Shown piece by piece: positions 1 to 64,000 of a stretch of DNA of 64,000 bases. How positions within the stretch are numbered: the stretch's first letter is position 1; every line of letters begins with the position of its first letter. The stretch is from contig JAHBUR010000007.1 of the NCBI GenBank assembly GCA_019637975.1, forward strand, positions 85,997 to 149,996, in the 5' to 3' direction. Source of the DNA: Bacteroidota bacterium (GTDB lineage: Bacteria > Bacteroidota > Ignavibacteria > UBA10030 > UBA6906). The position numbers were made by a program, and so were the translations under genes. The notes beneath the pieces are model-generated. The model had not been told where the DNA came from and made no database searches. It saw nothing but the letters and a program-made list of their open reading frames with translations.

Positions 1-93
1 AACTTCTTCGTAACGCGTGTGGACAACTTCATGTACATGGTGGATGAAGCAAGCTACAATGTTGCTGAAATCCTGGGCGCGAAAACCAAGTGA
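1..93 (+). CDS. 3' end of a MotA/TolQ/ExbB-family proton channel gene (partial; stop at 91-93)
   Basis: Frame-1 reading from the window edge gives ...NFFVTRVDNFMYMVDEASYNVAEILGAKTK*. It sits immediately upstream of two exbD genes and tonB. The family assignment rests on gene context only. Confidence 0.4.
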   Translation, partial: NFFVTRVDNFMYMVDEASYNVAEILGAKTK

Positions 94-127
94 TCTCTCG
101 ACAAACAAAACAAAAGGAGAGCATCAT

Positions 128-592
128 ATGGCGAAGATAAAACCGAAACGTCACGGCATTCTGCTTGACATGACGCCACTTGTTGACATCGGGTTTCTCT
201 TGTTGACGTTCTTTATGTTGACAACCCAGTTCAAGCCGGCGGAAGAAGTGTCGATTGACTTGCCTGCGTCGAACTCGGTGTTCAAGTTGCCGGAATCGGA
301 TGTGCTGACACTCAGCCTCTCGAAGGACGGGGATATCTTCATGGATGTCGATTCGCAACGCTTGCGCGGTCGTTTGTTCGGCAAGGAGAATGAGCTGCGA
401 GCGGGTGTTAAGATTCCGCGCGAGAAGCTTGGAGACTACTTGATTCAAGCACGAACCATGAATCCCAAGTTGCGCACGGTGATCAAAGGAGACAAGAATG
501 CCGAGTTTGGCATCGCGCAGGACGTGATGGACATTCTGCAAAAAACGAAAATTACGAGATTCAATCTCGTTACAAATCTTGAAGCGAATTAG
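128..592 (+). CDS. exbD: ExbD/TolR biopolymer transport protein (copy 1)
   Basis: MAKIKPKRHGILLDMTPLVDIGFLLLTFFM is an ExbD-type N-terminal TM segment. ATG at 128 is preceded by GGAGAG. The ORF-track start at 17 is an upstream in-frame artefact. Confidence 0.85.
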   Translation: MAKIKPKRHGILLDMTPLVDIGFLLLTFFMLTTQFKPAEEVSIDLPASNSVFKLPESDVLTLSLSKDGDIFMDVDSQRLRGRLFGKENELRAGVKIPREKLGDYLIQARTMNPKLRTVIKGDKNAEFGIAQDVMDILQKTKITRFNLVTNLEAN

Positions 593-606
593 AGGAGGCT
601 AACACT

Positions 607-1104
607 ATGGCAGGTCTTGGTGGGGATGCCCCACAACCGAGAAGTCATGGAAAGAAGAAACGCAAAAAGTCCAAGCGCATCGGCATCCGAATCGATATGA
701 CGCCGCTCGTTGACATCGCGTTTCTGTTGCTGACGTTTTTCATGCTCACGACGACGATGGCGCGTCCGCAAACGATGGAAATCAATCTTCCGCCTGATGA
801 AAACGTCAAAGTGGAAATCGCCGAGTCCAATCTCCTGACTCTTCGGCTGAACGAAAAGGGCGAAGTGTTCTGGAATATCGGCATGGACGCCCCGCAGAAA
901 ATGGAGTTTTCGAAGCTGCGGGCCGATATCCGCCAACGCGTCCAGGCGAACCCAAAATTGGTTACACTTGTTAAGATAGATACGAAGGCGAAGTATGAAG
1001 TGATGGTGGATGTAATGGACGAACTCAATCAGGCGGAAATGCAGCGGTTCAGTATTGCCCGAATGACGGAGCAGGATCTGAAACTTATTTCCGAAGTTAA
1101 ATAA
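607..1104 (+). CDS. exbD: ExbD/TolR biopolymer transport protein (copy 2)
   Basis: IDMTPLVDIAFLLLTFFMLTT is paralogous to copy 1. AGGAGG RBS lies 8 nt upstream of the ATG. Confidence 0.85.
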   Translation: MAGLGGDAPQPRSHGKKKRKKSKRIGIRIDMTPLVDIAFLLLTFFMLTTTMARPQTMEINLPPDENVKVEIAESNLLTLRLNEKGEVFWNIGMDAPQKMEFSKLRADIRQRVQANPKLVTLVKIDTKAKYEVMVDVMDELNQAEMQRFSIARMTEQDLKLISEVK

Positions 1105-1129
1105 CAACTCACCATATCTTTAAGAAGGA

Positions 1130-1900
1130 ATGACTATGGCAAAGCTGTCCATGGCCGGAGCAGGTTCCACCGGTACGGTTAGCGCAGGATCAAAGTATGG
1201 CGCTATTGAGTTGAAGGCGGTATACCAGAAGTACTGGTTTCGCGGTTTCCTGATCGCTGTCGCAATCCACGCAGTAGGGTTCGGCTCATACTATCTTGCC
1301 CAAGTATTGGGCGAGGAAGAACCACCGCCAATCAATGTTCGTATTTTGAAGTACAGTGACCTTGGCCCGCCGCCGTCGCTGACGAACACCAACGTACCGC
1401 CTCCGGTTTCCGTGAGCGCACCGGTGGCAAAACCGACTGTTGGTGCTCCTGTCCCGGTTCCTGATGCCGAAGCAAGTCCGGAACAAACAATTGCCACTCA
1501 AACCGAAATGAGTCAGGTTGCAGCCCCTATTGGTGAAGGATTTGGTGACGGCGCTGGCGGAGTCCAGATTGAACAGGATATCAGGATTGAAGACGACGGT
1601 CCGCCCGCGGATTTTGTCGCTGTCGAGAAAGAACCAGTCGTCGTGCGCAAAGTCGAGCCGAAGTATCCCGAACTTGCAATGCGTGCAGGCCTTGAAGGAA
1701 GAGTATGGGTGAAGATCTGGGTGGACAGGGAAGGCAAGCCGAAGCAGGTTGTTGTTCTGAAAAGCGATGCCGAGATCTTTAACGACGCGGCAGTTGAAGC
1801 GGCAAAGCAATTTCTGTTTACGCCGGCATACATGAACAACGGCCCGGTGTCCGTGTGGGTGTCCGTGCCCTTCAGGTTCAAGCTGGCGGATCGGAAGTAA
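1130..1900 (+). CDS. tonB: TonB-family energy transducer
   Basis: N-terminal TM segment, Pro-rich linker (PPPSLTNTNVPPPVSVSAPVAKPTVGAPVPVP) and a TonB C-terminal domain (VRKVEPKYPELAMRAGLEGRVWVKIWVDREGKP...). Confidence 0.85.
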   Translation: MTMAKLSMAGAGSTGTVSAGSKYGAIELKAVYQKYWFRGFLIAVAIHAVGFGSYYLAQVLGEEEPPPINVRILKYSDLGPPPSLTNTNVPPPVSVSAPVAKPTVGAPVPVPDAEASPEQTIATQTEMSQVAAPIGEGFGDGAGGVQIEQDIRIEDDGPPADFVAVEKEPVVVRKVEPKYPELAMRAGLEGRVWVKIWVDREGKPKQVVVLKSDAEIFNDAAVEAAKQFLFTPAYMNNGPVSVWVSVPFRFKLADRK

Positions 1901-1917
1901 TACTACTCGGACAGAAA

Positions 1918-2139
1918 ATGGGAGTGATGAATTTCGTTTCTGTGCTCAGATATATCGGCTATGCAGTATCGGGCGCAGTGATGATCGTCGGGATGATGGC
2001 AATCGTAGGATATTTTGTTCCACAACATGTTCCCGAACACTACCGCGTCATCTTTGGCGCGGTAGTGTTCTTATATGGGGCGTATCGCTATGTTCTGACC
2101 TACATTCGTTCGAAGGGTACGGATCAAGATGAAGAGTAA
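1918..2139 (+). CDS. small two-helix membrane protein (hypothetical)
   Basis: MGVMNFVSVLRYIGYAVSGAVMIVGMMAIVGYF... has two hydrophobic helices. It lies in the tonB-pstS gap and its stop overlaps the next start by 11 nt. Confidence 0.45.
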   Translation: MGVMNFVSVLRYIGYAVSGAVMIVGMMAIVGYFVPQHVPEHYRVIFGAVVFLYGAYRYVLTYIRSKGTDQDEE

Positions 2140-3046
2140 GATCAGGATTATGCTGCTGACAGTTGTCGCGCTTCTTGCCGGTTGCGATCAGCGAAAGCCG
2201 CTGGTAACAACGTCGGGAACGGTTACTGTCGAAGTCGATGAGTCGGTAAGCAATGTCGTGAAGATTATCGCTTCCGGTTTCGAACAATCCTATCCCGACG
2301 CAAAAATTGACATCAGGGTCGTCGAAGGCAGGGAGGCAATCACTAACTTCATTAACGATAGCGTAAAGGTGATCGTCAGCGCCCGGGCGTTCAATGATGA
2401 GGAACTTGATGTTCTGAAGCGGTACCCCGATATCGAATGGAAGAGTTATCGATGCGCCATTGATGCGATCGCCGTTATAGGGCACAGCAGCAACGCACAA
2501 AAGGAACTCCGTCTGACGGAACTTGACAGCATCTTTCAGGGATCGCTCGCCCGCTGGAAGTGGAACGGCAGACTCATTGATGTTGCCGTCGGCGACGTCA
2601 ATTCCAGCGTCAATGAGGTGTTCCGGAAGAAAATCATGAACGACAACCCCTTCACGCTCAGTGCTGCACGAATCCTATCCAGCGACAGTCTTGTGGCCTA
2701 TGTTGAGAACAATCCGAATGCCATCGGCATCGTCGGACTGAACTGGTTGCGAGGAAGGGAAGATCGCCTAACGGTGTTTGCCCTTGGTCAGCCCGGAAGC
2801 CGCCCGGATACGACGGAACCCGTTGGGCGTTTTTATACACCGCATCAGGCACACATTCACAGAAACTACTATCCGATAACCCGACCTGTGTACCTTTATA
2901 GCAGGGCATACGGATATACGGTTGCGACGGGGTTCATTGCCCACATCACCTCTATTCACGGACAGCAAAGATTCTTGAGTGAAGGTCTTGTTCCCGTGAC
3001 AATGCCCGTTCGCTTAGTCGAAACAACATCAAAACAGGTACAATAG
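2129..3046 (+). CDS. PstS-like periplasmic substrate-binding lipoprotein (PBP superfamily)
   Basis: Lipoprotein signal MKSKIRIMLLTVVALLAGC. The TSGTVTVEVDESV...SGFEQSYPDAKIDIRVVEGREAI segment is typical of phosphate-binding-protein-like domains. It holds the conserved position after exbD-tonB. Confidence 0.7.
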   Translation: MKSKIRIMLLTVVALLAGCDQRKPLVTTSGTVTVEVDESVSNVVKIIASGFEQSYPDAKIDIRVVEGREAITNFINDSVKVIVSARAFNDEELDVLKRYPDIEWKSYRCAIDAIAVIGHSSNAQKELRLTELDSIFQGSLARWKWNGRLIDVAVGDVNSSVNEVFRKKIMNDNPFTLSAARILSSDSLVAYVENNPNAIGIVGLNWLRGREDRLTVFALGQPGSRPDTTEPVGRFYTPHQAHIHRNYYPITRPVYLYSRAYGYTVATGFIAHITSIHGQQRFLSEGLVPVTMPVRLVETTSKQVQ

Positions 3047-3047
3047 A

Positions 3048-4865
3048 ATGAAACTCGCAAAACTTCTCATAACAATTCTCCTTATCGCTGAAGCCGGTCA
3101 CACCCAGGATTTTTTTGGCAGAGGGCGGGCTGCTCTTGTTGCCCGTGATACAGCGGCGGCGATTGCAGCGTTTCAGGAAGGAATCAAGGCGGGACAGAAA
3201 TCAAGTGACTGCAACTATTATCTCGGCGCGATAGCTCTCCGGCGGGAGCAGATTGACGACGCCATCAACTATCTGAGAACGGCCGTTCGCATCAACGACG
3301 ACAATGTCGAGGCCTTGATTGCCCTTGGCGATGCCTATGTGATTAAGAAGGATAATGCAAACGCCGTTGCGCAATACAAACGCGCAACAAAAGTTGCTCC
3401 GAAGGACTGCCGTGTGCCGGCAGCATACGGTGCCGCTCTTGTAGAGCTTGGACAAATTGACGGACCGGATGGAGCAATTGTTCTCTTGACGCGGGCAAAA
3501 GAATGCGATGACAAGAACCCGAATATTTATATCTCGTTAGGGGATGCGTACAACAAACAGGGTGTGCGCCCGCTTGCGAATATGAACTACGAGAAGGCGC
3601 TTGAACTTTCGCCGAACGATATTGAAACGCAGATGAAAGTTGCCCGCACGTATGCAGCAAACCGGCAATACACCGAGGCTGTGCAAGCTTTTCTTTCGGC
3701 AGTAAAGATTGATTCGATGAATTTTGATGCGTACTTCGAGGCAGGCAAAATTCTCTACAGGGCGAAATTATTTCCGCGTGCCGTACCTTTTATGGATCGT
3801 GCCGTGAAATTGCGTCCCGATCATGTGGAAGCAGCGTCGATTTATGCCCAGTCCCTCGCCAACTCGGAGCGTTGGGCGGATGCGGCAAAAGCGGGCGAAA
3901 CAGCAGTAAAACTCGACCCCGAAAATGTCGATAACTGGCGGGCGTATGCATACGCGCTGGTCGAGACACGCGACTACAAAGGGGCCATGAGCGCCTTTGA
4001 AACGATTGAACGTCGCAAGGCGATATTGCCGGAGGATTATTCCAAACTTGGTACAGCGCTGTTTGGTGCCGGGAAGGAAGACGAGGCAATGGAGGTTCTG
4101 CTGAAAGCACGGGATGCGGATTCAACGAACTGCGAGCCGTACTTCAACCTCGGCTTCCTTTACATGAAAAAGCAGAACTACGAAGAAGCTGCACGGATGT
4201 TCGAGAAAAGAATAGAATGCGATCCCCGTTCACTCGTTTCGTATGTGAATGCGGGCTCAAGCTATATGCAGCCGCCCAAGAATCTGCCCCGGGCGCGGGA
4301 GCTATTCCTCAAAGCCATTGAACTACGGTCGGATTTTCTGCAGGCGCATCTCTGGCTTGCCCGCTACTATCTTGAGGTGGATTCCACCGACAAGATGAAG
4401 CAGACGTATGACGAAGTAATCCGGCTTGCAAACGAAAACCCGGACAGATTCAAAAGGGAAGCAGGTGAAGCGTATACACAACTCGGCTCGTATTACTTCA
4501 GCCGTAAAGACTACAACTCGGCACTCAACAGCTTCCGCAGGGGCATCACCTATAATGAAACAGGTGGCTTGAACCTTGTTATCGGGCAGTGTCTCATTCT
4601 CACACGCGGCGATGATCCGGATGAGAATCGAAAGAGGACGGAGGAGGCCGCTGCAAAGTTCCGTCGATGCAATCAATTGGAGCCGAACAACGCGGAAGGT
4701 CACTATTGGCTTGGCCTTGCGTTGACCTACTTGAGGGTAGAGGGAAGAACCGAAGAGAACAGAAAGCTTGTGCAGGAGGCGTGTACGGCATATGCAAAGG
4801 CTCTCCGCATCAATCCTCGCCACGATGAGGCCAAGAAGGCTATGGAGAGGATCAGTTGCAAGTAA
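3048..4865 (+). CDS. tetratricopeptide-repeat protein (secreted/periplasmic)
   Basis: Signal peptide MKLAKLLITILLIAEA followed by multiple 34-residue TPR-like units (AxxYYxLGxAY-type). Final gene of the Exb/TonB cluster. Confidence 0.8.
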   Translation: MKLAKLLITILLIAEAGHTQDFFGRGRAALVARDTAAAIAAFQEGIKAGQKSSDCNYYLGAIALRREQIDDAINYLRTAVRINDDNVEALIALGDAYVIKKDNANAVAQYKRATKVAPKDCRVPAAYGAALVELGQIDGPDGAIVLLTRAKECDDKNPNIYISLGDAYNKQGVRPLANMNYEKALELSPNDIETQMKVARTYAANRQYTEAVQAFLSAVKIDSMNFDAYFEAGKILYRAKLFPRAVPFMDRAVKLRPDHVEAASIYAQSLANSERWADAAKAGETAVKLDPENVDNWRAYAYALVETRDYKGAMSAFETIERRKAILPEDYSKLGTALFGAGKEDEAMEVLLKARDADSTNCEPYFNLGFLYMKKQNYEEAARMFEKRIECDPRSLVSYVNAGSSYMQPPKNLPRARELFLKAIELRSDFLQAHLWLARYYLEVDSTDKMKQTYDEVIRLANENPDRFKREAGEAYTQLGSYYFSRKDYNSALNSFRRGITYNETGGLNLVIGQCLILTRGDDPDENRKRTEEAAAKFRRCNQLEPNNAEGHYWLGLALTYLRVEGRTEENRKLVQEACTAYAKALRINPRHDEAKKAMERISCK

Positions 4866-4890
4866 CCGGTATTTTAATCTGACAGGTGTA

Positions 4891-4928
4891 CGCCGTTCCG
4901 TTCCAGCGGGACGGCGTCTTTTTTTTTG
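4891..4928 (+). terminator. rho-independent terminator after the TPR gene
   Basis: CGCCGT...ACGGCG stem followed by a T9 run (tcttttttttttg). Confidence 0.7.
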
Positions 4929-4951
4929 TACATATGTCCATGCACATCTTC

Positions 4952-7384
4952 ATGATGAATCGGCGAATACTTCTTGCGGCCATCGGGCTTTTCTTCACAT
5001 ATTCACTCGTTGCAACATCGGGTTCACTGTTCAGCTCAAGGGACAAGTCCCGTCCAAGCAGGGAGTATGATGTTCTTCATTACAAAATTGAAGTCTCGTT
5101 CGAAGAGGAGAAGAAGAAGGTTTCCGGCACAACAACGATTTCGTTCGTTCCGCTGAAAAGCAACTTGAGCGCCTGCACGTTACACGCCGTGGAACTGGAT
5201 GTGAAAAGTGTAGTTCTGAAAGGAAGGAAGAACCTTCAGTTCGTCAATTCAGGAAAACAACTCGCTATCAGCCTTGATCGTGCATACGGCTTTTCAGACA
5301 CAGTCACATTCTCTGTTAGCTATTCCGCCACCCCGAAAAAAGGAATGTATTTCCTTTCCCCCGACAGTACGAACCCGCGACGTAAAGCCCAGATTTGGAC
5401 CCAGGGCGAGGATATGGACAACCGGCATTGGTTTCCGTGCTGGGATTTTCCGAATGACCGGGCCACCTCGGAGGTAATTGCCACAGTCCGGGATTCGTGG
5501 TCGCTTCTCTCCAACGGCAGGCTCGTGAACGTCCGGCACGACAAGAAGAACAAGACAAAGACTTTTCACTGGTCCCAATCAAAGCCGCATGTGGCATATC
5601 TCGTCATGATCGCCGCCGGACAATACGAAATCGTTACTGAAAAATTCAGGAACATCCCGCTCGAATACTACGTGTACAAAGAGAGGGCTGAAGATGGTGT
5701 TCGCAGTCTTTCGGCGACAGCCGGCATCATGGAGTATTTTGAGAATGTGACAGGATTCCCGTATCCGTGGGAGAAGTACGCCCAGATTTTTATCGACGAT
5801 TTTATGTGGGGAGGGATGGAGAATACGACGGCGGTTACGTTGAATACGTCGTATCTCATCGACAGGCGCGGCTTGCTGGATTTTACTGCTGATGATGTCG
5901 TTGCTCATGAACTAGCCCACCAGTGGTTCGGCGACCTCGTGACCTGCCGCGATTGGTCGGAGCTCTGGCTGAACGAGGGCTTTGCGAATTACTACGAGGC
6001 GCTCTACAAACAACATGCCCGCGGATTTGATGAGTTCCAGCTCAGCTTGATGGAACAGGCGGCTGGTATCATCTCGCTTGAACAGCGCGAAGGCCGCAGA
6101 CCGATAGTCAGCGTCAACAGTTTTCCCGGGAACCTCTACTCGAAGGGGGCGTGGGTTCTGTATATGCTGCATCATGTTCTTGGCCAGGAGGAATTCCACC
6201 GGGCAATGCGTCTGTACCTGCAGCGCAATGCCTTTACAAGCGTCGGTACGTGTGATCTCATGAAGGCGGTGGAAGATGCGACCGGGCAGAACATGGATTG
6301 GTTCTTCGACCAATGGGTGTTCAAGGCCGGATACCCCCGATTGGAAATAGCGTCCTCATACGACGAGGCCTCCGGAAATCTCCTTCTTACAATTCGACAG
6401 ACGCAGACGATTGACAGTCTCGCCGGCCTGTTCCGGTTTCCGCTTGACATTGAATGCACAGTTTCTTCCGGCAAGACTCTGACGCGGGTGTGGGTAGAGA
6501 AATATGAGCAACAGGTTTCCATTCCGTTGAACGAAAAGCCTCTCATGGTCATTCCGGACAGGGGAATGAAGGTACTGAAGGAGTTGAAGTTCGAGAAATC
6601 GAAAGAAGAACTCATCTATCAACTTCGCAATGCCGCGGATATGGCTGATAGAATCCTAGCAGCGCGGCAGTTGAGGCCGTACCCGGAGGATAGCGACGTG
6701 TTTTCTGCACTCAAAGATGCGGCATTGAGCGACCGCTTCTGGGCCGTACGCCGTGAAGCAGCGATCTATCTGGGTGTCATGACGTATCCCGGCGTCAAAG
6801 AAGCGATGTTTCACATTTACAACGACACCAAGTCCGCCGTGCGCAACGCTGCAATTGTTGCTTTGGACAAGCATGCGTCAATTGACGCTGTGGATTTTGT
6901 CAAGCAAGCTCTTGCCGCCGATTCGAGCTACATCGTTCAGGCATCGTGCTTGAATCTTCTGGCGGAAATTGACTCTGCCAATGTGTTCAGCATTGCCCGG
7001 CAGTACGTCGATATCGAATCGCATCGCGACATTCTTCGCCGCGCAGCTCTTCAGGCGTTTAGCAGCATTCAAGAATCCGCATCAATTCCGTATGCAATCA
7101 AGTATGTAGAGCCCGGAAATGCCCCGGATATCCGCGGGCTTGCGCTGGATATTCTGCGTAATGTAGGTGAAGGTTCCTCCGATGCCCGCGCGGCTGTCAT
7201 CCTGCTTGCGTCCGATTTCAATTCTTCCATGCGTAAAAACGCTGTCCGCATACTCGGCATGTGGGGGGGAGGCGATGCAATGGCCGTTTTGCAAAGGCGC
7301 ATGGAACAAGAGTCGGACGACGATGTGAGACTGGAAATCGAATCTGCACTCGATGAGTTTAGAGGTAGCGTGAAATCCGAATAG
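4952..7384 (+). CDS. pepN: M1-family zinc aminopeptidase (aminopeptidase N-like) with a C-terminal HEAT-repeat region
   Basis: GAMEN motif (WGGMENTT), HEXXH-18-E motif (VAHELAHQWFGDLVTCRDWSELWLNEGFANYYE), signal peptide MNRRILLAAIGLFF. The C-terminal ~230 aa are VRxxA-type HEAT repeats. The ORF-track start at 4886 runs back through the terminator. Confidence 0.85.
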   Translation: MMNRRILLAAIGLFFTYSLVATSGSLFSSRDKSRPSREYDVLHYKIEVSFEEEKKKVSGTTTISFVPLKSNLSACTLHAVELDVKSVVLKGRKNLQFVNSGKQLAISLDRAYGFSDTVTFSVSYSATPKKGMYFLSPDSTNPRRKAQIWTQGEDMDNRHWFPCWDFPNDRATSEVIATVRDSWSLLSNGRLVNVRHDKKNKTKTFHWSQSKPHVAYLVMIAAGQYEIVTEKFRNIPLEYYVYKERAEDGVRSLSATAGIMEYFENVTGFPYPWEKYAQIFIDDFMWGGMENTTAVTLNTSYLIDRRGLLDFTADDVVAHELAHQWFGDLVTCRDWSELWLNEGFANYYEALYKQHARGFDEFQLSLMEQAAGIISLEQREGRRPIVSVNSFPGNLYSKGAWVLYMLHHVLGQEEFHRAMRLYLQRNAFTSVGTCDLMKAVEDATGQNMDWFFDQWVFKAGYPRLEIASSYDEASGNLLLTIRQTQTIDSLAGLFRFPLDIECTVSSGKTLTRVWVEKYEQQVSIPLNEKPLMVIPDRGMKVLKELKFEKSKEELIYQLRNAADMADRILAARQLRPYPEDSDVFSALKDAALSDRFWAVRREAAIYLGVMTYPGVKEAMFHIYNDTKSAVRNAAIVALDKHASIDAVDFVKQALAADSSYIVQASCLNLLAEIDSANVFSIARQYVDIESHRDILRRAALQAFSSIQESASIPYAIKYVEPGNAPDIRGLALDILRNVGEGSSDARAAVILLASDFNSSMRKNAVRILGMWGGGDAMAVLQRRMEQESDDDVRLEIESALDEFRGSVKSE

Positions 7385-7496
7385 CCCACGTTTGGCGTTC
7401 GGACATTTCATTTTCTCGGTTCAGAATGCACCCCTTCCTTCACAGATGATGTTGCTGCCCGCGAAGAATCATTAAGAAGAATTCACTATTCACCTC

Positions 7497-7525
7497 TTGA
7501 CAATTAACTCACCTGTTCTTATAAT
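7497..7525 (+). promoter_or_regulatory. consensus sigma70-type promoter (TTGACA-N17-TATAAT) for the ECF sigma gene
   Basis: TTGACA at 7497-7502, a 17-nt spacer, TATAAT at 7520-7525. About 60 nt upstream of the RBS/ATG at 7590. Confidence 0.6.
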
Positions 7526-7589
7526 CGTACATATCGAACATAACGAGTTATACGAAAGTACAGAAGAAAGGTCTGGAGGAGTGAAAGTA

Positions 7590-8189
7590 ATGAGTACAGG
7601 TGTCGAAAAGCACTCAAAATTCAACGAAATTATGCTGCCCTACTCCGATATGCTCTACAACTACGGATTCTACTTGACTGGGTCAGTTGACGATGCCAGC
7701 GACCTTCTCCAGGAGACCTTCTTGAAGGCTTACCGCTTCTTCGACAAGTTTGAACAGGGTACCAATGCAAAGGCGTGGCTGTATCGCATTATGCGGAATA
7801 CCTTCATCAACGAATACCGTCGGGTGAAAAGGCAGCCTGAAATAGTCGAGTATGACGAGCAAATCTCCCCGTACCAATTCATGCAGCACGATACGCAGTA
7901 CTCGAACGATTTGCGCGACCGCGTTGAACACCACGTTCTCGGTGACGAAGTTTCCGGGGCAATCGCGGCGCTCCCTGAAAAATTCAAGAGCGTAATTGTG
8001 CTGAGGGATCTTGAGGATCTGCCGTACGAAGAAATTGCCGAAGTTCTCGACATCCCCATCGGCACAGTTCGTTCACGCCTTCATAGGGCGAGAAGCATTC
8101 TGTACAATAACCTGAAAGAATATGCCAAGAACACGGGCTACGAAACAGGAGAGAGCTTTAATCCGGCCGAGTTTGCGCTTGCGGTTTAG
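7590..8189 (+). CDS. ECF-subfamily RNA polymerase sigma-70 factor
   Basis: Region 2 (FLKAYRFFDKF...AWLYRIMRNTFINEYRR) and region 4 (VIVLRDLEDLPYEEIAEVLDIPIGTVRSRLHRAR). GGAGGAGTG RBS before the ATG at 7590. No anti-sigma gene follows. Confidence 0.8.
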   Translation: MSTGVEKHSKFNEIMLPYSDMLYNYGFYLTGSVDDASDLLQETFLKAYRFFDKFEQGTNAKAWLYRIMRNTFINEYRRVKRQPEIVEYDEQISPYQFMQHDTQYSNDLRDRVEHHVLGDEVSGAIAALPEKFKSVIVLRDLEDLPYEEIAEVLDIPIGTVRSRLHRARSILYNNLKEYAKNTGYETGESFNPAEFALAV

Positions 8190-8767
8190 GCGATTTTCAG
8201 TTTCTTGAGGAGCGACCGGATCATCATGGCGGTGGCGCCCCAAATTACCTTATTCTGCCAGTTGTAGTACCAGACCTCGTGCTTGCTGCCATGAAACTCC
8301 CGCAGTTCTATCCGGCCGTTCGACGGTTGAGAGAAGAAATCCAATCCCACACGAAACACTTCCGCAACTTCATCATTGTTGGGGGCAAGTTCAGGCAATT
8401 CCTGAATCACACCCACAACCGGCGTAATGACGAAACCCGTCGGAGTTGCCATATCATCGAGCATACCGGCAATCTCAATACACGACTCGGTCAACCCGAT
8501 TTCTTCGCGGGCTTCGCGAAGCGCCGTATGAAAAACATCGCGATCCGCCGCATCAACCATCCCTCCCGGAAAGGAAATTTGCCCCTTGTGCGTTTCAACC
8601 GATTCAGTTCGCTTTGTGAAGAGGAGATCAAGAGATTTTCCCGCCACTATGAGGGGAACGAGAACGGCTGCGCGGGAATAGCCCTCGATCGAAAGTGATT
8701 TGCGCGGAGACTCATTTGATGCCGTGAGCAAGGCTTTGATTTCGTCGAGCGTGAGGTTGCGAAACAT
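8186..8767 (-). CDS. NUDIX hydrolase (CoA pyrophosphatase-like)
   Basis: Nudix box GGMVDAADRDVFHTALREAREEIGL. I chose the MFRNLTL start to avoid a 5' overlap with the divergent nuclease gene. Its stop region overlaps the ECF sigma stop (convergent). Confidence 0.65.
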   Translation of the reverse strand: MFRNLTLDEIKALLTASNESPRKSLSIEGYSRAAVLVPLIVAGKSLDLLFTKRTESVETHKGQISFPGGMVDAADRDVFHTALREAREEIGLTESCIEIAGMLDDMATPTGFVITPVVGVIQELPELAPNNDEVAEVFRVGLDFFSQPSNGRIELREFHGSKHEVWYYNWQNKVIWGATAMMIRSLLKKLKIA

Positions 8768-8901
8768 GGCTCGAATATAGGAAAGAAGGGGAGAAGCTGC
8801 AAAAAAGTGGGGGCCGAGCTTGACTAATTGCAACTCCCTGTAGGACAGCGTATATTGAATATGAGCAATCATTCCTTCATCACCTTCATGAGAAAAAGCG
8901 T

Positions 8902-10047
8902 ATGCGAAAACTGATTCTGCCAGCAGCAATCATTCTTGGCGTTTTTGTCGTGTTATTAGAGGCTTCAGGGTGGGGCTGGAATACACATCGCTTCATCAAT
9001 CGTACCGTCGTGTATCATCTTCCCAACCGGATGATGCTGTTCATTCAGGACAGTTCCTTTTTCGCTGCACACGCCCATGACGCTGATGTTCGCGTCGACT
9101 ACGGCGATACCAGCCTTTATGCCGAGCGACCCCGTCATTTCATGGATATTGATGACTATCCGAATTTCCACAATCTGACAAGAAGTCTTGACACTTTGAT
9201 TATGCAATACGGATGGGAACGGGTGAAGGCAAACGGCACGAATCCGTGGGCGACGGTTTGGAATTACGATTCACTTGTGGCCCAGCTCAGCCGCGGCGAT
9301 TGGAATCAGGCAAAGCTCACCGCCTCCGACCTCGGGCATTACGTCGGTGATGCGCATCAACCGCTGCATAATACACTCAACTACAACGGACAGTACACGA
9401 ACAACTACGGCATTCATTCCCGCTACGAAACGACGATGCTCAGCCCGACATACTATCTGTCGCATCTCTTCATTACGCCGGATACGACGTACTACGTTGC
9501 CGACAGGATCAACTACATCTTTGACTACATCATTCACACCAACAGCTATGTTGATACGGTGTTGCAGGCCGACACGTACGCGAAGATCGTTTCGGGTTGG
9601 AACGGAAGCGGCACGGCTCCGGCCTCGTACTACAATGCTCTGTGGTTGAAGACGAGGGCCATCACGCTTGAGCAAGTCCAGCGCGCAACGGAAAGTCTCG
9701 CAGCACTCTGGTTTTCAGCGTGGATTGATGCCGGCCTGATTTCAACAACAGGCGTATTGCCTGACGTTGCCACGGTTCCCTCGGAGTTTTCGCTTTCGCA
9801 GAACTATCCCAATCCCTTCAATCCCTCCACGACGATATCCTACCGGCTGCCGGTCGGCGGGACGGTTTCCCTTAAAATCTACTCCACAGACGGAAAGGAA
9901 GTTGCTATCCTGGTCGGGGAAAATCAATCGGCGGGAGAACATTCAGTGCAGTTTGTTGCCTCAAGCTCGCTTGCTTCGGGCATGTATTTCTGTCAACTCA
10001 GGATTGGCAACTTTTCTCAAACAATCAAACTTGTTTTGATGAAATGA
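8902..10047 (+). CDS. S1/P1-family zinc nuclease with C-terminal T9SS sorting domain
   Basis: Signal peptide MRKLILPAAIILGVFVV. WGWNTHRFIN and HYVGDAHQPLH motifs of S1/P1 nucleases. The C-terminal ~80 aa (NYPNPFNPSTTISYRLP...MYFCQLRIGNFSQTIKLVLMK) form a type-A Por/T9SS sorting domain. Confidence 0.75.
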   Translation: MRKLILPAAIILGVFVVLLEASGWGWNTHRFINRTVVYHLPNRMMLFIQDSSFFAAHAHDADVRVDYGDTSLYAERPRHFMDIDDYPNFHNLTRSLDTLIMQYGWERVKANGTNPWATVWNYDSLVAQLSRGDWNQAKLTASDLGHYVGDAHQPLHNTLNYNGQYTNNYGIHSRYETTMLSPTYYLSHLFITPDTTYYVADRINYIFDYIIHTNSYVDTVLQADTYAKIVSGWNGSGTAPASYYNALWLKTRAITLEQVQRATESLAALWFSAWIDAGLISTTGVLPDVATVPSEFSLSQNYPNPFNPSTTISYRLPVGGTVSLKIYSTDGKEVAILVGENQSAGEHSVQFVASSSLASGMYFCQLRIGNFSQTIKLVLMK

Positions 10048-10231
10048 GATTGAGAAAAACCTGAGCAGAGAGAAGTTGATTTTTCTAAATAAGAACTTAT
10101 CTTTACCTGTGAGGTGACATGGTGTGTTCCTCGCAGCCGCGAAATGCCACCACTGCAATTACATCCGGAGCAATCCCCGCTCGCCGGTTAGATACTCATA
10201 GCGAATCAATCACCAAAGGAGGGCCCTGACC

Positions 10232-11650
10232 ATGGCTGATACGAGAACTCCCAATGCCGCAAATATCAATGATACGGCAGTGGAGGAGCTACGTTCGCGA
10301 GTTCGAGGAACTGTACTTCGCCCAACTGACGGCAGCTATGACGACGTCCGAAAAATCTGGAACGGCATTATCAACAAACATCCCGGCGTTATCGTACAAT
10401 GCACGGGTGCCGCCGATGTGATGGCTGCCGTGAATTTTGCGCGGGACAATGAACTACCCCTGGCAGTGCGGGGCGGCGGGCACAACGTCTCAGGCAATTC
10501 GGTTTGCGATTACGGAGTCGTGATTGACCTTTCTCCGATGCGCCGTGTTCGGGTTGATCCTTTCAACGGAACGGCGCGCGTGGACGGAGGAGCAAAACTC
10601 GGGGATGTGGACCATGAGGCGCAGGCCTTCGGCCTTGCAGTTCCAGTCGGCGTCGTGTCGGCCACAGGAATTGCTGGTCTTTCGCTCCACGGAGGAATGG
10701 GCTTCCTCACCCGCAAGTACGGGCTCACCTGCGACCATATTCTCTCCGCTGATGTCGTCACCGCCAATGGTAAGATGGTGGTGGCCGACGCGAAGAACAA
10801 CGCTGATCTGCTCTGGGCACTTCGCGGAGGTGGAGGAAGCTTTGGTGTTGTGACCTCGTTTGAGTTCAAGCTTCGTCCTGTCGGGCCGGACGTATGGATG
10901 TGCATCGTGATGTATCCTGTAGCGGAAGCGAAGAACGCCTTGAACACATGGAGGAAGTTTATGGAGACCGCACCGGAAGATGTCATGAGCATTGCCATCT
11001 ACTGGAATGCCCCGCACGAGGAACCGGTACCCAAGGAATATCAGGGCGCACCCGTCATTGTGCTTGCGGGATGCTGGAGCGGACCGGTGGAGAAGGGAGA
11101 AGCCGTGTTCAAACCCTTGCGTGAAGTGGCAACCCCCGCCGTTGATCTGAGCGGCCCTATGCCGTACCTCGTTGCACAAAAACTGTTCGATCCTGAGTAT
11201 CCCGACGGTAGGCGATACTACTGGAAGTCCATTTACCTGAAAGAGATCGACGCCGCAGTCATAGACATGTTGAGCGACTACGCAGCCAAACGTCCGTCCT
11301 CGTTGACTTCCATTGATGTGTGGTGCCTGGGTGGAGCAATCGGACGCGTGAAGCCGGAAGAGAGCGCGTTCTTCAAGCGGGATGCACCATACATGCTCGG
11401 CATCGAAGCAAACTGGGAAGACCCGAAAGACGATGAGTTGAATATTTCATGGACGCGCAGTCTGTACAAGGACGCGGAGAAATACTCACCGGGCGGGATG
11501 TACTTCAATTTTCCCGGTTTTCTTGAGGAGGGGGATGATCTGTTGAAGCAGTCGTTCGGAACCAACTATGAACGGTTGCGTCAAGTGAAGGCAAAATACG
11601 ATCCGCAGAATCTGTTTTCGTCCAACCTGAAGATTTCGGGTAAAGCATAG
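10232..11650 (+). CDS. FAD-linked oxidase (VAO/PCMH-type FAD-binding, BBE-like C-terminus)
   Basis: AVRGGGHNVSGNSV FAD-binding motif and a C-terminal BBE-like segment (YFNFPGF...YERLRQVKAKYDPQNLF). Confidence 0.75.
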   Translation: MADTRTPNAANINDTAVEELRSRVRGTVLRPTDGSYDDVRKIWNGIINKHPGVIVQCTGAADVMAAVNFARDNELPLAVRGGGHNVSGNSVCDYGVVIDLSPMRRVRVDPFNGTARVDGGAKLGDVDHEAQAFGLAVPVGVVSATGIAGLSLHGGMGFLTRKYGLTCDHILSADVVTANGKMVVADAKNNADLLWALRGGGGSFGVVTSFEFKLRPVGPDVWMCIVMYPVAEAKNALNTWRKFMETAPEDVMSIAIYWNAPHEEPVPKEYQGAPVIVLAGCWSGPVEKGEAVFKPLREVATPAVDLSGPMPYLVAQKLFDPEYPDGRRYYWKSIYLKEIDAAVIDMLSDYAAKRPSSLTSIDVWCLGGAIGRVKPEESAFFKRDAPYMLGIEANWEDPKDDELNISWTRSLYKDAEKYSPGGMYFNFPGFLEEGDDLLKQSFGTNYERLRQVKAKYDPQNLFSSNLKISGKA

Positions 11651-11653
11651 CGA

Positions 11654-12256
11654 ATGCAAATCCGACCTGTAGCAATGCCGCCCGACGTTACCACACTTCA
11701 CATCAAGAACATGGTGTGCAACCGCTGCATCAAAGTCGTGCGGGAGGAATTGGGAAGATTGGGAGTTGATGTCAGGAGTATTGTTTTGGGGGAAGTTGTG
11801 GTTGCAGGGCCGGTCGATCTCGGCGCGATACGTCCGGTTCTTGTGGAAAACGGTTTTGAACTGATTGAAGATCAGCGGGCGAAAACCATCGAGCACATCA
11901 AGCAGGCGGTGCTGAAACTCGTCCGGCGGGACGCCGAAAAAGAGCCGATGCGATTGAAGTACTCGGAGTACATTTCACAGGAAATCGGCAAAGACTATCA
12001 TTCCCTCAGTACACTATTCTCATCCGTCGAGAATATTACCATCGAGCAATACATCATCCTGCTGCGTATTGAACGCGCGAAAGAACTTCTGAAATACGGC
12101 GAGCTGACCCTCAGCGAAATCTCCTACAAACTCGGTTACAGCAGCGTGCAGCATCTTTCCAACCAATTCAAGAAAGTGACGGGCATGACCCCGAGCAAGT
12201 TCAAGAAGTTGGTCGGGAATGCGAGGAAGCCGTTGGATGAGGTTGCGTTGCCTTGA
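11654..12256 (+). CDS. AraC-family transcriptional regulator with N-terminal HMA-like metal-binding domain
   Basis: N-terminus LHIKNMVCNRCIKVVREELGRLGV has an MxCxxC metal-binding motif. C-terminus has an AraC HTH (ISYKLGYSSVQHLSNQFKKVTGMTPSKFKK). Lies next to copZ/copA. Confidence 0.75.
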   Translation: MQIRPVAMPPDVTTLHIKNMVCNRCIKVVREELGRLGVDVRSIVLGEVVVAGPVDLGAIRPVLVENGFELIEDQRAKTIEHIKQAVLKLVRRDAEKEPMRLKYSEYISQEIGKDYHSLSTLFSSVENITIEQYIILLRIERAKELLKYGELTLSEISYKLGYSSVQHLSNQFKKVTGMTPSKFKKLVGNARKPLDEVALP

Positions 12257-12323
12257 CTGTATGTGCCGCTTGGACGAGATGGGTTCCACACAGTTGCAAG
12301 TGAAGCCCATCTATGCGACCCGC

Positions 12324-12962
12324 TCAAAACGTATACGAAATTCCCAGTACGAGAATCACGGGCGGTCCGCCGACCCATTGAGATGGTACTTGCACGCCCT
12401 TCAGCACAAGAGAGGCTTCGGCCTGAAACATCAGACTCGGCCCGACCGGCAGCGATATTCCACCGTGTACTGCATTCCACAAACCGGGAGCAAACTTGGC
12501 ATTTGAGCTTTCACCGAACAGCGTATGGTGCGACGCAGCGGCGACGATGCTTCCTCCCACTTTGTATCTGAACCCTGCGTCATTCATCCACTCAAAGTTG
12601 ATGTTCGGCCGTGTCAGCCACCACGGGTCGCCGCCGAGGTCTTGCGTTTTCGGATAGTAGAGTACAGGAACGCAGAAATACACTCTGTAGTTGTCGCGTT
12701 CGTGGAGTATTGTGCGTACGCGGATTCCGTATCCTTCAACGAATGGCGTTATGCCGAACACAACACCGGCGGTTGTTTTGTTTGAAATGCCGTACGCATA
12801 CTCGGCTATCCCGATATACGGTATGCCGGTTGCCAGCGTGATCTTTGATTGCCCTTTCCGGTTAAGGACGTGATCAAATCTGTCGCTTCGATCCTGAGCA
12901 ACGGATTGTGTTGCGATAGCCGGGAAGAGTATCAGGCTGAGTATGTGCCGGACATGATTCAT
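12324..12962 (-). CDS. small outer-membrane beta-barrel protein (hypothetical)
   Basis: Signal peptide MNHVRHILSLILFPAIATQSVAQ. Alternating amphipathic strands and a C-terminal ...LGISYTF aromatic terminus typical of OMP barrels. Divergent from copZ-copA. Confidence 0.5.
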   Translation of the reverse strand: MNHVRHILSLILFPAIATQSVAQDRSDRFDHVLNRKGQSKITLATGIPYIGIAEYAYGISNKTTAGVVFGITPFVEGYGIRVRTILHERDNYRVYFCVPVLYYPKTQDLGGDPWWLTRPNINFEWMNDAGFRYKVGGSIVAAASHHTLFGESSNAKFAPGLWNAVHGGISLPVGPSLMFQAEASLVLKGVQVPSQWVGGPPVILVLGISYTF

Positions 12963-13202
12963 GACGTTCTCCTTGATACGTGTGAAACATCTGCGTGTAA
13001 AATAGTCGATCGGGCGCGGCTGCTTGTCAGGCGGGGTTCATGGTTTTGTCATATTTTTGTCAACGCCGTTTGCAGGAATAGCGTATTCTTTCCGCATAAC
13101 GGCCTTCCGGATGTGCAACTTTCCGTCACAATTCTGTAAGGTGTCTGCACTCCCACAGCTGTATATTTGAGTCAATCAATCGATCCACAGAAAAGGAAAT
13201 CC

Positions 13203-13406
13203 ATGAAATCCGAAGAACTGAAAATCGAAGGCATGTCCTGCGGTCATTGCGTGATGAGTGTGAAGAAGGAACTCGCCAGGCTGCAGAACGTGGAAATCGA
13301 AGATGTACAAATCGGGAAGGTGCATGTAAAGTACGACGAATCAAAAATCTCACATGCCGATCTCGTGCGTGCGGTGGATGAAGCGGGCTACAAGGTTGTT
13401 TCGTGA
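13203..13406 (+). CDS. copZ: copper chaperone CopZ (HMA domain)
   Basis: [24 protein letters not shown] carries the GMxCxxC motif. AGGAAA RBS. Confidence 0.8.
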
Positions 13407-15655
13407 AATCGAGAATCAATGACATGAATACCGGTCAACACATGGCAACTCTGACTCTGCCTGTACAGGGAATGACCTGCGCGAGTTGCGTCACGCGGGT
13501 TGAGAAAGCCCTGAAGAAAATCGATGGCGTACAGGAAGCCTCAGTGAACCTCGCAAGCGAAAAGGCCAAAGTGGAGTTCGACGCGGCGAAAGTGAACGTC
13601 GAGAAACTCCGTGCAGCTGTTGCCGATGCGGGGTATTCGCTTGTGGTATCGGAGACAGAATCAAGCCAATCCGATGGCGGCGAGACCCATCAGAGCCGGA
13701 CGATGCAGCATCTGAAAAGGGAACTTATCCTCAGCGGCTCGCTCACAGTGCCGATTATGGCGATCAGTATGGCAAGCATGTTTGAGTCATACGCAAGCTG
13801 GTCGCCACTTTCGCTTGAACAGACAAACAAGCTGTTGCTGCTTCTGACAACTCCTGTATTGTTCATCCCGGGAAGAAGATTCTTCAAGGGCTTCTGGTCG
13901 GCGCTGAAGCATTTCTCCGCCGACATGAATACACTGGTAGCCGTGGGGACGGGATCCGCGTTCGTATTCAGCACCATCGCCGTTCTGTTTCCCGAGGCTT
14001 TAGGTCATGCAGGGCATAAGGGACACGTTTACTTCGATACAACAGCGACGATCATTACGCTCATTCTTCTCGGCAAGTTGCTGGAATCGAAGGCAAAGAG
14101 CCGGGCTTCCGATGCAATCCGGAAACTCATGGGGCTTCAGCCGAAGACAGCGCGAGTGATGCGAGATGGTGTTGAACAGGACGTGTCCATCAATGATGTT
14201 ATCGCGGGTGATGCAGTAATCGTCCGGCCGGGCGAGAAGATTCCAGTTGACGGCGTTGTTCTCAGCGGCACGACAACGGTTGATGAATCGATGGTGACAG
14301 GCGAAAGCATGCCCGTCGAAAAAAACATTGGCGGCAACGTAATCGGCGGAACGATCAACAAAAACGGCAGCATTACCATGCGGGCGTCCGCGGTGGGGAA
14401 GGACACGCTGCTGGCGCATATTGCCCGACTCGTGGAAGAAGCGCAAGGCTCAAAGGCGCCGATTCAAAGTCTCGCCGACAAGATCGCATCAGTGTTTGTT
14501 CCGATCGTCATCGGCATCGCCGCCGTTACCTTTGCCGGTTGGTACTTTGCCACTGATGCCGGGTTCAATCATGCGCTCGTGCATTTCATTGCCGTCCTGA
14601 TCATCGCCTGCCCGTGTGCGCTCGGGCTTGCAACGCCGACGGCGATCATGGTGGGAACGGGACGTGGCGCAAATCTCGGCATACTCATCAAGAATGCCGG
14701 GAGTCTTGAGCGTGCCCATCGCATTCAGACCATCATTCTTGATAAAACAGGAACGATCACCGAAGGAAAACCGAAGGTCACTGATGTTGTGGCTTTCGAT
14801 GGTTTTGATGAGGTGACGATTCTGAAACATGCTGTATCTCTCGAAAGGAAATCCGGGCATCCGCTGGGGAATGCAATTGTTGAGTATGCGCAAAGGAACA
14901 CTGTTGCAGCCGTTGAAGCCGAGGCGTTCCAATCCCTTACAGGATTTGGCGTGGCCGGAGTTGTTGAAGGATTGCCGGTAGCGGTCGGAAATCTTTCCCT
15001 GCTGAAAGAGTACGCGATTCATTTGAACGGAAGAGAAGAGCGGTTGACCAGATTCGCTGCGGACGGGAAGACGCCGGTATTTGTAGCAATCGATTCCAAA
15101 CCAGCGGGCATCATCGCCATTGCCGACACGATCAAGCCGACATCGGCGGAAGCAATTCGTCGCATGAAGCAAATGGGATTGGAAGTCGTGATGATCACCG
15201 GCGACAATCAACGCACGGCGAATGCCATTGCGACGCAAGCAGGAGTTGAGAGAGTGATTGCGGAAGTTCTGCCGCAGGACAAGGCACGATCTGTTCAGGA
15301 GTTGAGAAAGGAAGGGAGGACAGTCGCAATGGTCGGCGATGGCATCAACGATGCCCCGGCACTCGCGGCAGCGGATGTCGGCATCGCCATCGGCACTGGA
15401 ACTGACATTGCAATGGAAGCAGCCGACATAACGCTGATGCGCGGCGACTTGATGAGCATCGTTCACGCGATTCGACTTTCGTCGGCAACATTGCGGACGA
15501 TCAAACAGAATTTCTTCTGGGCGTTTGTGTATAATACCGTCGGCATCCCTCTCGCGGCATTCGGACTATTGGACCCGATGATGGCCGCGGCGGCGATGGC
15601 CTTCAGTTCGGTAAGCGTGGTAAGTAATTCGCTCCGACTCAAACGCTTTCGGTGA
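13403..15655 (+). CDS. copA: copper-translocating P1B-type ATPase
   Basis: N-terminal HMA ([15 protein letters not shown]), CPC motif ([11 protein letters not shown]), [16 protein letters not shown] at 13403 overlaps the copZ stop; an alternative ATG lies at 13424. Confidence 0.9.
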
Positions 15656-15699
15656 TGTTTGCGCTTTCCGTGTTTTCTTCCTATATTTTCAACCACAAA

Positions 15700-15723
15700 C
15701 ACGTGGCTCAACAAAGCCACGTG
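15700..15723 (+). terminator. perfect 9-bp hairpin (CACGTGGCT-caacaa-AGCCACGTG) after copA
   Basis: The inverted repeat is read directly from the sequence. Only a weak U tract follows, so this may be a terminator or a processing signal. Confidence 0.4.
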
Positions 15724-15733
15724 AAGTGTTTAC

Positions 15734-15810
15734 GGCGGGATAGCTCAGCCGGTTAGAGCGTCGGAATCATAATCCGTAGGTCGGGGGTTCGAATCCCTCT
15801 CCCGCTACCC
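15734..15810 (+). tRNA. tRNA with CAU anticodon (elongator Met or lysidine-modified Ile2; not initiator-like)
   Basis: The cloverleaf folds: GGCGGGA acceptor, AGCTCAGCCGGTTAGAGC D-arm, anticodon loop ATCATAA, GGGGG-TTCGAAT-CCCTC T-arm. Positions 1/72 form a G.U pair. The anticodon stem is not the GGG/CCC type, so it is not an initiator. Confidence 0.8.
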
Positions 15811-16017
15811 TCTTCAAGTCTCCGGAGATATGTACTCCGGATCATTATCACGCAGTCTATCATTTTGTACTGACCTGCTTCAGCGAAGTTACCCATCTTC
15901 TTCACCCATGCGACGCAAAAATATGCGAGTGTCTTTGAATAGTCATTAGTGGGTGGGATGAGTGTTGAGATTGCTTACATACACTGCACACAGCGATCAC
16001 ATTCACAAACAAAGTTA

Positions 16018-16046
16018 TTGATTAGAACTTTGGGTTAGCGTATAAT
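16018..16046 (+). promoter_or_regulatory. sigma70-like promoter (TTGATT-N17-TATAAT) preceding a ~310-nt leader
   Basis: TTGATT 16018-16023, TATAAT 16041-16046. A perfect 7-bp inverted repeat TCGATGC/GCATCGA follows at 16054-16073. Confidence 0.4.
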
Positions 16047-16362
16047 GGAGGTGTCGATGCTTTCCGGCATCGAGATCCACTTTGTTCTCTTACAATCCAT
16101 TCCGACGAGTCAACGATTGTGCTCATGAAAGTTCTGACATTTCTACAGCCATGTGAGTTGTCCGTCGATGTTTCTTTCCTCTTCGCGAATCTTTTCTTCC
16201 CGTCGTTTCAGGAAAAATCCAGTTTAATCGTATCAAAAATACTCCCCTGTATTTGTTTTCCCATTCTCGCCGGTTTCTTGGCCATTCACAGGCCAGGGAT
16301 TGCTCCGGCAATAACCGCAGAATCACAACCATACTTACACAAAAACTAATGGAGATTGCCGC

Positions 16363-16869
16363 ATGACGAAGAGATGGAGAGTAAGCCCTGTGTCACTGCT
16401 ACTACTCGCAGCAGTTTTTCTTGTGGCCACAAAAGCGGAAAGTCAGACACACGGAATCAGCGCAGAAGAACTCGCTGCGCGCGCACACATCGTTGCGGTC
16501 GGCAGTGTACAGTCGATGCAGTCGGAATGGTCTTCCGATAGAACCAAAATTGTCACGAACGTGACAATCGCCGTCGACCAGTACTTGAAGGGAAGCCGGC
16601 AGGATCGGACTTTAACGATCACCGTTCCCGGCGGAGAAGTGGACGGTGTAGGAGAATTGTACAGCCATGTGGCCAGGTTCCGACAGGATGAAGAAGTAGT
16701 GGTGTTCGCCGAACGCGATGCGGGAGGAGTATTGCGTGTAGCCGGAGGTGAGCAGGGAAAACTGAGTCTGACAACCGAACGGTTTTCGGGCAAGCGTGTT
16801 GTTGGTGAAGGCGAATTACTTGAGGCATTTGCTACACGTGTCAGAGGTGCCGCTCAGAATGGTCAGTAG
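16363..16869 (+). CDS. secreted hypothetical protein
   Basis: Signal peptide MTKRWRVSPVSLLLLAAVFLVATKAESQ, GGAGA RBS, no recognisable motifs. First gene of the tRNA-adjacent island. Confidence 0.5.
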   Translation: MTKRWRVSPVSLLLLAAVFLVATKAESQTHGISAEELAARAHIVAVGSVQSMQSEWSSDRTKIVTNVTIAVDQYLKGSRQDRTLTITVPGGEVDGVGELYSHVARFRQDEEVVVFAERDAGGVLRVAGGEQGKLSLTTERFSGKRVVGEGELLEAFATRVRGAAQNGQ

Positions 16870-16933
16870 ATGATTCATCGGAGGGGAAGGGATACAGAAC
16901 CAAGAATCGATTCAGACTTAATAAAACGAGACT

Positions 16934-19900
16934 ATGATAATGAAGAAAAACAGCGGGATTTCAGTCCGGGCAATTCTGATAACGCTTGCGACAATCTTGT
17001 TCGGCAGCCAGCCAATGGCGCAGGCGCAACCGAATTCGACGGTCGTTCCCTATTTGGGGACGGGATACAAGTATATGCAAGTAAGCTGGGGCTTGCTTTC
17101 AGGATTTGAATCGCCGGGCTACGACGATAACGCGTGGGCAACGGGCGATGCCGGCTTTGGATCGATAGGAGGTTGCACGCTCAACACTACAGCGAATGTG
17201 AAGACTTCATGGTCGGTCAACACCGACATTCTTGTACGAAAGTGGTTCTCGCTGCCTGGCGGTGCACGCAACGTGATGATCCGTATTGCGATTGACAACG
17301 ATGTTCAGGTGTTCTTCAACGGGCAGGACGTTTCGGGTGGGTTGCGAACACGCGAGGGTTGTGCTGTTCGGGACAGTTATGTATTTGGCGTACCCGACGA
17401 GTTCCTTGTCACCGGAAGCAACCTTCTCGCAATTCGCGGCCGCGACCGCGGCTCGGAGTCGTATCTTGATGCTGAAGTGTTGGCGGATATTCCCGTTACT
17501 GTGATAGTCACCAATACGCTCGACAGCGGAGGCGGCTCATTGCGTGATGCTCTGGCAGTCACCAATGCGAGCAAGGCAATTGATACCATCAAGTTCAATA
17601 TCCCCGGTACGGGTGTACGGACGATAAGCCCTGCATCGCCATTACCGACGATTGATCGTCCGGTGGTGATTGATGGAACAACCCAGCCCGGATTTGCCGG
17701 TACGCCTCTAATTGCGTTGAATGGAGTAGACGCCCCTGATCATACCAACGGTTTTCATATCACAGGGGGCTCCTCCACAATCAAAGGTCTAATGATCAGC
17801 GGCTTTCACGCGCACGGAATAAAGATCTCCGTACTTTCTTACAATACAATTTTGGAAAATGCCATAACCGGGAACGGCAAAGCGGGTATTGTCGTCGTGT
17901 CCGGGCTCGGCAATCGCATTTCGCGGAACCGGATATACGAGAACGGCGAGTTGGGAATTGATTTGAGCGACAACGGAATTACGCCGAATCAGCCCCCTTC
18001 GCGCCCGCCGACACCGCGCCCCGAAACGTCATCTCTCCCGAATTTCGGGCAGAACTATCCTGTGTTGTATTACGCAGATGTCGAGTCGTCGTTTGTGCGC
18101 GGCTCTGTCAACAGTTGGCCGCACAATCTTCTGACAATTGAGGTTTTCCGGAACGATGTTATCGATCCGACGGGTTTCGGTGAGGGCAAAACCTTCATAG
18201 GAACAGCAACTTTCAGATCGGATGCAAACGGTAATGCCGTGTTTTCCATTCCCTCCCTTGTTCCGCTCTCTGCCGGTCAGTTTCTTTCGGCAACTGCAAC
18301 AGACTCCGCGGGGAATACATCGGAATTCTCCGGGAATATTATTGTCGGGGTTCGGACCAAGATTTACGGAGATCATTTTGTTGTCAATACAACATTCTCC
18401 GGCATTCCTTTGCGTTGGGCGAACGGCGAAGGCGTATATTCGTTGAGCACGGACATCCCACCCTCTTTCATACCTCCGATTGACAATGCATTTGGCACCT
18501 GGAGCGCCCTTCCACAGCTCAACTATTCAAAAGTTGGTTCTCCAAGTAACAACGTTTGGGGCGGCTTGCCCGACGGTGTGAATAATGTTGCGTGGATTAC
18601 TTCAAGTTGGATATACATTACCGGAGCCGACCCGGGCACAATTGCGGTAACACGAGTTCGCTACAACAGCGTCACCGGAGAGTTCACGGATGTGGATATT
18701 GCCTTCAACGCCGAGCATTTTCCCTTCGTGATCGTCCCTCCGAATCCTTCTCCGGCAGATACGGCGGGGAAGAAGGATGTACAGAACGTTGCGACACACG
18801 AAATCGGACACTATAGCGGATTGGGGGATATTTATGATCCCGGGTATCCGCAGTACGTTCCGTTCATGGGAGAGGGAAATGATTTTGTGACGATGTACGG
18901 CTTCATCAAGAACGGCGAAGTATCAAAGCGCGAGTTGCATCCGCCCGATACTGCCGGTATTGGCTACATCTTCCGGAGCATTCCTCAAAGTAGAGTTGAT
19001 GTGATACTCGTTTTCGACGGGGCGGGAACATTCGCCTCAACCGAGCAGGCTTTCGAGCCGGCAAAAAACAGCGCGTTGGAACTCGTTCAGAAGCTGAGAG
19101 TGGGAGATCGGATTGGCATTGTCCGTTTGCCCAATACAGTCGTTTCCGACCTCATTTCTATTCAGGACAATGCATCGCGACAGCTTGCGAGTACGAGAAT
19201 CGAAGCAATGGCCGCCGGAGGGACGAGTTTTCTGGGGCAAGGATTGCAAACAGCACAGTCTGTGTTGAATACATCTCCGTTGATGAATCAGGGAAGGGCG
19301 ATGATTCTGTTCAGTGCGGGAGATAACAACGGAACGCCCGATGCGCTCAGCGTTCTGCCATCTCTCAAAACCTCCCAAACCCGCTTGTTTACGCTCGGTT
19401 TCGCCGGAAATCCGGGCCAAGATCTGAGCAGCAGACTCGCTGACTCTACAGGCGGCTCATATCACCTTGCCTCCGATACGACACTCAGCCAAATTGTGAA
19501 CGAGATTTGGAACACGATTACCGGCACACAGTTGCTCGCCGATACGACGTTTCTTTCGAACGCGCCCGGACTCACGTGGCAAGGAGGGTTGACGTGGCAG
19601 GGTGGTTTGACATGGCAGGGGGCGGTTGATCCCGGCACGTCGCTTCTTCTTCCGGGCCTGACATGGCAGGGGAGCACGTTTCTGTTGAGTCTGTTGCCGC
19701 CCACTCCCGGCGACACAATTACACCATTCAACTACACAAACTTCCCCGGCGTGGAACACATCACCGGCCCGACGTTTGCTTTCTACCGCATCCGCAATGC
19801 GGCGCCCGGAATTTGGAGGTTGCACGTTAACGGGGCCAACACCACTCCCGAGCCACCCTCCCCCGAAGAACTCAGGCTTTCGCTTGTTGCAATAACAGAC

Positions 19901-21355
19901 GTGACCATGTCGCTGAAGTTCAACAAGCTGAACTATGCCATTGATGAAGTCGTGAGTATTGAGACCCGGCTTTCGCAAGGCGGGCAATCTCCGGGTGGCG
20001 AACATGTATTTGGCGGCGGCCCGATTACTGACGCGGAGGTTTTGGCCGATGTGATAGTGCCGGGAAGTCCCGGGTTCCAGACTGTTGCTTTAACACACAC
20101 CGGAGCGGGAATTTACGGGGGTTCATTCACCAATACGGCAGTCGGAGGGAGCTACAAATTTATAGTCCGTGCCCGCGGTCAGGTTGCCGCTGCCGATAGT
20201 TTCAAACGGCAAGTCGAGCAATCGGTATATGTTCTTGCCCCGTTTTCCACAAATGCGGTTTTGTTTGCCGGTGCCGGAATCGACCTCGGGGCGGATGTTG
20301 TTGTGAATTCGGGCGATGTCATTGTTAATAATGCCCGACCCGGAAGTCAGGTCGAGTTGTCACTCGGGGCCAAAGCAACAACTCCTGCCGGATTCAGCGT
20401 GCGTGCCAACAGAATATCGCTGAAGAGTCATGCGAAAGTATTCGGAGATGCGTACTATAATAGCCTCACAAATCAGGGAACAATCAGCGGTTCGCGGAAC
20501 ACGCCTCTGAGTCTCCCGGTTGTTCCGGCCCTTCCGCCGTTCGAAACGGCGACAGCCGGAACGCAGGACATCACGGTTGCCACCAAAAAGGCGACATCAA
20601 TTGCTCCGGGAACATACCGGGATATTGTGGTGCAACCGCAGGCAACGCTAACTTTCAATGGTGGAGGTGTCTACCAATTCAGATCGATTACAACGAAAAG
20701 CAAGTCAAGGCTGCTGTTTAACGGACAAAGCCGCGTTCGCGTCGTCAAGGACGTGAATGCCGATGCCGACACGTACATCGGGCCGGCACAAGGAAGCCCG
20801 ATTGACGCATCAGGAATTCTCTTCTTTGTCGGCGGTACGGGAACACAAGCAGTCGTACTCGGCCCGAAGGCCATCGTATTTGCCAACTTCTATGCTCCGA
20901 ACGGAAACATCACGTTCAAGGCACAGACGGAGGCTACGGGCGCCTTCCTCGCCAATACCATCAATGCCGATGCAAAAGCGATGATTACTTTGGGGAGCGC
21001 ATTCTCCGGAATCCTCAAGCCTGCCGCAGGCGGATGGACACTCGAGCCGGAGGCAATGAACGGGGAAGGAATCCCGACCACGTTTGCCTTGGAACAAAAC
21101 TACCCCAATCCTTTCAATCCTGCCACTACTATCCGGTTTGCGTTGCCAGAGCAGCGTACCGTGAGCATTGTGGTGTACGACATCCTCGGCAGAGCCGTAA
21201 GAACCCTGGTTCAAAATACGTACGACGCAGGGCGATATGATGTTGTATGGGACGGGAAGAACGACCAGGGACAGCAGGTCAGCAGCGGCGTGTTCTTCTG
21301 CCACATGAAAGCGGGAGAGTTTTTAGAACAGAAGAAGATGATGTTCTTGAAGTAA
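16934..21355 (+). CDS. 1473-aa mosaic T9SS-secreted protein: beta-sandwich, parallel beta-helix, metzincin-like HExxHxxGxxD peptidase motif, vWA-like segment, GLTWQG repeats, T9SS C-terminal domain
   Basis: Signal peptide. VIVTNTLDSGGGSLRDALAVTNAS beta-helix N-cap with NxIxxN-like rungs. HEIGHYSGLGD plus a downstream VTMYG Met-turn. DVILVFDGAGTF...GGTSFLGQGL vWA-like segment. C-terminal NYPNPFNPATTIRFALPEQRTVSIVVYDILGRAV... sorting domain. Confidence 0.8.
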   Translation: MIMKKNSGISVRAILITLATILFGSQPMAQAQPNSTVVPYLGTGYKYMQVSWGLLSGFESPGYDDNAWATGDAGFGSIGGCTLNTTANVKTSWSVNTDILVRKWFSLPGGARNVMIRIAIDNDVQVFFNGQDVSGGLRTREGCAVRDSYVFGVPDEFLVTGSNLLAIRGRDRGSESYLDAEVLADIPVTVIVTNTLDSGGGSLRDALAVTNASKAIDTIKFNIPGTGVRTISPASPLPTIDRPVVIDGTTQPGFAGTPLIALNGVDAPDHTNGFHITGGSSTIKGLMISGFHAHGIKISVLSYNTILENAITGNGKAGIVVVSGLGNRISRNRIYENGELGIDLSDNGITPNQPPSRPPTPRPETSSLPNFGQNYPVLYYADVESSFVRGSVNSWPHNLLTIEVFRNDVIDPTGFGEGKTFIGTATFRSDANGNAVFSIPSLVPLSAGQFLSATATDSAGNTSEFSGNIIVGVRTKIYGDHFVVNTTFSGIPLRWANGEGVYSLSTDIPPSFIPPIDNAFGTWSALPQLNYSKVGSPSNNVWGGLPDGVNNVAWITSSWIYITGADPGTIAVTRVRYNSVTGEFTDVDIAFNAEHFPFVIVPPNPSPADTAGKKDVQNVATHEIGHYSGLGDIYDPGYPQYVPFMGEGNDFVTMYGFIKNGEVSKRELHPPDTAGIGYIFRSIPQSRVDVILVFDGAGTFASTEQAFEPAKNSALELVQKLRVGDRIGIVRLPNTVVSDLISIQDNASRQLASTRIEAMAAGGTSFLGQGLQTAQSVLNTSPLMNQGRAMILFSAGDNNGTPDALSVLPSLKTSQTRLFTLGFAGNPGQDLSSRLADSTGGSYHLASDTTLSQIVNEIWNTITGTQLLADTTFLSNAPGLTWQGGLTWQGGLTWQGAVDPGTSLLLPGLTWQGSTFLLSLLPPTPGDTITPFNYTNFPGVEHITGPTFAFYRIRNAAPGIWRLHVNGANTTPEPPSPEELRLSLVAITDVTMSLKFNKLNYAIDEVVSIETRLSQGGQSPGGEHVFGGGPITDAEVLADVIVPGSPGFQTVALTHTGAGIYGGSFTNTAVGGSYKFIVRARGQVAAADSFKRQVEQSVYVLAPFSTNAVLFAGAGIDLGADVVVNSGDVIVNNARPGSQVELSLGAKATTPAGFSVRANRISLKSHAKVFGDAYYNSLTNQGTISGSRNTPLSLPVVPALPPFETATAGTQDITVATKKATSIAPGTYRDIVVQPQATLTFNGGGVYQFRSITTKSKSRLLFNGQSRVRVVKDVNADADTYIGPAQGSPIDASGILFFVGGTGTQAVVLGPKAIVFANFYAPNGNITFKAQTEATGAFLANTINADAKAMITLGSAFSGILKPAAGGWTLEPEAMNGEGIPTTFALEQNYPNPFNPATTIRFALPEQRTVSIVVYDILGRAVRTLVQNTYDAGRYDVVWDGKNDQGQQVSSGVFFCHMKAGEFLEQKKMMFLK
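19568..19621 (+). repeat. three tandem 18-bp repeats encoding GLTWQG (fourth copy at 19655-19672)
   Basis: ggactcacgtggcaagga / gggttgacgtggcagggt / ggtttgacatggcagggg read directly. The variation is mostly synonymous. Confidence 0.8.
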
Positions 21356-21497
21356 GGCCGGACTTGCATAATCTTCCGGTCGTCACTACCTTTACACCGG
21401 AAGCTGTTGTGATGAGGAGGTGTCATGAAGCGATTGTGACACCTCTTCTGTTTTTCAAGAAAGTAGCCCATCAGTGATTCGGAAACACAAGCACGCG

Positions 21498-24400
21498 ATG
21501 TTATTCATTACAGGTTGCAGAGTTGCGGCCCTTTTTCTTGCTGTCCTGCTCGTTTACGCGAATTCCTTTTCCCAAGCCAAACTCAGGTTCTCGCATCTGG
21601 ACGTCCGGCACGGGCTTTCCCAGAGTTCGGTGACATGCATCTTTCAGGATAGTCAAGGATTCATGTGGCTTGGAACGCAGGAAGGCCTCAACAGATTCGA
21701 CGGATACACCTTTGTCGTCTTCAAGCATAACCCGGCCGACGAAAGGAGCCTGAACGGCAACTTCATCGTTTCCATTTACGAAGATAAGGACGGTGTTCTG
21801 TGGTTTGAGACACTCACCAATGCCGAGGTTCTCAACCGGTTCGACAAACTCACAGAGACGTTTACGGAGGTACAAAAGGACAGCATTGACCTGAAGAATG
21901 CAAAATTCAGTTCAGTTTTTCCCTGGTATGAGGATCATGCAGGCGTTCGCTGGGAAAGGAAGCCCGGCGGAGGGCTGAGGAAGCTTGATACAAAAACCGG
22001 CATTCAAACGGAATACAAGAATGACCCCGCCAACCCCCGAAGTCTGAGTGACAACAGAGTATATTCCGTGTACGGAGATCGCTCGGGCACGATATGGATA
22101 GGAACCCGTGGTGCCCTCGAACGCTACGATCCGGCAACCGATTCCTTCATCCACTACAAAAAGGAAGTCGGCAATCCGAATTCGCTGAGCGACAATTGGG
22201 TGTGGCCCATTTTTGAGGATCAACTAGGCACGCTATGGGTCGGCACGGTGAACAGCGGCTTGAACAGGTTTGATCGGGAGTCGGGCGTATTCACGAGCTA
22301 CCAGCATGAGGATACCGACCCGAGAAGCTTGAGCAGCAATTGGATTTTTTCCATTTATCAGGATCGGTCGGGGCTTCTATGGGTTGGCACAAGCGGAGGC
22401 GGCGTGAACACGTTTCATCCGGGTTTGACTTCGTTCACCCATTACGCGAGAGATTCCCGGAATCCGAACAGCCTGAACGACAACCAGGTGAGAACAATCC
22501 ACGTGGATCGTTCAGGCATTGCATGGATCGGAACGCCCGGCGGCCTCAATCGTCTGGATAAAGCGAAGAAAACCTTCACCCACTATAAATCCGATCCCGC
22601 CAACCCGAAAAGTCTGGGAGATGTTCCGAATGTTATTTATGAAGATCGTTCAGGTGTGTTGTGGGTTGGAACGATGAGTAACGGCCTCGACCGGTTCGAC
22701 CGGCAGACGGGAACGTTCATACATTATCGCCGCGATCCCGCCAATCCGAAAAGCCTCAGCGATAACAGAATCTATGCATTGCTCGAAGACAGGAAGGGCA
22801 CGTTTTGGGTCGGGACAAACGGCGGCGGGTTGAATAAATTCGAAAGGGCATCCGGAACATTCAAAACGTACAACCATGATCCGAATATTCCGGCCAGTTT
22901 GAGTGCAAGAACGGTATGGGCAATTCACGAAGACCATGAGGGTGTGTTGTGGGTCGGAACAGCCGCCGGCGGCCTCAACCGGTTTGATCCTGAAACGGAA
23001 ACATTCACCGCTTTCAAGAATGACAAGTCAAATCCCTCAAGTCTGAGCGACGATGTTGTCGTTTGTATCTATGAAGATCGGCTGCATAACCTCTGGGTCG
23101 GTACTACCGGCGGGTTGAACCGGCTCGACCGCGCAACGGGGAACTTCACAATCTATCGTGAGACGGAGGGCCTGCCGAACAACAGCATCTTCGGAATTCT
23201 GGAAGACGGGAAGGGATATCTCTGGCTCAGCACCAACAAGGGATTGTCGAGATTCGATCCGGTGAATGAAACGTTCCGCAACTACGATGCGAGCGACGGC
23301 TTACAAGGGGAAGATTTCAATCAGAATGCCTATGCAAAGAACTATTCCACCGGTGAAATGTACTTCGGAGGCAACGGCGGCTTCAACGTTTTCCATCCTG
23401 ACCGCGTGCAGGACAATCCGTTCGTTCCGCCCGTCGTCTTCAGTACATTTCGCAGATACAATACGGATGACAGTGAAGGAAAGGCTATCGAAGAACGGGG
23501 CATTCCTGTAAGAGACAAGATTGAGTTAACGTACAAAGACAATATCGCAACATTCGAATTTGCCGCGCTGAGCTACTACAACGTGTTCAAGAACCGTTAC
23601 ACGTACAAGCTGGAAGGCTTCAGCGACAACTGGATTCAGCTCGGCACCGAGCACAGGGCAACGTTCACCAACCTCGATCCCGGCACTTACACTCTGCGTG
23701 TGAAAGGCTCGAACAACGACGGCGTGTGGAACGAGCAAGGCACGGCAATGATTCTCATGGTCACTCCGCCCTGGTGGAAAACAGCCTGGGCTTATGCGGG
23801 ATATGTGTTGATGTTCTTTGGAGTGCTGTATCAGCTTCGCAAGTTTGAAATCAACCGGCGGGAGCAGAAGGCACTTGTGCGGGAATCCGAACTGCGGGCG
23901 AAGGCTGCGGAAGCGGAAAAGCGGGCGCTGGAAGCCGAAAACGAACGCAAGACGAAGGAATTGGAAGAGGCGCGGCAACTTCAACTCTCCATGCTTCCTC
24001 GCGAAGTACCGAAACTCCCTCATCTGGAGATTGCCGTGTTCATGAAAACTGCGACCGAGGTAGGCGGCGACTATTACGATTTCCATCTCGCGGAAGACGG
24101 CACACTCAGCATCGCGTGCGGCGACGCAACCGGACACGGCATGCAGGCAGGAACTGTGGTTACATTGACGAAAGGACTCTTTACATCGGATGCTTCCCGG
24201 CTCGATATCAAATCATTCCTGAACCATTGCAGCAAAGCAATCAAGGATATCAAGTTGGGCCGGCTGCTGATGGCCATGACGCTCGTAAAAATCAACAATC
24301 ACAAGATTTCCTTCGCAACGGCCGGGATGCCGCCCGTTTTCATTTGCAGAAACGGCAGCGGAACGGTTGAAGAGGTATTGCTCAAAGGCATGCCGTTAGG

Positions 24401-24668
24401 TGCAATGAGAAATTTTCCCTACATTATCCACGAGGAAGAATTGCAGGCCGGCGATTCACTGCTAATGCTGACCGACGGCCTGCCCGAGCAGAAGAACGCC
24501 GCTGGAGAAATGTTCGACTATGCCCGGGTTCACGAGGTGTTGAAGGAGGCGGCAGGCGAAACACCGCAAGAGTTGATCAACCGGCTCGCATTGTCGGGCG
24601 ACGAGTGGATGAAGGGGGCTGTGCAGGAAGACGACATCACGATGATTGCCGTAAAGATGAAGGATTGA
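21498..24668 (+). CDS. hybrid sensor: periplasmic beta-propeller (two-component-regulator propeller repeats) + Y_Y_Y domain + TM + coiled coil + PP2C/SpoIIE-type Ser phosphatase
   Basis: At least 12 repeats of the D/NxxxxSLSDNxVxxIxEDxxGxLWVGT type. TM segment WWKTAWAYAGYVLMFFGVLY. Coiled coil (ELRAKAAEAEKRALEAENERKTKELEEARQ). PP2C motifs GGDYYDF and LLMLTDGLPE. The ORF-track GTG at 21474 is also possible. Confidence 0.8.
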   Translation: MLFITGCRVAALFLAVLLVYANSFSQAKLRFSHLDVRHGLSQSSVTCIFQDSQGFMWLGTQEGLNRFDGYTFVVFKHNPADERSLNGNFIVSIYEDKDGVLWFETLTNAEVLNRFDKLTETFTEVQKDSIDLKNAKFSSVFPWYEDHAGVRWERKPGGGLRKLDTKTGIQTEYKNDPANPRSLSDNRVYSVYGDRSGTIWIGTRGALERYDPATDSFIHYKKEVGNPNSLSDNWVWPIFEDQLGTLWVGTVNSGLNRFDRESGVFTSYQHEDTDPRSLSSNWIFSIYQDRSGLLWVGTSGGGVNTFHPGLTSFTHYARDSRNPNSLNDNQVRTIHVDRSGIAWIGTPGGLNRLDKAKKTFTHYKSDPANPKSLGDVPNVIYEDRSGVLWVGTMSNGLDRFDRQTGTFIHYRRDPANPKSLSDNRIYALLEDRKGTFWVGTNGGGLNKFERASGTFKTYNHDPNIPASLSARTVWAIHEDHEGVLWVGTAAGGLNRFDPETETFTAFKNDKSNPSSLSDDVVVCIYEDRLHNLWVGTTGGLNRLDRATGNFTIYRETEGLPNNSIFGILEDGKGYLWLSTNKGLSRFDPVNETFRNYDASDGLQGEDFNQNAYAKNYSTGEMYFGGNGGFNVFHPDRVQDNPFVPPVVFSTFRRYNTDDSEGKAIEERGIPVRDKIELTYKDNIATFEFAALSYYNVFKNRYTYKLEGFSDNWIQLGTEHRATFTNLDPGTYTLRVKGSNNDGVWNEQGTAMILMVTPPWWKTAWAYAGYVLMFFGVLYQLRKFEINRREQKALVRESELRAKAAEAEKRALEAENERKTKELEEARQLQLSMLPREVPKLPHLEIAVFMKTATEVGGDYYDFHLAEDGTLSIACGDATGHGMQAGTVVTLTKGLFTSDASRLDIKSFLNHCSKAIKDIKLGRLLMAMTLVKINNHKISFATAGMPPVFICRNGSGTVEEVLLKGMPLGAMRNFPYIIHEEELQAGDSLLMLTDGLPEQKNAAGEMFDYARVHEVLKEAAGETPQELINRLALSGDEWMKGAVQEDDITMIAVKMKD

Positions 24669-24673
24669 CCCCC

Positions 24674-25090
24674 ATGCATGATACCGTAGCTTTGAAAATC
24701 GAACTTCCTAAGATTCCCGATATCGAGTTGGTTGCGATTGAAGGGCTGGAACGTCTCGGCCGCCATCTCGGAATCACCGACGAGAAAGTTGGGGAAGCCC
24801 GCGTACTCGTTACAGAAGCGATCATCAATGCGCTGGAACATGCAGGCGAAGAGAACCCGGTTGTCCAGGTCGAATTCACGATGTCCAAACAAGAGTTGAC
24901 GATTTTTGTCAGGGATTACGGGAAGGGATTCCAGCCTTCGGCAATTCAATCGCCGGACATCGGGAAGAAATTCGGCTCGAAAGACAAGCGCGGGTGGGGA
25001 TTGCATCTGATGAAATCAATGTCGGATGATTTCCGCATCGAGTCGAAAGAAACAGGAACAAAGATTACGCTCATCAAGAAACTGACGTAG
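24674..25090 (+). CDS. RsbW/SpoIIAB-like anti-sigma factor Ser kinase (GHKL ATPase)
   Basis: N-box EAIINALEHAG, G1 DYGKGF, G2 GWGLHLMKSM. The ATG sits 6 nt after the sensor-phosphatase stop. Confidence 0.75.
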   Translation: MHDTVALKIELPKIPDIELVAIEGLERLGRHLGITDEKVGEARVLVTEAIINALEHAGEENPVVQVEFTMSKQELTIFVRDYGKGFQPSAIQSPDIGKKFGSKDKRGWGLHLMKSMSDDFRIESKETGTKITLIKKLT

Positions 25091-25098
25091 GATCGACA

Positions 25099-25449
25099 AT
25101 GGAACAAGAGTTTACACTGACATCAGAAGTGCAGGACGGGTGTCTGGTGATTGCAACATCGGGATATGTCAACAACAAAGGCGGCGAAGCGATTGCGCAG
25201 GAGTTCAGCAAGCATTTTGACGCCGGCATCAAGCGCGTGATCATCAACCTGGCGCAATCAAAAGTTGTCAACTCCATCGGCATGTCTTTTCTGATCGAGA
25301 TCATCGAACGGCTGGAAGAAACAGGCGGCAAGCTCGTGTTCACCAACTTGGATCCCGGTGTCGAGAAGATGCTTTCTATTATGGGATTGTTCAACTTTGC
25401 AGGGAAAGAAAAGACCGTGCAGGATGCCCTCAAGTCATTCTCAATATAG
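25099..25449 (+). CDS. STAS-domain anti-sigma-factor antagonist (RsbV/SpoIIAA-like)
   Basis: 116 aa. VVNSIGMSFLIEII matches the phospho-acceptor region, with NSIG in place of the usual DSSG. Confidence 0.75.
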   Translation: MEQEFTLTSEVQDGCLVIATSGYVNNKGGEAIAQEFSKHFDAGIKRVIINLAQSKVVNSIGMSFLIEIIERLEETGGKLVFTNLDPGVEKMLSIMGLFNFAGKEKTVQDALKSFSI

Positions 25450-25466
25450 CAGTTGCGGGCACCCAC

Positions 25467-27065
25467 GTGGCATCTCAGCATCTCGTTGACCGGCTTTCTG
25501 TTCAAATTGATTCATTGCAGGATGGATTTGAAGCCCTCACTCGTGCTACGAACCTGAAAGAACTGTCCCGACAGTTCTTCCATCTTCTTCGCGGAAATTT
25601 CGTCACGTCGGAAATCTCCATTTATCGAAAACAGAAATCCGCCGACTTATGGGAATTTCTGTACGGCAAAGGGCACGAAAGCTCCGAATATCTCGGCGAA
25701 GCGTCAACGACGTTTGCGTTGAAGGGATTCGGCGGAAAAGATCCGAAACTGACTGCCGTTCAGCCGCTGGTGGATAAATCATCGGCGGGCGTTGTACTGG
25801 GACGCAAGCTCGACGGCAGCACGTATTCATCCCTCGACAAAATCTCACTTCAGATTTTTCTCCAACTCTTCGCAAATGCGTATCAGGCACACCTTCAGCA
25901 ACGCAAAGAGAAGGAACTCATCTTTTCTCTCAATCACCGTCTGCTGCAACTGAACAGCCTCATCGATACCGGTATCGAATTGACGAGGCCGAGAAAGGGA
26001 GTCTCGCCCCCTGTTCTTGCTCTTGAGCGGGCCGCGGTTCTGACCAACGCATCGTGGGGTACATACAAGAAAACCGTTCAGGGGCAGTCAATGGAAGAAC
26101 TGGTTTTCCCGGCCGGGACGAAGCCGCATCGTATCAAGGACAAGCGCCATCGCATTCATGCGGGATTCAAGTTTCGTGATGCAACATACGCGTTCAATCT
26201 GTACGAAAAGGAAAGCCGGGCAGGCACAATCCCGTTTGACGAAACCGACACGATGCTTCTTGCTGCTGTGTGCCGTCAGGTTCATGCAGTGATTGAAAAC
26301 CAGTTTCTGCATAATGAAGAGTTGGAGAAGCAAAAAATCGAGCAGGATATTGCTGTTGCCGCGGCAATACAAAAGCGGATAATACCGGAAAGACTTCCCG
26401 CAATCCCGGGCTACGATCTGTTCGGTATCAATATTCCGACCAAGGCGGTCGGGGGGGATTATTACGATTGTATTCCTTTAGCGAACGGAACGTATGCGTT
26501 CATCATGGCGGATGTCGCGGGGAAGGGCGTTCCTGCCGCGTTGCTGGTCAGCAGTTTTCATGCTTATCTGACGGCGTATCTTGAGGTGGAATTTTCCTTG
26601 CTGACGCTGGCGCAGAAACTCAACAGCGCAATGTACCGTTCGTCTACTCCCGAACGGTATATTACCGGTATCGTCGGTGTTCTCAATCCGTCGACGGGAG
26701 AGTTGGAGACGATCAACGCCGGGCACAATCCGATGTACGTTCACCGGAACAACAGTACGGTGGAGGAATATGCGAATGGCGGCATAGCATTCGGCATGCT
26801 CGACATCGACTTTCCGTATCAGAGTGATCGGATCATCATCCAACCGGGAGAACGCGTGTTGCTGTACACGGACGGCGTTCCCGAGGCGATGAACAGCGAC
26901 GAAAAGCTCTACGACACGAATGATTCGTTCAAGAAATTCATGATCAACAACCGGCCGGAAGGCGCGGAGCATTTCATACATTCGCTCATGAGCGATGTTT
27001 CCTCCTTCACAGGGTCGGCTCCGCAAAGCGACGACATTACTGCCCTGTATCTTCTTCGACGTTAA
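25467..27065 (+). CDS. PP2C/SpoIIE-type Ser phosphatase (RsbU-like) with N-terminal sensory region
   Basis: AVGGDYYDCIPLANGTYAFIMADVAGKGVPAAL and LLYTDGVPEAMN PP2C motifs. GTG start. Confidence 0.75.
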   Translation: MASQHLVDRLSVQIDSLQDGFEALTRATNLKELSRQFFHLLRGNFVTSEISIYRKQKSADLWEFLYGKGHESSEYLGEASTTFALKGFGGKDPKLTAVQPLVDKSSAGVVLGRKLDGSTYSSLDKISLQIFLQLFANAYQAHLQQRKEKELIFSLNHRLLQLNSLIDTGIELTRPRKGVSPPVLALERAAVLTNASWGTYKKTVQGQSMEELVFPAGTKPHRIKDKRHRIHAGFKFRDATYAFNLYEKESRAGTIPFDETDTMLLAAVCRQVHAVIENQFLHNEELEKQKIEQDIAVAAAIQKRIIPERLPAIPGYDLFGINIPTKAVGGDYYDCIPLANGTYAFIMADVAGKGVPAALLVSSFHAYLTAYLEVEFSLLTLAQKLNSAMYRSSTPERYITGIVGVLNPSTGELETINAGHNPMYVHRNNSTVEEYANGGIAFGMLDIDFPYQSDRIIIQPGERVLLYTDGVPEAMNSDEKLYDTNDSFKKFMINNRPEGAEHFIHSLMSDVSSFTGSAPQSDDITALYLLRR

Positions 27066-27250
27066 CTTCGCCACACTCCATTCGTTGTTCCGAATCAGCA
27101 TCAGGTCGGGGATAGCAAAAGAATCTCAAATTCCTTATCATGTTCAGTACCTTTTTCAGCGTGCAGATCGACACTCAAAAAGGGCATTATTCGTCGGTGG
27201 AGCCCGCTTTTCGGGGTTTCGCCATTTCCAACGGGGGAAACACACAAGCG

Positions 27251-28675
27251 ATGTCGTCGAGAGCCTTTCTCACGCAATTTCATGAGTTCAGCCGCCGGAA
27301 ACATCTCATTGAAGAGCGTGATCGGATTATTGCCGCAGTCAGCGGCGGGGCCGACTCGATGGTATTGCTGGATTTGTTGGCAAAGGAGCAGGAGTCGTTC
27401 GGGCTGACGATTATTGTTGCTCATTTCAACTTCCGGCTGCGGGGAGCAGAATCCGACGGTGATGAAGCCCTTGTCGCGCGCAGCGCGCGCCACTACGGAT
27501 TTGAATTGTATGTGGAGCATGCCGATACTGAAGCATTTGCCCAGCAGCATCGTGTCGGGATTCAGGAAGCCGCCCGCATGTTGCGGTATGAGTTCTTTGA
27601 CAAACTGTTGCTTTCGAGCGGATTTGACAAAATTGCCACGGCACATAACGCCGACGACAATGTTGAAACGATCATGATGAATCTCTTCCGCGGCTCCGGC
27701 GTAAGCGGACTTGCGGGGATTCCCGTATATCGCGAAGACCGGCGGATTATCCGGCCTTTGCTGTTTGCTGAACGGTCAGAGATTGAGGCCTATGCGGCAG
27801 CCGGGCATCTGACGTTCCGCAATGATTCTTCCAACGAGAAGGATTATTACACCCGGAATTTTATCAGGAATCGTATACTCCCTCTGATCAAAGAGGAAGT
27901 GAATCGGGGTGTTGTTTCGACGATGAATCGATTGGCGGAAGTGTTTCGTGAGTTGGATGTGTTCCTGAAAGAGACAGCGCACGCCCGGTATCAGCCCGTT
28001 GTCGTGTTCGACAGTAATGAGGAGCTGCATCTTTCCATTTCAAAGCTGAGGACAATTCCGAAGCTCATTCAACATTACATTATTATGATGGCTTCGGAAG
28101 CGTTCTCCGGAACAAAACTCGAATACGATCAAGTAAGCCGGGTTTTGGAGTTAACAGAAGGGTTGACCGGGTCGCGTGTGGAAATCGACAAGAATTCGGT
28201 TGTCTATCGGGATCGGGATCATCTGGTCTTTCGACGCGTTGAAGAGAAGGTGGAGTTCCGGTTTGCAGTTCTTCCGGCTCATCGCTACCGGTTCGAGCGG
28301 TTCGAGTTTTCGTCGGAGATTCTTGAAACGCGCAGCGCGCCGACGAACGGGAGGAACACGGAGTATATTGATGCGGACAAGGTCGAAGGCCAGGAACTTG
28401 TCATCCGCTCGTGGCGGGAGGGAGATTGGTTCGTTCCGCTTGGCATGACGAGCCGCAAGAAGCTCAGCGATTTTTTCGTTGATGCCAAGATCCCCGTGTT
28501 CGAGAAACCGTTTATTCCGATTCTCGAAACAAAACGGGGCGACATTGTGTGGGTGTGCGGATACAGAATTGACGAACGATTCAAAGTGACGTTGGAAACG
28601 CGGAGGGTGATGAAACTTCATTTTTCTTTACTACCAAAGCAGAATGCCCTTCAACAAAAAGAGTCTGAAAATTAA
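27251..28675 (+). CDS. tilS: tRNA(Ile)-lysidine synthetase
   Basis: PP-loop SGGADSMVLLDLL. It holds the conserved position before hpt-ftsH. The start choice (MSSRAF) is uncertain; the ORF extends up to 27140. Confidence 0.8.
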   Translation: MSSRAFLTQFHEFSRRKHLIEERDRIIAAVSGGADSMVLLDLLAKEQESFGLTIIVAHFNFRLRGAESDGDEALVARSARHYGFELYVEHADTEAFAQQHRVGIQEAARMLRYEFFDKLLLSSGFDKIATAHNADDNVETIMMNLFRGSGVSGLAGIPVYREDRRIIRPLLFAERSEIEAYAAAGHLTFRNDSSNEKDYYTRNFIRNRILPLIKEEVNRGVVSTMNRLAEVFRELDVFLKETAHARYQPVVVFDSNEELHLSISKLRTIPKLIQHYIIMMASEAFSGTKLEYDQVSRVLELTEGLTGSRVEIDKNSVVYRDRDHLVFRRVEEKVEFRFAVLPAHRYRFERFEFSSEILETRSAPTNGRNTEYIDADKVEGQELVIRSWREGDWFVPLGMTSRKKLSDFFVDAKIPVFEKPFIPILETKRGDIVWVCGYRIDERFKVTLETRRVMKLHFSLLPKQNALQQKESEN

Positions 28676-29198
28676 CGGGGATCGCTTCGTTGTCATGCTG
28701 AGCGAGCGTCGGATCAAAGCAAAAGTGAAAGAACTTGCCCGGACGATCAGCAAAGACTACAAAGGCACTGTGCCGGTGTTTATCGGCATACTGAACGGCT
28801 CATTCATCTTCTTTTCAGACTTGATTCGTGAAGTGAGTATCGACTGCGAAATCGACTTTCTCAAACTCTCCAGCTACGGAGATGCGAAGATTTCGTCGGG
28901 GAACGTCCGGTTGCTGAAGGATTTGAATTGCCAGGTGGAGGGACGTGACATCATCATTGTGGAAGATATCATTGATTCCGGGCTCTCGATGGAGTATATC
29001 CGCGATCTGATCCGCCATCAGAACCCAAAGTCGTTTCGCGTTGTTACTCTACTGTACAAGAAAGATGCGGTAAAGACGCAGATGAAGATTGACTACATCG
29101 GATTTTCGATTCCTAAGGATTTTGTGATCGGGTACGGCCTTGATTACGCGCAGAAACTGCGGCACCTCAAGGCAATCTACCGGTTGAAGGAAAGCTGA
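28644..29198 (+). CDS. hpt: hypoxanthine-guanine phosphoribosyltransferase
   Basis: PRPP-binding motif IIIVEDIIDSGLSM. tilS-hpt-ftsH synteny. Confidence 0.85.
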   Translation: MPFNKKSLKINGDRFVVMLSERRIKAKVKELARTISKDYKGTVPVFIGILNGSFIFFSDLIREVSIDCEIDFLKLSSYGDAKISSGNVRLLKDLNCQVEGRDIIIVEDIIDSGLSMEYIRDLIRHQNPKSFRVVTLLYKKDAVKTQMKIDYIGFSIPKDFVIGYGLDYAQKLRHLKAIYRLKES

Positions 29199-29219
29199 TT
29201 TTACGTTAACGAGGAAGAG

Positions 29220-31256
29220 ATGGACGAAAAAAAGAAAACAGACGGTGGTATGCGCTCCGGGGATTCGGACAAGAAACGCGGGTTTCAGCGACCAGCAAAA
29301 AAACGTCCCGGGCAGCAATTCCGACCGGACGATGATTTCAACTGGAACAGGGTGCTGAAGGTTGTTCTCAGCTGGTCGGCAATTATTGTTCTCGTGTTTG
29401 TGATGATGCAGATGTTCAAAGGACCGGAAGGTGCCGAGCAGGAGATCACGTACACCGAGTATCAGGCATATCTGCAAGCAAATGATATCGCCGAGGCCAC
29501 AATCAAAAAATCGGATTTGGCCAACTACGATTTTCATGGCAAGTTGCGTGAACGCAAGAGAGTGATGCGGGGCGGCAAGGAAGTTGTGTTTGATAAGTTT
29601 GTTCTCACCCTGCCGATTCTCGACAGCGCTGTCATAAAGGATTGGACTGACCGCGGGCTCAAATTCACCGTTGTTCGTGAAGACAATACGTGGATCAGCG
29701 CGCTGATCGGGATCCTGCCGTGGATATTGCTGCTGGTTGTCTGGCTTATCATCATGCGACGGATGCAAGGCGGCGGGCCGAAGGGCATCTTCTCCTTTGG
29801 AAAGAGCCGCGCAAAAATGCTGAACGAAGGCGCCCCAAAGGTGACGTTCCTCGACGTCGCCGGAGCAGACGAAGCGAAGGTCGAGTTGCAGGAGATTATC
29901 GAGTTTCTCAAAGAGCCGACGAAATTCCAGAAACTCGGCGGCAAGATTCCCCGCGGCGTGCTTCTCCTCGGCCCTCCCGGTACGGGAAAAACTCTTCTCG
30001 CCCGCGCCGTTGCCGGAGAAGCGGGTGTGCCGTTCTTCTCGATTTCTGGTGCCGATTTTGTCGAGATGTTCGTCGGTGTTGGAGCGAGCCGTGTGCGCGA
30101 TCTGTTTGAGCAGGGAAAGAAAAGCGCTCCCTGCATCATCTTCATCGATGAAATCGACGCCGTCGGCCGTCACCGCGGCGCGGGTCTCGGCGGCGGACAT
30201 GATGAACGTGAACAGACGTTGAATCAGTTGCTTGTTGAGATGGATGGCTTTGAGCAGAATAGCGGCGTCATCATCATCGCGGCAACCAATCGTCCCGATG
30301 TGCTCGATCCTGCTTTGATGCGTCCGGGCCGTTTCGACCGGCAAGTTGTTGTCGATCGTCCCGATGTGAAGGGGAGAGAAGGAATTCTCCGCGTACATAC
30401 GAAGAATATTCCTCTTGCTGAAGATGTGAAGCTCGAGACGCTTGCCAAGGGCTCGCCGGGACTTGCGGGCGCCGAGCTTGCCAACCTCGTCAACGAGGCT
30501 GCGCTTCTTGCCGCACGGCAAAATGACAAGGCCGTTTCGATGCGTCACTTTGAAGAGGCAAAGGACAAAGTGATGATGGGGATGGAACGGAAGAGTATGA
30601 TCATTTCCGAAAAGGAAAAGAAGATCACTTCCTATCACGAAATCGGGCATGTGTTGGTGGCGCGGATGATTCCCGAAGCCGACCCTGTGCATAAAGTGAC
30701 GATCATCCCGCGCGGCAGGGCGCTCGGTTTGACAACCTACCTGCCGATTGATGAAAAGCATACATACTCGAAGGCGTATCTCGAAGCGATGATCTGCTAC
30801 GCATTGGGCGGACGGGCAGCTGAGAAGCTGATTTTTGGTGAGCTGACAACCGGCGCCGGCAACGACATTGAGCGTTCCACGGAAATCGCCAGAAAAATGG
30901 TGTGCGAGTGGGGAATGAGCGAGACGCTCGGCCCGTTGACGTACGGCCAGAAAGATGAAGAGATCTTCCTCGGGCGGCAAATCACGCGCCAGAGAAACTA
31001 CAGTGAAGACACGGCGATTGCCATTGACGCGGAAGTGAAGAAAATTGTCGAGGGAGGTATGAACCGGGCGGAGAAGATTCTCCACGAAAATATGGATTTG
31101 CTGCACCGGCTTTCACAAGCGTTGCTCGAACGCGAAATTCTCGACGCAAACGAAATCGACACGATCATCCGCGGTGAAGAGCTTCCGCCGCTGGAAAAAC
31201 GGGGGAACGGACACATCGAACCTGCCCCTGTTGGCTCCTCCGATATCAAGAAATGA
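29220..31256 (+). CDS. ftsH: ATP-dependent zinc metalloprotease FtsH
   Basis: Walker A GPPGTGKT, second region of homology, HEIGHVLV zinc site. TM segments flank a periplasmic domain. Confidence 0.95.
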
Positions 31257-31918
31257 ATGGCTTTCCGAATGTCGAGCAGAGTTATGCTGTTGAATTAGTC
31301 CGCAAGACGATTCACCTCTGCTCGCTTTCGATTCCCGTCGTCTATTACTTCATCACCAAATCCACGGCGCTGTCCATTCTTCTTCCTCTCACGCTGCTGT
31401 TCGGGCTGTCCGATCTTGCCCGCGTCTATCACCCGCCAACCAGGGAACTCTATCACAAGCTGTTTGGCTGGCTGCTGAGAAAACATGAGTTGGATGACGG
31501 CGAACGGAATCTCAACGGGGCGACATACGTTCTCATTGCCGCCTGTCTGTTTATCTGGATCTTTCCGAAAGTTGTGTTCATAACCGCCTTCTCCATTCTG
31601 ATTATTTCCGACACGCTCGCGGCGTTGGTGGGACGCAAGTTCGGCAAGCGCCGGTTTCTCAACAAAAGCCTGGAAGGCGCGGCCGCTTTTTTCCTGAGCG
31701 CCCTTGTGGTGGTTGCCCTCACCCCGAAAGTCGATGGCGGGTGGATGGAATATCTGATCGGCGGGATTGCCGCATTGGCGGGAGCCGTTGTCGAGTCGTG
31801 GCTCACGAAGTTTGACGACAACCTCTCGATCCCTCTCGTCGTCGGGGCGGTGATGTGGGCGTTGTATGCACTGCTGCTTCCCGCGGTCGACGTGTATGCC
31901 CTCGATATGCTTCGCTGA
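31253..31918 (+). CDS. CdsA/dolichol-kinase-like cytidylyltransferase-family membrane protein
   Basis: Polytopic membrane protein. The LIISDTLAALVGRKFGKRRF segment resembles the CTP-transferase 1 family signature. Confidence 0.55.
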   Translation: MNGFPNVEQSYAVELVRKTIHLCSLSIPVVYYFITKSTALSILLPLTLLFGLSDLARVYHPPTRELYHKLFGWLLRKHELDDGERNLNGATYVLIAACLFIWIFPKVVFITAFSILIISDTLAALVGRKFGKRRFLNKSLEGAAAFFLSALVVVALTPKVDGGWMEYLIGGIAALAGAVVESWLTKFDDNLSIPLVVGAVMWALYALLLPAVDVYALDMLR

Positions 31919-31926
31919 AATTCTGC

Positions 31927-32394
31927 ATGACCAACTTCACACATGTCTATCTTTCCGGCGGGATGGAGTACGCCGACAACGAGGGGCGTGACTGGCGGCA
32001 GGAGATGCACACTTGGCTCGAAGAAAACCTCAAGTGCAGAGTCTTCAATCCCAACGTCGAAAGCGACCGCTTCTTTGCCCGCAACTACCCCCGTATCGAC
32101 GTTCGTGCGCTCAAGGAGAAAGACATCGTGACCTATGCGGCGATTGTTGCGCAACTCGTTGACATCGACTGCAAGGAAATTGCCGAGCGGTCGGAGCTGG
32201 TGATTTGTTATTGGGATGATTCCGCGATGCGCGGCGCCGGCACAAAAGGGGAGTTGACGATGGCAAAGTACTTCAGCAAGCCGGTGTACATGGTCACCTC
32301 CATGCCCTACACCGAAATTCCCGGCTGGGTGTTGGGATGCACAACGCTGATCTTCTCATCGTTTGATGAGTTGAAGAAGTTTTTGATGATGTGA
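31927..32394 (+). CDS. nucleoside 2-deoxyribosyltransferase / DNPH1-like (SLOG-fold) protein
   Basis: N-terminal VYLSGGMEYADNEGRDWRQ and C-terminal DDSAMRGAGTKGELTMAKYFSKPVYMV match the YxxG...D.GT..E.G.A...KPV pattern of the NDT/DNPH1 family. Host-like GC. Confidence 0.5.
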   Translation: MTNFTHVYLSGGMEYADNEGRDWRQEMHTWLEENLKCRVFNPNVESDRFFARNYPRIDVRALKEKDIVTYAAIVAQLVDIDCKEIAERSELVICYWDDSAMRGAGTKGELTMAKYFSKPVYMVTSMPYTEIPGWVLGCTTLIFSSFDELKKFLMM

Positions 32395-32483
32395 GCCAAT
32401 CGATCCCCATCAGCGTGATTGGAATACCCGATTGATTTTGCTATCTTTGCTACAAATTAACAATTCTCCTCAGGTTTCCTCCA

Positions 32484-33905
32484 TTGAATGAACTTGTAGA
32501 AATATTCCCTACTGAACGGCAGAAGCTCTACGAGAGGTTTGCAGACAAGCTTCAGACGGCGTCTCATCTCAATCGCCAACTTGTGAGCTTTCAGGCGAAC
32601 AAAGAGGAACCGATTTATCGCTGGTTCAAATACAAGGAGGGGTTTTCTTCAGGGCTCGTTAAGTATTTCCTGAACAAGTATTCAGATAAACCGGGGAGAC
32701 TTCTTGATCCTTTCGCCGGAGTAGGAACAACCTTATTCGCTGGCCAGTCACTTGGTTGGGATTCTTATGGCATTGAAGTTCTACCCGTTGGCGTTTTTGT
32801 TATGCAGACAAGGGAGGCCTTGCCCAAGATTAATCCACTTAATTTAAGCGAGAGCATCCAGACCTTTTGGTCAGAATTCGACAGAATTGAGAATTCCAAG
32901 ACCCTTTTCAATCACATATCAATCACAAGAGATGCCTTCCCAGATGACACTGAAGTTGCCCTAAATCGATTCCTTACATACTGCGAAAGTTTGCATAACA
33001 AGGACATCAAAACACTCTTGAGGTTTGCCGCATTCTCTCTTCTTGAAGAAATCAGCTACACGAGAAAAGACGGGCAATACCTCAGATGGGACTACCGTTC
33101 CAAGAGGGACTTGGCAGGTAAACCTTTCAATAAAGGCAGAATCCTCACTTTCGAGCAGGCATTAAGATTAAAACTCTCTCACATTGTGGCCGACCTTGGC
33201 CCTCAGAATGACTCACTCTTTGACACTCCAAGTGACAACGGGCACGATAAGCGGCCCATCAATATCATAGAGGGGTCATGTCTAGCGAAACTGCCAACTC
33301 TAGATAATGACTCCTTCGATTTCATTGTAACATCGCCGCCATACTGCAATCGCTATGATTACACAAGAACTTACGCGCTCGAACTAGTCTTTCTCGGATG
33401 CGATTCTGACAAGGTACGCAACCTGCGCCAAGAACTTTTGTCATGCACCGTCGAAAACAAAGAGAAACTAGAACAACTGAGACAACTCTACACTTCTTTC
33501 GGCAAAAGTGAGTCCTTTGATTCGGTGCTTCGTGTATACGATTCTTCACTTGCAATGACTGAAGTGAACGCCATCCTAGCCGAACTCAATAAATTGGAGA
33601 AACTCAACAACAACAATATTCCGAGAATGGTGCGCAACTACTTTCTCGAGATGTGTTTTGTAGTCTCCGAAATGGCCAGAGTTACCAAGAGTGGCGGGTA
33701 TTGCGTTATGGTAAACGACAATGTTCGCTATGGTGGTGAAGAGATTCCTGTCGACCTTATTCTCTCCGAGTTTGCTGAGGGATTTGGCTTCATCGTTCGG
33801 AATATTTTTGTCCTGCCCAGAGGCAAGGGAAACAGCAGCCAACAGATGGGAAACTATGGTCGAACGGAAATTCGAAAGTGCGTGTATCTATGGCAAAAAC
33901 GATGA
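32484..33905 (+). CDS. N6-adenine/N4-cytosine DNA methyltransferase (motif I DPFAGVGTT, motif IV SPPY; alpha-like order)
   Basis: LLDPFAGVGTTLFAG and FIVTSPPYCNRYDY. TTG start (no in-frame ATG). Markedly lower GC than the flanks. Confidence 0.8.
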   Translation: MNELVEIFPTERQKLYERFADKLQTASHLNRQLVSFQANKEEPIYRWFKYKEGFSSGLVKYFLNKYSDKPGRLLDPFAGVGTTLFAGQSLGWDSYGIEVLPVGVFVMQTREALPKINPLNLSESIQTFWSEFDRIENSKTLFNHISITRDAFPDDTEVALNRFLTYCESLHNKDIKTLLRFAAFSLLEEISYTRKDGQYLRWDYRSKRDLAGKPFNKGRILTFEQALRLKLSHIVADLGPQNDSLFDTPSDNGHDKRPINIIEGSCLAKLPTLDNDSFDFIVTSPPYCNRYDYTRTYALELVFLGCDSDKVRNLRQELLSCTVENKEKLEQLRQLYTSFGKSESFDSVLRVYDSSLAMTEVNAILAELNKLEKLNNNNIPRMVRNYFLEMCFVVSEMARVTKSGGYCVMVNDNVRYGGEEIPVDLILSEFAEGFGFIVRNIFVLPRGKGNSSQQMGNYGRTEIRKCVYLWQKR

Positions 33906-34858
33906 GACGTCAAAGTCCAATCACATCAGCGGAAGACCTGGTTACTCCGCGTGAGAAAACAAGGGCTGGTTTTATATCGCTTGCCCTGGAGAAAAACTAC
34001 TTAGCTGTCCCTTACATCGAAGAAGCAAAGGCATTGAAATCGCTTGCAGCCAGGGTTTCACACCCCACAGACCTACTGCAAGTCAAAGACCTGAGAGTTG
34101 GTTTGCTCACCGCTTCGGGCCTTTCCGACAAATCCTTGAACTATTTGACTGAAACAGATAAGACGCTCGCTATAAAGGAAATGATAGAGAAGTTTCTTGA
34201 ACCAGCGGGGGGGGACTTCATCGATGAACTCGTTTATCGCTATCTGCTGACGAAGGGGGATGCGTTAGGCGGGAAAGCAAGAAATCTCGCTGGAGTCTTG
34301 GGCGAGAGAAAGTTCTTGCGCACATTGTTGTCGGTTTTCAATCTATCGGGCATCAGCTACCAATGGAAAGATGACGAAACTAATACATGGCATGCACGAT
34401 TGAAAGATGACACAGATATCGAAAAGCGAACCAAAGGCTTGTACTGGGCAAACAATGGGCGCAACCGGCTTCTGATGATGAACATCAGAGTGCCAGTTGT
34501 GGAAAAGAACGTCGACCTGTCAATCTTGGACGGTACAGTCCTTGACTTGCGCAAGGGCAGTCAATCCATTTTACACAAGACCGACGCATATGTAGCCCTT
34601 GGAGAACTAAAAGGCGGCATTGATCCCGCTGGCGCAGACGAACACTGGAAGACCGCCAATTCTGCCTTGGAGCGAATCAGAATTAGTTTCAGCAAGAGGA
34701 AGGAGAAGCCACGGACATTTTTTGTCGGTGCGGCAATCGAGAACAGTATGGCTTCTGAAATCTTCAAGCAAATACAAAGTGGAGCTCTCGACAATGCTGC
34801 AAACCTTACAAATGATAACCAGTTGGCATCTATCTGCGAGTGGATTGTGAATTTGTAG
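33902..34858 (+). CDS. putative cognate restriction endonuclease (hypothetical protein)
   Basis: Its ATG overlaps the MTase stop (ATGA). It is co-directional and low-GC like the MTase. A possible D...ExK catalytic motif lies in TDAYVALGELKGG. No family match is recognisable by eye. Confidence 0.45.
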   Translation: MRRQSPITSAEDLVTPREKTRAGFISLALEKNYLAVPYIEEAKALKSLAARVSHPTDLLQVKDLRVGLLTASGLSDKSLNYLTETDKTLAIKEMIEKFLEPAGGDFIDELVYRYLLTKGDALGGKARNLAGVLGERKFLRTLLSVFNLSGISYQWKDDETNTWHARLKDDTDIEKRTKGLYWANNGRNRLLMMNIRVPVVEKNVDLSILDGTVLDLRKGSQSILHKTDAYVALGELKGGIDPAGADEHWKTANSALERIRISFSKRKEKPRTFFVGAAIENSMASEIFKQIQSGALDNAANLTNDNQLASICEWIVNL

Positions 34859-34907
34859 GTTGTAAAGAACCCTTCCGGCTGCCACGGCAAGATTGCTGTG
34901 TCAAGGA

Positions 34908-34978
34908 GCCGTGACAATATCCTCGGCTGAATCGTCACGGCGCGATGAGTATGCCCTGCTGCCGTGACGACCGAGGCT
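34908..34978. repeat. nested imperfect palindromes (GCCGTGAC/GTCACGGC; TCGTCACGGC/GCCGTGACGA; CCTCGGCT/AGCCGAGG) immediately 3' of the R-M cassette
   Basis: Read directly from the sequence. Could be a structured terminator or an insertion-junction remnant. Confidence 0.5.
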
Positions 34979-35152
34979 CTTAAAATTGAAGCGAAGGCTG
35001 TTGAGATGACGTACCCGCAGGTGATGTAAGCTCATGTGTCGGGACGGGAGTCCCGAACTACAGTCGAGGTTCATTCGTTGATATTTCCTGCACGAATGCG
35101 TACTTTAATACAGCAACAATGTGCCAACGAAGACTACGAAGGAACGACAGCC

Positions 35153-35476
35153 ATGGCTGAACAGAGCATGACAGCAATCTCCGAAACCTCAGTGTACGAC
35201 GCCCTCCGCGAATGTTACGATCCCGAAATCCCCGTCAACCTTGTTGACCTCGGGCTTATTTATGATGTGAAGATTATCGACGATTGGGTCGGCGTGAAGA
35301 TGACGCTGACTTCGCCGGGCTGCGGCATGAGCGGCATGATCTCACAAAACGTACGGAATCGTGTCATGAGAATCCCCGGCGTTAAGGAAGCGGATGTTCG
35401 CATCGTCTGGCAACCCGCCTGGACTCCGGCCATGATGTCGGCTGAGGCAAGAAAGAAATTGGGGATGGGCGGCTGA
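35153..35476 (+). CDS. sufT: DUF59/MIP18-family Fe-S cluster assembly protein (SufT-like)
   Basis: VYDALRECYDPEIPVNLVDLGLIYDV...LTSPGCGMSGMI is typical of DUF59. Confidence 0.7.
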   Translation: MAEQSMTAISETSVYDALRECYDPEIPVNLVDLGLIYDVKIIDDWVGVKMTLTSPGCGMSGMISQNVRNRVMRIPGVKEADVRIVWQPAWTPAMMSAEARKKLGMGG

Positions 35477-35481
35477 CCGCT

Positions 35482-35838
35482 TCACTTCACCCAAAGAACC
35501 GTAATGCCGGGGTTGCTGCAGTTCAGATCGATATCCGGGTATTGTCCCACTTCTCCCCGCATTTCCTGAACATCAGCGTTGTACATTTCGTAGTCCTCGC
35601 CGTTGATGACTTCCCTCACCCGTGAACGCTGACGGAATGCCCAATTCCGAACCACCTCTCTCGTCGAGCCACCCTTGCCACTGCTGCCATGACCGTGAAT
35701 GATCTTGAGAATGCAAAGCGCCTTCGAGTTTCTCACCATCGAAAGCGCTGCACTCAGCTCCCGTTCAACAACATCGGGATGACGCGGCGGGTGTGCGACA
35801 TCTATTGTATGAATGACACTCATGCTCGCCCTGTTCAT
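35482..35838 (-). CDS. Smr-domain protein
   Basis: LKIIHGHGSSGKGGSTREVVRNWAFRQ matches the Smr signature. The start codon is uncertain; the ORF extends to 35916. Confidence 0.55.
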   Translation of the reverse strand: MNRASMSVIHTIDVAHPPRHPDVVERELSAALSMVRNSKALCILKIIHGHGSSGKGGSTREVVRNWAFRQRSRVREVINGEDYEMYNADVQEMRGEVGQYPDIDLNCSNPGITVLWVK

Positions 35839-35884
35839 TGCTATTGGCAGACTCAATAAATATATTTTTTCCGTCAACAACATC

Positions 35885-36325
35885 ATGAAGGCCGCTACTC
35901 TGACACACAAAGACACGTTGCTTCTTCAGAACGCCCGTTTCTACGAGGCATTCGAAAGCGCCGACCTTTCTGCATTGGATGATGTGTGGAGTCATGCCGG
36001 AAGCGTGAAGTGCATCCATCCCGGCTGGCATCTGCTCGAAGGCTGGCCTGCAATCAGGGAAAGCTGGGAGAGGATTTTCCGGGCGAACGCCAATATGAAA
36101 ATTTCTCTTCGCAATATTTCGGCGGAGATACGGGGAACATTAGGCATCGTGACGTTGATTGAAGAAATCTCCTACACAACTCCGAACTCAATCCGCACAG
36201 GTTCGATCATGGCGACAAACATCTTCGAACGGGTTGATGACGGTTGGAAGATGATTCACCATCACGGCTCTCCAATGATGGTAGCCGAGGAAGAGGGAAG
36301 TGACAACAACTTCCGGTACAACTGA
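35885..36325 (+). CDS. NTF2-like/SnoaL-like (DUF4440-type) protein
   Basis: LLLQNARFYEAFESADLSALDDVWSHAGSVKCIHPGW is a ketosteroid-isomerase-like pattern. Directly upstream of hpnCDE. Confidence 0.6.
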   Translation: MKAATLTHKDTLLLQNARFYEAFESADLSALDDVWSHAGSVKCIHPGWHLLEGWPAIRESWERIFRANANMKISLRNISAEIRGTLGIVTLIEEISYTTPNSIRTGSIMATNIFERVDDGWKMIHHHGSPMMVAEEEGSDNNFRYN

Positions 36326-36329
36326 TCTG

Positions 36330-37199
36330 ATGAATTCCCGCACGCATTCTTCTCCGTCCATTGAACGGGCGTTCAAACATTGTGAAGAGATCGCCCGCAC
36401 GCACTACGAGAATTTCCCCGTTGCATCTTTCTTTCTCCCCAAACACCTCAGGCCCTACGTTGCAGCAGTGTATGCCTTCGCAAGAACAGCCGATGATTTT
36501 GCCGACGAAGGCTCGATTCCTCCGGAGCAGCGGTTGGAGAAACTTGAGGGCTGGCAGCGACAATTGGATGAATGTTATGATGGGAATGCCGAAGACCCCA
36601 TCTTCATTGCGTTGGCCGAAGTCGTGCGTGAAAAGAAGATTCCGAAACAATTGTTGTCAGATTTGCTGACGGCCTTCAAAATGGACGTGACGACGAACCG
36701 GTATGCGACGTTCGACGATCTCATGTTTTACTGCAGGCATTCGGCAAATCCCGTTGGGAGGATTGTGCTTCATTTGTTCGATGATGCCTCCGAGCGAAAC
36801 ATGATGCTGTCTGACTCGATATGTACGGCGTTGCAGCTTGCGAACTTTTGGCAGGATATCGGCGTTGATGCGAGCAAGGGACGCATCTATATCCCGCTTG
36901 AAGATATTCGTCGTTTTGGCTATACTGAAACGGATCTTCTGGCCCGGCAACGGGATGAGCGTTTCATCGGGCTGTTGAAGTTTGAAGTTGAACGAACGCA
37001 AGCGCTGTTTAATGAGGGACGCCCGCTGTTGAGTGAAGCCACTCGTCGTTTGCGGTTTGAATTGGCCCTCACGTGGCACGGCGGCGTAATGATTCTCCGG
37101 AAGATAGAGCGTCAAGAGTACAATGTGTTTGTTCGTCGTCCGACGATTACCTCGACGGATAAGTTTTCAATTGTGATGAGATCATTGTTTCAGCGATAG
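36330..37199 (+). CDS. hpnC: hydroxysqualene synthase (squalene/phytoene synthase family)
   Basis: HYENFPVASFFLP and YAFARTADDFADEG (DxxxD) motifs. An alternative ATG at 36300 overlaps the upstream gene. Confidence 0.75.
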   Translation: MNSRTHSSPSIERAFKHCEEIARTHYENFPVASFFLPKHLRPYVAAVYAFARTADDFADEGSIPPEQRLEKLEGWQRQLDECYDGNAEDPIFIALAEVVREKKIPKQLLSDLLTAFKMDVTTNRYATFDDLMFYCRHSANPVGRIVLHLFDDASERNMMLSDSICTALQLANFWQDIGVDASKGRIYIPLEDIRRFGYTETDLLARQRDERFIGLLKFEVERTQALFNEGRPLLSEATRRLRFELALTWHGGVMILRKIERQEYNVFVRRPTITSTDKFSIVMRSLFQR

Positions 37200-37201
37200 G
37201 T

Positions 37202-38089
37202 ATGAGTGCAATTGCCGAAGACATAACAAAACAGAGTAACACGAGTTTCTACTACTCGTTCTCCGTTTTGCCGCCACACAAGCGTGAGGCAATTCATGCC
37301 GTGTACGCATTCTGCCGCTACACAGATGACATCGTTGATGAAGGCTCCGACGAGACGAAGAAGGTTGTGATGTTGCGGAAATGGCGCATGGAACTTGCCC
37401 GGACGTTGCACGGCGAGTCAAGCGTACCGTTGTTGAATCAGCTTGCCTCAACAGCGCGGCGGTTTAACATTCCGGTTGATCATTTCTACGAACTGATTCG
37501 CGGCGTTGAGATGGATTTGTCGAAGAACCGCTACAATGACTTCAACGAACTGAAAGAGTATTGCTATCTCGTGGCATCGTCTGTCGGGTTGATGTGCAGG
37601 CAAATTTTCGGGTATAGAAACGAATCGACTCGCGACTACGCGATCAATCTTGGTATTGCGCTGCAACTCACCAACATCCTGCGTGATGTGAAGGACGATG
37701 CGAAGCGCGGACGCATCTATATCCCGATCGAAGATATGAAGCTCTTCGGCGTTACGGAAGACGACATTTTGAACGCCCGCTACACACAGAACTTTGCCAA
37801 CCTGATGCGGTTCGAATGCAACCGCGCCCGCGAGTATTTCGATCTCGCCCGCAACGCGTTGAAAGACGAGGACAAGCATTACTTCTTTGCCGCCCGCATC
37901 ATGTGGTCGATTTACGCACATACGCTTCGCAGAATCGAGCGCTCGAACTATAATGTGTTCGAGCGGCGAATCTCCATTTCCAAACCCCTCAAACTGCTCA
38001 TCGCGTTCCGCTATTGGCTGAGCCATCAACTTCAATACGCGCACGAGCCTCGCGCTCCGCGTCATGCACTCTCCATCATTGGATTCTAA
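37202..38089 (+). CDS. hpnD: presqualene diphosphate synthase (squalene/phytoene synthase family)
   Basis: SFYYSFSVLPPHKREAIHAVYAFCRYTDDIVDE matches the SFYY/CR-DD signature. It is the second synthase paralogue in tandem. Confidence 0.75.
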   Translation: MSAIAEDITKQSNTSFYYSFSVLPPHKREAIHAVYAFCRYTDDIVDEGSDETKKVVMLRKWRMELARTLHGESSVPLLNQLASTARRFNIPVDHFYELIRGVEMDLSKNRYNDFNELKEYCYLVASSVGLMCRQIFGYRNESTRDYAINLGIALQLTNILRDVKDDAKRGRIYIPIEDMKLFGVTEDDILNARYTQNFANLMRFECNRAREYFDLARNALKDEDKHYFFAARIMWSIYAHTLRRIERSNYNVFERRISISKPLKLLIAFRYWLSHQLQYAHEPRAPRHALSIIGF

Positions 38090-39431
38090 GCCTGTCGTCA
38101 TTGTCGGCGGCGGGTTAAGCGGACTTGCTGCCGCTGTTGAACTTTCGTCAAGGAACATTCCCGTTGTTGTACTCGAACAGAAGCCCAAGTTGGGCGGTCG
38201 GGCGTATTCGTTTGTTGATGAAACAACCGGCGATGTGATTGACAACGGCCAGCATGTGTTGATTGCGGGGTATGAGAGAACGATGAGATTTCTGGAACGC
38301 ATCGGAACGAAACATCTTCTCACTATTCAGAATCAACCCCTTCTTCATTTTCATCATCCCCGCAGGGGATTCTGTTCATTCCGTATTCCTGATCTTCCGT
38401 CACCATTTCATTTGTTGGCAGGCATTCTCTCGACGGATCTTTTTTCATGGCGGGATAGGCTGAAACTGTTACGCGCCGGCATCTCTCTTCGAACATCTGA
38501 CAATGATTTTTCTCTCGACACAATGACGATCGAGGAGTGGCTTGATGACACCGGTCAGACGGATGAGACGAAACGCTCATTCTGGGAACCGCTTGCAATT
38601 TCTATCATGAACGAACACATTGCCAAAGCCTCTGCGCGTGTCTTCATTGATTCGTTGCGTCATGCATTTCTTGCCGAACGGAAGAACTCGGCCATTGCCA
38701 TCCCGCAAGTCGGGCTAAGCGAATTATATGTTGACGATGCCGTCAGGTTCATTCGTGAACGGGGTGGAGAGATTCGTGTCATCGCCGACGTGCTGCAACT
38801 TGAAGCGTGTGATAGTCGCATCAGTCATGTCAAGACGCGAAGCGGGGCTGATGTAGAATGCTCTGCCGTGATTCTCTCCGTTCCGCATTATAGATTGCCT
38901 GATCTGATGCCTCCTCAACTTCAACCGACAAATCTCACATCGTTTGCCTCCGTGCCCAATACACCTATCGTCTCGATTCATCTTTGGTTTGCGATTGACT
39001 TCATGCCTTATGATATGCTCGGGTTGATCGGGAGACGTGTGCAGTGGGTGTTCAACAAGAGAACGATCAACGAAGAGAAAGGCGAGGGCGGGCATGTATC
39101 GTGTGTGATCAGCGCGGGCGATGAATTCACCGGCATGTCGAGTGACGAGTTGGTGCGGATTGCAGTAGAAGATCTGCAATCTGTCTATCCTTCAGTCCCT
39201 CTCGCGCCTTCACACGGAGTTGTTATCAGAGAGAAGCGAGCGACATTCTCCTGCACTCCCGAAAGCGAGAAGCTTCGTCCCAACCATCAGACAGGAATCG
39301 CCAATCTCTTTCTCGCAGGCGATTGGACGAACACAGGCTTGCCTGCGACGATAGAAGGGGCAATTTTGAGCGGTGAGCGCTGTGCTGCGTTTGCAGCAGA
39401 AGTGTCTCAGTTAAAAGAGTTTCATCTCTGA
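38064..39431 (+). CDS. hpnE: hydroxysqualene dehydroxylase (FAD-dependent amine-oxidase fold)
   Basis: VVIVGGGLSGLAAAVEL dinucleotide-binding motif. Overlaps the hpnD stop. Third gene of the C-D-E set. Confidence 0.75.
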   Translation: MHSPSLDSKPVVIVGGGLSGLAAAVELSSRNIPVVVLEQKPKLGGRAYSFVDETTGDVIDNGQHVLIAGYERTMRFLERIGTKHLLTIQNQPLLHFHHPRRGFCSFRIPDLPSPFHLLAGILSTDLFSWRDRLKLLRAGISLRTSDNDFSLDTMTIEEWLDDTGQTDETKRSFWEPLAISIMNEHIAKASARVFIDSLRHAFLAERKNSAIAIPQVGLSELYVDDAVRFIRERGGEIRVIADVLQLEACDSRISHVKTRSGADVECSAVILSVPHYRLPDLMPPQLQPTNLTSFASVPNTPIVSIHLWFAIDFMPYDMLGLIGRRVQWVFNKRTINEEKGEGGHVSCVISAGDEFTGMSSDELVRIAVEDLQSVYPSVPLAPSHGVVIREKRATFSCTPESEKLRPNHQTGIANLFLAGDWTNTGLPATIEGAILSGERCAAFAAEVSQLKEFHL

Positions 39432-39475
39432 TTCATTGCATTTCGTTCGAGAATCGATTTAATTTATTCCCACAC

Positions 39476-39865
39476 ATGACACATGATGCAATGTTGAAAG
39501 ACAAGCTCGTACTTCTTGTTGATGACGAACCGGGAATGCTGGTGGCCACCAAAGCAGGCCTGACCGAGCGCGGTTTCAAAGTCGAAGCAGCGGAAGGGGC
39601 AGAGCAAGCGATGACGGTGATCAAGTCATTGAATCCAAGCATTGTCGTCTCCGACCTGGTCATGCCCGGAACAAACGGTTTTGAATTGTTCCAGGAAGTG
39701 CGCAAGCAGGCGGATTTCAAATCGTTGCCGTTTGTTTTCCTCACCGGCATTGATGACTACTACGCAAGGAAATTCGGCAAGGAAATCGGCGGTGCGGCAT
39801 ACATCACCAAACCCGTGGATCTCGACGAGCTGGAACAGATCATCAAGGAAAAGATCGGAGAGTAA
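39476..39865 (+). CDS. stand-alone CheY-like response-regulator receiver domain
   Basis: LVLLVDDEPGM...VVSDLVMPGTNG...KPVDLDEL carries the receiver signature residues. Confidence 0.75.
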   Translation: MTHDAMLKDKLVLLVDDEPGMLVATKAGLTERGFKVEAAEGAEQAMTVIKSLNPSIVVSDLVMPGTNGFELFQEVRKQADFKSLPFVFLTGIDDYYARKFGKEIGGAAYITKPVDLDELEQIIKEKIGE

Positions 39866-39929
39866 GAAACGTGTTGTTCGTGCAGATACTGTAACCCAAA
39901 GCCCGTGATGTTGACGGGATTTTTCATTT

Positions 39930-41072
39930 ATGGACAAACAATTAAATAGGATTCATTTTTTAGACATCATGCGGGGCTTCGCCGTCGTTGTGATGGTGAT
40001 GGGGCACAGCATCGATTCCGTATTGTCGCCGGAGGCGCGTGCAACAGTTGCGTTTCGCTGGTACGACATGTTCCGCGGGTTTACCGCTCCGATGTTCCTG
40101 TTTGTTGCCGGCTACGCATTCATAGTTGCTACAGCGAAACGGTGGGAGGACTATCGTACGTTCGGCAAACCGGTTCTGAAGCGATTGTCGCGGGTGGCAT
40201 TGCTTTTTGTAATCGGATACGCTCTTCATTTCCCGTTTTTCTCACTCAGCAAAATTCTGACGAATGCAACATCGCCGGAGTTGGCACAACTGTTTCAGGT
40301 GGACATTCTGCATTGTGTTGCTGCCAGCTTGCTCGCTCTGCATGTTGTCTTGTTGTTGACTCCTTCGCTAAGCACTTTTGTCCACACGATAACTGGTCTG
40401 ACTGCAGGAATAGCGTTAGCGTCTCCGCTCGTGTGGAGCATTGATTTCGCGCCCATCGTGTCGCCTGCGCTGTCGCCGTATTTCAATCAGACCCAGCTTT
40501 CAATGTTTCCGGTGTTTCCGTATGCAGCGTATCTATTCTCCGGTGTTGTGGTGGGATACTACTTTCTTGAAGCACGACGGGCAGAACAGGAAACAGTTTT
40601 TGTCAAGCGCATTTCAGCTCTTGCAATCTGCGCGATCGTGCTGGCGTTTGTCTTCGACCGTACCCCGATTTCATTATACCCCGACCACGACTTCTGGAAA
40701 ACCAGTCCAAATCTGTTCGTCATCCGGATTGGTATCGTGATGTTGGTAACCCTTGTGTTCTATTACATCCGCAGGTTGCCGGAACCGCTCGAGCGAAGCC
40801 TTGTACGCCTTGGGCAGGCATCGCTTATGGTGTACGCCCTTCACCTCGTTGTTGTGTACGGTTCGTCGATGAATAAGGGGCTCTCCCAGCTGATCGGACA
40901 AACGTTACAAGCGCATTACGCTGTCGCAACGGGAGTCTTCGTTCTCGGACTGATGATTGCGGTGGTGTTCGGGTGGAACTATCTCCGCTCACGGCATTTC
41001 ATTCCAACACGCATCATTCAAGTCGGGCTTGGGAGTTCGCTGCTCTACATTTTTGTTTCGCGCCCGTGGTAG
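39930..41072 (+). CDS. DUF1624 (HGSNAT-like acyltransferase) polytopic membrane protein, copy 1
   Basis: RIHFLDIMRGFAVVVMVMGH N-terminal signature followed by about 10 TM helices. Confidence 0.65.
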   Translation: MDKQLNRIHFLDIMRGFAVVVMVMGHSIDSVLSPEARATVAFRWYDMFRGFTAPMFLFVAGYAFIVATAKRWEDYRTFGKPVLKRLSRVALLFVIGYALHFPFFSLSKILTNATSPELAQLFQVDILHCVAASLLALHVVLLLTPSLSTFVHTITGLTAGIALASPLVWSIDFAPIVSPALSPYFNQTQLSMFPVFPYAAYLFSGVVVGYYFLEARRAEQETVFVKRISALAICAIVLAFVFDRTPISLYPDHDFWKTSPNLFVIRIGIVMLVTLVFYYIRRLPEPLERSLVRLGQASLMVYALHLVVVYGSSMNKGLSQLIGQTLQAHYAVATGVFVLGLMIAVVFGWNYLRSRHFIPTRIIQVGLGSSLLYIFVSRPW

Positions 41073-41128
41073 TGTTGCCCGGTATCTCACCTCTGTTGCC
41101 GGGTCTTGTTACGTAATCTCTCACCCTC

Positions 41129-42331
41129 ATGCCTGAATATTCATCTCAAGCATCTTCCCTCAAATCGCGCCGGGTGGAATACATCGACCTGCTGCGTGGC
41201 TGGGCAGTACTCGTCATGATCGAAACCCACGTCATGAATGCGACGTTGGCAAATGAGATTGTCGAAAGCGATTTCTTCCGATGGGTCAAGTTTGCCAACG
41301 GCCTTGTTGCTCCTTCGTTTCTCTTTGCTTCGGGACTCGCCTACGCTGTAACGTCGCGCCGGAAGTTGGGCGACTATCTTTCATTTGGTCCGGGTTTGTA
41401 CAAGCAAATCCGTCGTCTCTTGTTTGTTGTGATGATCGGATACCTGTTGCATATCCCGAAATTCAACTTCAGACAAATCATTGCCGAAACAACCGAGCTC
41501 TCATGGCAGATTTTCTTTCAGGCGGATGTGTTGCAGTGTATCGGTGTGAGCCTGTTATTGATTCAGCTCTTGTTGTTCCTTCTCCGAACCGAGAAACGTT
41601 TGTATGTTGCAGTAACGGGGTTGGCAGTGCTCATCCCGTTTGTCACTCCATTCATTTGGGGTATTGATTTTCGGGAGATTCTCCCGCTTCCTCTTGCCGG
41701 ATACATGAACGGCATTCACTTTCCGCAGTTCCCCGGATTTCCGTTGTTCCCGTGGATGGCATTTCTCTTTGCCGGTGCGGCCTTCGGTTTCTTCTCTCTG
41801 AGGGCGAAAGACGTATCAGTAAATCCCGAATCGAAATACAACGAGAACGCATTGATGAAGCAGGTGCTGTGGATTGCCCCGGTGATGATTGCAGTTTCAA
41901 TCCTCATCGAGCCGCTTGCCGCAACAATCTATCCTTCATACAACTATGGACTTTCGAGCCCGAGTTTTTTCTTTCTGAGATTGGGGATTGTGATGATCCT
42001 TTGTGCGGGATTGTATTTTTATGAGAAGATTGTCGCTGTTTCCCAAAAATCAATCATTACGCTTGTTGGTCGCGAATCGTTGATTGTGTACACGCTGCAT
42101 CTTTTCCTGATCTACGGCGACTTTGGTCCTTATGGTTTCTCAAAAATCGTCAATCATACCTTCGGGTATACAGAAGCCTTGTTCACCACAACCATACTGA
42201 TTGGCATAATGATTCTCGCGGCTCTCTGGTGGAGTTCAATCAGGAAAAAAAAGATACATGTAAAACAACGAATTCAATGGGCCGTTGCCGCCGGAATGGT
42301 GATCGTGTTTTTCTTCGGCCCGAAAGGATGA
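41129..42331 (+). CDS. DUF1624 (HGSNAT-like acyltransferase) polytopic membrane protein, copy 2
   Basis: RVEYIDLLRGWAVLVMIETH. Tandem paralogue of the upstream gene. Confidence 0.65.
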   Translation: MPEYSSQASSLKSRRVEYIDLLRGWAVLVMIETHVMNATLANEIVESDFFRWVKFANGLVAPSFLFASGLAYAVTSRRKLGDYLSFGPGLYKQIRRLLFVVMIGYLLHIPKFNFRQIIAETTELSWQIFFQADVLQCIGVSLLLIQLLLFLLRTEKRLYVAVTGLAVLIPFVTPFIWGIDFREILPLPLAGYMNGIHFPQFPGFPLFPWMAFLFAGAAFGFFSLRAKDVSVNPESKYNENALMKQVLWIAPVMIAVSILIEPLAATIYPSYNYGLSSPSFFFLRLGIVMILCAGLYFYEKIVAVSQKSIITLVGRESLIVYTLHLFLIYGDFGPYGFSKIVNHTFGYTEALFTTTILIGIMILAALWWSSIRKKKIHVKQRIQWAVAAGMVIVFFFGPKG

Positions 42332-42365
42332 TATCCTCATTGCGTAATCACAGAAAGAGCGTGTC

Positions 42366-44183
42366 ATGAAATCAATTGTGTGTTTAATTATCTTCCTCTT
42401 TGTTATGGCTTCATCAGGAATGTCGCAGCGAATATCGCTTGATGGCGAGTGGCTTTTCAAAGTTGATAGCATGAAAGCGGGGGTTGATGCCGGGTGGTAC
42501 AAGCAAACCATCGACCGGTCGGGCTGGCAGACGGTTGAAACTCCGCGGTTCTGGGAGGATTACCCGGGTCTTGCAACATACGACGGCTGGGGTTGGTTTG
42601 CGAGGACAGTTGTTGTACAGCAGCTCGACGAGCCGGTGAGTCTGCACTTTGCCGGCGTGGACGATGATGCAGTTGTGTGGGTCAACGGGATGGAAGTCGG
42701 CGACCACACCGGCTACAGCGATCCTTTTGCGCTTGATGTGAGCAAGGCCCTTCGTGTCGGCGAAAATCTTGTTGTTGTTCTTGTCAAGGATTACGCGGGT
42801 GGCGGCGGAATCTACAAACCGATTACGCTCATCGAAACGAAGAATCTGGATGAATTACTGAAAAGCCCCTACTTCGGAAAGCCCGCTGTGAAAAGCGCTG
42901 ACTGGGTGAAAGATGCATGCATCTATTCGGTGTATCTCAGGTCGTTTTCGAAAGAAGGCGACTTTGCCGGGCTTGAAAAACGGATTCCTGAGTTGAAAGA
43001 GCTGGGCGCCACAGTGTTGTGGCTGATGCCGATTCATCCCGTCGGCGTCAAAAATCGAAAAGGAACTCTCGGCTCTCCGTATGCCATTCGTGACTATTAC
43101 GGCATCAATCCTGAATTCGGATCGATGGAGGATTTCAAGAAACTGCTGGCAACAGTTCATCGTCACGGAATGAAACTGATTATCGATCTCGTTGCGAATC
43201 ATACGGCATGGGACAATCCTCTCATTACCCAACACCCCGAGTGGTATACACGGGATGGCGAAGGGAATATCATCCCACCCAACGATGATTGGACGGATGT
43301 TGCAGACCTCGATTATTCACAACCTGAGCTGCGCACGTACATGATCGGGATGATGAAGTGGTGGGTGAAGGATGTGGGCATTGACGGATTCCGTTGTGAT
43401 GTAGCCGAGCTTGTGCCGACGGATTTCTGGGAGGATGCAAGAAAAGAACTGAACTCAATCAAGTCCGTGATGATGCTGAGTGAAGGAACAATTCCCGAAC
43501 ATCACATGAAGGCGTTCGATATTACGTACGCGTGGAATACGTATGATGTTTTGCAGCCGCTTCTTTCCGGCAAACGCCCGGTTGCTGTTGTAGATGAGTT
43601 ATTCAGAAACGAGTCGCTACAATTCCCCGTCGGGTCATTACGTTTGCGCTTCACTACGAATCACGACAAGAATGCGTGGGATGCTCCGGCAGTAACCTTG
43701 TTTGGTCGGGAGGGGTTGAAACTTGCCACCGTTTTTGTGAATACTATCCAGGGTGTGCCGCTCATCTACAACGGCGAAGAAGTGGCCAACGACAGGAAGT
43801 TGGACTTGTTCGAAAAGGTCGATATTGATTGGAGCAGACCACGTGAAGTTGGCGACATCTACCGCACGCTGTTTCGTCTCAGAAAGCACAACACTGCCCT
43901 GTCACGCGGAAACACGGTTCGGCTGACTACCTCCGGGGAGAATGCGGTGTATGCTTTTGCCCGGGTTTCGGGAAAGGACAAGGTGATTGTTGTGTTGAAC
44001 TTTTCTTCGGCAAGCACATCTGTGCGACTGAAGATTCCAGCAGAGGAACTCTTCGGATTATCAACCACGGTAGCGATGAAAGAACTATTCAGCGGAGAGA
44101 TACATCGGTTCTCACCAAAGCAAGCGGCAGAATTGCCCCTGCATTTGAGTCCCCACGGATACAGAGTCTTTGTAGTCGAATAG
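42366..44183 (+). CDS. secreted GH13 alpha-amylase-family glycosidase with N-terminal GH2_N-like beta-sandwich
   Basis: Signal peptide. GH13 region I LIIDLVANHTA, region II GIDGFRCDVAELVP, region IV FTTNHD. N-terminal WxxVxxPxxW...LHFAGVDDDAVVWVNG sugar-binding fold. Confidence 0.8.
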   Translation: MKSIVCLIIFLFVMASSGMSQRISLDGEWLFKVDSMKAGVDAGWYKQTIDRSGWQTVETPRFWEDYPGLATYDGWGWFARTVVVQQLDEPVSLHFAGVDDDAVVWVNGMEVGDHTGYSDPFALDVSKALRVGENLVVVLVKDYAGGGGIYKPITLIETKNLDELLKSPYFGKPAVKSADWVKDACIYSVYLRSFSKEGDFAGLEKRIPELKELGATVLWLMPIHPVGVKNRKGTLGSPYAIRDYYGINPEFGSMEDFKKLLATVHRHGMKLIIDLVANHTAWDNPLITQHPEWYTRDGEGNIIPPNDDWTDVADLDYSQPELRTYMIGMMKWWVKDVGIDGFRCDVAELVPTDFWEDARKELNSIKSVMMLSEGTIPEHHMKAFDITYAWNTYDVLQPLLSGKRPVAVVDELFRNESLQFPVGSLRLRFTTNHDKNAWDAPAVTLFGREGLKLATVFVNTIQGVPLIYNGEEVANDRKLDLFEKVDIDWSRPREVGDIYRTLFRLRKHNTALSRGNTVRLTTSGENAVYAFARVSGKDKVIVVLNFSSASTSVRLKIPAEELFGLSTTVAMKELFSGEIHRFSPKQAAELPLHLSPHGYRVFVVE

Positions 44184-44237
44184 CAATCCAACAATCAGCA
44201 GGCGGAATGTCTGCCGATAACGCTCCGCCATTATCAA

Positions 44238-45122
44238 TCATTTCATTGCCTTCTTCATTGCGGTTGCTACCTCCTCAATCGTCCATTCGTTACCTGTGAA
44301 ATTCGCGGCAAGCTCACCGTTTTTGCCGATTACGACGGTTCGGAGATTGTGGGCAATCAATCCGCCCTCGTCGTTCTCATACGAAAGGCCGAGTCCGTCT
44401 GCAAGCTTCATAATGTTCCTGCCTGTTGTATCCGGGTCGGTCAGAAAATCCCACGTGGCAAAATCTGCATTGTATGATTTTCCGTAGCTCTTCATCACTT
44501 TCGGAGAATCGAATTTCGGGTCGAAGGAGATGGTGATAAGATGCCATTTGCCGTTGAGGGATTGATCTCGCGCCAGGAGTTTCTGCAGTTTCACAAACTG
44601 GTTACTCATGAGAATGCAGAAATCGGGCAAGGGGCAACGTGAATAAATGAACGTGACCGCAACGGCCTTTCCTCCAAAGTCACTGAACTTCACAGTCCTA
44701 CCGTCCTGATTCATCAAAGCGTAATCGGGCAGCCGATCCCCCGTCTTGAGTATCCGGGCCAGGATTGCGCCTTCAATCAGTTTAGGATCGGGTGGTTCGC
44801 CTTTTCCGACAACTGTAATAGTCTCAAGCCAGCTTTCGGTTCGCGAAACGGCAAGGGTTGCAGTGATTGTATCGCCGACTTCAAGTTCATGAAACAGGTC
44901 GGAATTCTTGATTTTGAACGGCATAGTCATAGCCATCATGTAGTCGGGAATCTCCTCATGAGCGACCATAAGCCTGCTTTTTGCCGTATCGATTTCGACG
45001 ATCTCACCTTTCAAAGGGAAGGTTACCAGGTCGGTTTGCTTATGTTCCTTTCGCGAGCAGGAAATGAGAAGGAATGTGCCGGAGATGATAATCAGCCCCG
45101 TGCGAGTGAATGGTATCTTCAT
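44238..45122 (-). CDS. Sco1/SenC-family thiol-disulfide/copper chaperone lipoprotein with N-terminal Met-rich Cu-binding domain
   Basis: Lipoprotein signal MKIPFTRTGLIIISGTFLLISC. N-terminal domain with MMAMTMPF. Sco1 CxxxC (FIYSRCPLPDFC). Confidence 0.7.
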   Translation of the reverse strand: MKIPFTRTGLIIISGTFLLISCSRKEHKQTDLVTFPLKGEIVEIDTAKSRLMVAHEEIPDYMMAMTMPFKIKNSDLFHELEVGDTITATLAVSRTESWLETITVVGKGEPPDPKLIEGAILARILKTGDRLPDYALMNQDGRTVKFSDFGGKAVAVTFIYSRCPLPDFCILMSNQFVKLQKLLARDQSLNGKWHLITISFDPKFDSPKVMKSYGKSYNADFATWDFLTDPDTTGRNIMKLADGLGLSYENDEGGLIAHNLRTVVIGKNGELAANFTGNEWTIEEVATAMKKAMK

Positions 45123-45446
45123 GGCTCTAAACGAGTTATGTCAATGGATGAAGAGTTGATCTGAGAAACCTTTTCTCAAGAATGAAGATAGACAAACTTT
45201 GGATAGAAGTGTAGATTGCGTGTGACAATTGGGGATAGTTCCAATTCACAGCATGAACAAAATTTCATTTACAAATATTATGCTAAAAAGAGGTTTCATA
45301 ATTGACTGTTTATCGCTTTTTGTTATATTTATTTGCTCAGTTCTTACCCCAAAATTGGCGAGCTATAACCATTTTAGCCCTGCAAACTGGCGAGGTTTGC
45401 AGAAAGGCGTTTCCGGTTTCCGCAAAGTAACCAGCTCTGAAGCCAT

Positions 45447-45519
45447 GCTGGCGTAGCTCAGTTGGTAGAGCAGCTGACTTGTAATCAGCAGGTCACCAGT
45501 TCGACTCTGGTCGCCAGCT
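45447..45519 (+). tRNA. tRNA-Thr(UGU)
   Basis: Cloverleaf with GCTGGCG/CGCCAGC acceptor and anticodon loop CTTGTAA. Confidence 0.9.
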
Positions 45520-45574
45520 CAAGACGAGGAAAAAGTTGTAGCGCGTGTAGGGAAATAAGATGGGGAAGAAGGAC

Positions 45575-45657
45575 GGGCAGGTAGCGAAGCGGTCAAACGC
45601 ATCAGACTGTAAATCTGACGGCCTCGGCCTTCGGAGGTTCGAATCCTTCCCTGCCCA
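45575..45657 (+). tRNA. tRNA-Tyr(GUA)
   Basis: GGGCAGG/CCTGCCC acceptor, anticodon loop CTGTAAA, long variable arm CGGCCTCGGCCTTCG. Confidence 0.9.
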
Positions 45658-45663
45658 CAACAC

Positions 45664-45736
45664 GCGGGAGTAACTCAGTTGGTAGAGTCACAGCCTTCCA
45701 AGCTGTTGGTCGCGGGTTCGAGTCCCGTCTCCCGCT
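45664..45736 (+). tRNA. tRNA-Gly(UCC)
   Basis: GCGGGAG/CTCCCGC acceptor, anticodon loop CTTCCAA. Confidence 0.9.
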
Positions 45737-45766
45737 CAGCCTGTGTGAAGTAATCGCTGAAACTGT

Positions 45767-45839
<73 letters not shown>

Positions 45840-45871
45840 CGAGGAACCTAAACAAAACTTTGGAGTATGTT

Positions 45872-46021
45872 GTGAGAGATATTATCACGCTTGAATGTTC
45901 AGAGTGTAAGCGCCGGAACTATACAACAACGAAGAACAAGAAGAAGCAGTCAGGTCGCGTTGAGTATAAGAAATTCTGCCGTTTCTGTGCGAAGCACACT
46001 CCGCACAAAGAGACCAAGTAG
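45872..46021 (+). CDS. rpmG: 50S ribosomal protein L33
   Basis: 49 aa, [52 protein letters not shown] start 7 nt after GGAG. The ORF-track 5' extension runs back into tRNA-Thr. Confidence 0.85.
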
Positions 46022-46046
46022 TTGCGTTTGCTGGAGAGTTGTGCAT

Positions 46047-46120
46047 ACGTCAGTAGCTCAATTGGCTAGAGCAGCGGTCTCCAAAACCGCAGGTTGGGGG
46101 TTCGAGTCCCTCCTGACGTG
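46047..46120 (+). tRNA. tRNA-Trp(CCA)
   Basis: ACGTCAG/CTGACGT acceptor, anticodon loop CTCCAAA. Confidence 0.9.
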
Positions 46121-46310
46121 CAAGGTATGATGAGGTGTGCTGTATTCACGGAGAGAGAGTTTCAAGGAGCAGGCGGGTTTCGGATTCCTGCATGCGGTAA
46201 GCGTCTGACAGACAAGAGTTCAATTGCTGAGAATGGTCGGGCGTCCAGTCCTTCCTCCATCATCACTCGTTGCGAACTCACAAGTATTGCCATTTGATGA
46301 AGACACAGGT

Positions 46311-46496
46311 ATGAAAGAAAAAATTATTGCCTTCTTCGAAGACGTTGTCAAGGAGATGAAAAAAGTCACGTGGCCGAAGAAAGAAGAGTTGCGTGATTCG
46401 ACAGTTATTGTCCTCGTAGTGTGCTTGATCGTTGCGGCATTCGTGTATGTTATCGACCAGGGCGTGAGCTTCGTCCTGAAGGCCATCCTATCATAA
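46311..46496 (+). CDS. secE: preprotein translocase subunit SecE
   Basis: 61 aa with a single C-terminal TM helix (VIVLVVCLIVAAFVYVI). Canonical position before nusG. Confidence 0.85.
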   Translation: MKEKIIAFFEDVVKEMKKVTWPKKEELRDSTVIVLVVCLIVAAFVYVIDQGVSFVLKAILS

Positions 46497-46506
46497 GGTG
46501 AGATAG

Positions 46507-47040
46507 TTGGAAAAAAAATGGTACGTGGTCCGAACGTATTCGGGTCACGAAAACAAAGTCAAGGCCTATATCGAGAATGAAATCTCCCAGGCGGGTTTGG
46601 TGGAACGCGTCGGTTCGGTTATTGTTCCGTCGGAAAAAGTGTTCGAGGTGAAAGATGGCAAGAAGAAGAGCAAGACCCGTACATTCTTCCCCGGCTATAT
46701 TCTCGTTGAGGCGGTACTCGACACGCAGGTCACGCATATCATTCTGAATACGCCTTCCGTGATCAGCTTTGTCGGACCGAAGAATGCACCCGCGCCGCTG
46801 CAACCCGCGGAAGTCAAACGGCTCATAGGAAAGATTGAAGCGAAGAAGGATGTTGAAGTGATGGAGGTGCCGTTCAAAGCCGGTGACGCAGTAAAGGTAA
46901 CCGATGGGCCGTTCAACAACTTTACCGGCTTTGTCCAGGAAGTGAATGAGGAAAAGATGAAGCTGAAAGTCATGGTTTCCATCTTCGGAAGAAAAACACC
47001 CGTGGAACTTGACTTCAGCCAGGTGGAAGCAGAAAAGTAA
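46507..47040 (+). CDS. nusG: transcription termination/antitermination factor NusG
   Basis: KWYVVRTYSGHENKV NGN domain and C-terminal KOW (FKAGDAVKVTDGPFNNFTGFVQEV). TTG start. Confidence 0.9.
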   Translation: MEKKWYVVRTYSGHENKVKAYIENEISQAGLVERVGSVIVPSEKVFEVKDGKKKSKTRTFFPGYILVEAVLDTQVTHIILNTPSVISFVGPKNAPAPLQPAEVKRLIGKIEAKKDVEVMEVPFKAGDAVKVTDGPFNNFTGFVQEVNEEKMKLKVMVSIFGRKTPVELDFSQVEAEK

Positions 47041-47070
47041 TTCTCAACGATCAGTTAGAAAGATCATGAC

Positions 47071-47493
47071 ATGAAAAAAATTGCAGGTTACGTCAAGTTA
47101 CAGATTCCGGCAGGCCAGGCAAATCCGGCGCCGCCGGTTGGTCCTGCTCTTGGTCAAAAGGGCGTGAACATCATGGAGTTCTGCAAGCAGTTCAATGCGC
47201 GGACACAGGCGCAGGCAGGACTCATTATTCCTGTCGTCATTACCGTCTTCTCAGACAAATCCTTTACCTTCATCACGAAAACTCCGCCGGCCGCGGTGTT
47301 GTTGGTAAAGGCCGCAAAAATCGAGAAGGGATCGGCGGAACCAAATCGCAACAAGGTCGGCAAAGTAACTAAGCAACAGGTTCGTGAAATAGCCGAAATG
47401 AAAATGCCGGATTTGAACGCCGCTAGCGTAGAAGCCGCCATGAGTATGGTTGCGGGAACTGCCCGAAGCATGGGATTGGTTGTCGAAGGATAA
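47071..47493 (+). CDS. rplK: 50S ribosomal protein L11
   Basis: [31 protein letters not shown]. Confidence 0.95.
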
Positions 47494-47590
47494 GAGAGGC
47501 GGGGAAGGAATTCCGAAAACGCATTATCACAACACTAAAGTGGGAGTCCCGTTCACAGGTGACGCTTGAACCACAAGGAGAAACATCAGA

Positions 47591-48286
47591 ATGAAACAGA
47601 GCAAGCGATTCAAGGCTGCTTCCTCGAAGATTGATGCAGCACAAACGTACACCATTGACGAAGCGATTACCAAAGTCAAGGAAAGCGCAACGGCAAAATT
47701 CGTTGAGTCGGTAGACGTCGCAGTCAGGCTTGGTGTTGACCCGAAGAAGGCCGATCAGGCGATTCGCGGAACAGTAGCGCTGCCACACGGTATCGGACGT
47801 GAAGTCCGTGTGCTGGTTCTTGCGAAAGCGCCAAAGGACGCGGAAGCGAAAGCGGCGGGCGCAGATCATGCCGGACTTACCGACTACCTCCAGCAAATTC
47901 AGGGAGGATGGGCGGATATCGACGTTATTATTGCAACTCCCGATGTTATGGGAGAGGTTGGAAAGTTAGGCAAAGTACTCGGACCCCGCGGCCTTATGCC
48001 CAACCCAAAGAGCGGCACCGTGACAATGGATGTTGCGAAGGCTGTGAAAGAAGTGAAGGCCGGTAAAATTGAATTCCGAGTTGACAAGGCGGGAGTAGTG
48101 CACGCTTCCATCGGGAAAGCAAATTTTGAACCGAAGCAACTGGCCGACAATCTTCACGCATTTCTGAGCACTATCGTTCGACTGAAGCCGGCAACTGCAA
48201 AAGGCACGTACGTCAAATCCATTGCGCTTTCCAGTACAATGGGGCCTGGCGTCAAGATTGATCGCAATCAGATTGTCGGACACTAA
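47591..48286 (+). CDS. rplA: 50S ribosomal protein L1
   Basis: [15 protein letters not shown]...[12 protein letters not shown]. Confidence 0.95.
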
Positions 48287-48431
48287 CACAGAATTTACGC
48301 ACTCATAGCAAACGCCCTGAAGCGGTGAATTTGCCGAAGGGAACAGTTCTGTTCATTGCCATGCACGGGTATCTGACATGGGCTTCTCTCTGAACAAACA
48401 TCATACAGACCTACGCAAGTAGGGAGGAAGA
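48287..48431 (+). promoter_or_regulatory. putative L10 (rplJ) leader autoregulatory region
   Basis: 145-nt untranslated gap between rplA and rplJ, the conserved location of the L10(L12)4-binding leader. The structure was not verified. Confidence 0.4.
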
Positions 48432-48953
48432 ATGAAACGGTCAGAAAAAGAACAAATTATCGCCGAAGTAGCCGAGACTGTTTCTCGCTCGACGGGGATG
48501 TACTTCACTGACTTCTCGGGCCTGACAGTGGAACAAGCGACGGAATTGCGTCGCGAGTTGCGCAAGTCCGGCGTTGAGTATCGGGTTGTGAAGAATACCC
48601 TCATCAAGAAAGCGCTGGAGCAGGTATCAGGTTACGACAAGGTGTACGACAGTCTTGTCGGGCCGACCGGTGTGGCATTCGCATTCGACGATGCAATCGC
48701 CCCGGCGAAGGTTATCGACAAGTTTGCCGAAAAGCACAAGAAGCTTTCCCTGAAGGCTGCGGTGCTTGAGAAGCAGGTGTACGACGGCTCCAAGCTGAAG
48801 GACATTGCGAAGCTACCGTCGAAGAAAGAACTCATGGCAAGTGTACTTGGCAGCATCCAGGCTCCTCTTGCGGGAGTCCCGACGGTAATCAACGCTGTCT
48901 TGAGCGGGCTTGTCAGCGTTATCGGTGAAATCGAAAAGAAGAAGGCTGCATAA
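48432..48953 (+). CDS. rplJ: 50S ribosomal protein L10
   Basis: [20 protein letters not shown]...; conserved position. Confidence 0.9.
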
Positions 48954-49002
48954 GCCGATCTTCAGGAACCAGAAATCGTTATTACTAATAGGAGAAAAAT
49001 CC

Positions 49003-49389
49003 ATGGCAGCAATTGCAGAAATCGTTGAACAAATCGAGAAGCTCACTCTTCTTGAAGCAGTCGAACTGAAGAAGGCGCTGGAAGAGAAGTTCGGCGTCAC
49101 CGCGGCAGCACCGATGATGATGGGCGGCATGATGCCCGGTGCAGCGGCGGGTGCAGCGGCACCGGCAGCGGAAGAGAAAACCGAATTCAACGTCGTTCTC
49201 AAAGAGGCGGGCGCGCAGAAAATCAATGTCATCAAAGTCGTTCGTGCAGCAACAGGCCTCGGCTTGAAAGAAGCGAAAGATCTTGTGGACGGCGCACCGA
49301 AAACCGTGAAGGAAGGCTTGCCGAAAGCCGACGCGGAAAAACTGATGAAGGAACTCGAGGAAGCAGGAGCAAAAGTAGAGTTGGCATAA
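49003..49389 (+). CDS. rplL: 50S ribosomal protein L7/L12
   Basis: [32 protein letters not shown]...Ala/Gly hinge...KVELA. The ORF-track start at 48910 is an upstream extension. Confidence 0.95.
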
Positions 49390-49407
49390 CTCTTCCGATG
49401 GTTCAAC

Positions 49408-49443
49408 GTCCCGCTTCCCGATGGCGGCGGGACGCGTTTTCTC
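49408..49443 (+). terminator. rplL-rpoB intergenic attenuator/terminator hairpin
   Basis: GTCCCGC...GCGGGAC 7-bp stem followed by GCGTTTTCTC. Confidence 0.55.
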
Positions 49444-49661
49444 AACACTGCAAGACGGAACTTGCAGGACCTTTTTCAAGCATTTTTTTGGTTTCGGCGT
49501 GAACAACAAGATGAACGGGAATTTGCAGCCGATAATGGGAAGTGATCGTCAACTTCTGTTATCGGCTTGCTGTTTCTCTCACCGCGCCGGAATCTGAACA
49601 TCCCGGAGATCAATGCTGACGTCCGGATGCAAGGATTGAACAGTACAATCACATAGAAGGA

Positions 49662-52600
49662 GTGGTACTCTTGAAGAACCAATCCAAGAGAATTTCGTTC
49701 GGAAAGATTCCCGATGTTATCGATTCCCCCGACCTGCTGAATATCCAGCTTGAATCGTGGGAAGGATTTTTGCAGAGAGATGCATCCCCGGCGAAGCGCA
49801 AGAACAAAGGGCTCCAGTCCGTTTTCAAAATGAATTTTCCTGTGACGGATGCCCGCGAAAATTTCCTTCTCGAGTTTGTGGAATACTATGTCGAGAAAGA
49901 AAAATACTCCGTACCCGAATGCGAAGAGCGGGGGTTGACGTATGCCGTTCCTCTGAAGGCGAAGCTTCGTCTCTCCCAGAAGTCGGAAGACGGGAACAGC
50001 TTTATCAACACCATTGAACAGGATGTGTATCTCGGCAACCTCCCGACGATGACGCATCGCGGCACGTTCATCATTAACGGTGCCGAGCGGGTTGTCGTAA
50101 GCCAGCTTCACCGTTCACCCGGAGTGTTCTTCAGCGAATCCATCCATCCGAACGGAACGCCGATCTTCTCGGCTCGTATTATTCCCTTCCGCGGATCGTG
50201 GGTGGAATTCACGACCGACATCAACAACGTGATGTACGCGTACATCGACAGGAAGAAGAAGTTTCCCGTTACCACGCTGCTCCGTGCCCTTGGATATTCC
50301 TCCGACGATGAGATACTCGAACTTTTCGGCCTTGTGGAAGAGATCGACATCGCGAAAGTGGATTTGAAAGAGTATGTCGGTCGCGTTATCTGCGGTGACG
50401 TAATCGACAAGAAGACGGGCGAAATCTTCATCAATAAAGATGCGGTTCTGACCGAGGATCACATCAAATCCATCAAGAAGTCGAACGTCAAGAAGATTCG
50501 CTTCCTGCAGCAACAGGGGAACGAAGTATCCGTTATCGCCAAAACGATCATGAAGGATAGCGTGCGTTCCGAAGAGGACGCCCTCGGCGCCATCTACAAG
50601 CAACTCCGTTCCGGCGACGCCCCCGATTTGGAAACCGCCAAAGGGTTGATCGAGCGTCTCTTCTTCAACGAAAAACGCTATGATCTCGGCGATGTCGGGC
50701 GCTACCGTATCAACCAGAAACTGAATCTCGATATTCCGACGGCGACAACGACGCTGACCAAACAGGATATCATCGCCATCATCAACTACTTGATTGAGTT
50801 GCAGCAGGGGAAGCGTACTGTTGATGATATCGATCATCTCGGCAATCGCCGCGTGCGGACAGTTGGCGAGCAGATTGCCCAGCAGTTCAATATCGGACTT
50901 GCGAGAATGGCGCGTACCATTCGCGAGCGTCTCAATGTCCGCGACAGTGAGAACCTGACACCGCAGGATTTGGTGAACGCGAGAACAATCACCAGCGTTA
51001 TCAATGCGTTCTTCGGTACCAACCCGCTTTCGCAATTTATGGATCAAACGAATCCGCTTGCCGAATTGACAAACAAGCGTCGCATGTCGGCACTTGGCCC
51101 GGGCGGTTTAACGCGTGAGCGTGCAGGCTTCGAAGTCCGTGACGTTCACTATACCCACTACGGACGCTTGTGCCCGATCGAGACGCCGGAAGGCCCGAAC
51201 ATCGGCCTCATTTCTTCGCTGTGTATTCATGCACGCGTCAACGAATTCGGCTTTCTCGAAACTCCGTACCGCAAGGTGAAGAACGGCCGTGTGCTTGATG
51301 AGATTGAATTTCTGAATGCCGAACAGGAAGATAATTTCACGATCGCACAAGCGAACGCGCCGCTCGACGGCCACGGGCGATTCCAAGGCGATCGTGTGAA
51401 GGCGCGGTTTCAGGGCGACTTTCCCGTGGTGAAACCCGATGAAGTGCAGTACATGGACGTTGCGCCGAACCAAATTGTGAGCGCGGCAGCCGGACTCATC
51501 CCGTTTCTCGAGCATGACGATGCGAACCGCGCCCTTATGGGCTCGAACATGCAGCGCCAGTCCGTGCCGCTGTTGCGGCCGGAATCGCCGATGGTAGGAA
51601 CAGGGCTTGAGGAGAAGATCGCGCGCGATTCCCGCTCGCTCATTGTCGCCGAGCGCAGCGGCGTGGTGGATTACGTTGACGCGAGCCGCATTGTTGTTCT
51701 TTACGATATTGACGAGACGAGCACGGAGGCTCTCATTTCGTTCGACGATAAGCGTCGTGTCGAGTACAAGTTGACGAAATTCTTCCGAACAAATCAGGAC
51801 ACATGCATCAACCAGCGTGTGGTAGTGAAGCCGGGAGATAAAGTCAGGAAGGGCGATGTTCTTGTGGATGGCCCTGCGACCGAGGAAGGCGAACTTGCTT
51901 TAGGCCGCAATGTGCTGGTGGCGTTCATGCCATGGCACGGGTACAATTTTGAGGATGCGATTATTCTGAGCGAGCGAATCGTCTCGCAGGACGTGTTCAC
52001 CTCAATCCATATTGAGGAGTTCGAACTTCAGGTTCGCGATACCAAACGCGGTGAAGAAGAACTGACAAGGGAAATACCAAACGTCAGCGAGGATGCCACG
52101 AAAGATCTCGACGAAAACGGCATTGTCCGTGTCGGTGCCGAAGTTGTCGAGGGCGATATTCTCATCGGAAAGATCACCCCGAAAGGCGAATCGGATCCGA
52201 CGCCCGAGGAAAAACTGCTCAAGGCAATCTTCGGCGAGAAGGCCGGTGATGTGAAAGATGCATCGCTGAAAGCGCCTCCCGGCATGAAGGGAATTGTGAT
52301 TGCGACCAAACTCTTCTCCCGCAAGAAGAAGGATGCCGAATCGAAAAAAGAAGACAAACGGAGGAGTGATGCACTCGACCGTCAGCGGCGCAAACTGCTG
52401 AGCGACCTCAAAGAGCGTCTCGCCACGAAGCTCGGTCTTTTGCTGGACGGCGAAAAATCCATTGGTGTTCGTGACACAGATGGAAACGTCGTGTTTCGTG
52501 CATCAACGCAATTCAAGGCTGATACCTTCCAATCATATGACGATATCGAAAAGCTGGACTTCAATGCCGATTGGGTTGACGACAAGCGGAAGAACACAAC

Positions 52601-53432
52601 TATCACCAAGATTTTTACCAACTACAACGATCGTCTCAACAGTATTGAAGAAGAGTTCCGTCACGAGAAGAACAAGATTCAACTCGGCGATGAGTTGCCT
52701 CCCGGCGTTGTTCAACTCGCAAAGGTATACGTGGCGAAGAAACGCAAACTCTCGGTTGGTGATAAGATGGCGGGACGCCACGGAAACAAAGGCGTGGTTT
52801 CGCGCATTGTGCCCGTTGCGGATATGCCCTTTTTGCCCGACGGAACCTCTGTTGACATTGTGTTGAATCCGCTCGGAGTTCCTTCGCGTATGAACCTCGG
52901 GCAATTGTACGAAACGGCGCTCGGTTGGGCGGCAAAGGTCCTTGATCTCAAGTACGCAACACCGATTTTTGACGGGGCAACATGGGAGGATGTGCAGGGA
53001 GAATTGGAGAAAGCAAACCTGAACAAGGGTTCGAAATCCGTTCTCTACGACGGCCGATCGGGCGAGAAGTTCGATCAGGAAGTCACAGTCGGGTACATCT
53101 ATATGTTGAAGCTTTCGCATCTGGTTGATGACAAAATTCACGCCCGGTCGATCGGGCCTTACTCGCTCATCACGCAACAGCCCCTCGGCGGCAAGGCGCA
53201 GTTTGGCGGCCAGCGCTTCGGGGAAATGGAAGTGTGGGCACTTGAAGGCTACGGCGCTTCGCACGTTTTGCAGGAGATGCTGACCGTAAAAAGCGACGAC
53301 GTTTCTGGCCGTGCAAAAGTGTACGAGGCAATCGTTAAAGGCGAAAACCTGCCGGAAGCAAATATTCCGGAATCGTTCAACGTCCTGGTCCGGGAACTTA
53401 TGGGTCTCGGCCTCGACGTGAAGTTGGATTAG
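49662..53432 (+). CDS. rpoB: DNA-directed RNA polymerase subunit beta
   Basis: 1256 aa with characteristic blocks ([75 protein letters not shown]). GTG at 49662 is flush with AGGAG; a TTG at 49671 is the alternative start. Confidence 0.95.
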
Positions 53433-53446
53433 ACTTTGTGAGAAAC

Positions 53447-53478
53447 GAAACCCCCTCCCGCTTCGGTGGCGGGAGGGG
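53447..53478 (+). promoter_or_regulatory. strong GC hairpin (CCCCCTCCCGC-ttcggtg-GCGGGAGGGGG) in the rpoB-rpoC spacer
   Basis: Perfect 11-bp inverted repeat with no U tract. Same position as the E. coli rpoB-rpoC RNase III/attenuation site. Confidence 0.5.
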
Positions 53479-53510
53479 GAACTCACACGAATTTGTTTGG
53501 AGGATATACC

Positions 53511-57785
<4,275 letters not shown>

Positions 57786-57924
57786 CCACCAACCCTGCGC
57801 GGTTGAGTTAATAATTTCTAATGTGATGTGGAGATGGCCCATTGTTGACTATATCACACGCATTTGCTATCTTTAAAAGCTTGAAATTTACAGTCCCGCA
57901 CGAGTTAGTTCAACGGAGTACTTT

Positions 57925-58299
57925 TTGCCAACTATCAACCAGTTAGTTCGCAAGAGCCGGAAGAAGGTAACATACAAATCCAAGGCTCCTGCAATGGATA
58001 AAAGCCCCCAAAAGAGGGGGGTATGTACCCGCGTCTACACGACGACGCCAAAGAAGCCGAATTCTGCACTTCGGAAAGTCGCCCGTGTACGCTTGACAAA
58101 CGGAATAGAAGTAACGGCATATATACCGGGTGAAGGACACAATCTGCAGGAACACTCTATTGTGATGATCCGGGGCGGACGTGTGAAGGATTTGCCCGGA
58201 GTCCGGTACCATATCATTCGCGGAACCCTTGATACAGCAGGCGTTGCCGACCGGAAACAAGCCCGTTCGAAATACGGTGCAAAAAGAGCAAAATCATAA
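57925..58299 (+). CDS. rpsL: 30S ribosomal protein S12
   Basis: [14 protein letters not shown]...[19 protein letters not shown]... Confidence 0.95.
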
Positions 58300-58317
58300 C
58301 CTAAGTCAGAAGTCGCT

Positions 58318-58785
58318 GTGAGAAAAAAGAGAGCAGAAAAACGTCCGACGATGCCGGACCCCCGATATAACGATGTATTTGTTTCTCAGTTCATCAATTC
58401 GGTGATGAAGCAGGGGAGGAAACACACAGCCCGGCGTATCATGTATGATGCCCTTGCGTTGGTTGAAGAGAGAACAAAGAATCCGGGCCTTGATGTATTC
58501 CGAAAGGCAATGAGTAATGTTCGGCCCGTCTTGGAAGTCCGGGCGAGACGAGTTGGCGGCGCTACCTATCAGGTTCCCACTGAGGTCCGTTCGGACCGGA
58601 GTGTGGCTCTCGCCATCCGATGGCTTATCAACTATGCGAGCGACAGAAAAGACAAATCGATGGCGCAGAAACTCGCAGCCGAGTTCATAGCAGCCTCAAA
58701 CGGCGAAGGAAGCGCGATCAAAAAGAAGGAAGACGTCCACAAGATGGCTGAAGCAAACAAAGCGTTTGCTCACTTCAAGTGGTAA
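58318..58785 (+). CDS. rpsG: 30S ribosomal protein S7
   Basis: ...[23 protein letters not shown]...[11 protein letters not shown] start. Confidence 0.9.
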
Positions 58786-58810
58786 GGAAGGTGCAGAGAG
58801 TTACAAGTTT

Positions 58811-60910
58811 ATGCCAAGACAGTATCCCTTAGAACGTACACGCAACATCGGAATCAGTGCCCACATTGATGCCGGCAAGACTACCACGACGGAACGCATC
58901 CTGTTCTATACAGGAGTTCTGCATCGCATCGGTGAAGTCCATGACGGCGCCGCGACGATGGATTGGATGGAGCAAGAGAAGGAACGCGGTATCACGATTA
59001 CATCAGCGGCGACAACGTGTTTCTGGAACAATCACCGCATTAATATCATTGATACACCGGGCCACGTCGACTTCACAGCTGAAGTCGAACGCTCGTTACG
59101 CGTGCTTGATGGTGCCATAGCCCTGTTCTGTTCTGTCGGAGGTGTTGAACCCCAGTCGGAAACCGTTTGGCGTCAGATGGATAAGTATGGCGTACCGCGC
59201 ATCGCCTTTGTCAACAAGATGGACAGAGTCGGTGCCGATTTCCTTGGATGCGTCGATATGATGAAAGAGCGTCTCGGGGCAAATGCGGTTCCGATCCAAC
59301 TTCCCGTGGGTGAAGGCGATCTGTTTACCGGGATCATCGACCTCGTTACGATGAAAGCGCGGATGTACAAAGATACCACGGGGCAGAACTGGGAGGACAT
59401 GGATATTCCTCACGATATGGAGGCGAAAGCTGCCGAGTGGAGAACCAAGATGCTCGAGGCTGTGTCCGACGAGGATGATACGTTGCTGGAGAATTATCTC
59501 GAAGGGAAGGAGATCACTCCGAAGGAAATCATGACGGTGCTTCGTCGTGCAGCGTTGAAGGTCAGTATCATTCCGGTGCTCTGCGGATCGTCATTCAAGA
59601 ACAAAGGCGTTCAATCGCTTCTCGATTCTGTCATTAACTATCTTCCTTCTCCTCTCGACCTGAATGAAGGAAAGGTAGACGGACACCACGTGAATATGAA
59701 CGACCATATCTCGCGGAAAGTCAGCGACAACGAGAAGTTCAGCGCCCTTGCTTTTAAGATTATGACGGATCCGTTTGTCGGCAAACTGACGTACTTTCGC
59801 GTGTACTCAGGGACTTTGAAGGCCGGATCGTACGTGTACAATCCGATCTCCGAAAAGAAAGAGCGCATCAGCCGCATTCTTCGTATGCACGCAAATACAC
59901 GTGAAGATGTGGACATAGCGTACGCAGGCGATATCTGCGCTGCCGTTGGTTTGAAGTTTACAAAGACGGGCGACACGTTGTGTGATGAGAGTGACCCTAT
60001 CGTTCTTGAGAAGATGACGTTCCCCGAGCCGGTTATCCATGTTGCGATCGAGCCGAAGACCAAGGCTGATCAGGAAAAGATGGGCGAGGCCCTTTCGAAA
60101 TTGTCGGAAGAAGATCCGACGTTCCGCGTATCTACAAATGAAGAAACGGGCCAGACCATTATCAGCGGAATGGGCGAGTTGCATCTTGAGATCATTGTCG
60201 ACCGTATGAAGCGTGAGTTCCGCGTTGAAGCGAACATCGGCAAGCCGCAGGTTGCCTACAAAGAAACCATCCGGAAGAAGGTGCAAGCCGAAGGGAAATT
60301 CGTTCGCCAATCCGGCGGTCGCGGTCAGTTCGGTCACGTATGGCTTGAAATCGAGCCGAACGAAAAAGGCAAAGGATTCGAGTTTACAAATGCCATTGTT
60401 GGCGGCGTCGTTCCGAAGGAGTATATCAGGCCGGTGGAGCAGGGTATCGTTGAGGCGATGAAGAATGGTGTGCTTGCAGGGTATCCGGTCGAGGATGTAA
60501 AAGTCAAGTTGTTCGATGGCTCTTATCACGATGTCGACTCGTCGGAAATGGCCTTCAAGATTGCCGGTTCGATGGGTTTCAAAGAAGGGGCCCGCAAAGC
60601 AAATCCCGTTATTCTCGAGCCGGTCATGGCGGTCGAAGTGGTGACGCCCGAAGAGTATATGGGTGATGTGATGGGAGATTTAAATTCACGCCGGGGCAAG
60701 ATTGAGGGGATGACGCCGCGGAAGGATGCGCAAGTGATTCGCGCAATGGTTCCGCTGTCGGAAATGTTCGGCTACTCGACCACGTTGCGTTCGATGACGC
60801 AGGGTCGTGCGATCTACTCGATGGAGATCTCACACTATGATGAGACTCCGAAGAGTGTGTCGGAGCAGATCATCGAAAAGATCAAAGGCAAGGAAACAGT
60901 TCCTGCATAA
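58811..60910 (+). CDS. fusA: elongation factor G
   Basis: [34 protein letters not shown]-domain motifs. 699 aa. Confidence 0.95.
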
Positions 60911-60955
60911 CTAAGAGACTAACAATACCCCTTATCTAGTCAAGAGGAGAACACA

Positions 60956-62167
60956 ATGGCAAAAGAGAAATTCAATCGTGCAAAGCCTCACCTGAATGTG
61001 GGTACCATCGGCCACGTTGACCATGGTAAGACCACACTCACGGCAGCGATCACCATGGTCCTTGCAAAAAAGGGTTTGTCCGAAATCCGCACATTCGATT
61101 CGATCGACAATGCGCCCGAAGAGCGCGAACGCGGTATCACGATTGCAACTGCGCACGTTGAGTATCAGACGGCAAACCGGCACTATGCTCACGTTGACTG
61201 CCCCGGTCACGCTGACTATGTGAAGAATATGATCACAGGTGCGGCTCAGATGGACGGCGCAATCCTTGTTGTCGCCGCGACGGATGGCCCCATGCCGCAG
61301 ACACGCGAGCACATTCTGCTTGCCCGTCAGGTGGGCGTGCCCAAAATTGTTGTGTTCATGAACAAGGTGGATGCCGTTGACGACCCCGAGCTTCTCGACC
61401 TCGTAGAGCTCGAGCTCCGCGACCTTCTGAAGAAGTATGAATTCCCCGGCGACGAAATTCCCATCGTGCGCGGATCTGCACTGAAAGCGATGGAGGCAGC
61501 ATTGAAGCCTGATGTGAAGGTCGACGATCCCGCGTTCAAGTGCATCATGGAATTGATGGATGCTGTGGATTCCTATGTGCCCGTTCCGCAGCGTGATGTT
61601 GACAAGCCGTTCCTGATGCCGATTGAAGACGTGTTTTCGATTACCGGTCGCGGTACGGTTGGTACGGGCCGTTGCGAGCGCGGCAGGGCAAAGGTTGGCG
61701 ACGAAGTCGAAATTGTCGGCCTTGGCGCACATATGAAGTCGGTCATTACCGGTGCTGAAATGTTCCGCAAGGAACTTGATGAAGTTGTTGCAGGCGACAA
61801 CGCAGGCCTTCTGCTTCGCGGTGTGGACAAGAAAGACCTTGAACGCGGAATGGTTCTTGCAAAACCCGGTTCCATCACCCCGCACAAGAAGTTTTCGGCC
61901 CAAGTGTACGTATTGAAGAAAGAAGAAGGTGGCCGTCACACGCCGTTCTTCAGCGGATACCGTCCGCAGTTCTACTTCCGCACAACGGACGTGACCGGTG
62001 TTGCAACCCTTCCGGGCGGAACCGAGATGATTATGCCTGGCGACAATGTTGACGGTATGAGTATTGAACTCATTACCACCATCGCTATGGAAGAAGGCTT
62101 GCGGTTTGCTATTCGCGAAGGCGGACACACTGTCGGCGCGGGTGTTGTAACAAAGATTATCGAATAA
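60956..62167 (+). CDS. tuf: elongation factor Tu
   Basis: [33 protein letters not shown]...DCPGHADY...NKVD. Confidence 0.95.
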
Positions 62168-62174
62168 AATCACG

Positions 62175-62210
62175 GTGGTGAGGCCGGGCTCGGTCTCACC
62201 GCTTTTGTTT
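62175..62210 (+). terminator. rho-independent terminator after tuf
   Basis: GGTGAGGCCGGGCTCGGTCTCACC hairpin followed by GCTTTTGTTT. Confidence 0.6.
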
Positions 62211-62229
62211 AGAGAAACGGAGTGTACCA

Positions 62230-62538
62230 TTGGCCGGGCAAAAGATTCGCATAAAGCTTAAGTCGTTCGACCACAACCTGATCGACAAGTCTGCGGAGAA
62301 GATCATCAAGACTGTAAGGTCAACAGGCGCTGTGGTTTCAGGCCCGATACCGTTACCCACGAAGCGTACGGTGTATACTGTGCTTCGATCTCCTCACGTT
62401 GACAAAAAGTCGAGAGAGCAATTTGAGACGCGTGCTCACAAACGCCTCATTGATATACTCAACTCGACCAACAAGACAGTCGACTCCTTGATGAAGCTTG
62501 ATTTACCCGCGGGCGTCGACGTCGAGATCAAAGTGTAA
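62230..62538 (+). CDS. rpsJ: 30S ribosomal protein S10
   Basis: [23 protein letters not shown]...; TTG start 7 nt after GGAG. Confidence 0.9.
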
Positions 62539-62650
62539 CTCTTTTTGACAATTTGGTACGAGTGTAATCTCGTAAGGGTTCTTGCGGGAAGTGGACGTTT
62601 GTGCCGCTGCGCAACCGACAAGAGTGGTGTATCTTTATTTGGATGCTATC

Positions 62651-63283
62651 ATGACAGGACTATTAGGAAAAAAGATTGGGATGACCAGTATCTTCGATGA
62701 TGCAGGTCAGGTGATTCCCTGTACAGTTATCGAGGCCGGGCCGTGCTTTGTCACGCAGGTCAAAACCAAAGAGCGTGACGGATATGAAGCGGTGCAGTTG
62801 GGCTTCGATCAGAAAGCCGAACGCCTTGCCAACAAGCCGATGAGCGGCCATTTTGCAAAGGCGAACACTAAGCCGGTGCGCATCGTGCGTGAGTTTCGCG
62901 GTAATGGTGTTTCCGAGGTTCAGCCCGGACAGGAAATCAAGGTCGAGGCCGTCTTTACAAAAGGCGACACAGTGTCGATCATCGGAACGTCGAAGGGCCG
63001 GGGCTTCCAGGGCGTCGTGAAGCGTCATCATTTCGGCGGCGGATTTCGCACGCACGGTCAAAGCGATCGTGAACGGGCGCCGGGATCCATCGGGTCATCG
63101 TCGTATCCGTCGCGCGTGTTCAAAGGATTGCGAATGGCAGGGCGCATGGGTGGCGAGCAGGTGACTGTAAGAAATCTCAAGGTTGTTGGCGTTATTCCCG
63201 ATTCGAACCTCTTGCTCGTCAAGGGATCGGTACCCGGCGCAATTAACGGGTATGTTGAGATTCATAAGGTTGTTGCACACTAA
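62651..63283 (+). CDS. rplC: 50S ribosomal protein L3
   Basis: [32 protein letters not shown]... The ORF-track start at 62582 is an upstream extension. Confidence 0.95.
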
Positions 63284-63298
63284 TCGAACGAGATTGAG

Positions 63299-63928
63299 AT
63301 GGAATTAGAAGTCTATAAGAAAGACGGATCGAAGAGTGGCGAAATGGTAAAGCTCTCGCCCGATGTCTTTGGTATCGAACCGAGCCAGCATGCAATCTAC
63401 ATGGCTGTGCGTTCGTATCTCGACAACCAGCGTCAAGGAACGCACAAGGTGAAAACTCGCGCTGAAGTACGCGGTGGCGGAAAAAAACCATTCAAGCAAA
63501 AAGGCACCGGCAATGCCCGCCAGGGAACATCTCGATCTCCCGTAATGACCGGCGGCGGTTCGATTTTTGGACCGAAGCCGCGTGATTATTCGAATGAGTT
63601 GCCGGCACAAATGAAGAAGTTGGCGCGCAAGTCGGCTCTCTCCGCGAAAGCAAAAGAAGGCCAGATCAAGGTTGTCGAGGATTTCTCGTTCGAAGGCCCC
63701 AAAACGAAAGAGATGGCTGCTGTTCTGAAGGCGCTGCAGTTGGATTCAAGCAAGACTCTGGTACTGACGGCAACCGGCGATGTGAACGTCTACAAGTCGG
63801 GACGAAACATCCCGCGTGTTCAAGTGCTTCGTGCGGACAAGGCGTCGACTTATGATCTGGTGAACAACCAGGTGATCTTGTTCCAGAAGAGCGCCGTGGA
63901 AGTTCTTCATAACACATTCAAGCAATAA
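63299..63928 (+). CDS. rplD: 50S ribosomal protein L4
   Basis: ...KPFKQKGTGNARQGTSRSPVMTGGGSIFGPKPRDYS... Confidence 0.95.
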   Translation: MELEVYKKDGSKSGEMVKLSPDVFGIEPSQHAIYMAVRSYLDNQRQGTHKVKTRAEVRGGGKKPFKQKGTGNARQGTSRSPVMTGGGSIFGPKPRDYSNELPAQMKKLARKSALSAKAKEGQIKVVEDFSFEGPKTKEMAAVLKALQLDSSKTLVLTATGDVNVYKSGRNIPRVQVLRADKASTYDLVNNQVILFQKSAVEVLHNTFKQ

Positions 63929-63939
63929 GAGAGAACGTT

Positions 63940-64000
63940 ATGGTAGGGATTCTGAAGCGCCCCATTGTTACGGAAAAGCTGACTGCAATGCAGGACAAAG
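63940..64000 (+). CDS. rplW: 50S ribosomal protein L23 (5' fragment; runs off the window)
   Basis: MVGILKRPIVTEKLTAMQDK. Confidence 0.7.
   Translation, partial: MVGILKRPIVTEKLTAMQDK

Follow-up and report, generated by a model that had tools for sequence, protein, structure and literature searches.

To our knowledge, characterized PPM phosphatases take their input either from a partner protein or from a PAS, GAF, receiver, or HAMP module. How species-specific signals reach the PPM phosphatases that start partner-switching responses is the question on which the locus described here bears. In Chlamydia trachomatis, RsbU is a transmembrane PPM phosphatase that has a periplasmic ligand-binding sensor and feeds a partner switch with RsbW and RsbV1/V2. 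For RsbU, PMC11619594 (citing Soules et al. 2020) describes a periplasmic sensor domain, an RsbW-like kinase, and one or more STAS antagonists; the sensor is small and has been proposed to bind TCA-cycle intermediates, and the proposed target is sigma-66. In Pseudomonas aeruginosa, SiaA of the SiaABCD system is a membrane-anchored sensor PPM phosphatase that dephosphorylates a partner-switch protein with a non-sigma output. In the RsbU/RsbP-RsbV-RsbW system of Bacillus subtilis, two PPM phosphatases with different inputs act on one RsbW-phosphorylated STAS protein, and the PPM domain is under the control of a helical linker (PMC12143880). Coiled-coil linkers control PPM dimers, and sensor modules are exchangeable among PPM, histidine kinase (HK), and GGDEF outputs (PMC12143880).

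The hybrid two-component system (HTCS) proteins of gut Bacteroides, among them BT4663 (PDB 4A2L/4A2M), BT3049, and BT4673 of Bacteroides thetaiotaomicron, combine tandem Reg_prop propellers, a Y_Y_Y domain, a PPWW motif, and a transmembrane (TM) helix with HisKA, HATPase, receiver, and AraC HTH domains in one chain. A scissor-like movement has been described for transmembrane signaling by BT4663 (PMC8534201). A classification of bacterial PP2C phosphatases makes no mention of propeller or Y_Y_Y partners (PMC12088040), and we found no paper in the literature on a fusion of Reg_prop/Y_Y_Y with SpoIIE, PP2C, or RsbU. Here, we describe such a protein, sensor-PPM, which shares the periplasmic and membrane architecture of the HTCS proteins but lacks their cytoplasmic domains and has a PPM Ser/Thr phosphatase output instead. 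Its hosts are Ignavibacteria, Calditrichales, and uncultured Bacteroidota rather than gut Bacteroides.

The sensor-PPM gene and all features of its block given below are on the + strand of the window (the whole 64-kb stretch of DNA that was analyzed). The reading frame is uninterrupted from a GTG at 21474 or an ATG at 21498 to 24668, and the protein has 1,056 aa counted from the ATG. The original prediction was that an HTCS-type periplasmic module is joined here to a PP2C phosphatase in place of a histidine kinase. A Pfam HMM check returned all three of the domains it named: Reg_prop (E = 1.3e-61; 11 stretches passed), Y_Y_Y (aa 693 to 748, E = 1.7e-16), and SpoIIE (PF07228; aa 867 to 1054, E = 5.2e-33, 115 bits against a gathering cutoff of 25). 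Consistently with the predicted absence of a kinase, Pfam gave no match to HisKA, HATPase_c, or Response_reg in the chain even at an E value of ≤1, nor did it return an AraC-type HTH output. At the N terminus, aa 1 to 26 (21498..21575) form a hydrophobic signal peptide or signal-anchor helix. This was the only segment with Kyte-Doolittle windows above 1.5, the AlphaFold model has a helix at aa 2 to 20, and conservation is poor (mean identity, 18%).

A periplasmic tandem beta-propeller of Reg_prop blades follows (aa 27 to 640; 21576..23417). We counted 12 W-x-G-T blade cores, spaced 43 to 50 aa, plus one degenerate blade, and the secondary structure of the AlphaFold model gave about 13 blade-like four-stranded units at aa 44 to 632, so the predicted "at least 12" repeats holds. 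The membrane-proximal Y_Y_Y (Ig-like) domain (aa 641 to 757; 23418..23768) appears in the model as a beta-sandwich at aa 646 to 755, and the mean identity of this region is 71%. The closest solved homologue of the periplasmic part is BT4663 (4A2L; E = 1.8e-112, 29 to 30% identity), and the sequence also matched 3V9F and 3OTT. In Foldseek, the target-normalized TM-score of sensor-PPM against BT4663 was 0.82 over about 745 residues. We concluded that the periplasmic domain is homologous in sequence and fold to the BT4663, BT3049, and BT4673 sensors, as the HTCS-type architecture had implied. Among the sensor-only relatives scanned, 33 of 34 were histidine kinases with HATPase_c, so "same sensor, swapped output" is an apt description. 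PorZ, a component of type IX secretion systems (T9SS), was rejected as an identity for the protein: sensor-PPM scored 115 bits against a cutoff of 260 (NF052228) and has the TM helix and cytoplasmic domain that PorZ should lack, and the target-normalized TM-score to PorZ structure 5M11 was only 0.34, a resemblance generic to Reg_prop propellers.

A single TM helix after Y_Y_Y had been predicted, and we found one at about aa 762 to 781 (aa 763 onward in the model), continuing as a long helix to about aa 831. Together with the PPWW motif it occupies aa 758 to 782 (TM helix 2; 23769..23843; sequence PPWWKTAWAYAGYVLMFFGVLYQL), and P757, P758, W759, and W760 are invariant in the 58-member family alignment. 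The cytoplasmic helical linker (aa 783 to 836; 23844..24005), a putative coiled-coil signaling helix, is better conserved than any other segment, with a mean identity of 84% versus 56 to 64% in the flanking domains and many invariant residues across E796 to P834. The model, a monomer, places helices at aa 763 to 794 and 805 to 831, with low pLDDT at aa 790 to 808. A heptad scan was ambiguous and found no single register, so the predicted coiled coil is plausible for the linker but short of proven.

The remainder of the chain (aa 837 to 1056 plus the stop codon; 24006..24668) is the SpoIIE/PPM (PP2C) Ser/Thr phosphatase domain. The motifs GGDYYDF and MLTDGLPE, on which the phosphatase assignment had been based, and also GDATGHG and EDDIT align with the Asp positions that bind metal in SpoIIE, Rv1364c, and RssB, and the domain also aligned with SiaA (6K4E). 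The metal-binding Asp residues are all in place: D858, D861, D876, D993, D1045, and D1046 are invariant across 58 family members. We take SpoIIE residues D610, D628, D746, and D795 to be the counterparts of D858, D876, D993, and D1045/D1046. By these alignments, the output of sensor-PPM is a PPM phosphatase with intact catalytic motifs. Four NCBIfam equivalogs were rejected as names for it: SpoIIE (TIGR02865; 49 bits against a cutoff of 491), RssB (NF045505; 36 against 700), RktP (TIGR04400; 27 against 200), and SiaA (NF038263; 34 against 700), and so sensor-PPM is not a SiaA orthologue.

Sensor-PPM is akin to the known transmembrane sensor PPM phosphatases Chlamydia RsbU and Pseudomonas SiaA. 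It differs from RsbU in its sensor, where a double propeller and Y_Y_Y, together about 730 aa, take the place of a small periplasmic domain. It differs from SiaA in its sensor module, and its gene block has no diguanylate cyclase. In a further difference, from the two-phosphatase system of Bacillus, it is a transmembrane receptor whose activation does not come from a partner protein.

We found that the fusion is common to all 120 best database matches, which have the same Pfam set. Among the best 150 representatives (50% identity), about 127 align across Y_Y_Y, TM helix, linker, and PPM domain, and about 106 of these junction-spanning proteins have at least 1,000 aa. JGI has already named the family "ligand-binding sensor/RsbU." The rarity implied by the original prediction was therefore not borne out; the sensor-PPM fusion belongs to a large, already catalogued family, for which our searches yielded no experimental study, and its value is that of a tractable system, not of a surprise. 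Other outputs joined to the same sensor family are HK, HK-REC-PPM, and cyclase domains. At three Chloroflexota loci (L060, L067, and L069), a sensor-HK gene is followed by a REC-SpoIIE gene, and in Laspinema (L051), sensor, HisKA, HATPase, REC, and SpoIIE form one 1,534-aa chain; these sensors have 38 to 43% identity to that of sensor-PPM. In the Chloroflexota and Laspinema loci, the same sensor family with a PPM output would signal via HisKA/HATPase and a receiver, whereas sensor-PPM is a direct fusion. We found no description of this propeller-to-PPM His-Asp relay in the literature searched. The family indicates that a PPM domain can be driven directly by the large HTCS propeller/Y_Y_Y receptor, the transmembrane signaling of which has been the subject of structural work, and the HK, HK-REC-PPM, cyclase, and PPM outputs offer a natural series for testing sensor exchange via a common helical linker.

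Downstream of the sensor-PPM gene, we found three genes of a predicted partner-switching module; counted from the sensor-PPM gene on, the successive gaps are 5, 8, and 17 nt. The first, with its ATG 5 nt past the sensor-PPM stop codon, encodes an RsbW/SpoIIAB-like serine kinase or anti-sigma-type switch protein of 138 aa (24674..25090; Pfam HATPase_c_2, E = 2.3e-22). In an alignment to RsbW (6M36) it has both the N-box and the G-boxes, which are conserved across 27 sequences. Its scores of 53 to 55 bits against the NCBIfam RsbW and SpoIIAB equivalogs (cutoffs, 135 to 145) mark it as a relative rather than an orthologue. The second encodes the predicted STAS-domain protein, a 116-aa anti-sigma-antagonist-like protein and the putative substrate (25099..25449; Pfam STAS, E = 3e-14). 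In an alignment to 1TH8/1AUZ, Ser59 lies at SpoIIAA Ser58, with NSIG opposite DSSG, and this serine does not vary among the sequences compared (26 of 26). The third encodes a second, cytoplasmic phosphatase of 532 aa, PPM2 (25467..27065; Pfam SpoIIE, E = 5e-41), a member of an orthologous family of proteins of about 530 aa. Its model (pLDDT, 84) has two tandem alpha/beta sensor-like modules and long connecting helices, and its PPM domain gave a target-normalized TM-score of 0.83 to SiaA-PP2C. The N-terminal fold search was dominated by the PPM domain and gave only a weak phytochrome-type PAS-GAF-PHY match (5LLW), so "GAF/PAS-like" is a tentative label for the modelled modules. PPM2 is probably a second input to the STAS/RsbW switch.

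Upstream of the sensor-PPM gene are two genes for secreted proteins. UP2 (16363..16869), the first gene of the block, encodes a 168-aa protein with an N-terminal signal peptide, and we found no family for it in Pfam or NCBIfam. The second (16934..21355) encodes a giant secreted protein of 1,473 aa, in which a beta-helix (NosD/Beta_helix) is combined with a metzincin-type motif (HEIGHYSGLGD), a VWA domain, and, at the C terminus, a FlgD_ig/Por_Secre_tail T9SS sorting domain. A terminator-like hairpin with a 15-bp stem followed by TGTTTTTC (21414..21448), the top-ranked site, lies between the giant and sensor-PPM genes and is possibly a partial terminator or attenuator that parts the two expression units. 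The class of terminator-like sites showed no enrichment over shuffles, which leaves the function of the hairpin putative. A sigma-70 scan, which does not cover Bacteroidota-type promoters and likewise gave no enrichment over shuffles, turned up no promoter that convinced in the stretch from the hairpin to the ATG. Against Rfam, tRNAs were the only matches anywhere in the window, which takes in the leader (about 550 nt) that lies upstream of UP2.

We then compared related loci. Within 8 kb of the sensor orthologue, RsbW was present in 23 of 27 loci, STAS in 22, and PPM2 in 21, and the linkage of this trio crosses more than one FCB-group lineage (Ignavibacteria and Calditrichales). Contig ends or flank-filling paralogues account for three of the four loci that lack RsbW; the remaining one, L051, is cyanobacterial, and its protein is different and larger. 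The giant was the most constant neighbor: among loci whose upstream flank was at least 3 kb, it lay directly upstream of the sensor orthologue in 23/24, and UP2 was upstream in 22/23 loci with at least 6.5 kb. This linkage spans Ignavibacteria, Calditrichales, and unclassified Bacteroidota metagenome-assembled genomes, and both genes stay upstream even where the trio is inverted, moved, or absent. We concluded that UP2, the giant, sensor-PPM, the RsbW-like kinase, STAS, and PPM2 form a conserved six-gene block. Since the trio is adjacent in most orthologous loci, the input of sensor-PPM into the partner switch is well supported by inference; since the giant is linked more tightly than the trio, sensor-PPM may have partners other than the trio.

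We consider it likely that sensor-PPM is a single-chain inner-membrane sensor phosphatase that feeds the RsbW/STAS switch, which best explains the locus. According to this model, the HTCS-type periplasmic module would bind an extracytoplasmic ligand, and binding would alter the geometry of the sensor dimer, by analogy with BT4663; dimer-based transmembrane signaling is probably common to HTCS and sensor-PPM. The change would travel via TM helix 2 and the highly conserved linker of about 55 residues, which would determine the state of the PPM domain, in its dimer and its switch helix, and thereby turn the phosphatase on or off, as proposed for RsbU, RsbP, and SpoIIE. The co-transcribed RsbW-like kinase would phosphorylate Ser59 of the co-transcribed STAS protein, and active sensor-PPM would strip the phosphate. 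Unphosphorylated STAS protein would then sequester the kinase and free the partner of the kinase, or would itself act on a target. PPM2 would act on this STAS protein too, as an independent input, much as RsbU and RsbP share one in Bacillus. We infer the dimeric linker mechanism, the STAS protein as substrate, and the direction of regulation; the evidence for dephosphorylation of STAS by sensor-PPM, and for the predicted coupling into the downstream module, is the tight operon and the conserved linkage.

Several observations weigh against this explanation. Unlike the Bacillus operon, the sensor-PPM operon has no sigB-type sigma gene. We found no SigB/SigF-type sigma factor in the window (by phmmer with approximate probe sequences and by Pfam on most large ORFs) and saw none in the conserved block of related loci; the sole sigma gene found in the window encodes an ECF sigma factor (7497-8189), 13 kb away, and a target may be encoded in another part of the genome. 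A 57%-identical relative (L081) has UP2 and a giant split over two genes but no trio within 10 kb downstream. Finally, the confidence of the monomer model is low in the middle of the linker (aa 790 to 808), and the heptad analysis of the linker was ambiguous.

The ligand could be an oligosaccharide, which would make sensor-PPM a glycan sensor like the Bacteroides HTCS proteins, differing only in output. We hold this as a possibility, tentatively and at less than even chances. BT4663, the closest solved homologue, is a heparin/heparan-sulfate sensor, the parallel beta-helix of the giant is of a type common among polysaccharide-active enzymes, and an alpha-amylase-family gene lies 18 kb off (42366-44183). 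However, the "probably carbohydrate" signal of the original prediction found no backing in the gene context: the neighbors are UP2 and the T9SS giant, and, unlike at HTCS loci, neither a polysaccharide utilization locus (SusC/SusD) nor a glycoside hydrolase was found next to the gene in the window or as a conserved feature of related loci. Reg_prop propellers are also found in non-glycan-sensing contexts and in PorZ.

Somewhat more doubtful is the idea that sensor-PPM, instead of sensing nutrients or stress generically, mainly serves its upstream neighbors, monitoring the product of the giant or UP2, substrate fragments, or periplasmic transit and tuning their expression or secretion through a sigma-independent switch. 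The persistence of UP2 and the giant even without a nearby trio, together with the lack of a sigma factor inside the block, fits this idea, which parallels HTCS genes beside a polysaccharide utilization locus whose products make their ligand. Partner switches that lack a sigma factor of their own are known from Gram-negative bacteria, where they control secretion or biofilm; a review covers BtrUVW and SypA/SypE (PMC8256260), and SiaABC is described in PMC7647112. This evidence is one of synteny, though, and the linkage could reflect shared ancestry of the gene block in related lineages and not function; in addition, the strong terminator-like hairpin parts the giant gene from the sensor-PPM gene. 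In a specific and rather unlikely form, the six-gene block would be a self-contained FCB-group circuit for surface-protein control, in which the sensor reads the reaction product of the giant or periplasmic load and regulates the giant independently of sigma. We found no published partner switching with T9SS, Bacteroidota, Ignavibacteria, or the FCB group. If it is true, this circuit would be the first partner switch to be reported from Bacteroidota, Ignavibacteria, or Calditrichota, and also the first with a tie to T9SS cargo; the locus in any case points to partner switching in the FCB group and a possible tie to the T9SS-secreted giant.

It is improbable that the PPM domain acts on other Ser/Thr phosphoproteins, or as an RssB-like noncatalytic adaptor, with the adjacent RsbW/STAS genes incidental. 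PPM2 alone could serve the switch, L081 lacks a nearby trio, and there is a weak NCBIfam resemblance to Escherichia coli RssB, but the catalytic Asp residues invariant in 58 homologues argue against a pseudophosphatase. The 5-nt spacing to the kinase gene and the linkage of the trio in most loci and in more than one FCB-group lineage also speak for a functional connection. Finally, an origin of the fusion in faulty assembly or gene calling, or in the decay of an HTCS, is refuted by the intact ORF, the junction conserved in 127 of the best 150 representatives, the 120 best matches, and a model pLDDT of 85. In Ignavibacteria, extra sensor-PPM paralogues lie directly behind PPM2, consistent with several input phosphatases on one switch.

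We found that the sensor gene is a real ORF, which runs on the + strand from 21474 (GTG) or 21498 (ATG) to 24668 and encodes 1056 aa counted from the ATG. The original prediction had described its product, the sensor-PPM, as at least 12 Reg_prop-type repeats and a Y_Y_Y domain wired to a PP2C-type phosphatase (PPM) with no histidine kinase. Each part of that architecture was borne out. Pfam matched Reg_prop in 11 stretches (E=1.3e-61), Y_Y_Y at aa 693-748 (E=1.7e-16), and SpoIIE at aa 867-1054 (E=5.2e-33), and a motif scan counted 12 W-x-G-T blade cores at 43-50 aa spacing plus 1 degenerate blade. We found no Pfam match to HisKA, HATPase_c, or Response_reg, even at E<=1. Strong hydrophobicity is confined to aa 1-26, which form a signal peptide or an anchor; TM helix 2, which is aromatic-rich, lies at about aa 762-781 after an invariant PPWW motif. 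In the C-terminal domain, GGDYYDF, GDATGHG, LTDGL, and EDDIT align with metal-binding positions in the solved PPMs Rv1364c, RssB, SpoIIE, and SiaA. The predicted metal-binding Asp residues are thus present, and D858, D861, D876, D993, D1045, and D1046 did not vary across the 58 family members that we aligned.

The periplasmic part is a true sensor module of the hybrid two-component system (HTCS) type. By sequence alone, its 736 residues matched three HTCS sensor domains of solved structure: the Bacteroides sugar sensor BT4663 (4A2L) with an E value of 1.8e-112, 3V9F with 1.5e-93, and 3OTT/3VA6 with 7.5e-49. We built an AlphaFold2 model from an alignment of 58 sequences, which had a mean pLDDT of 85.4 and exceeded 90 across most of the periplasmic part. 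The top Foldseek match to this model in the PDB was the periplasmic domain of BT4663 (E values of 6e-59 to 2e-56, 29-30% identity over about 745 residues, target-normalised TM-score up to 0.82); PorZ and eukaryotic propellers ranked far below it. The sensor module is therefore common to HTCSs and the sensor-PPM. However, the sensor-PPM does not fit the definition of an HTCS because the kinase, receiver, and HTH domains are all absent.

The sensor-PPM is a PPM member of the SpoIIE/RsbU Pfam family. We rejected orthology to SpoIIE, SiaA, RssB, or RktP, as all four were far under the NCBIfam cutoffs. The functionally closest characterised analogues are Chlamydia RsbU and Pseudomonas SiaA: both are transmembrane sensor phosphatases, and RsbU has a periplasmic sensor domain (PMC11619594).

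The sensor gene has three close neighbours on its 3' side. An RsbW/SpoIIAB-like kinase gene (24674-25090; HATPase_c_2, E=2.3e-22) starts 5 nt after the sensor stop codon, and its product aligns to RsbW 6M36 with the N-box and G-boxes conserved. A STAS protein gene (25099-25449) lies 8 nt past the kinase gene. The NSIG motif of this protein aligns opposite the DSSG of SpoIIAA, and its Ser59 is invariant in 26/26 sequences. The third gene (25467-27065), 17 nt after the STAS gene, encodes PPM2, a cytoplasmic phosphatase of 532 aa with intact PPM motifs. In the PPM2 model (pLDDT 84), long helices connect two tandem alpha/beta modules that lie N-terminal to the PPM domain; these modules look GAF/PAS-like, a resemblance for which a fold search gave no confirmation. 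From their sequences, the four proteins make up a putative partner-switching module with two input phosphatases, one extracytoplasmic and one cytoplasmic. This arrangement mirrors that of Bacillus, in which RsbU and RsbP converge on RsbV.

We then counted the trio at the 27 full-length loci with enough flank. Within 8 kb of the sensor orthologue, we found RsbW at 23/27 loci, STAS at 22/27, and PPM2 at 21/27. RsbW is missing at four loci: at three, a contig end or paralogues occupying the flank account for its absence, and the fourth is the cyanobacterial locus L051. Five loci (L011, L019, L021, L022, and L026) have an inverted trio that still adjoins the sensor gene. No trio was present within 10 kb downstream at L081, the locus of a 57%-identical relative. 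In many Ignavibacteria, PPM2 is directly followed by one or two additional paralogues of the sensor-PPM, about 1250 aa in length (L006, L009, L010, L012, L013, L017, L027, L048, and L052, at approximately locus positions 13700-17900). This suggests that several receptors share or feed one switch in these genomes. The window has no extra paralogue 3' of PPM2, where tilS comes next. We found no SigB/SigF-type sigma factor in the 64-kb window; the sole sigma factor among the window ORFs scanned is of the ECF type (7497-8189, +), 13 kb upstream.

We identified 323 relatives of the sensor-PPM by searching a single genome from each GTDB species. Full-length relatives, with both sensor and PPM, are 49-93% identical and occur in Ignavibacteria, including Ignavibacterium album MAGs, in Calditrichales, and in unclassified Bacteroidota/'Chlorobi' MAGs. 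The nearest, from 'uncultured Chlorobi bacterium CHB1', is 93% identical with full synteny, which makes this lineage the probable origin of the window. Among the best clusters at 90% identity, which are 57-92% identical to the sensor-PPM, 120/120 combined Reg_prop, Y_Y_Y, and SpoIIE. They appear at JGI as 'ligand-binding sensor domain-containing protein/serine phosphatase RsbU' and at NCBI as 'two-component regulator propeller domain-containing protein'. Using the junction alone (aa 690-1056) as the query, we also searched 1.84 billion cluster representatives at 50% identity and obtained 1634 matches with E values of 1e-30 or lower. The best 150 include 127 that span Y_Y_Y, TM, linker, and PPM entirely, and about 106 of those 127 are at least 1000 aa long. 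We concluded that the propeller-PPM fusion is a large, diverse, and common family that is already catalogued. The junction matches and the shared domain sets rule out an assembly artefact or a single-genome oddity. This protein type is widespread and has been named by pipelines; in the open-access literature, we found neither a description nor an experimental study of a Reg_prop/Y_Y_Y-PPM protein and no report of partner switching in the FCB group.

Other relatives, in Cyanobacteria, Chloroflexota, Thiotrichales, Acidobacteriota, and others, matched only residues 1 to about 810. We scanned 34 of these sensor-only relatives for output domains and found HATPase_c in 33, with HisKA in 23, HisKA_3 in 5, and HisKA_2 in 3. 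A receiver domain was present in 18/34, a nucleotide cyclase domain in 3/34, SpoIIE in 1/34, and the AraC HTH of canonical HTCSs in 2/34. At three Chloroflexota loci (L060:58-5338, L067:7539-13132, and L069:7824-13122), a propeller-histidine kinase gene is followed directly by a separate REC-SpoIIE response-regulator gene. In the cyanobacterium Laspinema (L051:7959-12560), a single 1534-aa chain holds the propeller, Y_Y_Y, HisKA, HATPase, REC, and SpoIIE. At these four loci, the propeller/Y_Y_Y sensor reaches a PPM output via a His-Asp relay. Given these intermediate wirings, the sensor-PPM family is therefore a short-circuited form of a recurring sensor-to-PPM coupling.

Our data establish the topology and the operon structure, and they show that the linkage is conserved and that the catalytic, phospho-acceptor, and ATP-binding motifs are intact. 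The sensor-PPM would act as a dimer, and ligand-induced rearrangement of the sensor would pass through TM helix 2 and the linker. A scissor-like movement has been reported for BT4663 (PMC8534201). No part of the protein is more conserved than the linker (aa 783-836), whose mean identity is 84%, compared with 56-60% in the propellers and 64% in the PPM domain; such conservation would be expected for a signalling helix. A study of RsbU showed that PPM dimerisation and the switch helices are controlled by helical linkers that cross, and its authors propose that sensor modules can for this reason be exchanged among PPM, HK, and GGDEF outputs (PMC12143880). The series of HK, receiver, cyclase, and PPM outputs of the propeller sensor is a natural illustration of this idea. 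Partner switches with non-sigma outputs that govern secretion or biofilm include BtrUVW and SypA/SypE (reviewed in PMC8256260), and SiaABC (described in PMC7647112) is a further non-sigma precedent.

Upstream of the sensor gene lie the genes for UP2, a small secreted protein of 168 aa (16363-16869), and a giant protein of 1473 aa (16934-21355). Besides a beta-helix and a VWA domain, the giant carries an HEIGHYSGLGD metzincin-type motif, four 'GLTWQG' repeats, and a C-terminal T9SS sorting domain. UP2 matched no Pfam or NCBIfam family. Of the 24 loci whose upstream flank covers 3 kb or more, 23 have a giant orthologue directly 5' of the sensor orthologue; of the 23 with 6.5 kb or more, 22 have a UP2 orthologue directly 5' of the giant gene. 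L051 is the single exception in both counts. The trio is less tightly linked to the sensor gene than this pair is. The pair (16363-21355, +, in the window) also occurs at L001-L029, L047, L048, L052, and L081, essentially every FCB-group orthologous locus. Between the giant and sensor genes is a strong terminator-like hairpin (21414-21448, +; 15-bp stem, then a T-run), about 40 nt from the ATG of the sensor gene; we detected no sigma-70-like promoter in that interval. This upstream gene order suggests that the sensor-PPM is functionally tied to a secreted or surface protein. We consider it unlikely that the sensor and partner switch are a dedicated circuit for the adjacent T9SS-secreted giant. 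A probably carbohydrate signal had also been proposed, but no PUL-type genes adjoin the sensor locus in the window, and the context therefore gives a carbohydrate ligand no specific support.

A tRNA gene (15734-15807) and then an approximately 550-nt non-coding leader (to 16362) precede UP2. Rfam gave no match in this leader, which has one sigma-70-like promoter match (10/12, at 16018-16046). A second T9SS-tail protein (8902-10047, +) has a weak S1/P1-nuclease match. The window starts with an ExbD, ExbD, TonB-C cluster; a PBP-like protein and a TPR protein of 605 aa come next (17-4865, +).

Genes for a DNA methylase and a BsoBI-type restriction endonuclease (PF09194, E=5.8e-136) lie at 32484-34858 (+), where GC content is lower than anywhere else in the window (0.466); they are probably a horizontally acquired restriction-modification island. 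Two tandem squalene/phytoene-synthase-family genes and, after them, a flavin amine-oxidase-family gene (36300-39431, +) resemble the three-step HpnC/HpnD/HpnE squalene route. Two tandem HGSNAT_cat/Acyl_transf_3 membrane acyltransferase genes (39930-42331, +) have a strongly negative AT skew (-0.244); an HGSNAT_cat gene also lies 1.4 kb 3' of the sensor gene of the distant relative at L081 (14580-15845). A cluster of five tRNA genes (45447-46120, +) is followed by ORFs of rpoB and rpoC size, judged by size alone (49662-57785), and by genes for EF-G and ribosomal proteins L3/L4.

What the first reader, a model, noticed from the sequence alone, without database searches (positions are those of the whole stretch)
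24674..27065. Complete partner-switching module (RsbW-like kinase, STAS antagonist, second PP2C phosphatase) with no adjacent sigma factor
The kinase gene (GHKL N/G1/G2 boxes), the STAS gene (candidate phospho-Ser in NSIG, deviating from the usual DSSG) and a second RsbU-like phosphatase follow the sensor-phosphatase. Intergenic gaps are 6, 8 and 17 nt, so they form one operon. No sigma factor is encoded in the operon. The only sigma in the window is the orphan ECF gene 14 kb away, which itself lacks an anti-sigma. The target of the anti-sigma-like kinase is therefore unknown. It may be a distant sigma or a non-sigma output. Two phosphatases feed one switch, which suggests two-signal integration.
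Basis: partly seen in the sequence, partly recalled or inferred. Interest (0 to 1): 0.7.

Follow-up and report, generated by a model that had tools for sequence, protein, structure and literature searches.

The report
Sigma-less partner-switching phospho-switch operon
A four-gene operon encodes a protein switch (one kinase, its small STAS substrate, two sensor phosphatases) of a well-known bacterial type, but it belongs to an unstudied subfamily with no linked sigma factor, and in its closest relatives the kinase is fused to signalling enzymes.

Summary
Window 21474-27065 (+) is one operon. It encodes a transmembrane sensor phosphatase (BT4663-type periplasmic beta-propeller sensor fused to PP2C), a 138-aa GHKL Ser kinase, a 116-aa STAS protein with invariant Ser59, and a second PP2C phosphatase whose N-terminus is predicted to fold as a tandem GAF. 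No sigma factor gene lies in the operon. An ECF-seeded sigma profile found sigma genes within 10 kb in only 4 of 81 related loci.

The kinase-STAS-GAF-phosphatase trio is present in all 81 loci (Ignavibacteriota, Melioribacter, Calditrichota, KSB1), flanked by one to three sensor phosphatases. In the window's clade the sensor phosphatase always follows a secreted 168-aa protein and a giant T9SS-secreted metalloprotease.

The pair is not an RsbW/RsbV orthologue. It scores below the NCBIfam equivalog cut-offs, the docking Arg (RsbW R23) is Ile, the STAS motif is N-S-x-G, and the kinase gene comes first. Its nearest relatives are kinase domains fused to nucleotide cyclases, STAND ATPases or sigma-54 activator AAA+ domains. 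In the four fusion loci inspected, an N-S-x-G STAS gene follows the kinase.

This works as a multi-input partner switch. Its output is unlinked and, as a lead only, more likely non-sigma. It is a new variant of a known kind, of moderate interest.

The parts
16363..16869 (+). Secreted 168-aa protein with no Pfam or NCBIfam match. It is a conserved partner of the following T9SS cargo gene. It is associated with the switch rather than part of its core.
   Evidence: N-terminal hydrophobic signal-like segment at aa 4-25. Orthologue upstream of the cargo gene in at least 21 genome loci and in L082-L088, L091 and L092.
16934..21355 (+). Giant T9SS cargo protein of 1473 aa. It contains beta-helix repeats, a Bap-like segment, an HEIGHxxGLGD zinc-protease motif at aa 622, a CLCA-like VWA domain, and an FlgD_ig/Por_Secre_tail sorting domain. 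In the window's clade it is always followed by the sensor phosphatase.
   Evidence: Pfam, NCBIfam, PDB. HExxH conserved in 24/24 orthologues. Synteny.
21414..21457 (+). 15-bp GC-rich hairpin plus T run directly after the cargo gene. It looks like an intrinsic terminator or attenuator and leaves only about 20-40 nt before the sensor phosphatase start.
   Evidence: Scan and sequence. Equivalent hairpins sit at the same place in most clade-A loci.
21474..24668 (+). Transmembrane sensor phosphatase. The layout is a signal anchor, a periplasmic Reg_prop beta-propeller/Y_Y_Y sensor (about nt 21591-23741), a second TM segment, a coiled coil, and a PP2C domain (nt 24096-24659). The NCBI gene call implies a start at ATG 21498.
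   Evidence: Pfam. PDB 4a2l (BT4663 sensor) E 1.5e-112. Start position. Hydrophobic segments; the second TM is inferred. Motifs GGDYYD, DATGHG, TDG and DDIT.
24674..25090 (+). 138-aa GHKL Ser kinase of the HATPase_c_2 family, the switch kinase.
   Evidence: Pfam. Closest solved relatives are RsbW 6m36 (1.4e-10) and SpoIIAB (5e-8). N/G1/G2 residues invariant. 60-78% identity across phyla.
25099..25449 (+). 116-aa single-domain STAS protein, the kinase substrate and antagonist. The Ser59 codon is at 25273-25275 within the VVNSIG motif.
   Evidence: Pfam. Aligned to SpoIIAA 1th8_B at 5.6e-8, with Ser59 on the phospho-Ser. N58, S59, G61 and S63 invariant in 80/80.
25467..27065 (+). Cytoplasmic phosphatase of 532 aa with a GTG start. 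It has a tandem GAF-like sensor region (nt 25467-26366), a long linker helix, and a PP2C domain (nt 26484-27053).
   Evidence: Pfam. AF2 models with pLDDT 84.6 and 86.3. Foldseek matches the N-terminus to PDE5A/PDE6/PDE2A tandem GAF and phytochrome GAF-PHY, E down to 5e-7. The C-terminus matches SiaA, RssB, Rv1364c and SpoIIE. Full-length family of about 532 aa.

Best explanation
The operon is a partner-switching phospho-switch with several inputs and an output encoded elsewhere.

Proposed mechanism:
- The 138-aa kinase phosphorylates Ser59 of the STAS protein.
- The membrane phosphatase removes the phosphate when its periplasmic BT4663-type beta-propeller sensor binds a ligand. By homology this is probably an oligosaccharide-like molecule linked to the neighbouring T9SS-secreted protease.
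- The cytoplasmic tandem-GAF phosphatase removes the phosphate in response to an intracellular ligand.
- Both phosphatases probably signal through a helical linker into the PP2C domain.
- Unphosphorylated STAS then binds the kinase and changes what the kinase does to a third partner.

The third partner is not encoded next to the module in any lineage. In the closest relatives the same kinase domain is fused to nucleotide cyclases, STAND ATPases or sigma-54-activator AAA+ domains, and is followed by the same N-S-x-G STAS type. I therefore consider a non-sigma effector, acting in trans, somewhat more likely than an unlinked sigma factor.

Shown here: domain content, catalytic and phospho-acceptor residues, operon tightness, synteny, and the fusion relatives.

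Inferred: phosphorylation itself, the ligands, the direction of signalling, and the target.
For: Core switch:
- Domains and motifs are present.
- Most RsbW-RsbV contact pairs are kept: E41/K90, R43, T47, and E48 opposite Ser59. This comes from hhalign plus my own ungapped register for the STAS side, which was not tool-verified. Residue roles are from PMC7340262.
- The kinase-STAS gap is 3-29 nt in 80/80 loci, and the STAS-phosphatase median gap is 20 nt.
- The trio is present in 81/81 loci, with 1-3 sensor phosphatases beside it.

Inputs:
- 4a2l at E 1.5e-112 for the periplasmic sensor.
- Tandem GAF fold for the second phosphatase.
- Precedents are RsbU+RsbP and the tandem-GAF RsbZ, with the coiled-coil linker mechanism (PMC12143880).

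Link to the T9SS cargo:
- The cargo gene followed by the sensor phosphatase is seen in essentially every clade-A locus with enough upstream sequence.
- The pair stays together in L026, where it is inverted relative to the trio.
- It holds in 7 of 8 informative loci found independently by seeding on the protease domain.

No cis sigma.

Non-sigma lead:
- With the same kinase profile, RsbW scores 44 bits and SpoIIAB 36 bits. All 150 listed cluster representatives score about 80 bits or more. 54 of them are fusions to AAA_16/ATPase_2, Guanylate_cyc, Sigma54_activat, GGDEF or HD_5, and none has a sigma domain.
- In L169, L171, L172 and L173 the fused kinase is followed by a 116-120-aa N-S-x-G STAS. 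L169 and L172 also carry a Reg_prop-SpoIIE phosphatase.
- The L169 STAS is 41% identical to the window STAS.
Against: - Nothing here shows phosphorylation, binding or any phenotype.
- The whole genome could not be searched, so an unlinked sigma target of group 1, 2 or 3 cannot be excluded. Precedents exist: Chlamydia RsbW with sigma-66 (abstract) and Synechocystis Slr1861/Ssr1600 with SigC.
- The fusion argument is an inference from relatives that share only about 25-35% identity in the kinase domain.
- The closest solved relatives are still genuine anti-sigma factors.
- The GAF assignment rests on predicted structure only. No Pfam GAF hit was found, and TM-scores are modest at 0.3-0.5.
- The terminator-like hairpin between the cargo gene and the sensor phosphatase could mean separate transcription.
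Confidence: 0.6

Rival explanations
1. This is a classical anti-sigma switch with an unlinked target. The free kinase sequesters a sigma factor encoded elsewhere, such as the housekeeping sigma, a group 2/3 sigma or FliA. Unphosphorylated STAS releases it.
For: The closest solved structures are RsbW and SpoIIAB and SpoIIAA. Unlinked sigma targets are documented for Synechocystis Slr1861/Ssr1600-SigC and Chlamydia RsbW-sigma66 (abstract). The unusually high conservation of the kinase (60-78% across phyla) would fit a very conserved partner such as a primary sigma. Ignavibacterium album has 16 sigma genes (PMC3362086).
Against: An ECF-seeded profile found sigma genes in only 4 of 81 loci, and none of them is conserved next to the module. 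The Arg equivalent to RsbW R23 / SpoIIAB R20 is Ile or Leu. The acidic STAS residue that clashes with sigma (SpoIIAA/RsbV E21) is Tyr (PMC7340262). NCBIfam scores are far below the RsbW and SpoIIAB cut-offs. Nearest relatives are fused to non-sigma effectors. In Melioribacter-type loci the operon has a sigma70-like promoter rather than an alternative-sigma autoregulatory one (weak, pattern chosen post hoc).
Confidence: 0.3
2. The target is the orphan ECF sigma in the window (7497-8189).
For: It is the only sigma in the window and has no adjacent anti-sigma. In L008, L021 and L022 a different HATPase_c_2 + STAS pair sits directly upstream of an ECF sigma, so kinase/STAS-ECF linkage exists in this lineage.
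Against: That ECF-linked pair is a separate paralogue. Its STAS has an SSAG motif and is 19% identical to the window STAS, and the unit carries its own TM anti-sigma-like protein and a PrsW protease. No ECF is conserved within 10 kb of the trio in 81 loci. From general knowledge, known GHKL anti-sigmas bind sigmas that have a sigma-3 domain, which ECF sigmas lack.
Confidence: 0.04
3. This is an RsbT-RsbU-type relay. The kinase's target is the second phosphatase itself: once released from STAS, the kinase binds and activates it, and it then acts on another STAS elsewhere.
For: The kinase, STAS and this phosphatase form a strict 1:1:1 trio with a family-specific N-terminal region in 81/81 loci, while the number of sensor phosphatases varies. 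Kinase-activated PPM phosphatases are known (PMC12143880).
Against: The phosphatase has no RsbU_N domain; its N-terminus folds as a tandem GAF. The STAS is closer to SpoIIAA (5.6e-8) than to RsbS (0.08). The kinase profile matches RsbW and SpoIIAB, and no RsbT chain appears up to E = 10. The window has no second STAS.
Confidence: 0.08

Closest known systems
Bacillus subtilis sigma-B module (RsbU + RsbP phosphatases, RsbV STAS, RsbW kinase) and SpoIIE/SpoIIAA/SpoIIAB
   Same: A GHKL Ser kinase, a single-domain STAS with a phospho-Ser at the same position, SpoIIE-family PP2C phosphatases, and two differently sensing phosphatases converging on one STAS. Most kinase-STAS contact residues are kept.
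   Different: There is no sigma gene in the operon. The kinase gene precedes the STAS gene. RsbW R23 is Ile and the STAS E21/D23 positions are Tyr/Asn. The motif is NSIG instead of DS[ST]G. NCBIfam equivalog scores are 53-56 bits against cut-offs of 135-145. The inputs are a periplasmic propeller sensor and a tandem GAF, not RsbU_N or PAS-hydrolase.
Chlamydia RsbU-RsbV1/V2-RsbW and Synechocystis Slr1861/Ssr1600-SigC
   Same: Both are partner switches with no sigma gene beside them. From memory (not verified here), Chlamydia RsbU is also a transmembrane phosphatase with a periplasmic sensor domain.
   Different: In those systems the targets were identified as sigma factors (sigma-66, SigC). Here the target is unknown. 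The sensor domain, the STAS motif and the gene order also differ.
Non-canonical STAS systems with non-sigma or unknown outputs (V. fischeri SypE/SypA, Bordetella BtrUVW, Rhodobacter RbaVW, Nostoc HmpUVW)
   Same: The kinase, STAS and phosphatase logic is the same, the output is unknown or not a sigma, and several are linked to surface structures, secretion or polysaccharide (PMC8256260).
   Different: No sequence-level relationship was tested here. None is reported with a BT4663-type sensor phosphatase or a T9SS cargo neighbour. No paper in the searched library links partner switching to T9SS.
Pseudomonas aeruginosa SiaABCD (SiaA PP2C, with a partner switch controlling a diguanylate cyclase)
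   Same: The SiaA PP2C domain (6k4e) is the best structural match of the second phosphatase's catalytic domain. From general knowledge, SiaABCD is a phospho-switch that controls a second-messenger enzyme rather than a sigma. This is the logic suggested by the cyclase-fused relatives.
   Different: No DGC or cyclase lies in or near this operon. From memory, SiaB and SiaC belong to other families. NCBIfam SiaA scores are far below cut-off at 32-34 bits against 700.
Clostridioides difficile RsbZ (tandem GAF-PPM phosphatase)
   Same: The architecture matches the second phosphatase: two N-terminal GAF domains, a helical linker and a PPM domain (PMC12143880).
   Different: RsbZ feeds RsbV-RsbW-sigma B. 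The GAF-like domains here are not recognised by Pfam.
Bacteroides thetaiotaomicron hybrid two-component system BT4663 (PDB 4a2l/4a2m)
   Same: The periplasmic Reg_prop beta-propeller + Y_Y_Y sensor followed by a TM segment is strongly homologous, at E 1.5e-112.
   Different: The cytoplasmic output is a PP2C phosphatase feeding a STAS switch. BT4663 instead has histidine kinase, receiver and AraC domains.

Membership tests
Partner-switching module (kinase / STAS / PP2C) | GHKL (HATPase_c_2) Ser kinase with intact N, G1 and G2 ATP-binding boxes | tested here: met
   Pfam E 1.5e-22. E48, N52, D81, G83, G85, R106 and G107-G109 invariant. Matches RsbW and SpoIIAB.
Partner-switching module (kinase / STAS / PP2C) | Single-domain STAS with a phosphorylatable Ser/Thr at the SpoIIAA S58 / RsbV S56 position | tested here: met
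   Ser59 aligns to the phospho-Ser of SpoIIAA and is invariant in 80/80 orthologues.
Partner-switching module (kinase / STAS / PP2C) | SpoIIE-family PP2C phosphatase(s) with metal-binding Asp motifs, linked to the pair | tested here: met
   Two SpoIIE domains. D331, D349, D469 and D522/D523 invariant in the second phosphatase family. Motifs present in both families. Gene gaps.
Partner-switching module (kinase / STAS / PP2C) | Reversible phosphorylation of STAS and mutually exclusive binding of the kinase to STAS or a target | not testable with these tools
   This needs kinase and phosphatase assays and binding studies.
Sigma-regulating Rsb/SpoIIA operon | Cognate sigma factor gene in or next to the operon | tested here: not met
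   None in the window operon. An ECF-seeded profile found sigma genes in only 4 of 81 related loci, and none is consistently placed.
RsbW / SpoIIAB anti-sigma factor (orthologue) | Score above the NCBIfam equivalog cut-off | tested here: not met
   spIIAB 56.1 bits against 135. RsbW 53.4 against 145 and 43.9 against 155.
RsbW / SpoIIAB anti-sigma factor (orthologue) | Conserved Arg (RsbW R23 / SpoIIAB R20) that contacts the antagonist, paired with an acidic STAS residue. From memory, Garsin 1998 reports that SpoIIAB R20 also contacts sigma F. | tested here: not met
   hhalign places I22 opposite R23. The STAS has Y23/N25 opposite E21/D23. Residue roles from PMC7340262.
RsbW / SpoIIAB anti-sigma factor (orthologue) | Binds and inhibits a sigma factor | not testable with these tools
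RsbS-RsbT-RsbU relay | Phosphatase with an RsbU_N kinase-recruitment domain, and an RsbS-type STAS | tested here: not met
   No RsbU_N domain was found, and the N-terminus folds as a tandem GAF. The STAS matches SpoIIAA at 5.6e-8 against RsbS at 0.08.
BT4663-type hybrid two-component sensor | Periplasmic Reg_prop propellers + Y_Y_Y domain | tested here: met
   Pfam Reg_prop E 1.4e-61 and Y_Y_Y E 1.7e-16. 4a2l at E 1.5e-112.
BT4663-type hybrid two-component sensor | Cytoplasmic histidine kinase + receiver + AraC output | tested here: not met
   The cytoplasmic part is a coiled coil plus a SpoIIE PP2C domain.
Tandem-GAF PPM phosphatase (RsbZ-like architecture) | Two GAF folds, a helical linker and a PPM domain | tested here: inconclusive
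   AF2 plus Foldseek support a tandem GAF, with E 5e-7 and probability 1.0 but TM 0.3-0.5. No Pfam GAF hit in 19 members.

The most novel reading that the evidence does not exclude
The kinase/STAS pair may be the free-standing form of a portable 'N-S-x-G' switch cassette. In relatives the same cassette is fused to cNMP cyclases, STAND NTPases and sigma-54 activator AAA+ domains. In Ignavibacteriota and Calditrichota it would act as a hub. It would couple envelope sensing by BT4663-type sensor phosphatases, dedicated to a T9SS-secreted metalloprotease, and a cytoplasmic GAF input to a non-sigma effector acting in trans. That would make it a sigma-independent partner switch conserved across several phyla.
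Probability: 0.3. Interest if true: 0.6.

Novelty: new variant of a known kind. Interest (0 to 1): 0.4.

Why it matters
Orphan partner switches are common in genomes, and for most of them the output is unknown.

This locus defines a sharply conserved, uncharacterised subfamily:
- The kinase gene comes first.
- The STAS motif is N-S-x-G.
- The Arg that docks the STAS partner in RsbW is lost.

The subfamily spans Ignavibacteriota, Calditrichota and KSB1. A member occurs in a MAG assigned to Melioribacter roseus, a species with a cultured type strain, and Ignavibacterium album is another cultured candidate, though its carrier status was not checked here.

Two comparative observations turn 'target unknown' into testable hypotheses:
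- The kinase domain is fused to cyclases, STAND ATPases or sigma-54 activators in its nearest relatives.
- A glycan-sensor-type phosphatase is strictly coupled to a T9SS-secreted protease.

If confirmed, this would extend partner switching in the FCB group beyond sigma control and connect it to cell-surface and secretion physiology. If the target turns out to be an ordinary sigma factor, the locus is simply one more Rsb-like module.

Tried and rejected
- **tilS-hpt-ftsH linkage.** These genes lie downstream, as they do after spoIIE in B. subtilis (gene order from memory). The linkage is present only in L001, L003 and L004 of 81 loci, so I treat it as coincidence.
- **ECF sigma 7497-8189 as target.** There is no conserved linkage.
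- **RsbT/RsbU model.** No RsbU_N domain was found.
- **Pfam on the N-terminal 300 aa of the second phosphatase.** 19 members gave nothing meaningful. The fold had to be inferred from AF2 and Foldseek.
- **STAS against RsbV.** BLASTP gave no usable alignment. hhalign covered only aa 47-100 at low probability. I therefore relied on the HMMER alignment to SpoIIAA.
- **Generic promoter and terminator scan.** Counts equalled the shuffled expectation. Only the hairpin after the cargo gene stood out.
- **Contexts of short outgroup kinases** (P0255, P0257, P0261, P0266). The contigs are about 1 kb and uninformative.
- **Fused partner domains in the window.** tblastn found no cyclase, STAND or bEBP homologue.
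- **Literature.** No paper in the library covers partner switching in Ignavibacteria, Reg_prop-PP2C phosphatases, or a T9SS link.
- **Clade-B promoter motif.** The TGGAyA-N16-TAnnwT motif (10/27 loci against 0.5 in shuffles) was defined after looking at the data. The 10 loci are related, so it is only a weak indication.
Full report
**1. Observation**

Pfam gives:
- 21474-24668: Reg_prop x8, Y_Y_Y and SpoIIE (PP2C).
- 24674-25090: HATPase_c_2.
- 25099-25449: STAS.
- 25467-27065: a C-terminal SpoIIE domain.

The gaps are 5, 8 and 17 nt. tilS, hpt and ftsH follow downstream. A 168-aa secreted protein and a 1473-aa T9SS cargo protein lie upstream.

The contig is JAHCIC010000007.1 of GCA_026129445.1, an unclassified Bacteroidota MAG.

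Pfam scans of nearly all plausible ORFs of at least 150 aa found one sigma gene, the ECF at 7497-8189. The window has no further kinase, STAS or PP2C paralogue.

**2. Are the parts functional?**

*Kinase.* The kinase profile matches B. subtilis RsbW (6m36, 1.4e-10) and SpoIIAB (about 5e-8). Its ATP-binding residues are invariant.

*STAS.* The STAS protein matches SpoIIAA (5.6e-8). Ser59 sits on the phospho-Ser position. N58-S59-x-G61-x-S63 is invariant in 80/80 orthologues.

*Phosphatases.* Both phosphatases keep the GGD, DxxG[HK]G, TDG and DD motifs.

**3. The two inputs**

*Sensor phosphatase.* The periplasmic part is strongly homologous to the sensor domain of the Bacteroides hybrid two-component system BT4663 (4a2l, E 1.5e-112). 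It is followed by a hydrophobic segment, a coiled coil and the PP2C domain.

*Second phosphatase.*
- It has no TM segment.
- AF2 models have pLDDT 84.6 and 86.3. They show two alpha/beta modules joined by long helices, then a 45-residue helix leading into the PP2C domain.
- Foldseek matches the N-terminal 300 aa to the tandem GAF of PDE5A, PDE6 and PDE2A and to phytochrome GAF-PHY, with E down to 5e-7.
- Pfam does not recognise the region.
- The tandem-GAF-PPM architecture is that of C. difficile RsbZ. The helical-linker mechanism is described in PMC12143880.

Two phosphatases on one STAS is the canonical sigma-B design (RsbU and RsbP).

**4. Comparative genomics**

*Distribution of the kinase family.*
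- It is 60-78% identical over 1521 clusters.
- A scan of one genome per species returned 80 loci. They come from Ignavibacteriota, Melioribacter, Calditrichota and KSB1 MAGs.

*ORF tabulation of the loci.*
- The kinase-STAS-GAF-phosphatase trio is present in 81/81 loci.
- The kinase-STAS gap is 3-29 nt.
- One to three Reg_prop-PP2C phosphatases lie upstream in the window's clade. They lie downstream in Melioribacter-type loci.
- tilS-hpt-ftsH follows the trio in only three loci.

*Sigma genes.* An iterated sigma profile found sigma genes in 4 of 81 loci. The profile was ECF-seeded, so its sensitivity to group 1 and group 3 sigmas is limited. Three of the four belong to a separate unit downstream of the trio. 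That unit consists of a second HATPase_c_2, an SSAG-type STAS, an ECF sigma, a TM protein and PrsW.

**5. Link to a T9SS cargo**

- In the window's clade the order 168-aa gene, cargo gene, sensor phosphatase is constant.
- In L026 the cargo-sensor pair stays together although it is inverted relative to the trio.
- As a reciprocal test I ran a metagenome scan seeded on the cargo's protease domain.
  - The sensor phosphatase follows the cargo in 7 of 8 informative orthologous loci.
  - The full trio follows in four of those loci.
  - L091 and L093 lack the trio within 4.4 kb.
- The cargo-sensor pair is therefore the tighter unit, and the trio acts as a hub.

The cargo protein carries several recognisable elements:
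- an HEIGHxxGLGD motif conserved in 24/24 orthologues;
- a CLCA-like VWA domain;
- beta-helix repeats;
- a Por_Secre_tail sorting domain.

A GC-rich hairpin plus T run follows the cargo gene in the window (21414-21448) and in most related loci. It leaves about 20-40 nt before the sensor gene. The switch genes may therefore be expressed by attenuated read-through. This is an inference.

**6. Not an RsbW/RsbV orthologue**

- NCBIfam scores are far below the equivalog cut-offs.
- The RsbV-RsbW contacts are taken from PMC7340262. hhalign at probability 96.8 keeps E41, R43, T47 and E48. These lie opposite RsbW D42, K44, S48 and E49.
- RsbW R23 corresponds to I22 in this kinase.
- In the STAS, the acidic residues E21 and D23 correspond to Y23 and N25.
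- The kinase gene precedes the STAS gene in all loci.

**7. Nearest relatives**

HMMER of the kinase profile against 1.84 billion cluster representatives gave 11 hits at E <= 1e-30 and 423 at E <= 1e-10.

All 150 listed hits score about 80 bits or more. With the same profile RsbW scores 44 bits. 54 of the 150 are long fusions:
- STAND-type AAA_16/ATPase_2 + kinase: at least 15.
- GAF/PAS + Guanylate_cyc + kinase: 10.
- Sigma54_activat + kinase: 3.
- GGDEF, HD_5, SpoIIE and REC: single cases.
- None has a sigma domain.

Contexts of the fused kinases:
- L169: Reg_prop-GAF-SpoIIE, then cyclase-kinase, then STAS, then VWA, then a cNMP-binding protein.
- L171: ATPase-kinase, then STAS, then GAF-HD_5.
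- L172: bEBP-kinase, then STAS, with an adjacent Reg_prop-SpoIIE.
- L173: cyclase-kinase, then STAS.

All four of these STAS proteins carry N-S-x-G. The L169 STAS is 41% identical to the window's. L162 has a free kinase-STAS pair with no phosphatase or sigma nearby.

This is a Rosetta-stone-type lead, not proof, that the subfamily drives non-sigma effectors.

**8. Literature**

- Orphan or non-sigma partner switches are well known: SypE/A, BtrUVW, RbaVW and HmpUVW (PMC8256260).
- Unlinked sigma targets are also known.
- I found nothing on this lineage or on a T9SS link.

**9. Verdict**

The observation and the cautious interpretation are right. The system works as a multi-input partner switch.

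| Question | Confidence |
|---|---|
| It is a working multi-input partner switch (core claim) | about 0.85 |
| Output is a non-sigma effector | about 0.5 |
| Output is an unlinked sigma factor | about 0.3 |
| Full statement including the non-sigma preference | 0.6 |

It is a new variant of a known kind, of moderate interest.

Noticed in passing
window 16363-21457: A secreted 168-aa protein with no family match, plus a 1473-aa T9SS cargo. The cargo has an HEIGHxxGLGD metalloprotease motif, a CLCA-like VWA domain, beta-helix repeats and a Por_Secre_tail. The two genes form a conserved pair that is almost always followed by the sensor phosphatase. A conserved GC hairpin plus T run sits between the cargo gene and the sensor gene. 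More distant protease homologues (L113, L125, L135, L149) also have a 168-aa-like neighbour.
   Followed up: partly
L008 7.4-14 kb, L021 12.7-18 kb, L022 12.6-18 kb: Directly downstream of the trio in three genomes lies a second, different unit. It contains an HATPase_c_2 kinase, an SSAG-type STAS, an ECF sigma, a TM anti-sigma-like protein, a large beta-propeller protein and a PrsW protease. This is a partner-switch pair apparently attached to a sigma-W-like RIP system.
   Followed up: partly
L169, L171, L172, L173 (metagenome/MAG contigs): In these loci the kinase domain is fused to another signalling domain and is followed by a 116-120-aa N-S-x-G STAS. The fusion partners are GAF-PAS-nucleotide cyclase, a STAND ATPase, or a sigma-54 activator AAA+ domain. 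Neighbours include a cNMP-binding protein, a GAF-HD-GYP protein and Reg_prop-SpoIIE phosphatases.
   Followed up: partly
L039-L080 (Melioribacter-type loci), about 85 nt upstream of the kinase ATG: TGGAyA-N16-TAnnwT lies at a fixed position (-83 to -87) in 10 of 27 loci, against 0.5 expected from shuffles. It looks like a sigma70-type promoter. The pattern was defined post hoc on related genomes.
   Followed up: partly
window 7497-8189: ECF sigma gene (SigH/SigW-like by NCBIfam, below cut-offs) with no adjacent anti-sigma. An M1 peptidase lies upstream. A NUDIX gene on the minus strand abuts its stop codon.
   Followed up: partly
window 27140-31256: tilS-hpt-ftsH directly follows a SpoIIE-family phosphatase. 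From memory this is reminiscent of B. subtilis spoIIE...tilS-hprT-ftsH. The linkage is seen in only 3 of 81 related loci, so it is probably coincidence.
   Followed up: yes
window 32484-34858: A DNA methylase (N6_N4_Mtase) gene overlaps a BsoBI-family restriction endonuclease gene, forming a type II restriction-modification pair. The region has lower GC (0.47).
   Followed up: no
window 36300-39431: Two squalene/phytoene synthase paralogues are followed by a flavin amine oxidase. This is an HpnC/HpnD/HpnE-like three-gene squalene route (assignment from memory).
   Followed up: no
L005/L009 (CAVPCZ01) and L011/L027 (PMJR01): Two full copies of the cargo, sensor phosphatase, kinase, STAS and phosphatase cluster occur in one MAG. 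This could be a true duplication or strain mixing in the bin. L005 has many frameshifted ORFs.
   Followed up: no
window 46507-63928: An ordinary conserved cluster: nusG, rplA, rplJ, rplL, rpoB, rpoC, rpsG, fusA, tuf, rplC and rplD.
   Followed up: no

Follow-up and report, generated by a model that had tools for sequence, protein, structure and literature searches.

A predicted AvaI/BsoBI-type restriction-modification gene pair, probably acquired horizontally, within a variable slot in the genome of an uncultured Chlorobi/Ignavibacteria-like bacterium

Introduction

BsoBI, a crystallized relative of the endonuclease reported here, recognizes C^YCGRG, contains an EXK catalytic motif and a histidine that is the proposed base, and reads the degenerate base pairs of its site through residues D246 and K81 (PMC1920265). 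Among DNA methyltransferases, the sequence SPPY is a variant of the catalytic motif IV that is found in N4-cytosine enzymes (PMC10406627). A literature search for the base methylated by M.BsoBI or M.AvaI returned nothing usable.

Here we describe a gene pair on a stretch of 64,000 nucleotides (the window) from a metagenome-assembled genome, the host being an uncultured Chlorobi/Ignavibacteria-like bacterium. An earlier note on the window had proposed a restriction-modification cassette made up of two overlapping genes, possibly of Type II. The open reading frames and family matches presented below bear this out.

Results

The cassette consists of a methyltransferase gene (M) followed by a restriction endonuclease gene (R), and both open reading frames are full length and without frameshifts (Table 1). 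The TTG at which M begins is the first canonical start codon past an in-frame stop codon (32433-32435), and the next in-frame starts are a GTG at codon 34 and an ATG at codon 107. The earlier note rightly saw in M a TTG start and the SPPY motif of a DNA methyltransferase. Its remark that M has no in-frame ATG is literally incorrect, but it holds in the sense that there is no usable one, because the ATG at codon 107 lies downstream of the AdoMet-binding motif. Homologues of M number in the thousands; among the matches listed nearly all are 473-476 aa long, and those compared by alignment have 473-474 aa and match M from residue 1 on. The closest cassettes that were fetched (L021-L025, one locus being a duplicate) begin M with TTG, and in most of the other cassettes the codon aligned with it is ATG.

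Table 1. Features of the restriction-modification locus; positions are those of the window.
Feature	Position	Strand	Remarks
Restriction-modification pair	32484-34858	+	two overlapping intact ORFs
Methyltransferase gene M	32484..33905	+	473 aa, TTG start
Restriction endonuclease gene R, AvaI/BsoBI family	33890..34858	+	322 aa with the probable start ATG 33890
Alternative starts of R	33902; 33878		ATG 33902 (318 aa, as annotated; ORF 33902-34858); GTG 33878
Overlap of M 3' end and probable R 5' end	33890..33905	+	16 nt; ATGA at 33902-33905 inside
Variable slot holding the cassette	32383..35073	.	blastn: without nucleotide homology to the closest relative genome (L002)
Conserved cassette leader 5' of M	32408..32483	+	probable promoter region; homology to closest cassettes
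Candidate -7 promoter motif TATCTTTG	32442..32449	+	ATTG about 20 nt upstream
Motif I (AdoMet binding) of M, DPFAGVG	32706..32726	+	aa 75-81; alignments
Motif IV (catalytic) of M, SPPY	33333..33344	+	aa 284-287; aligns with DPPY of CcrM
K81 of R (BsoBI K81)	34130..34132	+	reads degenerate base pair in BsoBI
Catalytic Asp D209 of R (BsoBI D212)	34514..34516	+
E-L-K catalytic motif of R	34604..34612	+	E239 and K241 (BsoBI E240, K242)
D245 to H252 of R	34622..34645	+	BsoBI D246, degenerate-pair reader; BsoBI H253, proposed general base
Junction segment	34867..35073	+	GC-rich hairpins; absent from other cassettes and from the relative genome

M matches the PADLOC profile MTase_II (PDLC03224) over nearly its full length with an E-value of 8.6e-143, and the Pfam profile N6_N4_Mtase (PF01555) with an E-value of 6.5e-9, the latter alignment joining residues 42-99 of M to the C-terminal part of the profile. 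Alignment with 11 homologues (12 sequences in total) indicated that M is full length and that its motifs are conserved: in motif I, D75, P76, F77, A78, G79 and G81 are invariant and position 80 is V or A, and TSPPY (aa 283-287) is invariant as well. DPFAGVG of M also lines up with the corresponding motif in CcrM and TTHA0409. With both motifs kept and the protein at full length, M does not have the appearance of a pseudogene that has lost its catalytic residues. Motif I precedes motif IV with about 200 aa between them, which is not the beta-class order (IV, then I) and which we take to be the alpha-type arrangement. On sequence grounds, M is a predicted N4-cytosine methyltransferase for CYCGRG, an assignment made because of its SPPY motif and its partner nuclease; that the product is m4C is our presumption from the SPPY motif.

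R, labeled 'restriction endonuclease' in GenBank, is clearly a member of the well-studied AvaI/BsoBI family by its sequence matches. It matches Pfam family PF09194 (Endonuc-BsobI) over profile positions 4-313 of 313 with an E-value of 5.3e-136 and a score of 453.5 bits, the curated cut-off being 25 bits, and the PADLOC profile REase_II with an E-value of 1e-119. A phmmer comparison with BsoBI (PDB 1DC1) gave an E-value of 3.2e-97, with 156 of the 311 aligned residues identical. Residues K81, D212, E240, K242, D246, and H253 of BsoBI are all kept in R in the alignment to 1DC1. The earlier note had seen a possible D...ExK signature in R, correctly as it turns out (D209...E239-L-K241 in the numbering of the 322-aa protein), and had left the protein as an unplaceable, uncharacterized endonuclease; at 50% identity to BsoBI that description no longer applies, and the family matched is one of nucleases.

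As R and BsoBI are only 50% identical, the pair could have an altered specificity, its target being not the full degenerate site but a variant or part of the CYCGRG set, such as CCCGGG, the site of the remote relative TspMI, or CTCGAG. AvaI and BsoBI themselves are only about 55% identical and have equal specificity, which counts against such a change. The remote homologue TspMI has a tightened specificity and is changed at K81 and H253 (PMC1920265), whereas K81, D246, and H253 are kept in R. We consider an altered specificity quite unlikely.

The start of R was compared over 70 cassettes, in which the geometry of the M/R overlap is conserved. The earlier note had pointed to an ATG within the stop codon of M and had suggested translational coupling on this basis. 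That ATGA overlap is real (...AAA CGA TGA, ATG at 33902-33904), and two more in-frame starts, ATG 33890 and GTG 33878, lie just 5' of it. An ATG at -12 (33890 here) is found in 65 of the 70 cassettes, whereas the ATG within the stop codon is rarely conserved, and ATG 33890 reproduces the BsoBI numbering. In addition, the leucine codon of M at the -12 site ends in A in 56-59 of the 63 distinct genes, compared to 35% of the other leucine codons (P ~1e-18, by a statistic that ignores phylogeny). Judged from these comparisons, R probably starts at ATG 33890, which gives a protein of 322 aa and a 16-nt overlap with M. The conserved start is thus probably 12 nt further upstream than the one on which coupling had been argued, and still inside M. 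Both ATGs (33890 and 33902) are present in this genome, and either may be the start.

Masking of the start codons by hairpins was considered and rejected, as the folds of 33840-33940 (R start) and 32450-32540 (M start) are no more stable than those of shuffled sequences (z +0.9 and z +0.6); RNA structure at the M/R junction for coupling by hairpin unmasking was accordingly not supported. No small helix-turn-helix C gene with a C-box 5' of R, as in a controller-protein system, was found, M and R overlapping and only 89 nt lying 5' of M, and no additional open reading frame outside M and R was found in the cassette.

The closest cassettes (L021, L022) are homologous to this one at the nucleotide level from 32408-32410 onward, and a five-way cassette alignment contains two invariant blocks in the leader, AATTGGAAT and TATCTTT. 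The leader is a probable promoter region. The candidate motif TATCTTTG fits TAnnTTTG, the Bacteroidota-type -7 consensus of Bacteroides promoters. A sigma-70 promoter scan gave nothing above chance, including at 32442..32449, and a scan for intrinsic terminators gave nothing above chance either. The RNA fold of 34867-35073 has a free energy of -65.7 kcal/mol (z -2.7); no second copy of this segment occurs in the window or in any locus fetched, and its being a repeated element was rejected. The ends of the cassette coincide with a 15-nt inverted repeat, the arms of which are 32450-32464 and 34844-34858, and L022 also has an end inverted repeat, with 15 complementary bases (16 with one mismatch). 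Terminal inverted repeats were nevertheless rejected as a family feature, since they are absent from L021, L024, and more than 50 other cassettes, in which the best matches do not exceed those in shuffled sequences.

A blastn search with the window against the closest relative (L002) showed that homology stops at 32382 and restarts at 35074. In the nearest relative, whose FtsH is 99% identical, both flanks are kept and two unrelated genes occupy the slot. Of 19 related loci that were fetched, most keep the ftsH-p221-p155 synteny. Close cassettes, with M identities of 81-84% (75-82% at the nucleotide level), are located in unrelated neighborhoods in other lineages. Because the slot of the relative differs and the cassettes elsewhere have different neighborhoods, horizontal acquisition, which the earlier note had also proposed, is supported. 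A genome with an empty site was sought and only a relative with different cargo was found, so that insertion and replacement are indistinguishable. No transposase or integrase gene of a self-mobile element is present between the breakpoints (32383-35073), and no flanking direct repeat (target-site duplication) was found around the cassette. Phage carriage was not indicated: tblastn gave no match in 50,697 phage records, and the only hits in a scan of viral contigs were three distant relatives of the methyltransferase (31-46% identical), beside which no R gene was detected. M and R co-occur in 70 cassettes, and M precedes R in every locus with a detectable R match. In two loci (L037 and L038) another restriction-modification pair takes the place of the first ~135 codons of R.

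The GC content of the cassette is 46.1% (M 45.0%, R 47.5%), compared to 53.6% in the left and 51.9% in the right 2-kb flank and a window mean of 51.5% (sd 1.6). No other 2.4-kb stretch of the window has a lower GC content than the cassette, and 0.3% of the sliding windows are as low; the GC3 of the cassette is 50-53% compared to 51-70% in seven neighboring genes, five of which have at least 60%. The GC contrast of about 45% against flanks of about 55-58% that had been noted earlier is therefore real, but smaller. Over 47 cassettes, GC content correlates with that of the flanks (r 0.75), and because 34 of the 47 lie below their flanks, low GC is a habit of the family.

These family-wide GC values, as well as the lack of a true empty site and the other genes found in the slot of the relative, would also fit a cassette that is ancestral here and was replaced in the relative, its low GC being the usual AT bias of restriction-modification genes. 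This is improbable, as the cassette is present in none of the 19 genomes with p155, most of which also have ftsH and p221, its counterparts with 81-84% identity in M are found in unrelated contexts in other lineages, and its GC3 is low relative to that of the seven neighbors.

Discussion

Our main reading, to which we assign a probability of roughly 85%, is that the locus holds an intact Type IIP system of the AvaI/BsoBI family that arrived by horizontal transfer as a unit of two genes and their own leader, 2.46 kb in length (~32408-34866). The observations behind it are the family membership and conserved residues of the proteins, the geometry of the genes, their foreign composition, the variable slot, and the differing neighborhoods; that the enzymes are active, that CYCGRG is their target and m4C the product of M, that the leader holds a promoter, and that translation is coupled we infer.

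In the proposed system, M has motif I, a target-recognition region of ~200 aa and then the SPPY motif IV, and would methylate cytosine N4 in CYCGRG, thereby protecting the ~55 sites per 64 kb of host DNA. R would be a BsoBI-like homodimeric PD-(D/E)XK enzyme that encircles the DNA and cuts unmodified C^YCGRG, with D209, E239, and K241 in catalysis, H252 as the proposed general base, and K81 and D245 reading the degenerate Y:R pairs. The R gene begins in the last 16 nt of M (in its last 4 nt with the ATGA start), and the cassette has no room for a controller protein. Because of the nested start, the shared leader, and the lack of a controller, synthesis of R probably depends on M being transcribed and translated and cannot run ahead of it. 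Whether the nested start also serves, without a controller, to time a toxic nuclease is a more speculative matter. The R start would then be kept by selection on the leucine wobble base 12 nt before the M stop codon, R would be made only by ribosomes that have just completed M, and the TTG of M conserved in the sub-clade would, together with the coupling, keep both proteins at a low level. Alternatively, the specificity of the clade may have shifted away from CYCGRG. Taken jointly, these two ideas are unlikely.

CYCGRG occurs at 55 sites in the window compared to an expected 65.8 ± 8.2, which is not a significant depletion, and restriction-site avoidance was rejected. The window shows no footprint of restriction pressure acting over the long term, which is neutral, not negative, for recent acquisition. 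A silent or decaying system, in which R lacks activity or expression is poor given the TTG start and the absence of a Shine-Dalgarno sequence, and M is effectively an orphan, would agree with this lack of avoidance, with the usually weaker initiation at TTG, and with the decayed versions in the family (L037, L038), but is very improbable, since both open reading frames are full length without frameshifts and keep all catalytic residues, and since the TTG is common to the closest cassettes at the same codon, pointing to a maintained feature rather than a lesion.

Under the main reading, the locus can be annotated as a system of the AvaI/BsoBI type whose predicted target is CYCGRG, and R is not an unknown enzyme; this helps in transformation and in reading the methylomes of uncultured Chlorobi/Ignavibacteria-like bacteria and has little significance beyond annotation. 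The locus also shows clearly how near-identical genomes can carry different cargo in a variable slot, and the family-wide nested start of R is a small, testable point on how controller-less restriction-modification systems keep the nuclease subordinate.

Among known systems, R is homologous over its full length to BsoBI of Bacillus stearothermophilus (isoschizomers AvaI and NspIII), with which it has in common the PD-(D/E)XK catalytic residues, the histidine, and both residues that read degenerate pairs, and, if R starts at 33890, an equal length and N-terminal register; it differs from BsoBI in half of its residues and in its host, which is neither a Bacillus nor an Anabaena. M resembles the beta-class N4/N6 amino-methyltransferases (CcrM, M.PvuII-like; PF01555) in having a motif I of the form FxGxG and a (S/D)PPY motif IV, but is permuted, as in the beta-class enzymes motif IV comes first. 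On plasmid pLAC3 of Ligilactobacillus acidipiscis, an adjacent pair annotated in RefSeq as AvaI/BsoBI family is homologous in both proteins (M 39% and R 41% identical), which places M in the family of partner methyltransferases, and the genes lie on the same strand, as here. On pAFL-J5-2 of Enterococcus faecalis, R, the only protein compared, is 48% identical, and a methyltransferase gene likewise lies next to it in the same orientation. IS elements or a recombinase flank the plasmid copies but not the present cassette, and the plasmid genes have the order R then M, whereas the order here and in all 70 close cassettes is M then R.

Identification of the Cassette as a BsoBI-Like Restriction-Modification Pair

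The cassette (32484-34858) consists of a gene encoding a methyltransferase with an SPPY motif (M) and, 3' of it, a gene encoding a nuclease (R). The nuclease, which the earlier note had left unplaced, matched the Pfam family Endonuc-BsobI (PF09194) over essentially the whole profile (E = 5.3e-136) and the PADLOC Type II restriction endonuclease model (E = 1e-119). Its sole match among solved structures was BsoBI (1DC1; E = 3.2e-97), with 156 identical residues out of 311 aligned, and in this alignment R keeps D212, E240, K242, H253, K81, and D246 of BsoBI. In the summary that PMC1920265 gives with reference to van der Woerd et al. (2001), D212, E240, and K242 form the active site of BsoBI and H253 is the proposed catalytic base, while K81 and D246 read the Y:R pairs. 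An altered specificity of the M-R pair is an unlikely alternative. BsoBI shares the site C^YCGRG with AvaI and NspIII (PMC1920265) and belongs to the EcoRI-like alpha branch of the PD...D/ExK enzymes (Pingoud et al., 2014).

M gave a nearly full-length match to a PADLOC model for Type II methyltransferases (E = 8.6e-143) and a weaker one to the Pfam family N6_N4_Mtase. Within this beta-ordered Pfam profile, its motif I, DPFAGVG (aa 75-81), matched the C-terminal portion, and its motif IV, SPPY (aa 284-287), aligned with the N-terminal DPPY of CcrM. Read from these alignments, the order in M is therefore motif I, target-recognition region, motif IV, which is permuted relative to the beta class, in which motif IV precedes motif I (PMC10406627). 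Because of this order, M was rejected as a beta-class amino-methyltransferase. SPPY is the variant of motif IV found in N4-cytosine methyltransferases (PMC10406627).

Following the textbook mechanism, M would most likely modify CYCGRG in host DNA and R, as a homodimeric nuclease, would most likely cut unmodified C^YCGRG in incoming DNA. The methylases of AvaI and BsoBI reportedly make m4C. The window contains 55 CYCGRG sites, one of them within M at 33645, and depletion of the site in the window was not significant (55 vs. 65.8 ± 8.2), a result that fits either a recent arrival or complete protection and is uninformative on activity. That the system is silent or decaying is unlikely. Decay of this kind is seen in two related loci (L037 and L038), in which the 5' third of R has given way to another restriction-modification pair. 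This unrelated pair (4448-6794 in L037), composed of a 325-aa SPPY methyltransferase plus an ORF of 272 aa, takes the place of the first ~135 codons of the BsoBI-like nuclease and leaves a remnant of 185 aa, so that these loci carry one restriction-modification system nested in another.

Features of the cassette and its surroundings (window coordinates; L002, locus of the closest relative)
Feature	Position	Strand	Description
p155	31927-32394		155 aa, upstream neighbor
M ORF	32484-33905	+	473 aa, TTG start
R ORF	end 34858	+	candidate starts GTG 33878, ATG 33890, ATG 33902
Junction segment	34867-35073		207 nt, downstream of R; common neither to other cassettes nor to L002
113-aa protein	35482-35823	-	conserved beside Fe-S assembly gene; HGHGSSGKGG motif
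SnoaL-like gene	35822-36325		SnoaL_3 (Pfam E = 2.9e-26); absent from L002
Two SQS_PSY genes, then amine-oxidase/FAD gene	36390-39431		HpnC/HpnD/HpnE-like squalene synthesis cluster

Start Codons and Overlap of the Two Genes

Upstream of M an in-frame stop (32433-32435) is followed by the TTG at 32484 as first canonical start; later in-frame starts are a GTG at codon 34 and an ATG at codon 107. The statement that M has no in-frame ATG is literally incorrect; since this ATG falls past the AdoMet-binding motif (aa 75-81), it is better put as "no usable in-frame ATG." The gene geometry was compared with that of more than 80 fetched cassettes of the family. In the closest of those fetched (L021-L025, 81-84% identity), M likewise begins with TTG at the equivalent codon; the aligned codon is ATG in most of the remoter cassettes, and the M homologs are 473-474 aa long and align from residue 1. 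These comparisons indicate that the TTG start is real and a trait of the sub-clade.

As noted earlier, the stop codon of M (TGA) shares bases with the ATG at 33902-33904. Of 70 cassettes, only 13 have a start codon at the corresponding position and 46 have ATA; at the codon lying 12 nt upstream, 65 have ATG and 4 have GTG. The A of this upstream ATG is the wobble base of one of the Leu codons in M, and its TG comes from the codon for the invariant Trp470. Among 63 distinct genes, 56 have A as the last base of this Leu codon, compared to 35% of all remaining Leu codons in those genes (binomial P ~1e-18, shared ancestry ignored). From ATG 33890, R would be 322 aa long, with its N-terminal region in the exact numbering of the 323-aa BsoBI. 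Given the conserved ATG, the wobble bias, and this numbering, R most likely starts at 33890, which would make its overlap with M 16 nt; the annotated ATGA start at 33902 is possible in this genome. With either start R begins inside M, and we infer that translation of the two genes is coupled. No stable RNA fold was predicted at the junction, so any coupling would involve ribosomes terminating at or passing the overlap and not the unmasking of a hairpin. To a specialist no feature of the pair is surprising, and the sole mildly interesting point is the nested start of R, which the family keeps at a wobble position in M.

Support for Horizontal Acquisition Into a Variable Slot

With p155 as the query, 19 related loci were identified among GTDB species genomes. 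The arrangement ftsH-p221-p155 (p221, the gene between the other two) is kept in most of them, and the cassette is absent after p155 from all 19. In the closest locus (L002, from an uncultured Chlorobi bacterium), FtsH, p155, and the Fe-S assembly protein are 99, 94, and 95% identical, respectively, and both flanks are present in the same order. Its slot (8898-11585) holds two unrelated genes of host-like GC, encoding 441 and 369 aa; Pfam searches with these two proteins gave no significant match, and the 441-aa protein has a lipoprotein-like N-terminus. Nucleotide homology between the window and L002 ends at 32382 and restarts at 35074, whereas homology to the closest related cassettes runs from ~32408 to 34866 (82% over 2463 nt with L021). 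The neighbors of those cassettes are wholly different (ArsR and methyltransferases, a sigma factor, glycosyltransferases). Horizontal acquisition of the 2.46-kb M-R unit between host genes, as proposed earlier, is thus well supported by comparison of the loci, and vertical inheritance with loss in the relatives is unlikely. No transposase, integrase, or target duplication was found at the cassette. Because a search among related genomes found no empty site, simple insertion and replacement are not distinguishable.

The GC content of the cassette is 46.1% (M 45.0%, R 47.5%), the lowest of any 2.4-kb stretch within the 64 kb (window mean 51.5%, SD 1.6 for stretches of this size). The lower GC noted earlier is therefore borne out, but the contrast is smaller than stated, the adjoining 2 kb having 53.6% (left) and 51.9% (right) and not 55-58%. 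GC3 is 50-53% in the cassette vs. 51-70% in seven neighboring genes (60% or more in five). Across 47 cassettes, GC correlates with host GC (r = 0.75), and 34 of them lie below their flanks, which makes low GC alone a weak argument for acquisition; the comparative evidence is strong.

The 75 nt upstream of M are common to related cassettes, with invariant blocks that include TATCTTTG (32442-32449), preceded by ATTG at ~20 nt. Both elements fit the Bacteroidota -7/-33 promoter consensus, and a promoter within the unit itself is probable; a sigma-70 scan of this leader found nothing. A 15-nt inverted repeat (14/15 complementary) lies exactly at the cassette ends, in the leader (32450-32464) and in the last codons and stop of R (34844-34858). 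L022 shares this repeat (15 complementary bases, or 16 with one mismatch), and L021, L024, and the family at large lack it; it may be due to chance or a sub-clade feature. The junction segment contains three CCGTGAC/GTCACGG copies that fold into strong hairpins (MFE -65.7 kcal/mol, z -2.7), and no other copy of it was found in the window or any fetched locus. Further downstream, the 113-aa protein gave a sub-threshold match to the Smr domain (E = 0.011) and may be a small Smr-like nuclease. Compared with L002, the window has a second indel at 35887-36356, at the SnoaL-like gene (128 nt in L002 in place of 470 nt), and the squalene cluster just downstream of the cassette region is syntenic in L002.

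Comparison With Known Systems

An adjacent pair on plasmid pLAC3, named "AvaI/BsoBI family type II restriction endonuclease" and "DNA methyltransferase" in RefSeq, is homologous to both proteins (R 41%, M 39% identical). Judged by this homology, M and R are a cognate pair of the known AvaI/BsoBI family. Homologs of each protein number thousands in the database, and in the MAG GCA_026129445.1 (JAHCIC010000007.1, "Bacteroidetes bacterium") the pair is already annotated as "restriction endonuclease" and "site-specific DNA-methyltransferase." A controller-regulated system was rejected because the cassette has no C gene. The pairs on pLAC3 (L108) and pAFL-J5-2 (L109) are flanked by IS256/IS1216/IS30 transposases or a tyrosine recombinase. 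The gene order is M-R here and in 70/70 close cassettes, whereas it is R-M on these two Firmicutes plasmids. With R 50% identical to the crystallized prototype BsoBI, the pair is an uncharacterized new member of a well-known family.
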